Assembly: GCA_030390025.1 (NCBI GenBank) | Contig: CM059431.1 | Coordinates: 147,934,001-147,998,000, forward strand | Origin: Squalus acanthias | Taxonomy: Eukaryota | DNA length: 64,000 nucleotides | Direction of reading: 5' to 3' | Shown here: positions 1-64,000 of the stretch, one piece after another | How positions within the stretch are numbered: the stretch's first letter is position 1 | Layout of the letters: every line of letters begins with the position of its first letter | Translations under genes and position numbers: made by a program | Notes under the pieces: model-generated | What the model saw: the letters and a program-made list of their open reading frames with translations, nothing else | Told to the model about the DNA's origin: nothing | Databases searched by the model: none

Positions 1-330
1 GAGCAGGAAGGTCCCAAGTACATCCACGGCCTGTGCTGAGTTACCTGATCTGACCAGGTGTGGCACTGAGTCCCACACACAGAGCAGGAAGGTCCCAAGT
101 TCCATCCACGGCCTGTGCTGAGTTACCTGATCTGACCAGGTGTGACACTGAGCCCCACAAAGAGCAGGAAGGTCCCAAGTTCCGTCCACGGCCTCTGCTT
201 AGTTACCTGATCTCACCAGGTGTGGCACTGAGCCCCACACACGTACAAAACAGGACGGGACTAGGTTCCATTTACGGGCTATGTTGACTAGTTTCTCTCA
301 TCCAGGTGTGGCACTGAGCCCCACACACGT
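1..330 (+). repeat. ~80-bp tandem repeat (gagcaggaaggtcccaagt...ccacggcctgtgctgagttacctgatct...ggtgtggcactgagccccacac)
   Basis: Three units starting near 1, 82 and 162, followed by a duplicated ~85-bp block; same family as 55510-56240. Confidence 0.8.
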
Positions 331-936
331 ACAAAACAGGACGGGACTAGGTTCCATTTACGGGCTATGTTGACTAGTTTCTCTCATCCAGTGTAGGGCC
401 GATATCTGGCGAAATATCAGCATTTGATGTTAAATTAATTTAATTATAAATCCTCCAATTTGACCCCATTTTTAAAAATTCTCTCAACGTTTACATATGT
501 CACACAGCAACCCCGATAGCAGTCACTTTCCTCAGGGATATTGCAACCACTCCCACCAGGATGCTCTAAACAACAACTCCAACGGGCGATACAACCTGTA
601 CCGCCAGTGGAGCGCTACCGCCCAAATCAGTTTCCTCCACCGCAGTGCGCGTCCAACCAACGAAAATGATGCATCATCAGGCCTGGTTTTTGACCCCGTC
701 GCTAACATGGAAATAGAACAGCAAGGATCTATATTTCAATTCCAGGGCTTCCACGTGATGACTCAGTGAAGCTGTCAGTCAATGCACCACAGCCATCACA
801 GAAGGAAGGAGGCAAGTTGGGATAGAAATGAAGGGTGATCATAAACAGCAGGTAGTCAACGCTGATTTCCAAGCGGCATATTGATGCAGAAATTTGACTT
901 GTGCGCATGTACGAAATTGGCGGTCGAAGTCGGGAA

Positions 937-3900
937 GAGTGGGAAATGGGAGATAGTGCTCGGGGGGTGTGGAGAATGGGAGATAGTGCTCGGGGGTGTG
1001 GAGAATAGGAGATAGTTCTCGGGCGGAGTGGTGAATGGGAGATAGTACTCGGGGGGAGTGGGGAATGGGAGATAGTGCTCGTATTCATGGAGAATGAGAG
1101 ATAGTGCTCGGGGGGTAGTGGAGAATGGGAACATTTGCTCGTGGGGAATGGAAAATGTGGGATAGTGTTCGGGAAGTGTGGAGAATGGGAAATAGTGCTC
1201 GGGGGGAGTGGAGAATGGGAGATAGTGCTCGTATTCATGGAGAATGGGGGATAGTGCTCGAGCGGAGAGGAGAATAGGAGATACTTCTCGGGCGGAGTGG
1301 TGAATGGGAGATAGTACTCGGGGGGAGTGGGGAATGGGAGATAGTTCTCGGCGGGAGTGGAGAATGGGAGATAGTGCTCGGGGGGTGTGGAGAATGGGAG
1401 ATAGTGCTCGGGGGGAGTGGAGAATGGGGGATAGAGCTAGGGGGGAGAATGGGAGATAGTGCTCGGGGGGAGTGGAGATTGGGGGATAGTGCTCGGGGGG
1501 AGTGGAGAATGGGAGCTAGCGCTCGGGGGTAGTGGAGAATGGGAGATAGTGCTCGGGGGGAGTGGATAATGGGAGATAGTGCTCTGGGGGAGTGGAGAAT
1601 GGGAGATAGTGCTGGGGGGTGTGGAGAATAGGAGATAGTTCTCGGGCGGAGTGGTGAATGGGAGATAGTACTCGGAAGAAGTGGGGAATGGGAGATAGTT
1701 CTCGGCGGGAGTGGAGAATGGGAGATAGTGCTCGGGGGGTGCGCAGAATGTGGGAGAGTGCTCAGGGGGAGTGTAGAATGGGAGATAGTGCTCGGGGTGA
1801 GTGGAGAATGAGAGATAGTGCTCGTATTCATGGAGAATGAGGGATAGTGCTCAGAGGGGGTGGAGAATGGGGGATTAAGCTCGGGGGGAATGGAGAATGG
1901 GGGATATTGCTCGGGGGGAGTGGAGAATGGGGGATAGTGCTCGGGGGTAGTGGAGAATGGGCGATAGTGCTCGGGGGGGGGGTGGTGAATGGGAGATATT
2001 ACTCGGGGGGAGTGGAGAATGGGAGATAGTGCTCGGGGGAATGGAAAATGGGAGATAGTGCTCGGGGGGAGTGGAGAATGGGCGATAGTTCTCGGGTGGA
2101 GTGGAGAATGGGGGATAGTGCTCGGGGGGAGTGGAGAATGGGGGATAGTGCTCGGGGTGAGTGGAGAATGGAAGATAGTGCTCGTATTCATGGAGAATGA
2201 GGGATATTGCTCGGGGGCAGTGGAGAATGGGAGATTAAGCTCGGGGGGAATGGAGAATGGGGGATATTGCTCGGGGGGAGTGGAAAATGTGGGATAGTGT
2301 TCGTGAAGTGTGGAGAATGGGAGATAGTGCTCGGGGGAAGTGGACAATGGGAGATAGTGCTCGTATTCATGGAGAATGGGGGATAGTGCCCGAGCGGAGT
2401 GGAGAATGGGAGATAGTTCTCGGGCGGAGTGGTGAATGAGAGACAGTGCTCGGGGGGAGTGGAAAATGGGAGGTAGTTCTCTGCGGGAGTGGAGAATGGG
2501 AGATAGTGCTCGGGGGGAGCGGAGAATGTGGGATAGTGCTCGGGGGGAGTGTAGAAAGGGAGATTGTGCTCGGGGGTGTCGAGAATGGGAGATAGTGCTC
2601 GGGGGGAGTGGAGAATGGGAGGTAGTGCTCGGGGGGGGGAGTTGAGAATGGGAGATAGTGCTCGGGGGGAGTGGAGAATGGGAGATAGTGCTCGGGGGGA
2701 GTGGAGAATGGGAGATAGTGCTCGGGGGGAGTGGAGAATGGGAGATAGTGCTCGTATTCATGGAGAATGAGGGATAGTTCTCAGAGGGGGTGGAGAATTG
2801 GAGATTAAGCTCGGGGGGAATGGAGAATGAGGGATATTGCTCGGGGGGAGTGGAGAATGGGGGATAGTGCTCGGGGGGATTGGTGAATGGGAGATATTAC
2901 TCGGGGGGAGTGGAGAATGGAGATAGTGCTCGGGGGGAGTGGAAAATGGGCGATAGTGCTCGGGGGGAGTGGAGAATGGGCGATAGTGCTCGGGTGGAGT
3001 GGAGAATGGGGGATAGTGCTCGGGTGGTGCGGAGAATAGGAGATAGTGCTCGGGTTGAGTGGAGAATTGGAGATAGTGCTCGTATTGAAGGAGAATGATG
3101 GATAGTGCTCAGAGGGGGTGGAGAAAGGGAGATTAAGCACGGGGGGAATGGAGATTGGGGGATATTGCTCAGGGGGAGTGGAGAATGGGAGAGAGTGCTC
3201 GTATTCATGGAGAATGGGGGATAGTGCTCGGGGGGTGCGGAGAATAGGAGATAGTGCTCGGGTTGAGTGGAGAATTGGAGATAGTGCTCGTATTGATGGA
3301 GAATGATGGATAGTGCTCAGAGGGGGTGGAGAAAGGGAGATTAAGCACGGAGGGAATGGAGAATGGGGGATATTGCTCATTGTGGTAGGAGAATAGGAGT
3401 TAGTGCTCGGGGGGAGTGGAGAATGTGGGATAGTGTTCGGGAAGTGTGGAGAATGGGAGATAGTGCTCGGGGGGAGTGGAGAATGGGGGATAGTGCTCGG
3501 GGGAGTGGAGAAAGGGAGATTGTGCTCGGAGGGAGGTGAGAATGGGGGATTGTGCTCGTGGGGAGTGGAGTATGGGAGAGAGTGCTCGGGGTTAGTGGAG
3601 ATTGGGAAATATTGCTCTGGGTGTGTGGAGAATGGGTAATATTGCTACGGGGGAGTGGAGAATGGGAGATAGTGCTGGGGGGGATTGGAAAATGGGAGAT
3701 AGTGCAAGGGGGGAGAATGGGAGATAGTGCTCAGGGGGAGTGGAGAATGGGAGATAGTGCTCGTATTCATGGAGAATGAGGAATAGTGCTCAGGGGGGGT
3801 GGAGAATGGGAGATTAAGCTCGGGGGGAATGGAGAATGGGCGATTAAGCTCGGGGGGAATGGAGAATGGGGGATATTGCTCGGGGGAGTGGAGAATGGGA

Positions 3901-6900
3901 GATTGTGCTCGTATTCATGGAGAATGAGGGATAGTGCTCAGGGTGGGTGGAGAATGGGAGTTAGTGCTCGGGGGGAGTGGATGATGTGGGATAGTGTTCG
4001 GGAAGTGTGGTGAATGGGAAATAGTGCTCGGGGGAGTGGAGAATGGGGGATAGTACTCGGGGGGAGTGGAGAATGGGAGATAGTGCTCGGGGGGGAGTGG
4101 TGAGAGGGAGATAGTGCTCGAGGGAGTGGAGAATGGGGGATATTGCTCGGGGGAGTGGAGAATGGGAGATAGTGCTCGGGGAGAGTGGAGAATGGGGGAT
4201 AGTGCTCGGAGGGAGCGGAGAATGGGAGATAGTGCTCGGGGGGGAGTGGAGATTGGGAGGTAGTGTTCGTGGAGAGTGGAGAATGGAGGATCGTGCTCGG
4301 GGGGGAGTGGCGAATGGGGGATAGTGATCGAGGTGAGTGGTGATTGGGAGATCGTGCTCGGGGTGAGTGGAGAATGGGAGATTAAGCTCGGGGGGAATGG
4401 AGAATGGGGGATATTGCTCGGGGGGAGTGGAGAATGGGAGATAGTGCTCGTATTCATGGAGAATGAGGGATAGTGCTCAGGGTGGGTGGAGAATGGGAGT
4501 TAGTGCTCGGGGGGAGTGGAGAATGTGGGATAGTGCTCAAGATGAGTGGTGAATGGGAGATAGTGCTCGGGGGGAGTGGAGAATGGGGGATAATGCTCGG
4601 GGGGAGTGGTGAAAGGGAGATAGTGCTCGGGGGGAGTGGAGTATGGGAGAGAGTGCTCGGGGGGAGAGGAGAATGGGAGATAGTGAACTGGGTGTGTGGA
4701 GAATGGGGAATATTGCTCCGCGGGAGTGGAGAATGGGGAATATTGCTCCGGGGGAGTGGAGAATGGGAGATAGTGTTCGGGGGGATTGGAAAAATGGGGA
4801 TAGTGCTCGGGGGGAGTGGAGAATGGGGGTTTGTGCAAGGGGGGAGAATGGGAGATAGTGCTCGGGGAGAGTGGAGAATGGGAGATATTGCTCGGGGGGA
4901 GTGGAGAATGGGAGATAGTGCTCGGGGGCAGAGGAGAATGGGAGATAGTGCTCGGGGGGAGAGGAGAATGCCGGATAGTGCTCGGGGTGAGTGGACAATG
5001 GGGGATAGTACTCGGGTGGAGTGGAGAATGAGAGATAGTGCTCGGGTGGAGTGGAGAATGGGAGATAATGCTCGGGGTAGTGGAGAATGGGAGATAGTGC
5101 TCGGGGGGAGTGGACAATGGGAGATAGTGCTGGCGGGTGTGGAGAATGAGGAATAGTGCTCGGGGGGAGTGGAGAATGGGAGATAGCGCTCGTATTCATG
5201 GCGAATGAGAGATAATGCTCGGGGGTAGTGGAGAATGGGAGATAGTGCTCGGGGGGAATGGAGAATGTGGGATAGTGTTCGGGAAGTGAGGAGAATGGGA
5301 GATAGTGCTCGGGGGGAGTGGAGAATTGGAGATAGTGTTCGGGAGGAGTGGAGAATGGGAGATAATGCTCGGGGGGAGTGGAGAATGGGAGATAGTGCTC
5401 GGGGGGAGTGGAGAATGGGAGATAGTGCTCGTATTCATGGAGAATGAGGAATAGTGCTCAGGGGGGGGTGGAGAATGGGAGATTAAGTTCGGGGGTAATG
5501 GAGAATGGGAGATTAAGCTCGGGTGGAATGGATAATGGGGGATATTGCTCGGGGGGAGTGGAGAATGGGAGATTGTGCTCGTATTCATGGAGAATGAGGG
5601 ATAGTGCTCAGGGTGGGTGGAGAATGGGAGTTAGTGCTCGGGGGGAGTGGAGAATGTGGGATAGTGTTCGGGAAGTGTGGAGAATGGGAGATAGTGCTCG
5701 GGGGAGTGGAGAATGGCGGATAGTGCTCGGGGGGAGTGGTGAGAGAGAGATAGTGCTCGAGGGAGTGGAGAATGGGGGATATTGATCGGGGGGAGTGGAG
5801 AATGGGAGATGGTGCTCGGGGAGAGTGGAGAATGGGGGATAGTGCTCGGAGGGAGGTGAGAATGGGAGATAGTGCTCGGGGGGGAGTGGAGATTGGGAGA
5901 TAGTGTTCGGGGGAGTAGAGAATGGAGGATAGTGCTCGGGGGGATGGGTGAATGGGGGATAGTGCTCGGGGGGGGAGTGGAGAATGGGGGATAGTGATCG
6001 AGATGAGTGGTGATTTGGAGATCGTGCTCGGGGTGCATGGAGAATGGTGAGATTAAGTTCGGGGGGTATGGAGAATGGGGGATATTGCTCGGGGGGAGTG
6101 GAGAATGGGAGATAGTGCTCGGGGGGAGAGGAGAATGGGAGATAGTGCTCGGGGGGAGAAGAGAATGCCGGATAGTGCTCGGGGGGAGTGGACAATGGGG
6201 GATAGTGCTCGGGTGGAGTGCAGAATGAGAGTTAGTGCTCGGGAGGAGTGGAGAATGGGAGATAGTGCTCGGGGGTAGTGGAGAATGGGAGATAGTGCTC
6301 GGGGGGAGTGGACAATGGGAGATAGTGCTGGCGGGTGCGGAGAATGGGGAATAGTGCTCGGGGGGAGTGGAGAATGAGAGGTAGCGCTCGTATTCATGGC
6401 GAATGAGAGATAGTGCTCGGGGGTAGTGGAGAATGGGTGATAGTGCTCGGGGGGAATGGAGAATGTGGGATAGTGTTCGGGAAGTGTGGATAATGGGAGA
6501 TAGTGCTCAGGGGGAGTGGAGAATTGGAGATAGTGCTCGGGTGGAGTGGAGAATGGGAGATAGTGCTCCGGGGTAGTGGAGAATGGGAGATAGTGCTCGG
6601 GGGGAGTGGAGAATGGGAGATAGTGCTCGTATTCATGGAGAATGAGGAATAGTGCTCGGGGGGGGCGGTGGAGAATGGGAGATTAAGCTCGGGGGAATGG
6701 AGAATGGGAGATTAAGCTCGGGGGGAATGGAGAATGGGGGATATTCCCCGGGGGATAGTGCTCGGACGGAGTGGAGAATGGGGATAGTGCTCGGGGGGAG
6801 TGGAGAATGGGAGATAGTGCTCGAGGGGAGTGGAGAATGGGAGATCGTGCTCGCGGGGAGTGGAGAATGGGAGATAATGCTCGGGGGGAGTGGAGAATGG

Positions 6901-9900
6901 GTGATAGTGCTCGGGGGGAGTGGAGAATGGGGGATAGTGCTCAGAAGGAGTGGAGAATGGGAGATAGTGCTAAGGGGAGTGGAGAATGGGAGATAGTGCT
7001 TGGATAAGTGGAGAGTGGGTATAGTGCTCGTGGGGTGTGAAGAATGGGAGATAGTGATCGGGGGGAGTGGAGAATTGGAGATAATGTTCAGGGGGAGTGG
7101 ATAATGGGAAATAGTGCTCGGGGGGAGTGGAGAATGTGGGATAGTGCTCGGGTAAGTGAAGAGTGGGAATAGTGCTCGGGGGGTATGGAGAATGGGAGAT
7201 AGTGCTCGAGGGGAGTGGAGAATGGGAGATAATGCTCGGGGGGAGTGGATAATGTGAAATAGTGCTCGGGGGGAGTGGAGAATGGGAGATAGAGCTCGGG
7301 GGGATTGGAGAATGGGAGATAGTGCTCTGGATGAGTGGAGAATGGGGAATATTGCTCCGGGGGAGTGGAGAATGGGAGATAGTGCTCGGGGGGAATGGAA
7401 AATGGGGGAAAATGCTCGGGGGAGTGGAGAATGGGGGATAGTGCTCGGGGGGAGTGGAAAATATGGGATAGTGCTCGGGGGCAGTGGAGAATGGGAGATA
7501 GTGCTCGGGGGAGTGGAGAATGGGAGATAGTGCTCGGGTAAGTGGAGAGTGGGAATAGTGCTCGGTGGGTGTGGAGAATTAGAGATAGTGCTCTGGGGGA
7601 GTGGAGAATGGGAGATATTGCCCGGGGGGAGAGAAGAATGGGGGATAGTGCTCGGGCGGGAGTGTACAATAGTAGATCGTGCTCAGGGGGGAGTGGAGAA
7701 TGGGGAAGATTGCGACGGGGGAGTGGAGAATGGGAGATAGTGCTCGAGGGGAGTGGATAATGGGAGATAGTGCTCGGGGGGAATGGAAAATGGGGGATAG
7801 TCCTCGGGGGGAGTGGAGAATGGGGGATAGTGCTCGGGGGGAGTGGAAAATATTGGATAGTGCTCGGGGGCAGTGGAGAATGGGAGATAGTGCTGGGGGG
7901 AGTAAAGAATGGGGGATAATGCTCGTGCGGGAGTGGAGAATGGTAGATAGTTCTCGGGGGGAGTGGAGAATGGGGGATAGTGCTCGGGGGGAGTGGAGAA
8001 TGGGAGATACTGCTCGGGGGGAGTGGAGAATGGGGGATAGCGCTCGGGGGGAGTGCAGAATGGGAGACATTGCTCGGGGGAGTGGAGAATGCGGGATAGT
8101 TCTCCGGGGGAGTGGAGAATGTGCGATAGTGCTCGGGGGGAGTGGAGAATGGGAGATAGTGATCGGGGGGAGTGGAGAATGGGAGATAGTGCTCGGGTGA
8201 GTGGAGAATGGGAGATAGTGCTGAGTGGAGTGGAGAATGGGAGATAGTGCTCGGGTAAGTGGAGAGTGGGATTAGTGCTCGGGGGGTGTGTAGAATGTGA
8301 GATAGTGCTCGGGGGGAGTTCAGAATGGGAGACATTGCTCGAGGGGGAATGGAAAATGTGCGACAGTGCTCGAGGGGAGTGGCGAATGGGGGATAGTGCT
8401 CGGGCGGAGTGGAGAATGGGCGATAGTGCTCGGGGGGAGTGGAGAATGCGGGATAGTGCTCGGGCGGAGTGGAGAATGGGCGATAGTGCTCGGGTGGAGT
8501 GGAGAATGGTAGATAGTGCTCGGGGGGAGTGCAGAATGGGCGATAGTGCTCGGGGGGAGTGGAGAAAGGCGATAGTGCTCGGTTGGAGTGGAGAATGGGA
8601 GATAGTGCTCGGGGGGAGTTTAGAATGGCGATAGTGCTCGCGCGGAGTGGAGAATGGTAGATCGTGCTCGGGGGGAGTGGAGAATGGGAGATAGTGCTCG
8701 GGGGGAGTGGAGAATGGGAGATAGTTCTCGGGGGGAGTGGATAATGGGAGAGAGTGCTGAGGGGAGTGGAGAATGGGAGATAATGCTCGGGGGGAGTGGA
8801 TAATGGGAAATAGTACTCGGGGGGAGTGGAGAATGGGGGATAGTACTCGGGCGGGAGTAGAGAATAGTAGATCGTGCTCGGGGGGGAGTGGAGAATGAGA
8901 GATAGTGCTCGGGGGGAGTGCAGAATGGGAGATAGAGCGCGGGGGGAGTGGAGAATGGGGGATAGTGCTCGGGGGGAGTGGAGAATGGGTTAGTTCTCGG
9001 GTGGAGTGGAGAATGGGAGATAGTGCTCGGGGGGAGTGGAGAATGGCGATAGTGCTCGGTTGGAGTGGAGAATGGGAGATAGTGCTCGAGGGGAGTTTAG
9101 AATGGCGATAGTGCTCGCGGGGAGTGGAGAATGGGAGATACTGCTCGGGGGTTGTGGAGAAATGGGGATCGTGGTCGGGGGGAGTGAAGGTTGTGGGATA
9201 GTGCTCGGGGGGAGTACAGAATGGAAGACATTGCTCGCGGGGGAATGGAAAATGTGCGAAAGTGCTCGAGAGGAGTGGCGAATGGGAGATAGTGCTCGGG
9301 GGAGTGGAGAATGCGGGATAGTGCTCGGGGGGAGTGGAGAATGGGAGATAGTGCTCGGGGGGAGTGGAGAATGGGAGATAGTGCTCGTGGGGAGTGGAGA
9401 ATGGGAGATAGTGCTCGGGGGGGGAGTGGAGAATGGGAGTTAGTGCTCGGGGGGAGTGGAGAATGGGAGATAGTGCTCGGGGGGAGTGGAGAATGGGAGA
9501 TAGTGCTGGGGGCAGAATGGGGGATAGTGCTCGGGGGCGTGGAGAATGGGAGATAGTGCTCGCCGGGTGGGAAGAATGTGTGATAATGCTCGGGGGAAGT
9601 GGAGAATGGGAGAAAGTGCTCGGTGGGAGTGGAGAATGGAGGATAGTGCTCGGGGGGTGTGGAGAATGGGAGATAGTGCTCGGGGGGTGTGGAGAATGGG
9701 AGATAGTGCTCGGGGGCTGTGGAGAATGGGAGATAGTGCTCGGGGGCAGAATGGGGGATAGTGCTCGGGGGAGTGGTAAATGGGAGATAGTGCAGGGGGG
9801 GAGTGAAGAATGGGAGCGTGTGCTCGGGGCGTGTGGAGAATGCGGAAAATTGCTCGGCGGGAGTGGAAAATGGGGGATATTGCTCGGGAGGAGTGGGATA

Positions 9901-11490
9901 TGGGGGAAAGTGCTCGGGGGGAGTAGAGAATGCAGGATAATGCTCGGGGGGAGTGGAGAATGGGAGATAGTGCTCGGGGGGAGTGGAGAATGGGCGATAG
10001 TGCTCGGGTGGAGTGGAGAATGGGGGATAGTTTTCGGGTGGAGTGGAGAATGTGGGATAGTGCTCGGAGGGACTGGAGAATGGGAGATAGTGCTCGGGGG
10101 TAGTGGAGAATGGGAGATAGTGCTCGTGGGAGAATGGGGGATCGTGCTTGGGGGGAGTGGAAAATGGTAGATTATGCTCGGGGTGTGGAGAATGGGAGAT
10201 ATTTCAGGGGGGGAGTGGAGAATGGGAGATAGTGCTCGGGGTTTGTGGAGAATGGGGAATATTGCTCGGGGGGAGTGGAGATTGGGGGATAGAGCTCGGG
10301 AGGAGTGGAAAATGGGGGATAGTGCTCGGGGGAAGTCGAGAATGCGGGATAGTGCTCGGGGGGAGAGGAGAATGGGAGACAGTGCTCGGGGGGAGTGGAG
10401 AATGGGGGACAGTGCTCGGGGGGAGTTGAAAATGGGCGACAGTGTTCGGGGGGAGTGCTGAATGGGAGATAGTGCTCGGGGGGAGTGGAGAATGGGGGAT
10501 AGTGCTCGGGGGGATGGAAAATGGGAGATAGTGCTCCGGGGGTGTGGATAATGGGGGATAGTGCTCGGGGGAATGGAGAATGGGAGATAGTGCTCGGGGG
10601 AGAATGGGTGATAGTGCTTGGGGGGAGTGAAAAATGGGAGATTATGCTCGGGGGGAGTGAAGAATGGGAGATACTGCTCGGGGTGTGTGGAGAATGGGGA
10701 ATATTGCTCGGAGGGAGTGGAGAATGGGGGATAGTGCTCGTGAGGAGTGGAAAATGGGGGATAGTGCTTGTGAGGAGTGGAGAATGGGAGATAGTGCTCG
10801 GGGGGAGTGGAGAATGGGAGATAGTGCTCGGGGGCAGAATGGGGGATAGTGCTCGGGGGCGTGGATAATGGGAGATAGTGCTCGCCGGATGGGAAGAATG
10901 GGTGATTATGCTCGGGAGAAGTGGAGAATGGGAGAAAGTGCTCGGGGGGAGTGGAGAATGGAGGATAGTGCTCGGGGGGATGGAGAATGGGAGATAGTGC
11001 TCGGGGGGTGTGGAGAATGGGAGATAGTGCTCGGGGGCTGTGGAGAATGGGAGATAGTGCTCGGGGGCAGAATGGGGGATAGTGCTCGGGGGAGTGGTAA
11101 ATGGGAGATAGTGCAGGGGGGGAGTGGAGAATGGGAGCGTGTGCTCGGGGCGTGTGGAGAATGCGGAAAATTGCTCGGGGGAGTGGAAAATGGGGGATAT
11201 TGCTCGGGAGGAGTGGGATATGGGGGAAAGTGCTCGGGGGGAGTAGAGAATGCGGGATAGTGCTCGGGGGGAGTGGAGAATGGGAGATAGTGCTCGGGGG
11301 GAGTGGAGAATGGGCGATAGTGCTCGGGTGGAGTGGAGAATGGTGGATAGTTTTCGGGTGGAGTGGAGAATGTGGGATAGTGCTCGGAGGGAATGTAGAA
11401 TGGGAGATACTGCTCGGGGGTAGTGGAGAATGGGAGATAGTGCTCGGGAGGAGAATGGGGGATAGTGCTCGGGCGAGTGGAGAATGGGAG
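937..11490 (+). repeat. G-rich 30-bp minisatellite array (ggagaatgggagatagtgctcggggggagt)n, ~10.5 kb
   Basis: Directly visible tandem units. The 30-bp period explains the repetitive WRMGDSARGE / SGEWEIVLGG / STISHSPLPP ORFs. Confidence 0.97.
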
Positions 11491-11508
11491 AAACAGGGAT
11501 TTCAGAAG

Positions 11509-11708
11509 NNNNNNNNNNNNNNNNNNNNNNNNNNNNNNNNNNNNNNNNNNNNNNNNNNNNNNNNNNNNNNNNNNNNNNNNNNNNNNNNNNNNNNNNNNNN
11601 NNNNNNNNNNNNNNNNNNNNNNNNNNNNNNNNNNNNNNNNNNNNNNNNNNNNNNNNNNNNNNNNNNNNNNNNNNNNNNNNNNNNNNNNNNNNNNNNNNNN
11701 NNNNNNNN
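11509..11708. other. Assembly gap (200 N)
   Basis: Run of N bases. Confidence 1.
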
Positions 11709-14390
11709 GGAGAGCTGCTGTAGTTAGTTAATTAGCTACCTGGATTAAATTGGTTCCTGAAGCAGTAGCAGAGCAGTGGTGACTCATCTGAGTCACAAAC
11801 AGTATAAATACAGGGGCCTGTGAGTGCAGCCAGCCCTGAGTGAACAACTGGGAGTTTGGTAAGTGTGGGAGTTCGGTGAAGTGGGGGAAGGAGGAGCATG
11901 CTTTTCTCAACTTCTCCTGCAGAGCGGTGGCGGACCTAGAGAAGGAGCACACCCGAGGCCCAAGTGCGGGGATAAAAGCAGCAACAGACCTGCAATCAAC
12001 AAGAGATAATGGCTGTGTGACGTTACAGGTAAGGGCAGGTAAGCTATTGGACGTGTATTGGGCTAAGTTTAAGTTAACATAGAACATATAACAAAAATTA
12101 TAAAAACTAAACATAATTTAATTAATTTCATAAAACTACACCGTGGTATATAAATTTAGATTAATATTAACTAATTAATTGAACAAATAAAATAAACGGT
12201 AGAACAGGAGATGTGTTGCTGCTGCAATATGTGGGAGCTTGTGGACATTTTTGTCAAGGGCGACTACCATCTGCGGTAAGTGTCTGCGGTTCGAGGAACT
12301 TCGGCTTCGAGTTGAGGAGCTGGAGTCCGAACTGTAGACACTGGAGACATCAGGGAGTTAGAAAGTTAACTGAAGCTTTTTGCTCAGGAGGCAGCCACCA
12401 CCCCTTAGATTACATACTTTTGAATGACACAGTGGCCAGGACAGGAGGGTGTGAATGTGAGTGAGGCAGGTACGGGGATCCAGGAGGTAGTATTGCAGGA
12501 GCCTCAGTCCCTACCCTTGTCCAATAGATTCGAGGTTCTTGCAACCCTTGTGGAGCAGTGTGGCGACTGCGGGGAGGACAAGCAAACTGATCACGGCACC
12601 GTGGTACAGGAAGACGTTCAAGTGGGGGGAGGAAAAAGGAAGGTGGTTGTAGTAGGTGACAAAATATTTAGGGGGAAGACACGGTTCTCTGCAGCCAGAA
12701 GCGTGAGTCCCGAAGGCTGTGTTGCCTACCCGGTGCCACGTCAAAGGACATCTCCTCTGGGCTGGAGAAGAACTTGGAATGGGAGGGATAGGATCCAGTT
12801 GTCGTGGTCCACGTAGGTACCAACGACATAGGTAGGACAAACAAAGTGGTTCTGCTGAGAGACTTTGAGCAGCTAGAGCTAAATTAAAAAGCAGAACCAG
12901 AAGGGCATAATCTCTGGATTATTACTGGAGCCACGTGCAAATTGGCATAAGGTCAATCAGATCAGGGAGATGAATGCGTGGCTCAAAGATTGGTGTGGGA
13001 GAAGTGGCTTTCGATTTGTGGGGCACTGGCACCAGTACTGGGGAAAGAAAGAGCTGTTCCATTGGGACGGACTACAGCTGAACTGTGCTGGGGCCAGAGA
13101 TCTAGCGAATCTAACAACTAGGGAGGTAGATTGGGCTTTAAACTAAATAAGCGGGGCGCGGCGGGGGTGTGGGGGGGGGGCGCGGTCCCGGTGGAGAGAA
13201 ATCTAGAATGCTAAAGAGAAAAGACAAGGAAGCAGTGCAGGAAAGTGATTAACGTAAGGGTATCCATGTTGTGTCGGGAAGGGACAGAGCGTACAAACAA
13301 AGGAGAGCACTAACAAATAGGGTCCGGGTAAGAAAAAATGGCATTAAGACAAATAGGGCCATAGTACAAAAAAATGTTAAGATGTCTAAAAATGTTAAAA
13401 AGACAAATCTAAAGGTACTGTATCTGAATGCACGAAGCATTCGTAAAAAGGTAAACGAATTAACAGCGCAAATAGATTTTAACGGACACGATATAATTGT
13501 GATTATGGAGACATGGCTGCAGGGTGACCAAGGCTGGGAGCTGAATATCCAAGGATATTCGATATTTAGGAAGGACAGGCAAAAAGGAAAATGAGGTGGG
13601 ATGGCCTTGTTAGTAAAGGATGAAATCAGATTAATAGTGAGAAAGGATATTGGCTCAGAAAATGAAGATGTAGAATCAGTCGGGCTGGAGGATAGAACAC
13701 CAAGGGGCAGAAAACGTTGGTGGGAGATGTCTATAGGACTCCAAACAGTACTGGTAATGTAGGGGATGGCAACAAACAGGAAATTAGAGATGCATGTAAC
13801 AAGGGTGACTTTAATCTACAGATTCACTGGCCAAACCAAATTAGCAATAATATTGCGGAGGATTAATTCCTAGAGTGGGTACGAGATTTTTTTAGACCAG
13901 TACGTTGAGGAGCCAACGAGAGAGCAGGCTATCCTAGATTGGGTATTGTGCAATAAGAATGGGTTAATTAATAATCTTGTTGTCCTTTAGGGAAGAGTGA
14001 CCATAATATGATAGAATTCTTCATTAAAATGGAAAGTGAAGAAGTCCAATCCGAAACTTGGTTCCTAAATCTAAACAAAGGAAACTACGAAGGTATGAGG
14101 AGTGAGTTGGATATGATAGATTAGGGATCTTCATTAAAAGGCATGATGGTTTCTAGCCAATGGCTAACATTTAAGGAACAAATGCATGAATTGCAACAGT
14201 TATACATTCCTTTCTGGCACAAAAACACAAAAGGAAAATCGGCCCAACAATGGCAAACAAAATAAATTAAGGATAGTATTTGATCAAAAGAGGATTCATA
14301 TAATGTTGTGAGAAAAGTTGCAAGCCTAAGAATTGGGAGCAGTTTTGAGCTCCGCAAAAAAGGTCCAAGAGATTGATTAAGAGGGGAAAC
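11709..14390 (+). mobile_element. Decayed CR1-clade LINE, 5' part (5'UTR, ORF1 zinc-finger/esterase remnant, ORF2 endonuclease)
   Basis: ORF1-like LPLSNRFEVL and VVVVGD; endonuclease LKVLYLNARSIRKK...IMETWL...WELNIQGYSIFRKDR; many stops and frameshifts; ends at a satellite. Confidence 0.85.
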
Positions 14391-15915
14391 TAGGATCGGA
14401 TCCCAGTGGATTACATTCATGAGGTTGGATCCCAACGGATTAAAGGAATGCGATCCGATCCCAGTGAGCTAAAGGAATAGGATCTGATCCAAGAGAATTT
14501 AAAGGAATAGGATGAGGTCCGAGTGAATTAAAGGAATTGGATAATATCCCAGTGAATTAAAGGAATTGAATCGGATCCCAGTGAATTAAAGTAATTGATC
14601 GGATTCCAGTGAATGAGAGGAATGGGATCGGATTACAGTTAATTGAAGGATAGGGATCGGATCCCAGTGAATTAAAGGAATTGAATCGGATCCCAGTGAT
14701 TTAAAGGAATGTGGTCGGATCCCAGTGAATTCAAGAATTGAATCGAATAACAGCGAATTAAAAGAATGGGGTCAGAACCCAGAGGATTAAAGGACTGGAG
14801 TCGGACCAAAGGGATGAAAGGAATGGCTTCGGATTCCAATGAATTAAAGGAATGGGATCGGATCCTGTAGAATTACAGGAATATGGTCGGATCCCAGCGA
14901 ATTAAAGGAATTGGGATCGATCTCAGTGAATTAAAGGAATGGTCTCAGATCCCAGTGAATTAAAGGAATTGAATCAGATCCCAGTGAATTGAAGGAATGC
15001 GAATCGATCCCAGTGAATTAAATGAATGGAATCAGATTCCAGTGAATTAAAGGAATGGAATCAGATCCCAGTGATTTGAAGGAAAGGAATCAGATCCCAG
15101 TGAAATGAAGAAATGGAATCAGATTCCAGTGAATTGAAGGAATGGAATCAGATCCCAGCGAATTGAAGGAATGGAATCAGATACCAGTGAATTGAAGGAA
15201 TGGAATCAGATCCCAGTGAATTGAAGGAATGGAATCAGATCCCAGTGAATTGAAGGAATGGAATCAGATCCCAGTGAATTGAAGGAATGCGAATCGATCC
15301 CAGTGGATTAAGGAATGGAATCAGATCCCAGTGAATTGAAGGAATGGAATCAGATCCCAGAGAATTGAAGGAATGGAATCAGATCCCAGTGAATTGAAGG
15401 AATGGAATCAGATCCCAGTGAATTAAAGGAATGGAATCAGATCCCAGTGACTTAAAGTTGTGATGGGATCCCGGAGAATTAAAGGAATGGGATCAGTTCC
15501 AAGTGGATTAAAGGAATGGGATCGTATCCCAGAGAATTAAACGATTGTGATCGGATCCTAGAGAATTAAAGGAATGGGATCGGAAGCCAAGGATTAAAGG
15601 AATGGAATCGGATCCCAATGGATTAAATTCATGGGGTTGGATCATAATGGATTGAAGGAATGGGATCGGATCGCAGTGAATTTAAAGGAATGGGATGAGG
15701 TCCCAGTGAATTAAAGGAATTGGATCGAATCACAGTGAATCAATGGAATGGGGTCGGATCACAGTGAATTAATGGAAAGGGGTCGGATCCCAGTGAATTA
15801 AAGGAATTGGATCGAATCATAGCGAATTAACGATAGGTGATCATCATTCAGTGAATTAAAGGAATGGTGGGATCCCTGAGAATTTTGGAAATTGGGTCAG
15901 ATCCCAGTGAATTAG
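14391..15915 (+). repeat. 29-bp minisatellite (ggaatggaatcagatcccagtgaattgaa)n
   Basis: Visible tandem units, most homogeneous at about 15100-15450. Confidence 0.95.
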
Positions 15916-16842
15916 AAGATAAGATCATAAGAAATAAGAGCAGGAGTAGGCCTTACGGCCCCTCGAGCCTGCTCCGCCAGTCAACAAGATCATGTCTGAT
16001 CATCGACCTCAACTCGACATTCCCGCCTGATCGCCATATCCCTTGATTCCCCTAGAGTCCAAAACTGTATTTACCTCAACCTTGAATAAACTGAAAGACT
16101 CAGCATTCACAGCCTTCTGGGGCAAAGAATTCCAAAGATTCAAAACCCTCTGAATTAAGAAATTCCTCCTCATCTCAGTCTTAAATGGCCTACCATTTAT
16201 ACTGAGACTATGCCCCCTAGGTGTAGACACTCCAGCCAGGGGAAACAACCTCTCAACATCTACCCTGTCAATACACTTCAGAATCTTGTACCTTTCAATG
16301 AGATCACCTCTCATTCTTCTAAACTCCAGAAAGTATGGGCCCATTCTACACAATCTCTCATCTAAGGACAGCCCTCTCATCCCAGGAATCAATCTAGTGA
16401 ACTTTCATTGCACCGCCTGCAAGGCAAGTATATCCTTGCTTAGATAAGGAGTCCAAAACTGTGCACAGTTCTCCAGGTGTGGTCTCACCAAGTCCCAGTA
16501 CAATTGTAGCAAGACTTCCTTACTCTTATACTCCAACCCATTTGCAATAAAGGCCAACAAGCCATTTGCCTTCCTGATTGCTTGCTGTACCTTCATGCTA
16601 GCTTTCTGGGTTTCTTGCACGAGGACATCCAAATCTCTCTGAACACCAACTGTTGAAAGTTTCTCACCATTTAAAATATATTCTGTTTTTCTATTCTTCC
16701 TACCAAAGTGAATAACCTCAAATTTCCCTACATTATACTCCATCTGCCGCCTTACTGCCCACTCACTTTCTCTATCTATATCCCTTTGCAGACGATTTGT
16801 GTTCTCCTCACAAATTACTGACTCACCTAGATTTGTATCATC
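15916..16842 (-). mobile_element. 5'-truncated CR1 LINE (RT C-terminus, 3'UTR, short-repeat tail)
   Basis: DDTNLG...RLQRDIDR...LVRPHLENCAQFW and RRMRGDLIE...TRGH-like motifs; cataagaaataaga tail near 15926. Confidence 0.9.
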
Positions 16843-18447
16843 AGTATCGGGCAGAATGGGATAATACAATACCATTCCTGACAGGGTAACGTTGTTCTGT
16901 TCCTGTAAAAGGCAATCAAGTTTCACCGGGTACACCTGTACCAATCCCCTGACTTTACACATAGTCATTGTAAAATGCGAAGTGGACATTGCTCTTAGAT
17001 GCCGATCAGTCACCCACGAGGGTAGCTTCCCTTCAACAAGGCTTTGCAGGTTTACACGGGCTTGTTCCACTAACCAAGATCCATACATTACATCATTTCG
17101 CGCAGCCTCACTAGAGGCCTTGCGATCCTCCTTTAAAATTTGATTTATATTTTTAGCATGGGATTCTAAATAGTTAACCACGTCCTGTAGAAGAATGGTT
17201 GTAATTTGGTCCTCCTTTAATTCCTCCTGTTACAGACCATTCATTTTATTCAAAGTTTCCCTTAAACGATTTCTAACTGCCTTTACGGATTGATCCAAAT
17301 GAGCCAAATCAAGCCTATTAACGAGGGAGGTTCCGGTATTAAAAGCAATGGCTGCATCATTTATCAGAACCTGTGGTGTTCTGACATGGTCCCCTGTAAC
17401 CCCGTAACCAACTCAATTGTCTTCAATGATCTCGGTACTCTTTTCCTCAAAGTTATTGTTAGATCCATTAACTTCCCCTGAGTCCTTGCGATATAACGGC
17501 TCTAATTCCGATTCCGCCAGGGTTGTGTTGGCCCTTTCCCAAAATCCCTCTATTAATTCCCGCATCGTTCTCCCATATCACAGCGCTGTTTCTGGTTTGC
17601 ACCAGTTTGGGAGTCCCACCTCGGTCAGTTTTAACATTACAGGTATCACTTCATGATGCAGAGCATGGTACAATATCATCCGAGTTGGGATTAGCTCTAA
17701 CCTATTTGCCGGTCCCGGGGTGTGTTTGGGACAGACAACCCGGGTTTCCTTTTGTTCTTCCCGCGGTTGTGATCTATTCGTACGGGTGGGGTGGGGAGTT
17801 TAGGATGGATTTCAATGCCACCGTGTGTATTATTCCGTTTTTACATTCCTGCATATGATAATGTGAGCAACCCTTCGAACCCCTACACGGCCTTCCCTCC
17901 CTGTCCACGAAGCATCGGTCGGGACCCCTGTCATCTGTTCCATTCGCTTGGATGCTTTGATCCCCTATCCAGTGGACGGGAGCTCCACAAAGCGGCTCTG
18001 CGTCCCCGAAGGATTTATGCATCCATAGATTCCCTCATGCTCCTGCCACCTCTGTGGGCAACATAACAGAGTGTCTCCCGCTGCTCGGGATTGGGTCGAG
18101 CTTCCTACATTCCCCCGAGGGTTCCCTATCTGATAGTACCTTGAATGGTCACTTGGTTCTGCTTGTAAGAACCACACACTTGGCCCGGTGGGGCGCTCTT
18201 TGCATTTATGCACACCCTCCCTCCCTTGCGGGACCTCACAAGTGGTAACCCATACTGTCGCTGAACATGCGGTTTCACATTCACCCTTGATGTACTGGAG
18301 GGTAATGTTTCCAGTGGCGTCCCACGGTTGTGTCTCCAGGGCAAATGAAATCGACCTGTTATAGGGAAAATAGTGGTGGTCCAATAGGCCAAATAGGCAG
18401 ATGTGGAATAGCAGAATCCCGATCATTGGCCAGAACAATTCTTTCAT
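16843..18447 (-). pseudogene. Endogenous viral envelope / class I fusion (F-type) glycoprotein relic
   Basis: Manual translation gives one frame from ATG 18447 to ~16843 with 7 in-frame stops and no frameshift. It has a hydrophobic N-terminus (MKELFWPMIGILLFHICLFGLL), a Cys-rich region with NxS/T sites, RTPQ/VLINDAAIAFNTGTSLVNRLDL (degenerate cleavage site plus fusion peptide), a heptad-like helix, and LQSLVEGKLPSWV. Confidence 0.65.
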
Positions 18448-18504
18448 TTTATATAGTTCAGACTCTCAATACTGATGTATTATTGGAACACAAAAAAGGG
18501 ACTT

Positions 18505-18650
18505 CCTTCACTGTAACACTCTGATATAACCCACAACAATCACTGCAGCACTCTGATATCCCCTACACTTCTCACTGTAACACTCTGACATTTCCCACAT
18601 CCAAAATGTAACACTCTGATATACCAGACACCCAAACTGTAACACGGATA
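18505..18650 (+). repeat. Short array of ~32-bp cactgtaacactctgatataccccacaccc repeat
   Basis: Four degenerate units; same family as 35790-36470. Confidence 0.7.
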
Positions 18651-18654
18651 AAAC

Positions 18655-19885
18655 CCATTCTCTCAATATCTCCTGCCACTTTCAGGCACTTATGCTCATT
18701 AACTCTCAGGTCCCTCTGTACCTGCACACTCATTAAAAATATGCCATTATGTGAATATTGCCTCTCCCTGTTCCCTCTGCCAAAATGCATCACCTCACAC
18801 TTCACTGTATTAAACTCCATCTGCCACTTGTCTGCCCATTCTGCTAGCCTTTCTATGTCCTGTTGCAATCGTTTGGTAATATCCTCACTGTTTGCCAAGT
18901 TTGGTGTCATCAGCAAATTTAGAAATTATACTCAGTATTCCAATATCCAAGTAATTTATATATATCAAAAAAGCAGTGGCCCCAGCACTGACCCTTGGGG
19001 GACACCACTGTCTATCATCCTCCATTCTGAAAAACAGCCATTTACCACAACTCGCTGTTTTCTGTCCTTAAGCCAATTCCTTATCCAATCTGCCACTGAC
19101 CCACCTATTCCATGAGCCTCAATTTTGTTAACCAGCCTTCTATGTGGTACTTTGTCAAACGCCTTCCTAAAATCCATGTAGACAACATCCATTTTATTCC
19201 CTTCATCATTCCTCCCTGTTACTTCATCAAGAAATTCAATTGGTGTCGTCAAACACGAACTGTCTTTTACAAATCCGTGTTGGCTCTCCTTAATTAGTTT
19301 AAACCTAGCCAACTGCCCGTTACTTTTTTCCTTGATTATTGTCTCTATAACATTACCCACCACTGATGTTAAATTGACCGGCCTGTAGTTACTTGGATTG
19401 TCCTTATACCCTTTCTTGAACAATAGTGTCACATTTGCCACTTTTCAATGCTCAGGCACCTCCCCCGCATTTCGGGAAGATTGCAAAATTATGTCAAGCT
19501 CCTCCCCCCATTCCCTCAGTAACCTGGGATGCAAGCCATCTTAACCAGGCGACTTATAAACTCTAAGCATACCCAGCCATTCTGGTACATCCTATCTATC
19601 AATTTTCAGCCTTTCCATTGCTTCAAACTTTTCCACATCTACCGATATTTTGTCAGCATCCACTTCATTAGTAAACACCGATACAATGTACTCTTTGTGT
19701 ATTCTAGCCTGGCCCTTCACCTCTAAGCATATATTACCTTCTTTGTCCTTAAAAAGGCCCCACCATGCCTCTTGCTACCCGCTTACTGTTCACATGCCAG
19801 TAGAAGATTTTTGGCTTCCTTTTTATGTTAACCGCCAATCTACTCTCATATTCTCTCTTTTCCAATCTTATTTCCATCTTCACTT
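18655..19885 (-). mobile_element. CR1 LINE RT fragment
   Basis: ANVTLLFKKG...NYRPVNLTSVVG, YMDFRKAFDKVPH, SGVPQGSVLGPLLF. Confidence 0.9.
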
Positions 19886-19887
19886 AT

Positions 19888-21180
19888 TGGCACGGAAATT
19901 TCGGGTCTCCAAGGGTGTGTACGCGCTTTGTACACACCGGTAAGGCCGACGAAAGTGCCAGTTTTGTGCATGCACTGCGCATACGCAGGAAACCGGAACT
20001 TCCGTTCCCTTGAAGGAAGGGGTTCACAGTTCAAACACGTGCGCCGGAGAGGCAGCGCGCACGCATCGAACATCATCTTTTTTTACAGGTTTCTCGTGAG
20101 GGTAAGTCCCTAGCAGCTGCGCGTGGAAAAAGCAGGCGCAAGGCCTGCTTTTAACAAGGTAAGAGTTGCATTAAGTAAAATTGAAACATTTTTTCCACAG
20201 GTTTATCATTGTTAAATACTTTAAAGAAAGGTAAGTTTATTTTTAGCCCCGTTAAAAATTTTATTAAATTTTTTCAAAAATTAAATTTTTTGTTTAAAGT
20301 AGTTAATTTATTTAATTTATATTTATTTTAACAATGTGATTTTTTTTTAAATTTATTTGAAGTTTTACTTATGTTTTGGGGCCGATCTCTATTCATAGAT
20401 TTGACAGGTCTTCCTGTCAGGGCCCAAAAATTCGGCTGAATACGGGAGTGTACGAACTGTGTACTCTCGCGTGTTCGGTCCCGAAGTGCCAGTTTCCTGC
20501 ATGCACTGCGCATGCGCGGGAAACCGGCACTTCCGGTATGGCGATGGGGGCGGTTCCTAAGTGAACCGCGTGCGCGCTGCAGGCTGTGAGCACGCAGCAC
20601 ACTTAGATTTTTTTTCAGTTTTCAACGCGAAAGTAAGTATGGAATATTTTACACATGAAGAAAGGAGGCGTAAGACCCCCTTTTAACAAGGTAAGTAGTT
20701 AATGAAGTATTATTTTTAAAAAATGTCAACAGTTTTATCTTTTTTAGAGACTTTAAAGAAAGGTAAGTTTATTTTTATTACATTTAAAAAGAATTTAAAT
20801 TTTTCTAAAATTAAAATTTTTGTTTAAATTGGTTAATTTATTTAACTATAGTCATTTTATTAATGTGATTTTGTTTTTATTTATTTGAGGTTTAGCTGTT
20901 CTTTTGGGGGCAATTTGTATTTATAGTTTTGACAGTTCTCCTGTCAAATCTATGAATGAAAGATGGTGTGCTGCCATTGGCTCTCCATCGCCCACGTGAT
21001 CCCAGAGGTCGCATCGAACTAACTGCGCCTCTGGGACACGCACACACTGCGCGCCAGCACCAGGGAGAGGCCCAGGACCAGAAGTTCGTGTGTGCCCAAA
21101 ACACAACGGCCAGCGCAGAGTGTGATATCGCGCAAGATCCTTACCCCCGCGGCAAGCCTCCGAGTCAAATTTCTGGACCC
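19888..21180. mobile_element. Non-autonomous DNA-transposon-like element with internal ~530-bp tandem duplication
   Basis: Ends ggcacggaaattt and aaatttctggaccc are an imperfect inverted pair. 19889-20419 and 20420-20950 are diverged copies (shared gccagttt..tgcatgcactgcgcat, ctttaaagaaaggtaagtttattttt). Confidence 0.55.
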
Positions 21181-21424
21181 ACCAGACCTTTTGGTATCCC
21201 GTGTATTTCTATCAGAAGCTCTGAGCGTGCTCTGCACTCCACTCACAGATTGTCACATTTGTACGTGATGTCAGGCCCCAGGGAGATAATCAGATGGGTT
21301 TATTTTTATATTAATTACACTAATTGAAACAAACAGATTAGTGCAGCCGCTGCCAGAATCGTGTATAAACAGAAAATGCTGGAGATATTCAGCAGGCCAG
21401 GCAGCATCGGTGGAGAGAGAAACA

Positions 21425-21463
21425 GAGTTAACGTTTCAGATCGATAACCTTTCGTCAGAACTG
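21425..21463 (-). ncRNA. Minimal type I hammerhead ribozyme in Penelope pseudo-LTR
   Basis: Reverse strand reads cAGTT-CTGACGA-aaggttatcgatct-GAAAC-GTT-AACTc: core boxes, stem II, palindromic ACGT in place of stem III, stem I AGTT/AACT. Confidence 0.7.
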
Positions 21464-21624
21464 GAAAAAAGCAGGAAATGGCACAGGTTTTTCAGCAAGT
21501 GTAAGGCTGGGAAAGGGGGTAGGGGATGAGAGAACAAAAGGGAAGGTCTGTGATAGGATAGAAGGCAGAAGAGGTTAAGAGACATTAAGAGATATTCAAG
21601 TAAAAAGGAGATGGTAATGGGACG

Positions 21625-23109
21625 GAACTTATCTCTTCCTATCTCGACTCTATTTTTTCTCCCCTTGTCCAGTCTCTTCCCAATTACATCCACGACTGTT
21701 CCGACGCCCTCCGCCACTTTAACAGTTTCCAGTTTCCTGACCCCAACCGCCTCCTTTTCACTATGGATGTACAATCCCTCCACATCTCCATCCCCCACCA
21801 GGATGGCCTGAGTGCGCTCCGCTTCTTCCTTGAACAGAGGTCCAGTCAGTCCCCATCCACCACCACCCTCCTCCACCTGGCTGAACTTGCTCTCACATTG
21901 AACAACTTCTCATTTGACTCCACTCACTTCCTCCAAATTAAAGGTGTTGCTATGGGAACCCGCATGGGACAAGCTATGCCTGCCTTCTTGTGGGATATGT
22001 GGAATACTCTTTTTACCAGTTCTACTCGTGTCCCCTCCCGCACCTCTTTTTCCGGTACATTGATGACTGTATCGGTGCCGTGTACTGCTCTCGCCTTGAA
22101 CTAGATAATTTCATTCACTTTGCTTCCAATTTCCACTCTTCCCTCACCTTCACATGGTCCATCTCCGATTCTACCCTTTCCTTCTTCGACTTCTCCGTCT
22201 CCTTCTCTAGGGATAGGTTATTGACAAACATTCACCACAAGCCCACTGACTCCCACAGCTACCTGGACTACACTTCCTCCCACCCCGCCTCCTGTAAGGA
22301 CTCTATTCCATTCTCCCAGTTTCTCCGTCTCCGCCGCATCTGCTCCGATGATGCCACCTTCCCTAACAGTGCTTCTGACATGTCTTCCTTTTTCCTCAAC
22401 CAAGGACTCCCCTCTACATTGGTTGACACGGCCCTTGACCGTGTCCGTTCGATCTGCCGCACTTCTGCCCTCAACCCTGCCCTTCCCTCCCGGAACCACG
22501 ACAGAGTTCCACTTGTCCTCACCTTTCACCCCACCAGCCTCCAGATTCAACGGATCATCCTCCGCCATTTCCGCCACCTCCAGCGTGATCCCACCACCAA
22601 ACGCATCTTCCCCTCACCTCCACTTTCAGCATTCCGTAGGGACTGCTCCCTCCGTGATTCCCTAGTCCACTCCTCTACCACCCCCATCACCCCTCCCCCT
22701 TCGCCCAGCACCTTCCCGTGCAAGCGCAGGAGATGCAACACATGCCCTTATACCTCCCCTTTTCCCACTGTCCAGGGCCCCATAACACCCCTTCCAGGTG
22801 AAACAGCGATTTACTTGTACTTTTTGCAATTTAGTATACTGTATTCGCTGCTCACGATATGGACTCCTCTACATTGGGGAGACCAAATGCAGATTGGGTG
22901 ACCGCTTTGCGGAACACTTCCATTCAGTCCGTAAGAGGGACCCCAAGCTTCTGCTCGCTTGTCCCTTTAATTCACCGCTCCACATTCACTCAGACCTCAC
23001 CGTCCTCGGCCTCTTGCATTGGTCCACTGAAGCTCTGCGTAAGCTCGAGGAACAGCACCTCATCTTTCGATTAGGCACTCTGCAGCCGTCTGGACTCAAT
23101 ATAGTGTAA
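21625..23109 (+). pseudogene. Penelope RT + GIY-YIG endonuclease coding region (frameshifted)
   Basis: Overlapping ORFs 21763-22104, 21990-22901 and 22798-23109 join into one RT-endonuclease protein across frameshifts. Confidence 0.88.
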
Positions 23110-23432
23110 AACAATTTCAGATCATAACCTCGGCCCCTATCATATATATATATATATTTTATCCACACTCTTTGTCTGTCTTTTTTTTCTTCTCTCCCAC
23201 ATGGCAGCTGTCTTTCATTCTGCCAGCGCAATTTACACTTCATCTAGAGCCATCCTTTGTTTCTTAACCTGTCCCATTACCATCTCCTTTTGCCTTGAAT
23301 ATCTCTTAATGTCTCTTCACCTCTTCTGCCTTCTATCCTATCACAGTCCTTCCCTTTTGTTCTTTCATCCCCTACCCCCTTTACCAGCCTCTACACTGGC
23401 AAAAAAATCTGTACCATTTCCTGCTTTTTTCC

Positions 23433-23470
23433 TGTTCTGACGAAAAGTCATCGACCTGAAACGTTAACTC
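23433..23470 (+). ncRNA. Minimal type I hammerhead ribozyme in Penelope pseudo-LTR
   Basis: tGTT-CTGACGA-aaagtcatcgacct-GAAAC-GTT-AACtc. Confidence 0.7.
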
Positions 23471-23984
23471 TGTTTCTCTCTTCACAGATGCTGCCTGACC
23501 TGCTGAGTATCTCCAGCATTTTCTGCTTTTATTTCAGATTTCCAGCATCTGCAGTATTTTCTTTTTGTGCCAGAATGGTCTATATGTTTTGATGGAATGG
23601 AATGTCTTTGACTAACACTCAGCCGGCTCTGAAGTGAAATACCCAGAGATTATAGAATGATCCCTCTGAGTTTTCTTGAAAAAACATAATAAAACGCTGA
23701 ATAAGTATTTGCTAAGGAGAAAGTTAGCACTGTACACGAGGAATTCAGGGGTTTAAAAACCTAAATGCTGAATTAAGAGGTCTCAGCACTAGGTCAAACT
23801 GCCCAGAGAAACTCAGGTCCTGCAGCCGAAAAACGCGGCTAAGTTCTCACTCCTGGTCATTATCCAGCTCCAGACCGGGTCAGCACGGGTCACGTGCAGC
23901 TGTCTCCAAATTCCTCTGGGAGTGTACACCCACTGTCTGTGCAAACATTGTGGACAGCTTCATTTAAGCAAGGTTATTTTCGGT

Positions 23985-24560
23985 GTGGACAAGTCCAGTT
24001 TAGCACAGTTACATTCAGTGCAGTTACATTCAGTGTGGACAGGTCCAGTTCTGCACAGTTACATACAGTGTGGACAGGTCCAGTTCAGGACAGTTACATT
24101 CAGTGTGGACAGGTCCAGTTCAGCACAGTTACATTCAGTGTGGACAGGTCCTGTTCATTACCATTACATTCAGTGTGGAATGGTCCAGTTCAGGACAGTT
24201 ACATTCAGTGTGGACAGGTCCAGTTCAGCACAGTTACATTCTGTGTAGACAGGTCCTGTTCAGTACAGTTGCATTCAGTTTTGACAGTTCCATTTCAACT
24301 CAATTACATTAATTGTGGACAGGTCCAGTTCAACACAGTTACATTCAGTGGGGACAGGTACAGTTCAACACAGTTACATTCAGTGTGGACAGGTCCTGTT
24401 CAACACAGTTACATTCAGTTTGGACAGGTCTAGTTCAACACAGTTACATTCAGTGTGGACTTGTCCAGTTCAACACAGTTACATTCAGTGTGGACAGGTC
24501 TAGTTCTGCACAGTTACTTTCAGTATGGACAGGTCCAGTTCTGGAAGGTTACTTCGAGTG
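23985..24560 (+). repeat. 35-bp minisatellite (cagttacattcagtgtggacaggtccagttcaaca)n
   Basis: Visible tandem units, e.g. starting 24091 and 24126. Confidence 0.93.
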
Positions 24561-24849
24561 AGGACTGGTCTAATTGATCCCGGCTACTTTCAGTACAATT
24601 CAGTTCAGCGCGATTAGTGGCTGTCTTAGTGAATCCCGGTGATAGCAACGGCTGCCATAAAGCTAAAGTTGAAATTGACAAAGTTTAACCAGAAATTTGA
24701 ACTGTCTGGAATGAACTCAAATCTGACCAGGCTGCTGGGCCTGACACGAGCAACAGAGGGTGTGGCTATAAAACGTGTAGAAATGTATTATTTATCTGTT
24801 GAGATAAAGAATGGACGTGCAGTGTTGTCATAAAGGAAGTGCATCACAA

Positions 24850-26458
24850 GCAGAGTGTAAACGTGGGAATTTGGTGAGAGTGGGAGTTCGGTGCAGAGGA
24901 GGAAGGAGGGGCTGTTTTTATCTCCAATACTTGTAGAGGTTCGTGTAACCGGTGACTATTTAATTTAAATTACCTAAAACTTAAACTAGATCAAGTAATT
25001 GGTGAAAATACTATAAACTCTAAGTAAAGTTGATTAAATTCATAAACTTCAGTTAATTAAATAAATAAAACAAGGTTTGATAGGGATGGCAGTGCAGGAG
25101 GTGTGCCACAACTGTGGCATGCGGGTGCTTGTGGGAGCATCGCGATCCCGGACAACTGCATTTGCAGTAAATATCTGCATCTCGAGGAACATCAGCTCAG
25201 AGTTGCTGAGCTGGACTCCGAGATGCATACATTTCGGGGAATCAGGGTAGGGCAGAGTTACCTGGACACTTTGTGCCTCCTGTTAGCGCCTGGAGGAGCG
25301 GTAATGTGACGCTGAGGGGTTAGCGACTGGGCGCGGCGAATTCAGCAACGCCCGAGAACATCCCTGCTGGTTTAGAGCTGGCGCTAACACTTACCACCTT
25401 GCCCTGGAGCACCTCGAAGTTTGTGACAGCTTAATTGCGCAGCGCCCCGTTACCGCCCAGGATATGAAATTGCCTCTTGCCCCCTGCTGTATCGCTGGGC
25501 GTCAGCAACGGCAGGAAGAGGAGGCGTTATTACCTCAACTGGCCGCTAGGCGAGCGCTAATTAAAGGCAGTGGTATTCTTTGCACCAGTCTGGTGCCTCC
25601 TGAAAGTTTTTGATGATTTATTGCTGCGAGATGTCCCAGCCCTCCGCTCTCTGAGAGTGTTTGGGGCTGTAATGGCAGTCGCGCAGGTCGCCTGGCAGAA
25701 CAGAACTGAGCAGAAGTAAGCTGTGCATCATCATTAGCCTTACCCTTTAAGTGAGGGAAGCAGCCTCCGATGCCGGTATCTTTGCACTCCACATTGTTCA
25801 GCGCTCTGCCGCTACCGCCCCATACTCGCACTTTTGCGCCCTAAGAGAAGTAGTTAGCGCTTGATTTAGCGCTCTACTTCCCTCTTGGAGCGCTAAGGCT
25901 CAATTTCCCGGGACCAGAAAATGATGATCGCCTGGCGATTCTTTTCCGAGATTTAAAAATGTTTCATCCCAAACGGGGCGCTACGGAATTTCTAGCCCTT
26001 TGATCGAGGAGGTAGTCACACCCCTTAGGTGAGGCAGTGGTACAGGTCAGGTCATAGATAGGAGGTTGTGACTGCGACTCAGGCTGGTAAGGGGACCCCA
26101 GGTGCAGCGCTGGAGGAGGCGCGACCTTTGACCTTTCCAACAAGTGCGAGGCTCTTGTGGCAAATGTGGATGAAGGAAAATATGCAGAGTGAATGAGCAA
26201 ACTGTCCATGGCATCGTGGTACATGAGGGCGTTCAAATGGGGGGAGTGGAAAAGTATGTGATATTGGTGAGAGACAGTATAGTCAGGGGATAGATACAGT
26301 TCTCTGCAGCCGCGGTCGGGAGTTCCGAGGTTGTGTTGCCTGCCGAGTGACAGGGTTCAGGACTTCTCCACGTGGCTGGAGAAGCAATTGAAGCGGGAGA
26401 GGGAGGATCCAGTTGTCGTGTTACACGTAGGATCAAACGACATAGGTAGAACTAGGAA
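24850..26458 (+). mobile_element. CR1 5'UTR/ORF1 fragment interrupted by a MITE
   Basis: CHNC...CICSKYL zinc-finger-like segment and esterase remnant; collinear with 11850-12840 once 25272-25998 is removed. Confidence 0.75.
25272..25998. mobile_element. Non-autonomous Harbinger-type element related to the 42270/47213 transposons
   Basis: Left tgcctcctgttagcgcc and right cccaaacggggcgctacggaatttctagccc resemble the autonomous ends; many ttagcgc/gcgctaa motifs; TTT on both flanks; left TIR missing. Confidence 0.7.
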
Positions 26459-29400
26459 TTAGAATCATAGAATCATAGAATCATAGAAGATAGGAGCAGG
26501 AGTAGGCCATTCGGCCCCGCTAGCCTGCTCCGCCATTCAATGCGATCATGGCTGATCATCCAAATTCAGTACCCTGTCCCTGCTTTCTTCCGATATCCCT
26601 TGATCCCTTTAGCCTTAAGAAATATATCCAACACCTTCTTGAATCTATTTAATGAATTGGCCTCTACTGCCTTCTGTGGCAGAAATTTCCACAGGTTCAC
26701 CACTCTCTGGGTGAAGAAATTCCTCCTCATTTCTGTCCTAAATGGCTTACCCCTTATCCTTAGACTGTGACCTCTGGTTCTGGACTCCCCGACCATCGGG
26801 AACATCCTTCCTGCATCAAGTTTGTCCTTCCTGTCAGAATTTTATAAGTTTCAATGAGATCCCCTCTCATTCTTCTAAACTCCAGCGAGTATAAGCCCAA
26901 TCGACCCAATCTTTTTTCATACGTCATTCCTTCCATCCCAGGTATCAGCATTGTGAATCTTCGCTGAATTCCTTCCATGGCAAGAACATCTTTCCTCAGA
27001 TGAGGCGAACAAAACTACACACAGTACTCAAGGTGTGGTCTCACCAAGGCCCTGTAGAACTGCAGCAAGACATCCTTGTTTCTGTACGCAAACCCTCTCG
27101 CTATGAAGGCCAGCATACCATTTGCCTTCTTTACCGCCTGCTGCACCTGCATGCTTACCTTCAGCGACTGGTGCACAAGAACACCCAGATCTCGTTGCAT
27201 TTCCCCTTCTCCCAATCTATTGCCATTCAGATAATAATCTGCCTTTCTGTTTTTGACACCAAAGTGGATAAGCTCGCATTTATCCACGTTATATTGCATC
27301 TGCCACGCTTCTGCCCAATCACCCAACCAGTCCAAAACATCCTGGAGTTTCTCGGCATCCTCCTCGCAGCACACACGCCCACCCAGTTTTGTGTCGTCTG
27401 CAAACTTGGAGATATCACATCTTGTTCCCTTGTCTACATCATTAATATATATTGTAAATAGCTGGGGTCCAAGGACCGATCCCTGTGGTACCCCACTAGT
27501 CACTGCCTGCCACTCGGAAAACGACCCGTTATTGCAACTCTTTGCTTTCTGTCAGCCAAACAGTTCTCTATCCAAGTCAATACCTTGCCCCCAATCCCAT
27601 GTGCCTTATCTTTACACGCTAATCTCTTATGCGGGACCTTATCAAAAGCCTTTTGGAAGTCCAAATACACCACATCCACTGGTTCTCCCTTATCTATTTT
27701 ACCAGTTACATCCTCAAAAAATTCTAGTAGATTAGTCAAGCATGATTTACCTTTTGTAAATCCATGTTGACTTTGTCCGATCCTGTCACTGTTTTTCAAG
27801 TGCTCAGCTATTACATCTTTTATAATGGACTCTAGCATTTTCCCCACTACCGATGTCTGGCTTACCGGTCTGTAATTCCCCGTTTTCTCTCTACTACCCT
27901 TTTGAATAGTGGGGTAACATGAGCTACCCTCCAATCCATGGGTACTGTTCCAGATTCCATCGAATGTTGGAAGATGATCAGCAATGCATCTACTATTTCT
28001 AGGGCCTCTTCCTTAAATACGCTTGGATGTAGATTATCAGGCCCTGTGGATTTATCGGCCTTCAATCCCTTCAATTTCCCTAACACCATTTCCCTACAAA
28101 TACTGATTTCTTTCAGTTCCTCCCTTTCATCAGACCCTATGTTCCCCAACATCTCTGGGAGGTTATTTGTGTCCTCCTTTGTGAAGACAGAACCAAAATA
28201 TGTATTTAATTGGCCTCACATTTCTTTGTTCCCCATTATAAGTTACCCTGATTCTGACTGCAAGGGAACTATGGTTGATTTCACTAATCTTTTTCGCTTC
28301 ACATATCTATAAAAGCTTTTAGAGTCAGTTTTTATGTTCCCTGGAAGCTTACTCTCGTATTCTAGTTTCCCCTTCTTAATCAATCCCTTTCTCCTACTTT
28401 GTTGAATCTTAAACTGCTCCCAATCCACAGGGTTACTGCTTTTTCTGGTCAATTTATAAGCCCTCTCCTTGGATCTTACGCTATCCCTAATTTCCCTTGT
28501 TAGCCACGGTTTAGTCACCCTTTTTGTTTTATTCTTATGACAAACTGGGACGAACAAATTCTGTAGTTCGCCCATGCGGTCTTTGAATGTTTGCCATTGC
28601 CTATCCACCGTCATCCCTTTGAGTGACATTCCCCAATCAATCCTACCCAACTCGCACCTCATACCATCGTAGTTTCATTTATTTAAATTCAGGACCCTAG
28701 TCTCTGAGTCAACTACTTCACTCTCCATCCTAATGAAGAATTCTTTCATATTATCATCGCTCCGACCCAAGGGGCTTCGCACAACAAGATTGCTAATTAA
28801 TCCTTTCACATTGCATAATATCCAGTCTAAGATGGCCTGATCTCTGTTTGGTTCCTCGACATATTGGTCCAGGAAAGCATGCCGTAAATACTCCAGGAAT
28901 TCCTCCTCCATAGTATTGTTACTAATTTGGTTAGCCCAATCTATATGTAGATTAAAGTCACCCATGATGACTGCTGTGCCCTTATTGCACGCTACTCTAA
29001 TTTCCCTTTGAATGCCATCCCCAACCTCCACATTACTGTTTCGTGGTCCATATATCACTCCCACTAACGTTTTCTGGCACTTGTTATTTCTCAGTTCAAC
29101 CCATACAGATTCCAGATCATCAGAGCTAATATCCTTCCTCTCAATTGTGTTAATCCCCTCTTTAACCAGCAATGCTACCCCAACTCACGTTCCTTTTTGC
29201 CTATATTTCCTGAATATTGAGTACACTTGGATGTTGAGTTCCCAGCCTTGGCCAACCTGGAGCCATGTTTCAGTAATCCCAATCAAAACATATTCGTTTA
29301 CCTCTATTTGCATAGCCAATTCAACCACCTTGTTCCGAATGCTCCTTGCATTAAGACACAAAGCCTTCAGGCTTGTTTTTTTAACGCTCTTAGACCTATT

Positions 29401-30710
29401 AGAAATAGTATTTACTGTGGCCATGTTTGATTTAAACCGTTGTTTTCTCTGACTGCCACTTTTGTTTTTCTCCTTCCTATCTTTTGCTTTTAGCCTTGTT
29501 TCCCTTTCCTCTGTTTCCCTGCTAAGGTTCCCAACACCCTGCCATTTTAGTTTAAACCCTCCCCCAGAGCTCTAGCAAACACTCCCCCAAGGACATCGGC
29601 CCCGGCCCTGCCCAGGTGTAGACCATGCGGTTTGTACTGGCCCCACCTGCCCCAGAACCGGTTCCAATGCCCCAGGAATTTGAATCCCTCCCCCTTGCAC
29701 CCTTCCTCTAGCCACGTATTCATTTGAAATATCCTTCTATTTCTACTCTGACTAGCACGTGGCACTGGTAGCAATCCTGAGATTACTACCTTTGTGCTCC
29801 TATTTTTTAATTTATCTCCTAACTCCCTATATTCTGCTTTTAGGACCTCATCCCGTTTTCTGCCTTTTTCGTTTATACCTATATGCAGCACGACAACTGG
29901 CTGTTCACCCTCCCCTTCCAAAATGCTCTGTAGCCGCTCTGAGACATCCTTGACCCTTGCATCAGGGAGGCAACATGCCATCCTGAAATCTCGTTTGCGG
30001 CCGCAGAAACGCCTATCTATTCCGCTTACAATAGAATCCCCTATCACTATAGCTCTCCCATTCTTTTTCCTCCCATCCTGTGCAGCAGAAATAGCTACGG
30101 TGCTAGGATGTTGGCTGCTGCTGTCTTCCCCTGATAAGCCATCTCCCTCAACAATATCCAAAGTGGTATATCTGTGTGAGATGGGGATGGCCACGGGGGA
30201 CCCCTGCACTACGTGCCTGCGCCTATTACTCTGCCTGGTGGTCACCCATTCCCTTCCTGCCTGTACACCCTTTACCTGCGGTGTGACCAACTCCCTAATC
30301 GTGCTATCCACGATGTCCTCAGCATCGCGATGCTCCAGTATTCATCCTTCCGCAGCTCCAGTGCCACAATGCGGACTGTCAGTAGCTGCAGCTGGATACA
30401 CCTCCTGCACACATGGGTTCAGGGACACAGGAAGTGTCCTTGATTTCCCACATAGTGCAGGAAGAGCCTGTCACAGCGCCGAGCTGTCCTGGCATGACTT
30501 ACCCTTTAATTAAAATAAAATTTAAATTAAATGGATCCCATCAATTACACTGGAATTAAGTGATATACTCAAGGGCCCTTGCTTAACAGTATTTCCCGCT
30601 ACACAAAGAGACCGCAGAAACCACAAAATTAAAGTTTACAAAAATTGAGAAAGAAAACACTCACCAAACGATCACTTACCTGCTTTTTGGTGACGTCACA
30701 CTACGAATAC
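26459..30710 (-). mobile_element. Near full-length CR1 LINE (ORF1 SGNH-esterase type, ORF2 endonuclease-RT), inactivated
   Basis: ORF1 29547-30311 (IVIGDSIV, VVLHIGIN, GLHL); ORF2 pieces LNARSIRNK, IMGDFN, YLDFQKAFDKVPH, FADDTKL; (tagaatca)n tail at 26460-26488; many frameshifts. Confidence 0.93.
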
Positions 30711-30714
30711 TTTT

Positions 30715-32660
30715 TACTCTAGTGTAAGTGCAGGTACAACTAAAAACAGAGGAGCTCGGTCACCTCTTGTGTAAGTATATGTAACACTAGTACATGAGGA
30801 GCACGGTCACCTCTAGTGTAAGTGTAGGTACCACTAGTGACAGAGAAGCACGGTCACCTGTAGAGTAAGTGTATGTAACACTAGTACATGAGGAGCACGG
30901 TCACCTCTAGTGTCAGTGTATGTAACACTAGTACAGCAGGAAAAGGCTCACCTCTAGTGTAAGTGTATTTAACATTACTACAGGAGGAGCAGGGTCAACT
31001 CTAGTGGAAGTGCATGTAAAACTGGTACAGGAGGAGCACGGTCACCTCTGGTGTAAGTGTATGTAACACTAGTACAGGAAAACCACGGTCACCATGAGTG
31101 TAAGTGTATGTAACTCCGGTACAGGAGAAGCACGGTCACCTCTGCTGTAAGTGTATGTAAATCTAGTACAGGAGAAGCACGGTCACCTCTAGTGTAAGTG
31201 AATGTAACACTAGTACAGGAGAAGCAAGGCCACCTCTAGTGTAAGTGTATGTAACACTAGTTTAGGAGGAGCACGGTCACCTCTGGTGTAAGTGTATGTA
31301 ACTCTGTTACAGGAGGAGCATGGTAACCTTTAGTGTAAGTGTATCTAACACTAGCACAGGAGGAGCACTGTCACCTCTATTGTAAGTGTATGTAACACTA
31401 GTACAGGAGGAGCACGGTCACCTCTAGTGTCAGTGTATGTAACACTAGTACAGGAAGAGCACGATTAACTCTAGTGTAAGTGTATGTAGCACTTGTACAG
31501 GAGGAGCTCGGTCACGTCTCGTGTAAGTGTATATAACACTAGTACAGGAGGAGCACTGTCACCTCGAGTGTAAGTGTATGTAACACGAGTACAGCAGGAA
31601 AAGGGTCACCTCTAGTGTAAGTGTATTTAACATTATTACAGGAGGAGCAGGGTCACCTCTAGTGTAAGTGTATTTAACACAAGTACAGGAGGAGCACGGC
31701 CACCTCTAGTGTAAGTGCATGTAAAACTAGTACAGGGGGAGAACGTTCACCTCTAGTGTAAGTGTATGTAACCCTGGTACTGGAGAAGCGCGGTCACCTC
31801 TGGTGTAAGTGTATGTAACACTAGTACAGGAGGAGCACGGTGCCCTCCAGTGTAAGTGTATGTAACTCTGTTACAGGAGGAACACGGTCACCTCTAGTGC
31901 AAGTGTATGTAAGTCTATTACAGGAGGAGCATGCTAACCTCTCGTGTAAGTGTAGGAAACACTAGTACAGGAGGGGCACGGTCACCTTCAGTGTAAGTTT
32001 ATGTAACACTAGTACAGGAGTAGCACGGTCACCTCTAGTGTAAGGGTATGTAACACTAGTAGAGGAGGAGCACGGTCACCACTAGATTAAGTGTATGTAA
32101 CACTAGTACAGGAGGAGCACGGTCACTTCTAGTGTCAGAGTATGTAACACTAGTACAGGAGGAGCATGGTCACCTCAAGTGTAAGCGTATGTAACACTAG
32201 TACAGGAAGAGCACAGTCACCTCAATTGTAAGTGTAGGTAACTCTAGTACCGGAGGAAAACGGTGACCTCTAGTGTAAGTGTCTGTAACACTAGTACAGG
32301 TGGAGCACGATTACCTCTTGTGTAAGCGTATGTAACACGAGTACAGGAGTAGCACGGTCACGTCTATTGTAAGTGTATGTAATAATAGTACAGGAGGAGC
32401 ACGGTCACCTCTTGTGTAATTGTATGTAACACTAGTACAGGAGTAGCACGGTCACCTCTATTGTAAGTGTATGTAACACTAGTAGCGGAAGAGCACGGTC
32501 ACCTCTAGAGTAAGTGAAGGTCACACTAGTACAGGAAGAGCACGGTCACCTCTAGTGTAAGTGTATTTAACACTAGTACACGAGGGGCACGATCACCTCT
32601 AGTGTTAGTGTATGTAACTCTAGTACAGGAGGAGCACGGACACCTCTTGTGTAAGTTTAC
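30715..32660 (+). repeat. 47-bp minisatellite (cacctctagtgtaagtgtatgtaacactagtacaggaggagcacggt)n
   Basis: About 41 visible tandem units; each carries an internal inverted repeat ctagtgt...acactag. Confidence 0.96.
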
Positions 32661-33063
32661 TGGAAAACTACTCTCTTATCTAGCATAAATGTAGCGGTAC
32701 CACTAGAACGGAGAATACGGTCGCCTGTAATGCAACCGGACTGGTGTAATCACAAATATTGCAAGATTGGTTTCACTGTCTGGAGTATTTGTTGCACTTG
32801 ATTTGAGGGAAGTGAAGGGTCCTGAGGTTGGCTCTCTTCACCAATTATAGGAATAGGGTCAGCACCAGTACTGGGAAATTTCACTTTCCACTTGTAAACA
32901 ATGTTTTAATCTTGTTTTTGACACTGACCAGTAACAATGTCAACGTGTTCTTTTTATGTGACGTGTCAGATACAAAATCTAATTACCTGATTCTATTTGT
33001 TAAACGACTGTAACTAATGCTAATTATGATTTAATTGATTGACTCCCTGAAGGATTGATGTGT

Positions 33064-33076
33064 GGATAAATATAGG
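33064..33076 (+). promoter_or_regulatory. Candidate TATA-like box of the GPCR gene
   Basis: ggataaatatagg about 80 bp upstream of ATG 33150; a similar gtaaataagg lies upstream of the second GPCR. Confidence 0.4.
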
Positions 33077-33149
33077 TTCCCTTCCATTGCATCAGCCGTG
33101 CGCCAGTCAGATTTTCAACTCCGACAGAATTCTTCTTTTCTCACAGAAA

Positions 33150-34576
33150 ATGGGGCGACCAATTATTCTGCTGATCAAAGAGATTTACTACCCGATTCTC
33201 GCTGCCGTCGTTGTCCTCGGTGAGCCAATGTAACCTGTTTGTTGTTAATCTGTCTTAACTGTCATCTTGTTCCTGCAGCCTGTTGGATAAGGTAACGTGT
33301 TTCCCGGATGTCAACATTACACAGTCGGTAGTTACCGGAACAAACTCGTGAACTGTGAGTCCGCACTTTCTGCTTTCCCTATAATGCGATAATTTTACTG
33401 ATGTTACAATAATCTTTGAAGGTCCAACACGGGATTTTAGCTGATTTCCGGACCGTCTTGTCACCCCGTGCAGAGTGGGCAGTACAGCGGTTCATCAAAA
33501 TGTGTGGGTGTGTTTCCCAGGTCATGGCTCCAATATTAATCCTGTTCTCACACTGCTCCATGTTGATAATCACACTGACTGGACTGAGATGCTCTCAACA
33601 GGTATTTCCATATCTATTTCAATCAGACACGGGGACATTATTTCTCTCCTCTCTCTTTCTTACAGCGAACATGGTGACAATTGTGATTCTCTCCCGAGGA
33701 AACTGCGGCCTTTCCAAGTGTATCTCGGTCTACATGGTGGCCATGGCAAAAGCGGATCTACTGGTCATGATCATTAATGTAATGGTGTATCGTATTTTCA
33801 GTTTTCACTTTCCACTTTCATTCCTGTCCCACACTCCCGTGTGTAGGCTAATTATATACATGGCTACTGTCACCTTCGATTTGTCTGTTTGGTTCACCGT
33901 CTCCTTCACGTTTGATCGATTTGTAGCTCTCTGCTACCAGAAGTTTAAAACGAGGTATTGGACCGAGAGATCTGCGACTGCGATTATAGCAACCTTCTCT
34001 GTTTTGAGTGGTTTTAAGGATATTCCATTTTTGTTTGCATATGAACCTCAGCAAATAATCAACAATCAACATTGGGGCTGCGGATCAAGTCTGGCTTTCT
34101 TTCACTCCCCTCTAGGTGTGGGGTACGTCTGGTTTCACAGCGCCTGGTTGGTTTGGCTTCCCTTTACTTTAATTCTCCTCTTTAATTCATTAACCGTCCG
34201 CCGTATTTTAGTGGCCAATAGAGCCCGCAGAGGACTGCGGGGTCACAGGACTGAGAATCACAGCGATCCAGAGATGGAGAGCCGGAGGAAATCCATCATT
34301 TTACTGTTCACTATATCGGGCAGTTTTATACTGTTGTGGTTGACAGCTGCCGTGAGTTTTGTAACTACCAGACTGACAAACACCAATTATTACCGAGGCG
34401 ATCACACAGACCCTGGATATATCGCCACGGAAGCCGGAACATTGCTGAAGTTTTTGAGCTGCTTTCAAAACCCGTGTATTTATGCAGCGACCCAGAGGAA
34501 ATTCAGAGCAGAGCTGAAGAATGTGGTGAAATCTCCCTGGACACTGATTCTGAGATTAGTTAGAAATAGCGGATAA
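33150..34576 (+). CDS. GPR139/GPR142-like class A GPCR, 2 exons (33150-33219, 33666-34576), 326 aa, intact
   Basis: Exon 1 MGRPIILLIKEIYYPILAAVVVL + G|gtgag; acceptor ctctctttcttacag|; phase-1 join gives ANMVTIVIL. Seven hydrophobic segments, AMAKADLL (TM2), FDRF (DRY position), TM3/ECL2 Cys, FILLW (TM6), NPCIY (TM7). The supplied ORF start at 33416 is intronic. Confidence 0.9.
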
Positions 34577-34717
34577 GTAGAATCAATCAAACAAAAACTT
34601 CTTTTTAACGCCAGCTCAATTTCAACTATGTTTCAATGGTGGACCATCCTCTGTTCTGGTAATGTGAACAATGGTTGAGTTCTCGTGTGAACATTCCTTC
34701 CATTCCCAGCACACGCA

Positions 34718-34875
34718 AGGCCCAGAAATTCATCTCGGGCGTTGGCGCTAAACGGGCGATACCGGATCGTGCCGCCTGATATTCAGTTTCATTGACTTCT
34801 AATCGCTTCCTATAACCGGCGAACGATCCGATACCGCCCGTTTTGCGCCACCGCTCGAGACGAATTTCTAGGCCC
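34718..34875. mobile_element. ~158-bp hairpin MITE (Harbinger-like TIR)
   Basis: ggcccagaaattcatctcgggcgttggcgctaaacgggcgatacc pairs with ...ataccgcccgttttgcgccaccgctcgagacgaatttctaggccc. Confidence 0.8.
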
Positions 34876-35789
34876 AATGGCTGCATTACTTTCCTTTTTC
34901 ACACTTCTTGTACTGGGTAAACATAATCTATCCCTGCAAATTCAGCACGTTTCATGTTTAGGGATCAAATTTAACAAGGATGAGGTTCAGTAGTAGAGCC
35001 GGCCGAATGGGCAACAGAGCAATCCGCCTTACACTACAGATGCTGGGATTGGGCGCGCCAGTTTAAAATTATCATTAAAGTTTCAAAACATGATTAAAGT
35101 TTAAATTGGTGCCGAAACAATTAAAGGACTTGTGATCGCCTATCTGTCCTGAAAGTTTGGTGTGAATATTGCAGGCGCGGGTCTCTCTATTGGACATCAT
35201 TCCTCATTCACAAATATATCGGGGCTCTTGTCATGTGCTAAGTGTTAGAATGAAGGAAACAGCCGGAACTTGGCTCATCGATGTGACCTTTCACCTCTTT
35301 TGTCCCAGATACTTACTTAAAATCTGGATTGTCCGCTGACTGGTGTCTCCCACTCAGCAAAATGCTGGAGTCTGCCTTGTTTTGTGTGTTCGATAGAAGA
35401 ATCATGAATAATAATAATGCTGTTCTGACTCAACCAGTATCCCAAACAAATTAGTGAAGGAATATCAAAATTAATGTTTTGTCATAAAGTTACTAACTGT
35501 TACAATTGTTGCAAGTTATCTGTAAATAACATTGCCTGGAATCAAGAAAAAATCGAACTGATATTAAGTATTCTGTGTTTGGCGGAACATTTGCAGACGG
35601 TCAGAAAGAATCTTTGGTATATCATCCTCTCAACTTATTGTATTGATATGGTTCTCCCTTGAACACTTCGCCTGAAATGCATCATAAACCCTCTTTTTTT
35701 GTTTCATCATCTTCTCTATCTCCGTCGTCATCCAAGGAGCCCTTGTTTTGGTTCCCTTACCCTTCCCTCTTGTTGGAATGTACCACGCA

Positions 35790-36470
35790 ACCGTCACTAT
35801 AACACTGATATATGGGACACCCCTCGCTGTAACACTCAGATATAACCGACGCCCTCACAGTAACACTATGATATAACCCACACCTCTCACTGTTACACTC
35901 TGATGTATTCCACTCCCCCGACTATAACACTCTGTTATAGCACACCCACCCTTCACTTTACCGGACCGCTATTCCCGATAGCCCTCACTGTAGCACCCTG
36001 ATATACCCCTTACAGTAGCATTCTGATATACCCCACACCCCTCACTGAAATACTCTGATACACCCCAAGCCCCTCAATGTAACACTCTAATATACCCCAC
36101 ACTACACAATGTAGCACTCTGATATACCCCACAACCCTCACTCTAACACTCTGATATTCCCCACACCCCTCACTGTAACACTCTGATATACCCCACACCC
36201 CTCACTGAAATACTCTGATATAGCCCAAGCCACTCAATATAACACTCTGATAGACCCCACACTACTCAATGTAACACTCTGATATAAACCACACAGCCTC
36301 ACTCTAACACTCTGATACATGCCTCACACTACTGTGACTCCCCCCACCAGTCACTGTAATACTGATATTACCCACATCCCTCACTCTAACCCTCTGATAC
36401 ATGCCACACTCTGGACTGTTACTCCCCTCACCAATAACTGTAATAATGATATACGTCGCACCACTCACTG
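35790..36470 (+). repeat. ~32-bp minisatellite (cactgtaacactctgatataccccacacccct)n
   Basis: Visible degenerate tandem units. Confidence 0.88.
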
Positions 36471-36910
36471 TTGCCACTGCCACATTAATCCCATGGGCTT
36501 CAACTTTGGTAATATATGGTACTTTATCAAGCACCTTTTGTAAGGATAGGGAATTTGGCAAAGTGTGAGTAGTATCAATCATAAAACCATAGAATTGGTG
36601 AGACAAGTTGTGTTGACAATTTGTTTGGCGGACCATGACGACCCGCACTGATCACAGGTCTTGCCTGGTTTCAATTATTGAATTTCAAAATCAGTGATTT
36701 TAATCCCATTTTATTTTTTATATTTATTTGTTCTCAGGATATGGGTGAAGCTGTCAAGACCGGGATTACATTCTCATCCCTAGTTACCCATGAGCAAATG
36801 GTGGGCCTTCATCTTGAGCCGCTGCAGTCCGTGTGGTGAACGTGTTACTGTTACGGAAGGAATTTTATGCTTTTGACCCAGTCCCGATGAAGGAACGGCG
36901 ATATATTTGA

Positions 36911-37324
36911 AGGCTGCAGTAGCATAGTGGTTATGTTGCTGAACAAGTAAATAAGATGCCGGGACGAATAATCCTGAGTTGAAATCCCACCAGCTGGGGA
37001 ATTTAAATACAATTCATCAATCAAATCTGGAAAAAAGATTGCGTCAGTAATGGTGACCATGAAACGACCGGATTGTCGTAACAACACATCTGGTTCACTA
37101 TTGTCCTTTACGGAAGGACGTCTGCCGTCCTTATATATTGTGTCCAAAATGTGACTCCAGACCAACAGCAATGTCGTTGTCTCTTCGCTGCCCTCTGAAA
37201 TGGCCATACAAGCCACTCAGTTGTCTTAGGTGGCTCACCACCACCTTCTCCTGGACAATTATGGATGGGCAATAAATGGTGGCCTTGCCAGCGACATCCA
37301 CATCCCAAGAATGAATTTAAAAAA
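36911..37324 (+). mobile_element. tRNA-derived SINE, HE1-like
   Basis: A-box-like tagcatagtgg and B-box-like gttgaaatccc; 3' tail (ctcaccaccaccttctc...gatgggcaataaatg..ggccttgccagcgac...A-tail) matches the 3' end of the adjacent HER1-like LINE fragments. Confidence 0.7.
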
Positions 37325-37374
37325 TGATTAATTAATGTTCATAATGATTTACAAAGGGTTATACTGTATTATTT

Positions 37375-38280
37375 TATTTTATTCGTTTATGGATATGGGT
37401 GTCGCTGGCAAGGCCAGCATTTGTTGCCAATCCCTAATTGCCCTTGAGAAGGTGGTGGTGAGTCACCTTCTTAAACCGCTGGAGTCCCGTGTGGTGAAGT
37501 TACTGTTACAGTACTTTTAGGTAGGGACTTCCAGGATTTTGACCAAGCGATGATGAAGGTTCGGTGATATAATTCTAAGTCAGGATGGTGTGTGACTTGG
37601 AGGGGTACTTGGTGGTGATGGTGTTACCATGCGCATGCTGCCCTTGTCCTTCTAGGTGGAAGAGTTTGCGGGTGGGAGGCGCTGCCGAAGAAACCGTGGT
37701 GAGTTGCTACAGTGTATCCTGTAAATGGTACACTCTGCAGCCACGGTTCGCTGGTGAAGGAGGGAGTGAATGTTTAAGGTGGTAGGTGGGGTGCCAATCA
37801 AGCAGGCTGCTTTGTCCTGGATGGTGTTGCATTATTCAAGTGGCTGGACCAGATACGTTTCTGGTCAATGGTGACCCGCAGAAAGTTGATGGTGGGGGTC
37901 TCCGCGATGGTAATGCCATTAAATGTCAAGGATCGTTAGTTAGAGTCTCGCTTGTTGGAGATAGGCATTGCCTGGCAATTGTGCGGTGCAAATGTTAACT
38001 TCCACTAATCAGACCAAGCCTAAACGTCGTCCAGGTCCCGTTGCATGCGGGCATGGACTGCTTCATTATCTGAGGAGATGTGAATGGCACTGAACAATGT
38101 CCTGTCATCAGTGAACATCCTCATTTCTGACCTTCTGTTGGAGGTAAGGTCATTGATGAAGCAGCTGAAGATGGTTTGGCCCAGGACACTGCACTGATGA
38201 ACTCCTGCAGCGATGTCCTGGGGATGTGATGATTGACCTTCAACCACCACAACTATCTTGCTTTGTGCTAGGTATGACTA
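37375..38280 (-). mobile_element. HER1-like LINE 3' fragment, copy A (internal deletion near 37830)
   Basis: RT remnant GVHQCSVLGQTIFSCFINDL...FTDD; 3' tail shared with the SINE. Confidence 0.8.
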
Positions 38281-38420
38281 AGGATTATGATGTTTTATTA
38301 ATGGTCATAATGATTTATAAATGGTTATGATGTTTTATTAATGGTCATAATGATTTACAAGTTGTTATTAAGTTTTGTTAATGGTCATAGTGATTTATAA
38401 AGGGTTATAATGTATTTTTT
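38281..38420 (+). repeat. AT-rich ~40-bp repeat (ggttatgatgttttattaatggtcataatgatttataaa)
   Basis: 3-4 units here; same repeat at 37325-37375, 47085-47212 and 51365-51468. Confidence 0.8.
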
Positions 38421-39474
38421 ATATTCGTTTATGGTCTGTGGGTGTCGCTGGCAAGGCCAGCATTTGTTGCCCATCCGTAACTGCCCTTGAGAAGGTGGTG
38501 GTGAGCCGCCTTCTTGAACCGCTGCAGTCCGTGTGGTGAAGGTATTCCCTCAGTGCTGTTAGGATGGGAGTTCCAAGATTTTGACCTTGCGACGATGAAG
38601 GATCGGTGATATAATTCTAAGTGAGGATGGTGTGTGACTTGGAGGGTAACTTGGAGGTGGTGGTGTACCCATTCTCCTGCTGCCCTTGTCCTTCTAGGTG
38701 GAAAGGTTTTCAGGACTGGGAGGTGCTGCCGAAGAAGCTTTGGTGAGTTGCTGCAGTAGATGGCAAACACTGCAGCCACGGTACGCCGGTGGTGGAGGGA
38801 GTGAATGTTTAAGGTTGTAGATGGGGTGCCAATCAAGCGAGCTGCTTTGTCCTGGATGTTGTCGAGCTTCTTGATTGTTGTTGGAGTTGCACTCATCCAG
38901 GCAAGTGGAGAGTATTCCCTTACATTCCTTACTTGTACCTTATGGTTGGTAGAAAGGCTTTGGGGAGTCAGGAGGTGAGACACTCGCCGCAGAATATCTA
39001 GCTTCTGACCTGCTCTTGTTGGCACAGTATTCATGTGGCTGGTCCAGTTACGTTTCTGATCAATTGTGAACCCCAGGATGTTGATGGTGGGGGATTCGCC
39101 GATGGTAATGCCATTGAATGTCAAGGAGCGGTGGTTAGAGTCTCGCTTGTTGGAGTTAGTCTAGGCCTGACACTTCTGTGGGGCGAATGTTACCTGCCAC
39201 TAATCAGCTCAAGACTGAACGTCGTCCAGATCTTGTTGCATGCGGGCATGGACTGCTTTATTATATGAGGAGTTGTGAAGAGCACTGAACACTTTGCAGT
39301 ATTCAGCGAGCATCCCCATTTCTGCCCTTTGTTGGAGGGAAGATCATTGATGAAGCAGCTGATGATGGTTGTGCCTAGGACACTGCCCTGAGGAACTCCT
39401 ACAGCGATGTCCTGGGGTTGTGATGATTGACCTTCAACCACCATAACCATCTTCCTTTGTGCTAGGTATGACTA
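38421..39474 (-). mobile_element. HER1-like LINE 3' fragment, copy B
   Basis: GVPQGSVLG; C-terminal ORF 38429-39124 (VREYSPLAW, IQDKAARLI); same 5' breakpoint ctttgtgctaggtatgacta as copy A. Confidence 0.85.
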
Positions 39475-42400
39475 TGGTGTATAAGAACATAAGAACATAA
39501 GAAATAGGAGCAGGAATAGGCCACTTGGCCCCTCGAGCCTGCTCCGACATTGAATAAGATCATGGCTGATCTCGGGCTCAAAGCCACTTCCCAGCCCGCT
39601 CCCCATAATCCTTCACTCCCTTATCTTGCAATGCAAAACTGTGTCTATCTCCACTTTAAATGTATTTAATGACCCAGCGTCCAAGGCCCTCTGGGGCAGA
39701 GAATTGCACAGATTTACGAGCCTCTGAGAGAAGAAGTTCCTCCTCATCTCAGTTCTAAAAGGGCGACCCTTTATTCTGAGACCGTGTCCCCGAATGCTAG
39801 ATTCTCCCCTGAGGGGAAAAATCCTCGCTGCATCTACCCTTTCGAGACAACTCACAATCTCAAATATTTCGATAAGGTCACCTCTCATTCTTCTAAATTC
39901 CAAAGTGTATAGGCCCAGACCGCTCAATCTTTCCTCATAAGTCAAACCCCTCAGCTCTGGAATTAACCTAGTGAATCGTTTCTTGAACTGCCTGCAATGC
40001 AACTATACCCCTACTTAAATAAGGAGACCAAAACTGTTCACATTTCTCAATGTGTGGTCTCACCAATACCTTGTACAGTTGTAGCAGGACTTCCCTACTT
40101 TTATACTCCAACCCCCTTGAAATAAAGGACAACATTCCATTTGCCTTTTTGATTACTTGCTGTACCTGCATGCTAACTTTTTGTGTTTCATGCACAAGGA
40201 CACCCAGGTCCCGTTGAAATGTAGCATTTTGTAATCTCCCTCCATTTAAATAATAATTTGCTTTTTATTTTTCCTGGCCAAGTTGATAACCTCGCACTTT
40301 CCCACATTATACTCCATCTGCCAAATGTTTGCCCACTCACCAATCCTCTTTATATCCCTTTGCAGATTCCTTGAATCCTCTGCACAACTTGCTTTCCCAT
40401 CCATCTTTTTATCATCTGCAAATTTGGCTACATTACACTCGATCACTTCATCCAAGTCATTAATGTAGATTGTAAATAGTTGGGGCCGCAGCACCCATCC
40501 TTGTGGCACCCCACTAGTTACCGTTTGCAAACCAGAAAATGACCCATTTATCCCCACTCCCTGCTTTCTGTTAGTTAGCCAATTCTCTATCCATGCTAAT
40601 ATATTACCCCAACTCCGTGACCTCTCATCTTATGCAGAAAACTCTTTTATGTGACACCTTATCGAATGCCTTCTGGAAATCCAAATACACCACATCCACT
40701 TTCTCATCCTTGTCCACCCTGCTTGTTACATCCTCAAAGAACTCCAGCAAATTTGTTAAACTTGATTTCCTTTTCCTAAAACCATGCTGACTCAGTTTGA
40801 CTGCAGTATGTTTTTCTAAATGTCCTGCTACTGCTTCCTTAATGAAGGACTCCAGCATTTTCCCAACGCCAGATGTTAGGCTAACTGGTCTATAGTTTCC
40901 TGCTTTCTGTTTCCCTCCTACATTAAATAGGGATGCAGGCCATCTGGTCCAGGGGACTTGTCGTCTTTTATGCCCATTATTTTACTGAGTGTGATCGTGA
41001 TTTTCTTCAGTTTCCCACTCCCTGTGGCCCCTTGATTATTCATTATTTGGATGTTGTTAGTGTCTTCCACAGTGAAGACAGATGCAAAATATTTGTTCAG
41101 AGTCTCAGCCATTTCCCCGTTCCCCATTATTAATTCCCCAGTCTCATCCTCTAAGGGACCATCGTTTACTTGAGCTACCCTCTTCCTTTTTATATTCCTG
41201 TGGAAGTTCGTACTATCTGTTTTAATGGTTCTTGCCAGCTTACTCTCATAATTCTTCTTCTCTCTCTTTCTTTTTTTTTTCGTCAACCTCTGCTGGTTTT
41301 TAAAAAATTCCCAATGCTCTGGTCTCCCACTAATCTTGGCAACATTGTATGCCTTCGTTTTCCATTTGAAACCATCATTTACTTCCTTAGTTAGCCACGG
41401 ATGGTGCTCCCTTCTCTTAAAATCTTTCTTTCTCCTTGGAATATATTTTTCTTGAGAGTTATGAAATATCTCCTTAAATGTCTGCCACTGCATTTCAACT
41501 TTCTTACCCTGTAATTTGTTTTTCCAGTCCACTTTAGCCAGTTCTGCCCTCATGCCATTATAATTGCCTTTGTTTAAGATCAGGACACTGTTTTGGGAGA
41601 CAACTTTCTCACCCTCCAACTGAATTTGAAATTCAACCATACTATGATCACTCTTTCCTAGATGATCCTTTACTATGAGATCATTTATAAATTCTGTCTC
41701 ATTGCATAGTACCAGATCCAATATAGCTTGTTCCCTGTTTGGTTCCATTACATACTGTTCTAGGGAAACATCCCGGATGCACTCTATGAACTCCTCCTCC
41801 AGGCTACCATGGCCATTTTGATGTGTCCAATCAATATGGAGATTAAAATCACCCATGATTATTACCGTACCACTTTTTTACAGGCCTCCATTATTTGTTG
41901 ATTTATACTCTGTCCAACAGCATTGCTACTGTTCGGGGGCCTTCAGACTACGCCGCCCCAGAGACTTTTACCCCTTATTATTTTTTACCTCCACCCAAAC
42001 CGATTCTACATCTTGATCTACTGAGCCAATATCACTTCTCACCACTGCACTGATCCCATCTTTTACCAACAAAACCACCCCACCTCCCTTTCCTTTCATT
42101 CTATCCTTCCGAATTATCATATACCCTGGGAATATTCAGTTCCCAGCCCTGGTGGCCTTGCAACCACGTCTGTGTAATAGCAATCAGATCATACCGATTT
42201 GTATCTATTTGTGCCGTCAACTCATTTATCTTGTTACGAATGCTGCGTGCAATCAGATATAAAGCTTTTGGGGGAAAAATTCACTTGGTTGCGCCACCCG
42301 TTAGCGCCTTAAGAGGGCGCTAATAGGGCGTTAAGGCGCTAACGCCCGGGCGCAGCGCTGTTTGCGCCGCTCGAGAACTTAACTTGAGATTGTGCGGCGG

Positions 42401-42782
42401 CGCTGAAACTTACCGCTGCGACCACCTGCGCGCGCAGATTGTGAAGTCATTCCATGGTGCAACGCCCTTGGGGCGCCCCGGAGCAGAAATTGAGTGGCGC
42501 CCCCTGCCTTACCGCCTGGCGCGTCCAACGACCGGAAGACTGGAACGTTATCAATCGGTGTGGGGCTGGGGGGGGGCGCTATTTAAAGGGGGCCTCTTCC
42601 TGTCTTTTTCTGTGGTCGACATTTATGCACCACTCGTTCTGAGAGAGAGAGAGAGATTCGGAGAGAGAGAGCGAGAGACTTCTACATTGACTCAACGCTT
42701 TGTGAGGTAGTTTGGCCTAGTTCATCCTAACTTTGCTGCTACTTTAGTTGCTGTACCTCATTACTTTTCTGGCAAAGAGAAT

Positions 42783-43943
42783 ATGGGGGCTGCAATGATT
42801 GGGGGCGTCGTCCTGCTCCAGCTCAATCGGAGGATAGTGAGACACAGACAGAGAGTGGCAATGATGGCCAGACGGAGGAGGTCCATCAGGCGCATGTACA
42901 GGAGAGCTTACCCTCCCAGGGTATATCGTGAACAGCTCTCCTACATCCATATGTCCGAGGAGCTGTGTTTGCGAAGGCTGCGATTCAGCAAGGAGGTGGT
43001 CACTGAGCTCTGCCACCTGCTGCAGCCAGATCTGCAGCCTCAGCTGAGGTCCAGGACGTCTCTGTCGGTGGCAGTGAAGGTCACAGTGGCTTTGAACTTC
43101 TACGCCACTGGCTCATTCCAAGCTGCTGTTGGGGACCTCGCCAATATCTCCCAGTTTGCGGTGCATCGCTGCATCCGGCAGGTCACCAATGCCCTCTTCA
43201 CAAGGAGACGAGACTTCATCTCCTTCCCTATGACCCCAGACAAGCAGCATGACCGTGCTATGGGCTTTGCGAGGGTAGCGGGCTTCCCCATGGTGCAGGG
43301 CGCCATTGACTGCACGCATGTGGCTTTGCGTGCTCCGCGAGAGAATGCAGAGGAGTTCCGGAACAGAAAGGGGTTCCATTCCTTGAATGTGCAGTTGGTC
43401 TGTGACCACAGACAGGTGATTCTCGCTGTCAATGCCCACTATCCGGGCAGCTGCCACCATGCTTTCATCCTGCACCAGAGTACTGTGGCAGAAATTTTCG
43501 AGGCACCGCATCAGCCAGTTGGTTGGCTTCTGGGGGACAAGGGGTACGCACTGAGCACCTGGCTGATGACACCGCTCCGTGCGCCAAACACACCTGTTGA
43601 GCTGCGGTAGCAGGAAAGCCAACAAGCAACCAGGAACATTATTGAGCGTACAATCGGCGTGCTCAAACAACGATTCCGCTGTCTGGACCATTCCGGAGGA
43701 GCCCTGCAGTACTCGCCTGAGCAAGTTTCGAAATTCGTAGTCGTGTGCTGCATGTTGCACAACATGGCAATCCTCAGGACGCAGCCAATGCCACCAGGCC
43801 TTGCAGCACCACAAGAGGAGGAGGAGGAAGAGGAGGAACAGGACGAGGACGATGAACAGCAGCAGCAGCAAGGCAGGAGGGCGGCCCACAATGGTCAAAC
43901 TGCAAGGGCCGTCCGTCAACGACTAATAGCAAGCCGCTTCTAG
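42783..43943 (+). pseudogene. Harbinger (HARBI1-family) DDE transposase, premature TAG at 43608-43610
   Basis: GAIDCTH, NRKGFHSLNVQ, GDKGY, IERTIGVLKQRFRCL. Copy 2 has TAC at the stop codon. GSCHHA replaces the conserved GSxHDA. Confidence 0.92.
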
Positions 43944-44238
43944 GGCCCCTGCCATTGCTACAAACACGAATCAACCCAGCACGCAACCTCTAAGCCGGCC
44001 AAGGCACCAATAATTCCAACCACCAGCCATGTATATTTTGAATGCAGAAACTTATTTATTGTACAAACTCTGGGTGTGTCAATTCCTCATGACAAACTCA
44101 TAGAAATAAACACAAAAAAAACAGTCAATAACATAACTGGTTCTCACAACCTGGAGATAATGTCCAAAACACTAAACAAAAGTTGGGCCATGAACCTCGG
44201 CCTTTAATAAAAAAATGACCAGCATTTTGGCACACCTC

Positions 44239-46115
44239 CTACATTTTGCCCTTCGAGGGTGATCTCCTTCCCTTGCGCACTTCCCCCCTTCTAACCCTAC
44301 TGCTCCTCCGTAATGGGACCTCAGTGGCTGCAGCAAGGCTGATGGAAGGCTGCTGCTCGTCAGACCCTGACACTGCAGATGCCCCTGAAGGACGGCCTCG
44401 ACCACTTCTGGGCCTGGAGGGCCCGGCTGCAGACTGCACCAACTCTGCATGGGCGGCAGCAGTCTGTCCTACAGGCGGTGGCAAGTGCAGTCGAGAAGTG
44501 ACAGTGTTGGCAGCAGGAATGCTGTCATCGTGAGAGAGGACAGCAACTCCCTGCTCACCCGACACACTGGCACTCCCACGGGGCAGCACTTCAGCATCCG
44601 GAGCAATTTGCCGGAGAACAGATTGCTGGCCTGCTGCGGCGCGGTGACAGCCCCGGGGACATGTGCACGAACCATCGAGGATGGCAGCAGTCAGTGCTCG
44701 CGTGGCCTCAATCTGAGTCTGCATGAGAGCAGTCTCAGATGGGTTCCTGGCAGCCAGTGACTGAATTGCAGCACGAAGCTTTAGTGTGGCATCCGCCTGT
44801 GCTACAGCGAAGTGCTCCACACTCCTTGCCAGTGCCTCAATGCATTCGGGCACCCTTCCCACTGCACCCATGAGCTCAGTGTGCATGCCCACCGCCTGGC
44901 TGTTCATTTCTGCAATCAGCCGCTCCCCCTCTGCGTCCATTGCAGTAGGAGTGTCTGGCATACTCTCCCTCTGGGGAGAAGGCTCCCGTTCTTCCCTCCC
45001 CCCGCCATGGCGTTGCTGCAGCCCGCTGGGTCCTGGAGCTTCACCATCATCAGCCCCTTCCCCCCTGCTCCCCTCCGGGGAAGGCGTGTTCCCAGTGTGG
45101 CCATGGGCTTCCTCGGGAGAGGGTGGCACTGATGCTCCGGCTTCCTCTTCCTCCTCAGCTGCAGCATCACTCCCAGTGGCAGCTTCAGGGACCATCTCCT
45201 CAGCTGGTGAATCACCATCTGAAAGCAGGGAGGTACAAGAGTGGCTTTAGCGTGAGGACAGGGTGGCAGTAAGGGAGGAATAAGTGCAGCGAGTTAGCAA
45301 GTTGGATTGAAAGTGTCAAAGGCTGGTATTGTGAGGGACAAGTGGAAGCACAGAGGACAAAAAGGTGATGACCTTACCATTGCTGTCCACAACGGGGTCG
45401 GCGTCCCCAGTGGCGACGGGTCCGATCACCCAGCTTGCCACAATCCTGTGGACGCGCTCCTCCAGATCGCTGAGGGGTTGCAGCTGAAGCCGCCCTCCAC
45501 CCGTCCGTTGCTGCTGTCTCCGATTATGAGCCAGCTTAGCCTGCAAGAAAAAGGACAGCATCTGAGTAAATATACAGCCATGGTCTTGCCTGATGTGCCT
45601 CCCATAGGTGAATAGCCCTTACAATATGCAGCCATGGTCTTGCCTGATGTGCCTCCCATAGGTGAATAACCCTTACAATATGCAGCCATGGTCTTGCCTG
45701 ATGTGCCTCCCATAGGTGAATAGCCCTTACTGTATGCAAAGTGTGGAATGTGTGTGTGTGTTTGATGAAAGGGCCATAGGTGTTGCATGAGTGTTGTGCA
45801 TTGGGGTTTTAAGACCCTCTGGCCATATAGTGAGGTTGAGATGGAGGGATGGACAGGTATTGAGAAAAAGCCACTCACCCTGACGACCCGAGTGAGGTCG
45901 TTGAACTTTTTGCGGCACTGAACATGGGTCCTGGGCACCATGCTCCTGGAGGAGATGCTCTGAGCCACCTCCCTCCACACTCTTCTGAACTCGCGTGGCA
46001 AAGGCCTCCTGCCACTCTCCGGGAACAGCATGCATCGTCTGCGCTCCACTGCGCCAACCAGAGCATCCAAGGCCCGCTCGGTGAAGCGATGAGCGCGTTC
46101 TCTCACCCTCTCCAT
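44239..46115 (-). CDS. Harbinger Myb/SANT-like DNA-binding partner, 3 exons (46115-45879, 45540-45378, 45218-44239), 459 aa
   Basis: RF..RALDAL...VWREVAQ...QCRKKFNDL trihelix motif, then RTGGG; canonical GT-AG introns with phases 0 and 1 give an uninterrupted frame. Confidence 0.85.
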
Positions 46116-47569
46116 GCTTGTCAGCAAAATGGATTACAGGTCTCTCCAGGCTGAGATTCAAGGCTGCAATGAGCAGGGTGTGGCTGGGGAGCAAGTGCCC
46201 CCCCCCCTCCCCCCCCGCTTTAAGAAGTGTCCGGCGCCAGTGTGTCTGTGTTCCCTCGCTAACTGGCAGCAGCTGCGCTGCGCTCGTGCGCTGAGGTAGC
46301 GCCTCACTTCTAGGCCTTTGCGCCTTAAGAGAGGTGTGCAGCGCCTAATTTAGCACTCCACTCACCTCCCGGGGCGGTAAAAGTGAAGTTTCCTGTCAGT
46401 GCCTATAATTAGCGCCAGGCGCTAATATTTGCGCTCGGACGATATTTGCGCCCCAAATGGGGCGCGACCTAATTTCTACCCTTTTATCTTTGTATTTTTA
46501 CGATTTTTCCTTGTTTTGGTCTTTTTTTCTGTTACACTCTTATTTTTAATGATTCAGTCCCTTCCTGTCATACTCTGGTTATTATTTCACCCGTCTCCAG
46601 CCTGCTCTATTGCTTTCTCATTTATCATTGACTTTTAATTTTCCTGCTTATCTGGATCCTCCCCCCCCCCCACTTTTTACTTTAAAGCCCTCTCTACAGC
46701 CTTAGTTATTCCATTTGCCAGGACTCTAGCCTCAGCATAATGCAAGTGCAGCCCTTCGAAACGGAATAGTTCCCTCTTATCCGAGTACTGGTGCAAGCGC
46801 CCCACAAATCGAAACCCATTTCTCCCACACCAGTCTTTGAGCCACCCGTTCATTTATCTGATCTTATTTACCCGATGCAAATTCGCTCGTGGCTCAGGTA
46901 GTAATCCAGATATATTACATTTGTGGTTATGCTTTTTAATTTAACCCCTCGCGAGACATACTCTCTCAGCAGAACCTCTTTCTTTGTCCAACCTATGTCA
47001 TTGGTACCTCCGTGGACCATGACAACTGGATCTTCCCCCTCCCACTCCAAGTTTCTCTCCAGCCCAGAGGAGATGTCATAAACTTGGTTATGATGTTTTA
47101 TGAATGGTCATAATGATTTTTTAAGGGTTATGATGTTTTATTAATGGTCATAATGATTTATAAAGGATTGTAATGAAATATTAGTAGTCATTATGAGTTA
47201 GAAAGGTTTATTGGGGTAGAAATTAGGTCGCGCCCCATTTGGGGCGCAAATATCGTCCGGACGCAAATATTAGCGCCTGGCGCTAATTATCGGCACTGAC
47301 AGGAAACTTCACTTTTACCGCCCCGGGAGGTGAGTGGAGCGCTAAATTAGGCACTGCACACCTCTCTTAAGGCGCAAAGGCCAAGGAGTGAGGCGCTAAC
47401 TCAGCGCACGAGCGCAGCGCAGCTGCTGCCAGTTAGCGAGGGAACACAGACACAATGGCGCCGGACACTTCTTAAAGCGGGGGGGGGCACTTGCTCCCCA
47501 GCCACACCCTGCTCATTGCAGCCTTGAATCTCAGCCTGGAGAGACCTGTAATCCATTTTGCTGCCAAGC

Positions 47570-49398
47570 ATGGAGAGGGTGAGAGAACGCGCTCATCGCT
47601 TCTCCGAGCGGGCCTTGGATGCTCTGGTTGGTGCAGTGGAGCGCAGACGATGCATGCTGTTCCCGGAGAGTGGCAGGAGGCCTTTGCCACGCGAGTTCAG
47701 AAGAGTGTGGAGGGAGGTGGCTCAGAGCGTCTCCTCCAGGAGCATGGTGCCCTGGACCCATGTTCAATGCCGCAAAAAGTTCAACGACCTCACTCGGGTC
47801 GTCAGGGTGAGTGGCTTTTTCTCAATACCTCTCCATCCCTCCATCTCAACCTCACTCTATGGCCAGAGGGTCTTAAAACCCCAATGCACAAAACTCATCC
47901 AACACCTATGGACCTTTCATCAAACACACACACACATTCCACACTTTGCATACAGTAAGGGCTATTCACCTATGGGAGGCACATCAGGCAAGACCATGGC
48001 TGTATACAGTAAGGGCTATTCACCTATGGGAGGCACATCAGGCAAGACCATGGCTGTATATTTACTCAGATGCTGTCCTTTTTCTTGCAGGCTAAGCTGG
48101 CTCATAATCGGAGACAGCAGCAACGGACGGGTGGAGGGCGGCTTCAGCTGCAACCCCTCAGCGATCTGGAGGAGCGCGTCCACAGGATTGTGGCAAGCCG
48201 GGTGATCGGTCCCGTCGCCACTGGAGACGCCGACCCCGTTGTGGACAGCAATGGTAAGGTCATCACCTTTTTGTCCTCTGTCCTTCCACTTGTCCCTCAC
48301 AATACCAGCCTTTGACACTTTCAATCCAACTTGCTAACTCGCTGCACTTATTCCTCCCTTACTGCCACCCTGTCCTCACGCTAAAGCCACTCTTGTACCT
48401 CCCTGCTTTCAGATGGTGATTCACCAGCTGAGGAGACGGGCCCTGAAGCTGCCACTGGGAGTGATGCTGCAGCTGAGGAGGAAGAGGAAGCCGGAGCATC
48501 AGTGCCACCCTCTCCCGAGGAAGCCAATGCCCACACTGGGAACACGCCTTCCCCGGAGGGGAGCAGGGGGGAAGGGGCTGATGATGGTGAAGCTCCAGGA
48601 CCCAGCGGGCTGCAGCGACGCCATGGGGGGGCGGGGGGTAGGGAAGAACGGGGGCCTTCTCCCCAGAGGGAGAGTATGCCAGACACTCCTATTGCAATGG
48701 ACGCAGAGGAGGAGCGGCTGATTGCAGAAATGAACAGCCAGGCGGTGGGCATGCACACTGAGCTCATGGGTGCAGTGGGAAGGGTGCCCGAATGCATTGA
48801 ATCACTGGCAAGGAGTGTGGAGCACTTCGCTGTAGCACAGGCGGATGCCACACTAAAGCTTAGTGCTGCAATTCAGTCACTGGCTGCCAGGAACCCATCT
48901 GAGACTGCTCTCATGCAGACTCAGATTGAGGCCACGCGAGCACTGACTGCTGCCATCCTCGATGGTTCGTGCACATGTCCCCGGGGCTGTCACCACGCCG
49001 CAGCAGGCCAGCAATCTGTTCTCCGGCAAATTGCTCCGGATGCTGAAGTGCTGCCCCGTGGGAGTGCCAGTGTGTCGGGCGAGCAGGGAGTTGCTGTCCT
49101 CTCTCACGATGACAGCATTCCTGCTGCCAACACTGTCACTTCTCCACTGCACTTGCCACCGCCTGTAGGACAGACTGCTGCCGCCCATGCAGAGTTGGTG
49201 CAGTCTGCAGCCGGGCCCTCCAGGCCCAGAAGTGGTCGAGGCCGTCCTTCAGGGGCATCTGTAGTGTCAGGGTCTGACGAGCAGCAGCCTTCCACCAGCC
49301 TTGCTGCAGCCAATGAGGTCCCATTACGGAGGAGCAGTAGGGTTAGAAGGGGGGAACTGCGCAAGGGAAGGAGATCACCCTCGAAGGGCAAAAAGTAG
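47570..49398 (+). CDS. Harbinger Myb/SANT-like partner, 3 exons (47570-47806, 48091-48253, 48413-49398), 461 aa
   Basis: Donors agg|gtgagt and atg|gtaag; acceptors ttcttgcag| and ctttcag|; frame open to TAG 49396-49398. Confidence 0.85.
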
Positions 49399-49692
49399 GA
49401 GGTGTGCCAAAATGCTGGTCATTTTTTTATTAAAGGCCGAGGTTCATGGTCCAACTTTTGTTTAGTGTTTTGGACATTATCTCCAGGTTGTGAGAACCAG
49501 TTATGTTATTGACTGTTTTTTTGTGTTTATTTCTATGAGTTTGTCATGAGGAATTGACACACACAGAGTTTGTACAATAAATAAGTTTCTGGATTCAAAA
49601 TATACATGGCTGGTGGTTGGAATTATTGGTGCCTTGGCCGGCTTAGGGGTTGCGTGCTGGGTTGATTCGTGTTTGTAGCAATGGCAGGGGCC

Positions 49693-50853
49693 CTAGAAGC
49701 GGCTTGCTATTAGTCGTTGACGGACGGCCCTTGCAGTTTGACCATTGTGGGCCGCCCTCCTGCCTTGGTGCTGCTGATGATCATCGTCCTCGTCCTCTTC
49801 CTCCTCTTCCTCCTCCTCCTCTGGTGGTGCTACAAGGCCTGGTGGCATTGGCTGGGTCCTGAGGATTGCCATGTTGTGCAACATGCAGCACACGACTACG
49901 AAGTTCGAAACTTACTCAGGCGAGTACTGCAGGGCTCCTCCGGAATGGTCCAGACAGCGGAACCGTTGTTTCAGCACGCCGATTGTGCGCTCAATAATGT
50001 TCCTGGTTGCTTGATGGCTTTCATTGTACCGCAGCTCAGCAGGGGTGTTTGGCGTATGGAGCGGTGTCATCAGCCAGGTGCTCAATGCGTACCCCTTGTC
50101 CCCCAGAAGCCAACCAACTGGCTGATGCGGTGCCTCGAAAACTTCTGCCACAGTAGTCTGGCGCAGGATGAAAGCATCGTGGCAGCTGCCCGGATAGTGG
50201 GCATTGACAGCGAGTATCACCTGTCTGTGGTCACAGACCAACTGCACATTCAAGGAATGGAATCCCTTCCTGTTCCTGAATTCCTCTGCATTCTCTCGCG
50301 GAGCACGCAAAGCCACATGCGTGCAGTCAATGGCGCCCTGCACCATGGGGAAGCCCGCTACCCTCGCAAAGCCCAGAGCACGGTCACGCTGCTTGTCTGG
50401 GGTCATAGGGAAAGAGATGAAGTCTCGTCTCCTTCTGAAGAGGGCATTGGTGACCTGCCGGATGCAGCGATGCACCGCAAACTGGGAGATATTGGCGAGG
50501 TCCCCAACAGCAGCTTGGAATGAGCCAGTGGCGTAGAAGTTCAAAGCCACTGTGACCTTCACTTCCACCAACAGAGACGTCCTGGACCTCAGCTGAGGCT
50601 GCAGATCTGGCTGCAGCAGGTGGCAGAGCTCAGTGACCACCTCCTTGCTGAATCGCAGCCTTCGCAAACACAGCTCCTCGGACATATGGATGTAGGAGAG
50701 CTGTTCACGATGTACCCTGGGAGGGTAAGCTCTCCTGTACATGCACCTGATGGCCCTCCTCCGTCTGGCCATCATTGCCACTCTCTGTCTGTGTCTCTGT
50801 ATCCTCCGATTCAGCTGGAGCAGGACGACGCCCCCAATCATTGCAGCCCCCAT
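49693..50853 (-). pseudogene. Harbinger DDE transposase, premature TAA at 49912-49914
   Basis: IDCTH, GSCHDA, GDKGY and IER acidic residues all present. CAA in copy 1 is TAA here, removing the C-terminal ~73 aa including CCMLHN. Confidence 0.92.
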
Positions 50854-51467
50854 ATTCTCTTTGCCAGAAAAGTAATGAGGTACAGCAACTAAAGTAGCAA
50901 CAAAGTTAGGATGAATAGGCAAAACTACCTCACAAAGCGTTGAGTCAATGTAGAAGTCTCTCTCTATCTCTCTCCGAATCTCTCTCTCTCTCTCAGAACG
51001 AGTGGTGCATAAATGTCGACCACAGAAAAAGACAGGAAGAGGCCCCCTTTAAATAGCGCCCCCCCCAGCCCCACACCGATTGATAACGTTCCAGTCTTCC
51101 GGTCGTTGGAAGCGCCAGGCGGTAAGGCAGGGGGCGCCACTCAATTTCCGCTCCGGGGCGCCCCAAGGGCGTTGCGCCATGGAATGACGTCACAATCTGC
51201 GCGCGCAGGTGGTCGCAGCGGTAAGTTTTAGCGCCGCCGCACAATCTCAAGTTAAGTTCTCGAGCGGCGCAAACAGCGCTGCGCCCGGGCGTTAGCGGCT
51301 TAACGCCCCATTAGCGCCCTCTTAATGCGCTAACGGGAGGCGCAACCAAGTGAATTTTTACCCCATAATGTTTTTTTAATGGTCTTAATTATTTACAAAA
51401 GTTTATGATTTTTAGTTAATAGCCATAATGATTTATAAAGGGTTATGTTGTTTTGTTAATGGTCATT

Positions 51468-51953
51468 AATGCTCGCCCTCGCCGCCCGCCCTATTCTCAG
51501 GGTAACCAGGCCTCCCGCTGCTGCCGCCCTCTGGACTCTGGCCTTCCTCCGTCACTCCGAGGCCTCGCTTCTGGGAAAGGGGGAACCTCAATGGTGACAA
51601 TCGACCCAGGGGGAAGCCCCCGATAGAGAGAGAGAGAGAGAGCGACAGACGCCATCTTTGAGCGGGGCGCCATTGCCGCCATCTTTGAACAGGGCCGGTC
51701 CCGCGTTTTTGCTCATTGAGCGGCGCCGCCATCTTTTTCTAGGGCAGGGCTGCCGCCATCTTAGTGCGGGCAGGAGTTGCGCAACGTTAGGAGGCGCGTT
51801 TGGTGTCGGCCATCTTTGTCTCGGGCACTGCTGCCTTTCCAGAGGGGCCTGACAGATGGACGCGCCACTGACAGGGTGGCCAGTGGAGACAGTGTGTGAG
51901 TGAGCGTGTTAATGTCCCCAGATCACTGGCGGCTCACTCAAAATATCAGGCCC
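51468..51953. mobile_element. GC-rich fragment of a probable non-autonomous DNA element
   Basis: Repeated gccatctt motifs; terminus aaaatatcaggccc resembles the other MITE ends. Confidence 0.35.
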
Positions 51954-54204
51954 AGGCAACTCTCAGGCTGCAATGTCTCCGCTTCTTCTCATCATTTAAT
52001 GAATTTTACAATTAGAGTAAAGGGTTATTTCCCCACATTCTTCAACTGCTCTCTGAACTTAGTCTGGGTCACGGCATAAATCCCAGTGTTTGTGCAGCAA
52101 CTCAGCAGCTGCAGCATCAATGCTATTTCCTGTACATAAAGAGGTAGAGATACAGAATGATACTCCGAATACCACAACCGGTTCCATAGAAATTCACCAT
52201 AAACATTGCCCATAACAAGATGAAATTGCCGGAGATAACAAGCAGTAAAATGATGGATTTCCTGCGGCTCTCCATCTCTGGGTCTCTGGGACTCTCCCCA
52301 CTGCTGGGACCCCGGAGTCTCCTGCGGGCTCTGCTGGCCACTAAAATGTGTCTGACGGTGACAGCATTGAGCAGCAGAATCACCACAAATGGTACGCCCG
52401 GGGTGAGAAGATAATGAACGAGCTCGATTGCTCCCCAGACCCGTGAAATCATCACAGTGTATGTTACCTCACAAAACCAGGGGGTAGTTCTGAAGCTGAT
52501 ACCGATCCGTCAACGAAAAATACCAGGCGATGTTCTTTAAACCGCTCAGCACAGTCACTGTTCCCAGAACCACAGCCGCCGTTTTCTCGGTGCAATATTT
52601 AGTTTTCAGCTTCTGGAGACAAATGGCCACAAATCGATCAAAGGTGAAAGTGACGGTGAACCAGACAAAACAGTCTGTGGCTGCATAAATCAGGACGGCG
52701 TGGATATTACACACGCTTTTGAATCGTAGGAATTGAAACTGTTCCCTATAAACAATCGGAATCTGCCTCAATATCAGGTCGAGGATAATAACCAGTAGAT
52801 CCGCCGCTGCCATGGCCACCAGGTAGCGAGTGACACATTTGGAGAGACCGCACCTTCCCCGAGACAGGATCACAATCGTCACTAAGTTCACTGTGAGAAA
52901 GGGAAATAAACAGGGAAATTAAAAATCAGGCTGCGAGCAAGAGCAGCAGTTTGATGGAAATCGGGGAGAAATATGCGAATCAATAGCGACATTAAATGAT
53001 ATAATCTAATTCTATTAACTGTGGAGCTGAATACAGGGTTTATTGTAAGAAAAATCGGGAATAAATTGTTGAATCAATAAATGAAAAGGTGATAAAAGCA
53101 ACAGGAATGTAGCCAATGTTTTATCAATGAGAGATTAAATGGTAGACCTGCCTTGAACCCAGCAGACAGAAGCTCCGCCCGAGGTACCGGGGACTCAAAG
53201 GACCAGAACCTCTCAGGAAGCCTTCGGTTCCCGGGATCAGTCAGCATTTGGAGAGTTGCAATACGCTTCAATGCCCCTTGTGTTAGGGAGGAGGAAATCC
53301 CGCTTGGACTCATGCGCCTGGTCAGAATATCCTTTATATTTGAGAACTGAAAATGAAAAGAACAGCAAAATACAGAAACTGCAATCTTGGCGTTCAATAA
53401 TTACAGGCAATTGTATTTAAAATGTACGGCTGTAATATGCAAATGCTAAGATAATTAATACAAGTGCACTGCAGTTATAAAGATAACCGGGCTGCAAGAA
53501 ATCTTTTGAAGATTGAGTTTTCTACATTTATGCTGAAATACACAAATTCTAGCTCATTGAAAGGAAGATTTTCCAAATATCATAAATAGTGGGAACAGAA
53601 TTAAAATAAATACTTATCATGGATCAAGTAATATCCGACTAAATGCATTTATTAGCATCATAATCAGGCGAATTATCCAACAGGCAATCTGATGCCGAAT
53701 GTATTTGAAAAGTATCTGAACACAAATGGAATAGATTTATCCTTGTACGTTTTCACCTGTTGGTTTCCAACTTGTGCAGAAAATATTAGTCGAGAAAATA
53801 TGAAAGGATTTTCTTACCCTCAGTACTTCAGTTATAATCAGCTGGGATTGTTTATCCTGCAGTACAGCAGGAGGCAATAGAGAATCACTCCGGGTCTCAC
53901 TGAGAGATCCACTGAACTGTGACAGACGGGCATGGGATCCAATTGTAAATTCAAAGCAAAGATTGGAAATAAACGCATTGAAATATGTCTGAGTGAACGT
54001 TTTTGAGAATGTAAATTATCCTTGTGATCCTTTTCTAACCATCAGAAGCAGTGCCACTAATGCAGAGCTGGAGATGGTGGGAAAGAAGACATTGAATGGA
54101 ACTGAATGATTCGCGGATATTTCAGACATATAAAGATGTGGGTGTGATCTGCCAGGATTTGTTCCTGTGACTCTGTGTCAGTAACCACGCCGAGCATTCA
54201 GTGA

Positions 54205-54340
54205 AAACAAAAGCAAATTACTGCGAATGTTGTAAATCTGAAATAAGCACAGAAAATGTTTTCAATACTCAGCAGGTCAGGCAGCATCTGTGGAGAGAGA
54301 GAGGGAAATAACTTTTCAGGTCGATGACCTTTCGCCATTT
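54205..54340 (-). mobile_element. Penelope pseudo-LTR fragment in GPCR intron
   Basis: cagcaggtcaggcagcatctgtggagagag...ttcaggtcgatgacctttcg matches 21368-21460; hammerhead core is degenerate. Confidence 0.75.
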
Positions 54341-54534
54341 GGTGAAAAGTCTCCTAAACCAAGACAACATTATTCTGATCTGTTACAAATGTGCAGTGGA
54401 GAGAACAGAATGAAATTCGTTAAATAAAGAGCATCGTCCAATATCGTTTCTTGAGTTGAATATCGAACTATTGAATCTTGGTAATACTGTAACACATTCA
54501 GAATCAATAGCCGAGAGCAGCGCGGATGGGATGG

Positions 54535-54935
54535 TGAATGACAAGGAGAGAAATACAGTAAAACATGATTTATAGAATGAATAGCTGGATACAGGCTCTT
54601 ACCAGGGACACCAACAGCAGCGAAGCGCGGGGGAATCAGTGACAAGAACAGTAATACAGTGAAACATGATTTACAGATTTAATAGTTGGATACAGGGACT
54701 TACCAGGGACACCAACAGTAGCGAAGCGCGGGGGAATCAGTGAAAAGAACAGTAAAACAGTGAAACATTATTTAAAGATTTAATAGTTGGATATAGAGAC
54801 TTACCAGGGACACCAAAGTAGTGAGGGATGAGGGGCGGGATAATTGACAAGCCCTTTAATACAGTTAAACATGATTTACAGTATTAATAGTTGGATACAG
54901 AGACTTACAAGGTGAATCAATAGCAGCGAGAATGC
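54535..54935 (-). repeat. ~101-bp tandem repeat of GPCR exon-1 3' end plus splice donor
   Basis: cttacca.ggacaccaacagcagcga-like units at 54598, 54699, 54800 and 54904 mirror the real junction at 55084. Confidence 0.85.
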
Positions 54936-55509
54936 GACTGACTTTTTAAACAACTCTTGTTTTAACAAAGATGCAACAACTTGAAAGACAGAATACAATT
55001 AAGAACTGAATTTGCCACGGTAAACAGCAATAATAATATTACAGTGTAACATGGTTTATAGAATTAATAACTGGACATAGATTCTTACTAGGAACACCAA
55101 CAGCAGCGAGGGGCGGATAGAAAATCTGTTGTATATCATTAACTATTGCCATCATCCGCTCCAGTTCAAGATCACTTTCCATAGAGCTGCCGGAACCCAT
55201 GCCTTCCCTCTGTAAGAGGCCGGTGGTCTTTGTGCGGGAGGCAGCGCGCTGATTGTGTGAGGTCACACAGCGAAGGGATCTCCTTATTTACAGCAGAGAA
55301 AAATCCCCGAGTGACATAATTAGGCCGAACTGTAACTGACATTAATTACAGTCACTGAACAAACAGACTCATTGAACCATTGTCACCACAACACTTCACT
55401 GCAACACAATCAGAAGTAGCTGAGTTTTCATCTTCTCTGGACAGAATTTTATACATTGCCAGAAATAGATTTAATTCCATTCGGGCTCAGTTTGAGGATC
55501 CAGTGAATA

Positions 55510-56240
55510 GCTGAGCCACACGGAGCAGGAAAGGCCCAGGCTCCATCCCCGGCCTGTGCCGAATGATTCAGATCTCACCTGGTGTGGTGCTGATCCCCAC
55601 AAACACAAAGCATTGAAGGCCCAGGTTACAACCTCGACCTGTGCTGTGTTAGCCTGATCTCACACACGGTGTGGTACTGAGCCCACACACACACACACAC
55701 AAAGCATGGAAGGTCCAGGCTAAAACGTCGGCCTGTGCTAAGTGAATCTAATCTGACACCCGGTGTGATACTGAGCCCCAGACACATAGAGCAAGAAAGG
55801 CCCAGGCTCCATCCTCGGGCTGTGCTGAATGAGCTGATCTCACACCCGGTGTGGTACTGAGCTCCTCACACACAGAGAAGGAAAGGCCCAGGCTCCATCC
55901 CCGGCCTGTGTTCAGTGACTCTAATCCGACATCCGGTGTGGTCCTGAGCTCCACATACACAGACAGAGCAGGAAAGGAAAGGCTCCATCCCCGGACTGTG
56001 GTAACTGATACTAATCCCACACCCTGTGTGGTCCTGAGCCCCCCACACACAGACAGAGCAGGAAAGGAAAGGCTCCATCCCCGGTCAATGCTGAGTGAGC
56101 TGATCTCACACCCGGTGTGGTAACGAGCCCCACCCACAGAGCAGGAATTGCCCAGGCTCCATTCCCGGCCTGAGCTGTGTCAGCCTTATGTCATCCAGTG
56201 TGGTACTGCGCCCCTCACACACACACAGAGCAGGAAGTTC
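55510..56240 (+). repeat. ~80-bp tandem repeat, same family as 1-330
   Basis: gagcaggaaaggcccaggctccatccccggcctgtg...gatctcacacccggtgtggtactgagcc, about 8-9 units. Confidence 0.85.
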
Positions 56241-56959
56241 CAAAGCGAGAGTTGGGCAGCAAAATCGTCTAGCATTCTTATTCTGCTGTTAGAATCTAGG
56301 GGTGCCTAAAATATTTATGGTTATGCGAATGAAGCTGTGACAGGATAATACTGTGTTTCAATGCTGTATGTTTTTACTGCAGCCATGTAAGGGTTTAATG
56401 TATCGGTTGTGTCTTACTGGAACTGCACAAGTCTTGATTTCCTCACAATCTTGTATTAGACTTTGAGACAGTGTTTTTAGTTACTCAGATTAGATGATGC
56501 ATAACATCCCACATAGGACACACAGCATGAACTTGCCTCCCAGGATTAGCTGTCTGTTGTTTGTAAGTTAGGATTTTGACACCGCAGCCCAATCCCCACT
56601 CCACCCCTCCCACTGCACCTCCATTCCACTGCTCCCCACCCATACCCCACACTCGGCACACCCTACACCCCACACAATGCAGCCCTACCCCCACCCACTA
56701 CACCCCTACCCCCAACCCACCGCACCCCACCCCACCCTTGACAAGCCCTGATCTTCCGGTGGTGTTCATTTATTTCTTCCTATCTTGCTCCGCATTTTCA
56801 TCTTTCAACTTCAGCGGGAGCCTCTTTCACGGGAAGTGGTCTTTCTTCATATCTCGTACCTGGGAACGGAAGCAAATCACCCGGTGAGGAGTCAGGTACG
56901 CTACAGAGAGATCTCAGTTACACTGTACCATAGCAGGGAGTCGAAGGAACCGTTTCCGA

Positions 56960-57200
56960 GCCCCTAACATAAAGAGAATCCCCTCCCCTTAACACAGGCC
57001 TCTTTACCTAAGGAGAGACAAACTTGCCTTTGAGGGAGTGCAGCGAAGGTTCACTAGATTGGTTCCTGGGATGGGGGGATTGTCCTTTGAGGAGAGATTG
57101 AGTAGACACGACCTATATTCCCTCGAATTTTGAAGAATGAGAGGAGATCTCACTGAAAATTTTCAAATTCTTACAGGGCTTGACAGAGTAGATGCTCGGA
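56960..57200 (+). mobile_element. CR1 RT C-terminal fragment
   Basis: gagggagtgcagcgaaggttcactagattg...agaatgagaggagatctc. Confidence 0.75.
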
Positions 57201-58059
57201 AGATCTTAGACTCAAAGATTGATAGAGCACAGAAGGAGGCCATTCGGCCAATCGAACCTGTGCCGGCTCTTTGAAAGAGCTCTCAGTTTGCATGTGGTCC
57301 TCGATTAATTCAGCTTCCGAAAGTTGTTCATGTTTAGTTCATTGAATATGGGAAAAAGTGGTTGACATCATTGGCGAGAAAGAGAGAGAGAGAGAGATAC
57401 AGACTTCACTTAGCAACAGACAGTGTTGAAGATTGCAGTCGGGTCTTGCGATGTTTATAGTATTGCCAGACTGTAAACATCCCACCACACACCATTGCAG
57501 TTTTTGCGAGAAGATGTTGAAGTAGAAGCCGATTGAAGGATGGTACATTGAATGTAAACGTCGAATTCTGATGTAGGAGAAATGTAAACTTGTGTGCATC
57601 GGTTGAAGGACGGTGCTTTTGACCGGAGATTACCCGATCAGGCAATGCTGCTTCCAGTTTAATAAAGATAATAATGTATCAATAGAAGTTGTTTTCCATG
57701 TTCAAGCAGCACGAGAAGGGATGCATGCCTCCATTAGCGTGCTCTATCTGTGACTATACTCCAGTTTAAATTGCTTTTTATGTGAAGTTAAAGAATAAAA
57801 TGATATAACCAGAAGACTGAATTCGGTAATGCTCAAGTGGACAACAGAAGGTTGTTTGAAACAACACAGGGGAGACAGCACGAGAGACAGAGCGGGAGCG
57901 GGAGAAGGACGGGGGGAGAGACTGTTGGAGACAGACCGGGAGAGATAGAGAGAGAGCGAGACAGATGCTGGGTGTGGTGAAAGAGAGAGAGAGTGACAGA
58001 CCGGCGGCGGGAAGCGGGGTGCAGGAGGAGCGGCGGTGAGTCAGACGCTGGATGACATA

Positions 58060-58395
58060 TAGACACCCTCAATGCCTCCTTGAAAAAGTGCAACATTCCC
58101 ACTGACACCTGGGAATCCCTGGCCCAAAACCCCACAAAGTGGCTGAGAAGCATCCGGGATGGAGCCGAACACCTTGAGTCTCTTCACCGGGAGCAAGCAG
58201 AAGCCAAGCGCAGGCAATGCAAGGAGTGCACGTCAACCAAAGCGCCCCACCCCGCATGCCCTTCAATCACCGTCTGCCCCACCTGTGACAGAGACTGTAG
58301 GTCACGCATTGGACACATCAGTCACCTGAGAACTAATTTTTAACTTGGAAGCAAGTCATCCTCGGTTTTGAGGGACTGCCTAAGAAGAAAAGAAG
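58060..58395 (+). mobile_element. RTE-clade LINE 3' end
   Basis: LKKCNIPTDTWESLAQ...KW...CPTCDRDCRSRIGHISHLRT zinc finger, 3' hairpin and (aag)n tail. Confidence 0.8.
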
Positions 58396-59094
58396 ACATA
58401 TAGAAAGACCGACAGGAGTTGGACAGAGAGAGATTGACAGACGGAGGGAACAGACGGTGGGGGAGACAGGAGGAGAAAACAAGTGAGTCAGATGGAGAGA
58501 CAACCGTTGAAGGGAGACAGTGTGAGAGAGAGAGAGAGAGAGAGAGACAGACGAGGAAACAGACGGGCAGACTGATGCGGAGACAAAGCGAGAGAGACGG
58601 ATGGTGTTGAGACAGAAGGAATGAGACACAGAGAGCGAGATGGACGGTGGTGGGGGATACAGACGGGGCTGAGAAACCGGGGATACAGATGTAGGGAGAC
58701 ACATAGTGAGACAGACGGAGTGGAAAGAGAGAGATTGAGACAGACGGAAGGGAGAGTGAGAGGAGAGACATTAGGGGAGAAGGAAAGAGATCAGACGGGT
58801 TTGATACAGCAAAGATAGACAGGCGGGAAGAGAGACGGGGGAGACAGACGGGGAGAGAGATGGGGAGACTGACCAACGGGGGAGACTGATGGGGGAGACC
58901 GACGCTGGAGAGGTAGAGAGAGCGGGAGACAGAACCCGGGGCAGGATAAGGATGGGGAGAGAGATTGATGGACTAAAGGGAGTACACAGAATGGGGGAGA
59001 CAGAGAGAGACAGCTGGGGGAGAGACAGACTGGGATAACAGAGGAAAAGTGGCATAATGTGGAGACAGAGAGAGAGAGAGAGAGACATACTGTG

Positions 59095-59125
<31 letters not shown>

Positions 59126-60320
59126 GGGGAAAGTGACAGACTGTGGAGACAGAGAGAGAGAGAGAGAGAGACTGTGGAGACAGAGAGAGAGAGAGAGAGA
59201 GTCTGTGGAGACAGGGAAAGTGACAGAATGTGGAGACATAAAGAGAGAGAGAGAGAATGTGGAGACAGAGAGAGAGAGAGAGACTGTGGAGACAGAGAGA
59301 GAGAGAGAGACAGACTGGGGGAGACAGAGAGAGACAGCTGGGGAGAGACAGATTGTGAAGACAGAGAGAAAGAGACAGAAAGTGGAGACAGAGAGAGAGA
59401 GCGAGAGAGAATGTGGAGACAGAGAGAGTGCGGCAGACGAGGAAACAAGGAGAGAGAGATAGACGAGGTATATAGATGTGCAGAGACAGAGAGAGAGAGA
59501 GCAGGGGTAACTGATGGGGTGGAGACAGACGAGGAGGACTGGTGAGGGAGTCAGAGAGTAAGAGAGAGACTGGGGGAGAGAGATGGGGAGGAGACAAATT
59601 GTGGGTGACACAGAGAGAGACAGATGGGGGAGACAGACAGGAGGAGGCAGAAGGGAAGACAGACGGAAGGGAGACAAAGCGTGAGGGAGATGAGGGACAG
59701 ACGGGAGAAAGAAAGAGATCAGATGGGGTTGAGACCGATAGAGATAGACAGACGTGGAAACAGACGGTGAGGGGAGAGAAGGAAAGACAGACCAGCAGGG
59801 TAGACTGATGGGGGGAGACAGACGGGGTGAAACAGAGAGAGAGAGAAAGATGGGGCAGACAGATGGCGGAGAGACAGATAGAGAACAGACGGGGTGATGA
59901 CACAAAGGGAGCGGCAGACGTGGTGAGAAAGACGCGGGAGAGAAAGAAAGAGCGAGAGACAGACCCGGGGTGGTTTAGAGACGGGGGAGAGACATTGATG
60001 AAGATAGATAGGGTTACACAAACGGGGCAGACAGAGAGCGAGACAGACGGGGAGAAGGGGAGACAGACGGAGAAGACGGAGATAGAGAAAGAGACAAACA
60101 CGAGAGACAGGTAAAAAGACAGACTGGGTGATTCAGACGGGGAGACAGATGGGTAGACACAGAGATGAATAGACAGATGGAGCGACAAAGAGAGAGACAG
60201 ACTGACACGGAGACAGACAGCTCGGCGACGGATGGGGAGAGAGACGGGGATAAAGGTGAGGGAGACAGGCGGGGTAGACAGCGAGAGAGAGAGACAAAAG
60301 CAGCAGACACAGAAAGAGAC
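58396..60320 (+). repeat. GA-rich low-complexity / compound microsatellite
   Basis: (GA)n and GAGACAGA runs throughout. Confidence 0.9.
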
Positions 60321-60321
60321 G

Positions 60322-60627
60322 GACTTGGGAGTCACAGTCTCAGAATAAGGCATCGGCCATTTAAGATTGAGATGAGGAGAAATTTCTTCATACAGAAGGT
60401 GGTGAATCTTTGGAATTTTCTACCCCAGTGGGCTGTGGAGGCTCAGTCGTTGAGTATATTCAAGACAGAGATCGATATATTTTTGAATATTAATGCTATC
60501 AAGGGTAATGGGGATAATGCAGGAAAGTGGAGATGAGGTAGAAGATCAGCCATGATCTTATTTAAGGGCGGAGCAGGCTCGAAGGGCGAGATGACCAACT
60601 CCTGCTCCTATTTCTTATGTTCTTATG
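60322..60627 (+). mobile_element. CR1 3' end with (ttcttatg) tail
   Basis: HSLRIR..PFKIEMRRNFF..KVVNLWN; tail at 60611-60627. Confidence 0.9.
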
Positions 60628-60629
60628 AA

Positions 60630-61280
60630 CAAGGTAGACAGGTGTGAAAAATAATTTTAAAAGCGAATGAAATATACTCCTTCACCTCAAGGGGACTGGA
60701 ATACAAAGGGTTGGCAGTTTCCTTACAGTTCTTTGGTCTCTGATTACTCCCCATCTGGAGCATTGCGTTCAATTCTGGACACTTCACCTCAGCAAGAATA
60801 TATTGGTCTCGGAGCGGGTGCAGCGTAGATTTGGCAGAATGATACCGGGGCTTAGAGGGTTAAATGATGAGAACAGATTGTACGGACTAGGCTTGTATTA
60901 CCTCGAATATAGAAGTGGAATAAAGGGTGATCTAATGGAGGATTTGAAGATAATTAAAGGAGTTGATATGTTAGATAGAGAAACTATCTCCTCTGGTGAG
61001 TGAGTCCAGAACAAGGGGACATAGAGTTAAATATAGAGCTAGGCAATTCAGGGGTAATGCTGGGCAGCATTTCTTCACACAAAGGGTAGTGGAAATTTGC
61101 AACCGTCTCCCCCTAAAATGCTGTTGAAGCTGGGGCTCAAGTGAAAGTTTCAAAACTTAGATTGATAGATTTATTTTCGGCAGGTTATTAAGGGATATAG
61201 AGTTAAGATACAGATCAGCCATGATGTAATTGAATTGGGAACTGTCTGGAGGGGCTGAATGGCATTCTCCTGTTTCTGTA
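60630..61280 (+). mobile_element. Older CR1 3' fragment
   Basis: ERVQRRFGRMIPGLRGL; TRGH-like motif; degenerate 3'UTR. Confidence 0.8.
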
Positions 61281-61904
61281 AATGTAGACAACTACTTAAC
61301 ATCAGAGGAGGAAGGCAAACAATCCCATCACTGCGCATCACCCACACATCCTCTTCTCTGGGTCGTAGCCATATGGAAACCTCTTGTTGTATTCTAGCAC
61401 ATCAAGGATATGCAACCTCAGTGAAGCCCAGGGGCTTTGCCAAACACTGTTTCATCAAAGTGAGGCCCCTTTAAGGGAACGGGTCAAACCGTGAGTTCAT
61501 AGAGCAAGCCTCACCCTCACACTGAGCATCACAGTGAGATCAGACATCACAATCAGGTTGTAAACTGGGCAGTTTGAGGCAGGAGGCTGCACAACCAGTT
61601 TAATTGAAGGGAAGGGAACGGCACTGACTGTGACTAACTGGCTGATCTATTTTGGGTGATTGTGGTCAGTTGAATATCGAAACCGGTTTACTTTTTGAAG
61701 GGAGTGTTAGCAATGGAAATATCGCTCGCCAGCTGACACTCAGAAGGTTGTTGCTGTAGCAGGTTTGTTTAGAGCTGAAGTTCCAGCCACATAATTCCCT
61801 GTGGAGGATCACAGTGAGTAACATTAAATCCGCTGTAGTGACCGTGCAGATATAATGGCATAAGACCTGGAAACTTAACTGACGAAGGTCAGAGCATGTG
61901 TTGG

Positions 61905-64000
61905 CAGGGTGTGGGAGAGTGGGAGGAGCTGAGTGTGGGGAAAAAGTGGGTGGGGCTGGCGGGAGAGAGTAGGGGGGCGGGGAGAGTGGGAGGGGCTTGA
62001 TGGGGATATACTGGGAGGGGCTGGCTGGGGTTTGAGTGGAAGTTGCTGGGTGGTGTTACGTGGGAGGGTCTGGGTGGGGGAGAGTGGGATAGTTGGGTCG
62101 GGAGATTGGGAGGGTTTGGGTAGGGTTAGACTGCGGGGGGCAGGGTGGGATGAGAGTCGGATAGGCTAGTGGGGGAGAGTGTGATGGGCTGGGAGGGTTA
62201 GATTGGGAGGGGCTGTGTGGGGAAGAGTGGGAGGGTTTGTGTGGGGTGGGAGTGGGAGGGCCTGGTTGGGGAAGATTGGGTGGGACTGTGTGGGGAAGAG
62301 TGGGAGCGGCTGGGTGGGGAAGCATGGGAGAGGATGGCTGGGGTTGCGTGGAAGGGGTTTTTGGGGCAGAATTGGGAGGGGCTCAGTGGAGTTAGATTGG
62401 GATGTTTTGTGTGGGGATGGAGTGGGTGGTGCTGGGTGGGGGGGGAATGGGAGGGGCTGGGTGGGGAAGAGTGGGAGGGGCTGTTTGGGGAAGAGTGGGA
62501 GGGGCTGTTTGTGGGGAGAGTGGGAGGGACTGGGTGGGGAAGAGTGGGAGGGGCTGGGCGTGGTGAGAGTGGGAGGGGCTGGGCGTGGGGAGAGTGGGAA
62601 GGGCTGGGTGGGGCGAGTGGGAGGGGCTGGGTTTGGGGTTATAGTACGAGGGGCTGTGTATGGGGAGAGTGAGAGGGGCTAGGTGGTGTTAGAGCGTTAT
62701 GTGATCGGTGGGGTAGGGTGGGATGTGCTGTGTAGGAGGAGAGTGGTGTGGGATGGGTGGGGACCGAGTTGGAGGTGCTGGATTGGGGAGAGTGGGAAGG
62801 GATGGGTGGGGCAGAGTTGGTGGGGCTGGGTATGTTTAGAATGGGAGGGCCTGGGTGGTGTTAGAGTGGTATAGAATAAGTGGGGGAGAGTGGGAGGTGC
62901 TGGGTGGGGGAGAGTGGGATGGGATGGGTGGAGTAGAATGTGAGGGGCTGTGTGGGGTTGTGTGAGAGGGGCTGGGTGGGGTAGAGTGTGAGGGGCTGGG
63001 TGCAGGGAGAGTACGAAGGGCTGGGTGGGGTAGAGTGTGAGGGGCTGCGTGTGGGGAGAGTACGAGGGGCTGCGTGTGGGGAGGGTACGAGTGGCTGTGT
63101 GGGTTTGAGTGGGAGGGGCTGGGTCTGGTTATAGTAGCAGGGGCTGGGTGGGATTAGAGTGGGAGGGCAGCGTGTGGTTAGAGAGGGAGGTGCTGAGTGG
63201 GCTGAGAGTGGGAGGGCCTGGTTGGCGTTAGAGTGGGAGGGGCTGCGTGTGTATGGAGTGTTGGGTTCTGTGTGGGTTTGGTGTGAGAGTGGCTTTTTGG
63301 TGTTGTAGTGGGTGGGGTTGGATGAGGTTGGAGTTTGAGTGGCTGCGTGGGAAAATTGGGGGCGCTGGGTTGGGTAGAGTGGTAGGGACTGGGTGAGGTA
63401 GGAGTGCATGGGGCTGTGTGGGTTGGAGTGGGTGAGTATGTGTGGGGTTAGAGTAGAAGGGGCTGGGTGATTTTGGAGTGGGAGAGATAGGTTGAGAAAG
63501 AGTGGGAGGGGCTGGGTGGGGTTAGATTGGCAGGGTCTGTGTGGGGTTGGAGCGGGAGGGGCTGGGTGGGGTTAGGGTGACAGGGGCTGGGTGTTGGAGA
63601 GTGGGTAGGACAGGATGTGTGAGGCTGGGAGGGGTTGGTTGGTGTTGCATTTGGCCGGGCTGGGTATAGTAAAAGTGGCAGGGGCTGGGTGGGGCAGAGT
63701 GGGTGCGGCTGGGTGGTGTTAGAGTGGCAGTTGCTGTGTGGTGGATAGTGGGTGGGTCAGGATGGGGGTTGGAGTGGGAGTGGCTGGTTTGGATTAGACT
63801 GGTAGAAGCTGGGTGTGGTAGAGTGGGAGTGACTGGGTGGGGGAGAGTGGGAGGGGCTGGGTGGGGTTAGATTGGGAGGGGCTGATGTGTTTTAAAGTGG
63901 AAGGGGCTTTGTGGGGGAGAGTGGGAGCGGTTGGGTGAGGGAGAATTATAGGGGCTCAGTGGGGGAGAGTGGAAGGTGCTGGTTGGGGGAAGAGTAGGAG
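61905..64000 (+). repeat. G-rich ~24-bp degenerate minisatellite (gagtgggaggggctgggtgggga)n
   Basis: Visible units with four G3+ tracts each; runs off the window end. Confidence 0.9.

What the first reader, a model, noticed from the sequence alone, without database searches (positions are those of the whole stretch)
16843..18447. Hidden 1.6-kb single-frame relic of an F-type viral envelope glycoprotein
Seen: ORFs 17965-18447 and 16405-17181 share a frame, and reading through 7 stops gives ~535 codons with no frameshift. The order is signal-peptide-like start, Cys-rich region, LELIPTRMILYHALHHEVIPVMLKL, RTPQ|VLINDAAIAFNTGTSLVNRLDL, a long amphipathic helix, then QARVNLQSLVEGKLPSWV. Established: pneumo/paramyxovirus F, baculovirus F/errantivirus Env and lokiretrovirus Env share this cleavage site-fusion peptide-heptad layout. 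Inference: this is the env of a lokiretrovirus-like or env-bearing LTR element, or a captured viral F gene. No gag, pol or LTR is visible beside it.
Basis: partly seen in the sequence, partly recalled or inferred. Interest (0 to 1): 0.7.

Follow-up and report, generated by a model that had tools for sequence, protein, structure and literature searches.

The report
Dead shark retrovirus F-type envelope fragment
This is a broken, cut-off envelope gene of a many-copy endogenous retrovirus, likely of a shark or ray and likely of the snakehead-retrovirus group, whose protein family is predicted to fold like the fusion (F) protein of measles- and RSV-type viruses, which bears on where retroviral envelopes came from.

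Summary
The relic is real. Window 18447-16843 (minus strand) reads 535 codons with 7 stops where about 30 are expected. It belongs to a family with 103 matches in this genome. Ten of 11 dispersed copies checked have an integrase just upstream, and copies with more flank show gag, protease, RT, tether, RNase H and LTRs, so it is a retroviral env. A predicted model of a sister-family Env matches paramyxo/pneumovirus F (Foldseek E 1.7e-11; Z 12.4), and the family profile hits foamy-virus Env (E 9e-4). Dispersed copies show purifying selection (dN/dS 0.25). This copy and its local duplicates drift (1.04), so it is dead, not co-opted. This scan already found the F fold and Ig-like head on the young sister family elsewhere in this genome; this locus is an older relative.

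The parts
16847..18507 (-). Whole retrovirus-derived stretch: about 60 nt upstream of env plus the 5' two-thirds of env; no LTR, gag or pol left
   Evidence: blastn ~71-88% to 14 dispersed copies, edges at 16847-16851 and 18495-18507; no gag/pol/LTR/env-C-terminus match in the window
18364..18447 (-). Start codon and signal-peptide-like hydrophobic N-terminus (codons 1-28)
   Evidence: hydropathy peak 2.24 at residue 4; same start in other copies; no signal-peptide predictor was run
18019..18204 (-). Probable Ig-like domain of the surface part (C82...W92...GIYxC143)
   Evidence: C, W, GIY-C invariant in 6 of 6 rows of A3; A3 profile's best PDB hit CRTAM Ig domain E 6.7e-4, mostly Ig domains below; weak Ig_3 in relatives; window protein alone gives no Pfam hit
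17790..18000 (-). Stretch out of the family frame between two compensating frameshifts; holds 4 of the 7 stops
   Evidence: tblastn of 5 natural family ORFs and sliding per-frame scores
17533..17733 (-). F2-like strand and helix before the cleavage site (codons 239-305), with a true stop at codon 290
   Evidence: aligns to sister Env 238-~300, inside the range superposed on F, 245-660
17368..17379 (-). Decayed furin-type cleavage site (RTPQ)
   Evidence: 9 of 11 dispersed copies (L010-L020) have R-x-R-R here; 3 local duplicates have RTPR; R-x-x-R conserved in shark and frog relatives
17299..17367 (-). Predicted fusion peptide (codons 361-383)
   Evidence: follows the cleavage site; conserved across the family; role inferred from F proteins
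17038..17298 (-). Long helical region, HRA-like (codons 384-470), with the oldest shared stop at codon 406
   Evidence: helices 346-444 in the sister model; stop 406 in 9 of 9 local copies
15930..16842 (-). LINE (CR1-like; label recalled) RT 3' fragment that replaces the env 3' end; the anchor and HRB are missing
   Evidence: 70-77% nt to four other LINE pieces in the window; the same env-LINE junction in local duplicates L002 and L004
18508..19444 (-). Upstream flank: 32-bp tandem repeat, then a LINE RT fragment
   Evidence: TRF; RVT_1 E 1.7e-18

Best explanation
The stretch is the decayed, 3'-truncated env gene of an older lineage of a many-copy endogenous retrovirus, likely of the snakehead-retrovirus-like group in a cartilaginous fish, whose Env is predicted to be an F-type class I fusogen with a probable Ig-like head. 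Shown: gene order LTR-gag-PR-RT-tether-RNase H-integrase-env-LTR in other copies, 4-bp target duplications, a conserved R-x-R-R site, a C-terminal hydrophobic anchor in longer copies, and purifying selection on env among dispersed copies. Inferred: the ancestral Env was a type I membrane trimer that a furin-like protease cut before the fusion peptide; the N-terminal part with the Ig-like domain bound the target cell; and the heptad helices refolded into a six-helix bundle to fuse membranes, as in paramyxovirus F and foamy Env, letting the virus spread by germ-line reinfection. This copy then lost its pol, LTRs and 3' third among LINE insertions, gained stops and frameshifts, and was copied with its neighbourhood in local segmental duplications. 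It makes no working protein.
For: 103 tblastn-type matches in the own genome, 45-100% identity, on many contigs. Integrase C-half upstream in 10 of 11 dispersed loci and 0 of 9 local ones. L028 carries PR, RVT_1, RT_RNaseH (tether), RNase_H and integrase upstream of an env of this family. An old-family copy has LTRs 93.5% alike, gag and a 4-bp duplication. The sister-family Env (31% to the window protein over codons 112-535, E 1.6e-57) was modelled at mean pLDDT 64.5. Foldseek PDB: top hit hPIV3 F at E 1.7e-11, all 36 listed rows paramyxo/pneumovirus F. VIA-align: Z 12.4, rmsd 4.8 over 289 residues to Nipah F. The family profile's best PDB sequence hit is foamy Env 8RM1, E 8.6e-4, over ~200 positions. 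dN/dS is 0.25 over 91 dispersed pairs and 1.04 over 36 local pairs. RT hand count over 140 core positions of the sister RT against Dataset S2 of PMC7947760: SnRV 70, SFV 52, HERV-L 52, Loki-Lch 50, MuLV 49. Named env relatives are sharks, a skate and frogs.
Against: The window protein itself was not folded with success: a same-family ORF folded alone gave pLDDT 35.5, and the fold evidence comes from a 31%-identical sister Env (pTM 0.47; TM-scores only 0.3/0.5). No Pfam Fusion_gly or Foamy Env hit in the window protein, the relatives or 55 library hits; one sub-threshold Baculo_F hit, E 0.0011. Foamy Env is not among the top 50 fold matches. The SnRV placement is a hand count, not a tree; the tree had no SnRV, foamy or loki rows, and the best PDB RT hit is foamy (3e-42). 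The shark/frog FLERV sequences of PMC5512871 could not be compared. The receptor-binding role of the Ig-like domain and fusion activity are untested.
Confidence: 0.8

Rival explanations
1. Env of a foamy-like ERV (the shark/frog CmiFLERV-XtrFLERV clade, or the cartilaginous-fish foamy virus of Wang, Chen and Cui 2023), whose env had not been found.
For: Best PDB RT hit is foamy virus, 3e-42 against MLV 3e-35; the env profile hits foamy Env; 4-bp duplications; relatives in sharks and frogs match the host pair of that clade; PMC5512871 found only pol in the shark and frog elements.
Against: SnRV RT, absent from the PDB hit list, is much nearer than SFV by hand count (70 against 52 of 140). The sister Gag has a CX2CX4HX4C knuckle, which foamy Gag lacks. 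pol follows gag in frame behind one TGA in 3 of 3 young copies. Foamy Env is not in the top fold hits.
Confidence: 0.11
2. Env of a lokiretrovirus, which would be the first in cartilaginous fishes.
For: Same signal peptide - RxxR - fusion peptide - coiled coil - anchor layout and dual RNase H; 0 of 6 chondrichthyan genomes had loki in PMC7947760 Fig. S1, so it would be new; pol relatives are annotated NYNRIN-like, and loki integrase groups with CGIN1 (NYNRIN = CGIN1 recalled).
Against: The loki RTs read in Dataset S2 share a WP motif (one variant) and PFGY/PFGL...EF/DF motifs that this RT lacks. The frog and coelacanth pol hits carry the SnRV-type PTV/LDISNGFWS/PQGFH motifs, unlike Loki-Rca, -Xtr and -Lch. 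The Loki-Xtr Env seen has its cleavage site near residue 110-120, without the ~230 extra N-terminal residues.
Confidence: 0.04
3. A captured F gene of an RNA virus or baculovirus, or a host-domesticated env kept for a function at this locus.
For: Fold matches are to RNA-virus and baculovirus F proteins; at least 9 related copies cluster near this locus and on contig C1736.
Against: The family is physically part of proviruses. Local copies share stops (codon 406 in 9 of 9, codon 290 in 8 of 9) and evolve at dN/dS 1.04. The anchor is lost.
Confidence: 0.03

Closest known systems
Snakehead retrovirus (SnRV) and SnRV-like ERVs: clade Huo (PMC6001957, passages), CmiERV lineage I of elephant shark (PMC4422223, passages)
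   Same: Nearest RT by hand count; gag-pol in one frame across a stop; Gag with one zinc knuckle (SnRV features from PMC2717909 and PMC13517186 passages); SnRV-like ERVs are already known in a cartilaginous fish.
   Different: Readthrough codon is TGA here and UAG in SnRV; RT only ~50% identical; SnRV Env was not available to compare; no paper found describes an F fold or Ig-like head for this group's Env.
Foamy virus Env (PDB 8RM0/8RM1; PMC11468914, abstract, passages and section 9)
   Same: Retroviral Env with the paramyxo/pneumovirus F core; weak profile match in the TM subunit (E 8.6e-4).
   Different: Foamy Env has a receptor-binding domain inserted in SU and two membrane spans; here the extra part, with an Ig-like domain, lies N-terminal to the F core, and Gag and pol expression differ.
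Lokiretrovirus Env (PMC7947760, parts 1-2 of 4, passages, supplement parts 8 and 67-70)
   Same: F-like Env behind a pol with dual RNase H.
   Different: Different RT clade by motifs; loki Env matches Pfam PF00523 while this family does not; no long N-terminal extension in Loki-Xtr Env.
Paramyxo/pneumovirus F (hPIV3 1ztm, Nipah 8dmj, RSV 3rki) and lispivirus, baculovirus and walleye epsilonretrovirus glycoproteins in BFVD
   Same: Predicted fold over sister-Env residues 245-660.
   Different: 7-15% identity; about 240 extra N-terminal residues; encoded by a provirus.

Membership tests
Retroviral env (ERV) | lies downstream of pol (integrase) in an LTR-bounded element | tested here: met
   10 of 11 dispersed loci; LTR pairs and 4-bp duplications in 1 old-family and 3 young copies; not retained at the window locus
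Retroviral env (ERV) | pol with tether plus second RNase H | tested here: met
   RT_RNaseH(_2) then RNase_H in L028 and the sister pol
F-type class I fusogen | domain I-III core shared with paramyxo/pneumovirus F | tested here: met
   on the sister-family model: Foldseek E 1.7e-11; Z 12.4, rmsd 4.8, 289 aligned; carried over to the window by 31% identity
F-type class I fusogen | basic cleavage site followed by fusion peptide and heptad helix | tested here: met
   family: 9 of 11 dispersed copies R-x-R-R; decayed in the window copy
F-type class I fusogen | C-terminal membrane anchor | tested here: met
   hydropathy 2.81 and 2.31 near the C-termini of P0005 and P0006; absent from the window copy
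F-type class I fusogen | Pfam PF00523 or PF12259 match | tested here: not met
   only one sub-threshold Baculo_F hit in 1 of 55 relatives
F-type class I fusogen | trimer formation and membrane fusion | not testable with these tools
   needs bench work
Lokiretrovirus | RT falls in the loki clade (PFGY..EF, WP motifs) | tested here: not met
   motif comparison by eye with Dataset S2; no tree with loki rows
Lokiretrovirus | F-like Env and dual RNase H | tested here: met
SnRV-like (clade Huo) | RT groups with SnRV | tested here: inconclusive
   nearest by hand count, 70 of 140 against 49-52 for four others; no formal tree
SnRV-like (clade Huo) | gag and pol in frame across a stop; one Gag zinc knuckle | tested here: met
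   TGA-CTA junction in 3 of 3 young sister copies; knuckle visible in P0008 (Pfam zf-CCHC only E 0.3)
SnRV-like (clade Huo) | Env homologous to SnRV Env; accessory genes | not testable with these tools
   no SnRV Env sequence came from any call
Foamy viruses / FLERVs | Gag without Cys-His box | tested here: not met
   knuckle in sister Gag; foamy feature from PMC5210030 passage
Foamy viruses / FLERVs | RT in the foamy clade | tested here: inconclusive
   best PDB hit but lower than SnRV by hand count; XtrFLERV/CmiFLERV sequences not seen

The most novel reading that the evidence does not exclude
The F-type fusogen is the ancestral envelope of retroviruses. This SnRV-like shark/frog lineage adds a further deep branch with an F-fold Env to foamy viruses and lokiretroviruses, and walleye epsilonretrovirus Envs also matched the model (WEHV1 E 1.6e-11, WDSV E 2.9e-10). 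Gamma- and beta-type Envs would then be later replacements. That runs against the independent-acquisition scenario preferred in PMC9040795. Each lineage would have added its own attachment module, here an N-terminal Ig-like domain probably taken from a host gene.
Probability: 0.35. Interest if true: 0.8.

Novelty: new variant of a known kind. Interest (0 to 1): 0.47.

Why it matters
The locus itself is a dead fragment. The family matters because it puts an F-fold envelope, with a probable Ig-like head, on a retrovirus lineage (SnRV-like) whose Env has not been classed in the papers searched. With foamy and loki Envs, this makes the origin of the retroviral envelope testable by a structure-based tree. 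Standard ERV screens that demand a known Env domain would miss these genes: none of 55 relatives passes an Env or F Pfam threshold. The window's lineage also shows that the Ig-plus-F layout is older than the young sister family that this scan had noted, since it is shared across Envs only ~31-41% alike.

Tried and rejected
Pfam, PDB-sequence and word-index homolog searches with the window read-through found nothing; nor did the homolog search with the 586-aa family ORF. Single-sequence AlphaFold failed (pLDDT 35.5). The ESM Atlas gave one unnamed chordate cluster at 0.84 for the sister Env, a lead only; its 874-aa length equals zebra-finch Ovex1 ORF3, but that link was not tested. The window's own Ig-like region was not run through the Atlas. 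The RT tree (30 of 64 rows, the 34 most distant Gypsy-like rows dropped) joins the 9 rows of this shark-type family (8 from this genome, 1 unnamed database protein) at 100/99 but has no named reference viruses, so it cannot classify them. Sequencing runs: no RNA holder listed; no reads were laid. Earlier-findings look-ups by sequence and near this place gave nothing. The 1849-aa frame on contig C100 is a tandem repeat run on from env, not a longer gene. PMC9972966 (cartilaginous-fish foamy virus) is not held and was seen only as a title in a reference list; it may bear on the classification. Calcraft 2024 and Hart 1996 were not read. Literature searches that found no description of an F fold for SnRV-like Env; no search was aimed at Ig domains in Env. 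Supplements of bioRxiv preprints were not seen.

Full report
Observation. Window 18447-16843, minus strand, translates to 535 codons with 7 stops; the other five frames hold 14-35, and about 30 are expected from base composition (binomial p 4e-7 for one frame). The quoted motifs are there. Against five natural ORFs of the same family, codons ~150-220 match in a different frame, so the single frame survives only through two compensating shifts, and 4 of the 7 stops are off-frame readings; the true stops are at codons 290, 345 and 406. The lower ORF is a chimera: env ends near 16845 and runs straight into a LINE RT fragment (15930-16842) that is 70-77% like four other LINE pieces in the window (the CR1 label is recalled).

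It is a repeat family. Pfam, PDB and the word-index protein search gave nothing for the read-through. The own genome (3.7 Gb) gave 103 matches on many contigs, a floor because a stricter first look was used. Virus-derived DNA in the window spans 16847-18507 at about 71-88% identity to 14 dispersed copies; no LTR, gag, pol or env C-terminus is left anywhere in the 64 kb.

It is a retroviral env. Ten of 11 dispersed loci have the integrase C-half within 1.5 kb upstream; none of the 9 local loci do. Locus L028 shows protease, RT, a tether-type RNase H, a second RNase H and integrase ahead of an env of this family. An old-family copy on contig C12 has gag, pol, env, LTRs 93.5% alike and a 4-bp target duplication. 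Longer copies end in a hydrophobic anchor, and 9 of 11 dispersed copies have R-x-R-R where the window has RTPQ. A younger sister family with open genes shares the layout; its Env is 31% identical to the window protein over codons 112-535 (E 1.6e-57). A profile of ten own-genome env stretches found 55 proteins among 1.84 billion; of the 10 looked up, 9 had names, all sharks, a skate or frogs. The host is therefore inferred to be a cartilaginous fish.

It is F-type. A same-family ORF folded alone failed. The sister Env folded with a 51-row alignment reached mean pLDDT 64.5, mostly 80-95 over much of the core. All 36 listed Foldseek PDB rows are paramyxo- or pneumovirus F (best hPIV3 F, E 1.7e-11). 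VIA-align gives Z 12.4, rmsd 4.8 over 289 residues to post-fusion Nipah F, range 245-660. In BFVD the top hits are lispivirus-type glycoproteins, walleye retrovirus Envs, paramyxovirus F and baculovirus F. Independently of the model, the family profile's best PDB sequence hit is foamy Env (8RM1, E 8.6e-4), which is itself F-like (PMC11468914, abstract and section 9). The window copy covers sister positions 1-505, that is the leader, F2-like part, fusion peptide, HRA and the first strands after it, and lacks the rest. Against this: no Fusion_gly Pfam hit anywhere, modest TM-scores, foamy Env absent from the top fold rows, and the fold is inferred for the window from a relative. In front of the F core, the window protein shares C...W...GIYxC with five relatives, and their profile hits Ig domains (CRTAM E 6.7e-4). 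Earlier notes of this scan had described that Ig-like head and the F fold on the young family; I had seen weak Ig_3 hits before reading them, and they prompted the check on this locus.

Which retrovirus. PMC7947760 found none in 6 chondrichthyan genomes, so that would be new, but the RT does not fit. The loki RTs read in its Dataset S2 have PFGY/PFGL..EF/DF and WP motifs, whereas this family has PTVA, LDISNGFW, LPQGFHNSP and QYVDD. In PDB the RT is nearest to foamy virus (3e-42), then MLV (3e-35) and Ty3 (1.5e-23). By hand count over 140 core positions of the sister RT (76% identical to the old-family RT), SnRV matches 70, SFV 52, HERV-L 52, Loki-Lch 50 and MuLV 49. The sister Gag has one zinc knuckle and pol follows in frame behind TGA, as described for SnRV apart from the codon (PMC2717909 and PMC13517186 passages) and unlike foamy Gag. 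Nearest named pol relatives are frog and coelacanth proteins at 44-45%. My tree (30 of 64 rows) holds the family together at 100/99 but has no named viruses, so the SnRV-like placement is likely, not shown. SnRV-like ERVs are already known from elephant shark (PMC4422223), and clade Huo spans all vertebrate groups (PMC6001957). A shark/frog foamy-like clade known only from pol (PMC5512871) remains a rival I could not compare.

History of this copy. Over codons 223-424, 14 dispersed copies give mean dN/dS 0.25 (91 pairs; pairs are not independent), as expected if env was needed while the virus spread. The window and 8 local duplicates (95-99.5% alike) give 1.04 (36 pairs) and share stops (codon 406 in 9 of 9, 290 in 8 of 9). 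The gene was thus dead before the local duplications; two nearly identical copies may be very recent duplicates or, on the unplaced contig, another haplotype. Nothing points to co-option.

Mechanism. Inferred from F proteins and foamy Env: a signal peptide takes Env into the secretory path, it forms trimers, a furin-like protease cuts at R-x-R-R, the N-terminal part (with the Ig-like domain) binds the cell, and the fusion peptide inserts while HRA and HRB zip up. None of these steps was tested. The window copy can do none of this.

Verdict. F-type retroviral Envs are known (loki, foamy); an F fold on this lineage was not found in print, though this scan had already noted it on the young sister family. 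New variant of a known kind; interest 0.47. Papers were seen as passages or named sections as stated; none was read whole.

Noticed in passing
G000, e.g. loci L051-L056: A very young sister ERV family: well over 100 of the 150 listed RT matches are ~76% identical to the old-family RT, many in open frames of ~1500 codons; LTR pairs are 99.5-100% identical in 3 of 3 copies checked, with a TGA-CTA gag-pol junction. Already noted by this scan.
   Followed up: partly
(BFVD): Envs of walleye epidermal hyperplasia virus 1 and walleye dermal sarcoma virus (epsilonretroviruses) match the F-type model at E 1.6e-11 and 2.9e-10.
   Followed up: no
window 42711-51048: Two Harbinger-like DNA transposon copies (DDE_Tnp_4 transposase plus Myb/SANT ORF) in mirror arrangement around ~46.8 kb.
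   Followed up: no
window 33413-34576 (+) and 52123-52918 (-): Rhodopsin-family 7TM receptor ORFs, one apparently whole and one broken; the local env duplicates on C7 and C1736 may ride on a duplicated receptor cluster (inference).
   Followed up: no
window 930-11491 and 14393-15914: Long G-rich 30-bp satellite (355 copies) and a 29-bp array next to the LINE that cuts the env.
   Followed up: no
L051/L052: A young provirus sits inside an older related provirus in the opposite orientation.
   Followed up: no
L028 ~3300-7590: Old-family integrase interrupted by a ~4.3-kb insertion with partial similarity to the window's Harbinger-like element.
   Followed up: no
P0094 and P0078/P0082: Pieces of this Env family occur in annotated host gene models (a Heterodontus fbxo15 isoform; proteins with cadherin or zinc-finger domains), probably mis-joined exons or exonised ERV.
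   Followed up: no
cluster 5: A frog (Mantella) has a 16-member cluster of near-identical relatives of this Env (12 of the 15 listed are 677 aa), pointing to a young related ERV in amphibians.
   Followed up: no

Follow-up and report, generated by a model that had tools for sequence, protein, structure and literature searches.

Two GPCR genes lie convergently in a 64,000-nucleotide stretch of Squalus acanthias DNA (hereafter the window), and they raise the question of which receptors these are and what a cartilaginous fish would use them for. A preliminary description had read them as GPR139/142-like receptors, one intact and one dying, possibly from a large uncharacterised repertoire in cartilaginous fish.

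Results

One intact receptor gene and one pseudogene

Gene A lies on the forward strand.

33150-33219, + strand: gene A exon 1, 70 nt with a phase-1 donor, encoding a short N-terminus and the first half of TM1
33220-33665, + strand: gene A intron, 446 nt, GT..AG
33666-34576, + strand: gene A exon 2, the remainder of TM1 through helix 8 and the stop, intact

Spliced gene A (33150-34576, + strand) encodes 326 aa in an uninterrupted frame and matches Pfam 7tm_1 with E=1.7e-21. An AlphaFold model of exon 2 has the helical-bundle GPCR fold at a mean pLDDT of 90; Foldseek searches with this model returned class A matches and did not discriminate among peptide-type GPCRs. The 7tm_1 match, the seven-helix fold, a D/ERY-type motif, the C3.25-ECL2 disulfide pair, the TM7 N..xY motif and helix 8 place the protein among the class A (rhodopsin) GPCRs. 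It also has DRF and W6.48, a pair of cysteines joining C3.25 to ECL2, and an ICL2/ICL3/TM6/helix-8 face that is conserved. Gene A departs from its subfamily at 3 of 102 near-invariant positions, compared to a subfamily median of 4 departures. Since 99 of the 102 are kept, decay of gene A is ruled out and, as read from its sequence, gene A is a working member of its family.

Gene B lies on the reverse strand and carries three lesions.

55200-55089, - strand: gene B exon 1, 112 nt, phase 1
55088-52891, - strand: gene B intron, 2198 nt, in the same place as the gene A intron
52890-51992, - strand: gene B exon 2, pseudogenic
52480-52484, - strand: one-base insertion within ECL2, in a C5 run, that brings a stop into frame at 52469-52471
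52184-52194 (near 52190), - strand: one-base deletion at the end of TM6
52025-52027, - strand: premature TAA in helix 8

The start codon of gene B is uncertain because exon 1 holds four in-frame ATGs, and four decayed copies (~101 nt) of the exon 1/donor junction lie inside the intron at 54539-54945. In three runs that bear the same species label, paralogous contigs cover gene B exon 2, the intron and the upstream region. Near 52190, the contigs of all three runs carry the base that is missing from gene B, which therefore differs from its relatives at this point. An assembly error behind the lesions is unlikely, as one of them lies in a homopolymer and two do not, with paralogue contigs as the only comparison. 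None of the contigs listed, from runs whose type was guessed, spans the exon 1-exon 2 joint of gene B. A tblastn search found no third family member within the 64-kb window.

Because gene B is on the minus strand, the two genes are convergent, and both have a short exon 1 and a phase-1 intron in TM1. The preliminary description of a convergent GPCR pair of the same architecture, one intact (326 aa without internal stop, with a 7tm_1 domain) and one dying (two frameshifts and a premature stop), therefore stands.

A large receptor family in cartilaginous fish

With gene A exon 2 as the query, 1775 of 2822 candidate proteins matched at E<=1e-3. The best 120 of these 1775 matches are all from sharks, are 60-82% identical and are for the most part annotated as 'probable G-protein coupled receptor 139'. 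They come from Pristiophorus (33), Heterodontus (28), Heptranchias (25) and others (34), counts that describe the subfamily nearest gene A alone, with some isoforms and possibly haplotigs among them. At 50% identity and E<=1e-30, an exhaustive search yielded 103 clusters, and 19 of the 20 family representatives looked up bear the name of a shark, skate, stingray/ray or Callorhinchus (one via a cluster member). Single-species clades hold 17, 10, 10, 6, 5 and 4 proteins. The annotations of other species contain tens of copies per species, and paralogous contigs occur in three runs under the S. acanthias label. Two of 16 metagenome candidates were family-related loci, at 27-32% identity, and no family member could be identified among the first 30 of 226 PF00001 rows of a whale-shark orthogroup table.

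A and B are ordinary members of a large and old class A GPCR family that is expanded in chondrichthyans. The large, uncharacterised family proposed earlier is borne out by the 1775 matches, the 103 clusters and the chondrichthyan names.

Genes A and B belong to ancient subfamilies

A tree was built with IQ-TREE from 53 rows chosen from 79: 32 of the family, 4 amphibian, 2 sturgeon, 9 of a second lineage, 3 amphioxus and 3 invertebrate outgroups. It holds no true GPR139 or GPR142, and none occurred among the 433 fetched proteins scanned. The chondrichthyan family forms one group (support 93/88), and its sister is an amphibian plus sturgeon gene (97/91), seen as a single entry for each species across 20 amphibian clusters and in one sturgeon. 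The second lineage, that of coelacanth P0221, is a separate clade (100/100) with its own shark members (P0285, P0288, P0292). Most species in it, which range over sharks, coelacanth, ray-finned fish, amphibians and reptiles, have one entry; the matches listed (120 of 145) include neither mammals nor birds. A and B fall outside this clade, which rejects them as copies of that single-copy gnathostome paralogue.

The nearest relative of gene A is a sawshark protein (81%). Gene B falls in a subfamily (100/100) with sawshark, horn shark and zebra shark proteins, joined by a skate in a FastTree run. Since the Callorhinchus protein P0137 lies on the gene B side (99/90), the A/B split predates the chimaera-elasmobranch divergence. 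By this topology A and B are ancient subfamilies, neither a recent duplicate pair nor parent and daughter, and they are either long-standing neighbours or were brought together later. The birth-and-death pattern claimed for the locus is matched by the species-specific expansions and the pseudogene; A and B as a recent pair do not fit it, as they belong to different deep subfamilies.

Relation to GPR139

Gene A matches human GPR139 at 26 bits (E=3e-5), ranking below CCKBR and the motilin receptor. Zebrafish GPR139 is 70% identical to the human protein, and true orthologues reach 70-96% (available text of PMC7318219). The agonist pocket of GPR139 is formed by R6.51, E3.32, F3.33, N7.39, H5.42 and W6.48 (available text of PMC8807744); two of these six, H5.42 and W6.48, are kept in gene A and likewise in gene B. 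The other four, R6.51/E3.32/F3.33/N7.39, are replaced by A/A/T/T (gene A) and F/I/Y/L (gene B). Measured against the 70% zebrafish benchmark, a score of 26 bits with two of six pocket residues rejects A and B as GPR139 orthologues, and because R6.51, E3.32 and N7.39 are lost, Trp/Phe sensing is not transferable to the family. Judged by GPR139, the term 'GPR139/142-like' is consequently not supported in the sense of either orthology or ligand; no sequence or structure of GPR142 came up in these searches. Judged by these comparisons, the database name 'probable GPR139' is a best-match label that misleads, not a statement of orthology.

When the family profile was searched against solved structures (PDB), a ranking that compares only receptors with such structures, GPR139 came first (121 bits) and the neurotensin receptor next (88 bits). 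Assignment to the GPR139/GPR142 branch is therefore reasonable.

The predicted ligand pocket varies while the signalling face is kept

Pocket variability was scored over 27 positions, 14 of which we take to be generic class A pocket positions. The other 13 came from the available text of the GPR139 structure paper (PMC8807744), and topology was taken from the AlphaFold model. Rows covering less than 90% of the core were dropped, which kept 118 of 120, 50 of 97, 88 of 120 and 21 of 22. The ratio of pocket entropy to the protein mean was 1.45 for 118 subfamily-A proteins and 1.51 for 50 family representatives, versus 0.59 (88 proteins) and 0.17 (21 proteins) in the single-copy relative lineages. 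Permutation against random outer-TM sets gave p<=3e-4. The extracellular/intracellular entropy ratio was 1.53 and 1.80 in the shark sets, compared to 1.13 and 0.59 in the single-copy lineages. At a matched overall identity of 45-56%, shark pairs had a pocket identity of 0.26 and an ICL identity of 0.59, compared to 0.65 and 0.39 in the control lineage; these entropy and identity contrasts set paralogues against orthologues, which favours a difference, and the pairs are not independent.

Within one species, 31 of 32, 24 of 28 and 23 of 24 paralogues had distinct 13-residue pocket strings. Across the family, the pocket (2.74 bits) exceeded other outer-TM positions (2.09 bits, p=1e-4); within subfamily A it was not significantly above them (1.55 vs 1.25 bits, p=0.13). 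At position 6.51, R occurs in 100% of second-lineage proteins and likewise in amphioxus; amphibian proteins have K there, and the residues of sharks are scattered. This suggests that the expansion went along with the release of an ancestral basic anchor residue.

In the shark paralogues no part varies more than the predicted pocket, which in their single-copy relatives is the part best conserved. A conserved signalling face and a variable ligand face, as had been proposed, are therefore found, with a contrast that exceeds that in single-copy relatives.

Genes A and B compared, and a common upstream block

The two genes are identical at 148 of 310 aligned positions. Intracellular positions agree at 108/162 (67%) and extracellular ones at 36/139 (26%; Fisher p=1e-12), with 5 of 27 pocket positions identical. 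The intracellular motifs quoted in the preliminary description are all present, and its statement that the extracellular side differs strongly agrees with these figures; near-identity of the intracellular parts is true of the quoted segments and not of the intracellular half as a whole.

Intracellular dN/dS between A and B was 0.27. In the extracellular parts pN (0.47) was below pS (0.76), the latter saturated and the comparison limited to two coding sequences; at this saturation of synonymous sites, no excess of non-synonymous change was seen. Synonymous identity was higher outside the extracellular parts (72/109 vs 18/41 codons), and fourfold sites were identical at 30/52 outside versus 8/17 within them. 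Gene conversion as the source of the intracellular identity was not supported, as no tract was found (best-window p 0.6-0.9).

Both genes are preceded by a related block.

32988-33084, + strand: gene A upstream block, common to gene B, ending in a TAAATATA element (33067-33074)
55272-55371, - strand: gene B upstream block, common to gene A, with TAAATAA at 55290-55284

This block of ~100 nt has a local score of 47, a value that 1 of 1000 shuffles and 0 of 664 other window tiles attained. The introns, unlike the block, have nothing in common above chance. It contains a TRTTTGT element, a TAAT-core element and TAAATA, presumably Fox, homeodomain/POU and TATA sites, respectively. The TATA-like box reported earlier is non-canonical, TAAATA(T/A); it does sit in the block common to both genes. 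A scan of metagenome contigs for the promoter motifs gave 0 matches.

Discussion

On balance we lean towards a family that acts as a chemosensory-type repertoire of sensors for many ligands, with gene A a working and gene B a dead member. Each paralogue would accept a different small or peptide-like ligand in its orthosteric pocket, and all would couple to one common G protein, which analogy with GPR139 suggests is Gq/11 or Gi. A common proximal promoter would place the paralogues in the same cell type, with local duplication adding copies and pseudogenisation removing them. Of these steps the cell type has the least support; it is most likely chemosensory, in nose, taste, skin or gut. A catshark 'brain & olfactory epithelium' list of top-50 genes contains no GPCR, a weak negative (PMC11979771, available text). 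More tentatively, the family might be a chondrichthyan chemoreceptor family in its own right, one that arose from the GPR139/142 branch before the chimaera-shark split, independently of OR, TAAR, V1R and V2R, with its members driven by a common promoter in one sensory cell type and a single conserved gene left in amphibians and sturgeon.

A rather unlikely alternative is a repertoire that senses danger, carried by leukocytes, mast-like cells or somatosensory neurons; as in rodent MRGPRs and FPRs, varied pockets would accept peptides of microbial or damage origin and feed one downstream pathway. MRGPR and FPR families combine diverse pockets with one conserved signalling face, and the pocket/ICL signature of the shark family fits this equally well. 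The best profile matches (GPR139 at 121 bits, the neurotensin receptor at 88) show no MRGPR/FPR kinship; the niche itself would be open in cartilaginous fish because MAS1 and its relatives are reported absent there (available text of PMC8455134).

Less probable still is non-adaptive copy-number drift, whereby small two-exon genes multiplied in repeat-rich regions with an unconstrained pocket and many silent copies. The locus is rich in LINE fragments and satellites and has two recent Harbinger-type elements, one of the two genes in the window is dead, and extracellular pN between A and B lies below a saturated pS. Drift is opposed by subfamilies that persist across sharks, skates and a chimaera, by the intracellular dN/dS of 0.27, by the near-invariant positions kept in gene A, by a pocket that varies more across the family than neighbouring outer-TM positions, and by an upstream block conserved next to introns without similarity above chance. 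Receptors of the GPR139 type, redundant with one another and tuned to aromatic amino acids or a single class of endogenous peptide, are very improbable: human GPR139 is the best solved-structure match and H5.42 and W6.48 occur in both genes, but R6.51, E3.32, F3.33 and N7.39 are replaced, and 6.51, invariantly R or K in single-copy lineages and amphioxus, is scattered in the shark family.

The genes of this family are routinely annotated in NCBI/UniRef under a misleading name, and the expansion is apparently undescribed. In the freely accessible literature searched, we found no description of a shark expansion of GPR139-related receptors; among the top-ranked papers of the broader searches, none on sharks contained the receptor term. 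Papers retrieved by requiring GPR139 and shark did not concern this family by title or the start of the abstract, and it is not described in the available text of PMC11979771, PMC10620051 or PMC8455134. Cartilaginous fish have been described as relatively scarce in GPCRs and poor in olfactory receptors (PMC8455134, available text), a picture that tens of diverse class A members per shark genome, if true, would revise. Such a family would also offer a candidate, open to test, for forms of chemical or danger sensing in sharks that lack an explanation. The relatives found indicate that the GPR139/142 branch has several non-mammalian lineages, and the single-copy amphibian sister gene (Xenopus, axolotl) opens the ancestral ligand and expression to study.

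Among known systems, GPR139 resembles the family as its best solved-structure match, in the W6.48 and H5.42 of A and B, and in being a two-exon gene, as both are (available text of PMC7318219); a non-canonical TM7 motif, present in most family members, is a further likeness. The family differs in its C3.25-ECL2 cysteines and its longer ECL2 and ICL3, which GPR139 lacks in the profile alignment, and in tens of copies per species versus one. Rinne et al. (2019) used 'GPR210' for three sets of GPR139/142-related genes, until then without names, from coelacanth, gar and teleosts (PMC6504862, available text), which lie in the same tree neighbourhood; the coelacanth P0221, amphibian/sturgeon P0218 and sturgeon P0265 lineages may be these sets. 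The main text of that paper has 0 occurrences of 'shark' or 'cartilaginous' and describes no expansion. The invertebrate FMRFamide-receptor-like/nematode Srw-Srx branch offers a lead at most: atlas neighbours include chordate 'FMRFamide receptor-like' proteins, and 10-74% of the members of some neighbouring clusters have Srw/Srx/Srsx Pfam matches. Mollusc/flatworm-type receptors are the next matches to the family (25-29%) and in the tree a distant outgroup only.

OR, TAAR, V1R and T2R family profiles gave no match to A or B, for which Pfam returned 7tm_1 only. The OR, TAAR, V1R, MRGPR and FPR repertoires consist of compact genes with many paralogues, lineage-specific clades and pseudogenes, and they combine a conserved signalling face with a variable pocket. 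The chondrichthyan family is alike in this pattern, and differs from these repertoires in being homologous to them at the class A level only and in having an intron in TM1.

Repeats and transposons around the receptor genes

Receptor genes A (the intact gene) and B (its pseudogenic relative) lie among tandem repeats and mobile elements, as follows.

700-11730: degenerate tandem repeat, ~11 kb, strongly G-skewed, containing a 200-N gap
13250-41900: many putative CR1/L2-type LINE fragments (reverse transcriptase, endonuclease), in several pieces
Near 21600-23100: putative Penelope-like element
32000-32770: minisatellite, 47-nt unit
35770-36420: minisatellite, 32-nt unit
42261-46481 and 47214-51373: pair of Harbinger-type transposons, ~4.2 kb each, inverted relative to one another
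54240-54330: short high-copy repeat (contig depth) within the gene B intron
54539-55125: five ~101-nt units of the gene B exon 1 end and splice donor
55480-56220: minisatellite, ~87-90-nt unit

The G-skewed repeat produces long ORFs, which are spurious. The LINE and Penelope-like assignments are readings of translations only. Both Harbinger-type transposons sit between genes A and B, 732 nt apart and 96-98% alike; each has short terminal inverted repeats at its ends and carries a Myb/SANT gene and a DDE_Tnp_4 transposase with one premature stop, at a site that differs between the two. The three minisatellites closely border both receptor genes. Within gene B, the donor reads A|GTAAG at the real exon 1 and G|GTAAG, still retained, in the inner ~101-nt copies. 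Contig depth over the intronic repeat was very high in all three sequencing runs sharing the species label.

Related receptor lineages

A second lineage (P0221, P0285-P0402) represents a conserved GPR139-related gene, mostly in one copy, of sharks, fish, amphibians and reptiles; no mammal or bird member was found among the matches listed (120 of 145). Its pocket is highly conserved. Two of its entries carry a TMEM183A isoform annotation.

The gene of amphibians and sturgeon (P0218, P0403-P0422) is an unstudied orphan. Its basic pocket is nearly invariant (K6.51, K6.55, R7.35 and R2.61), and it is the sister of the expanded shark family that holds genes A and B.
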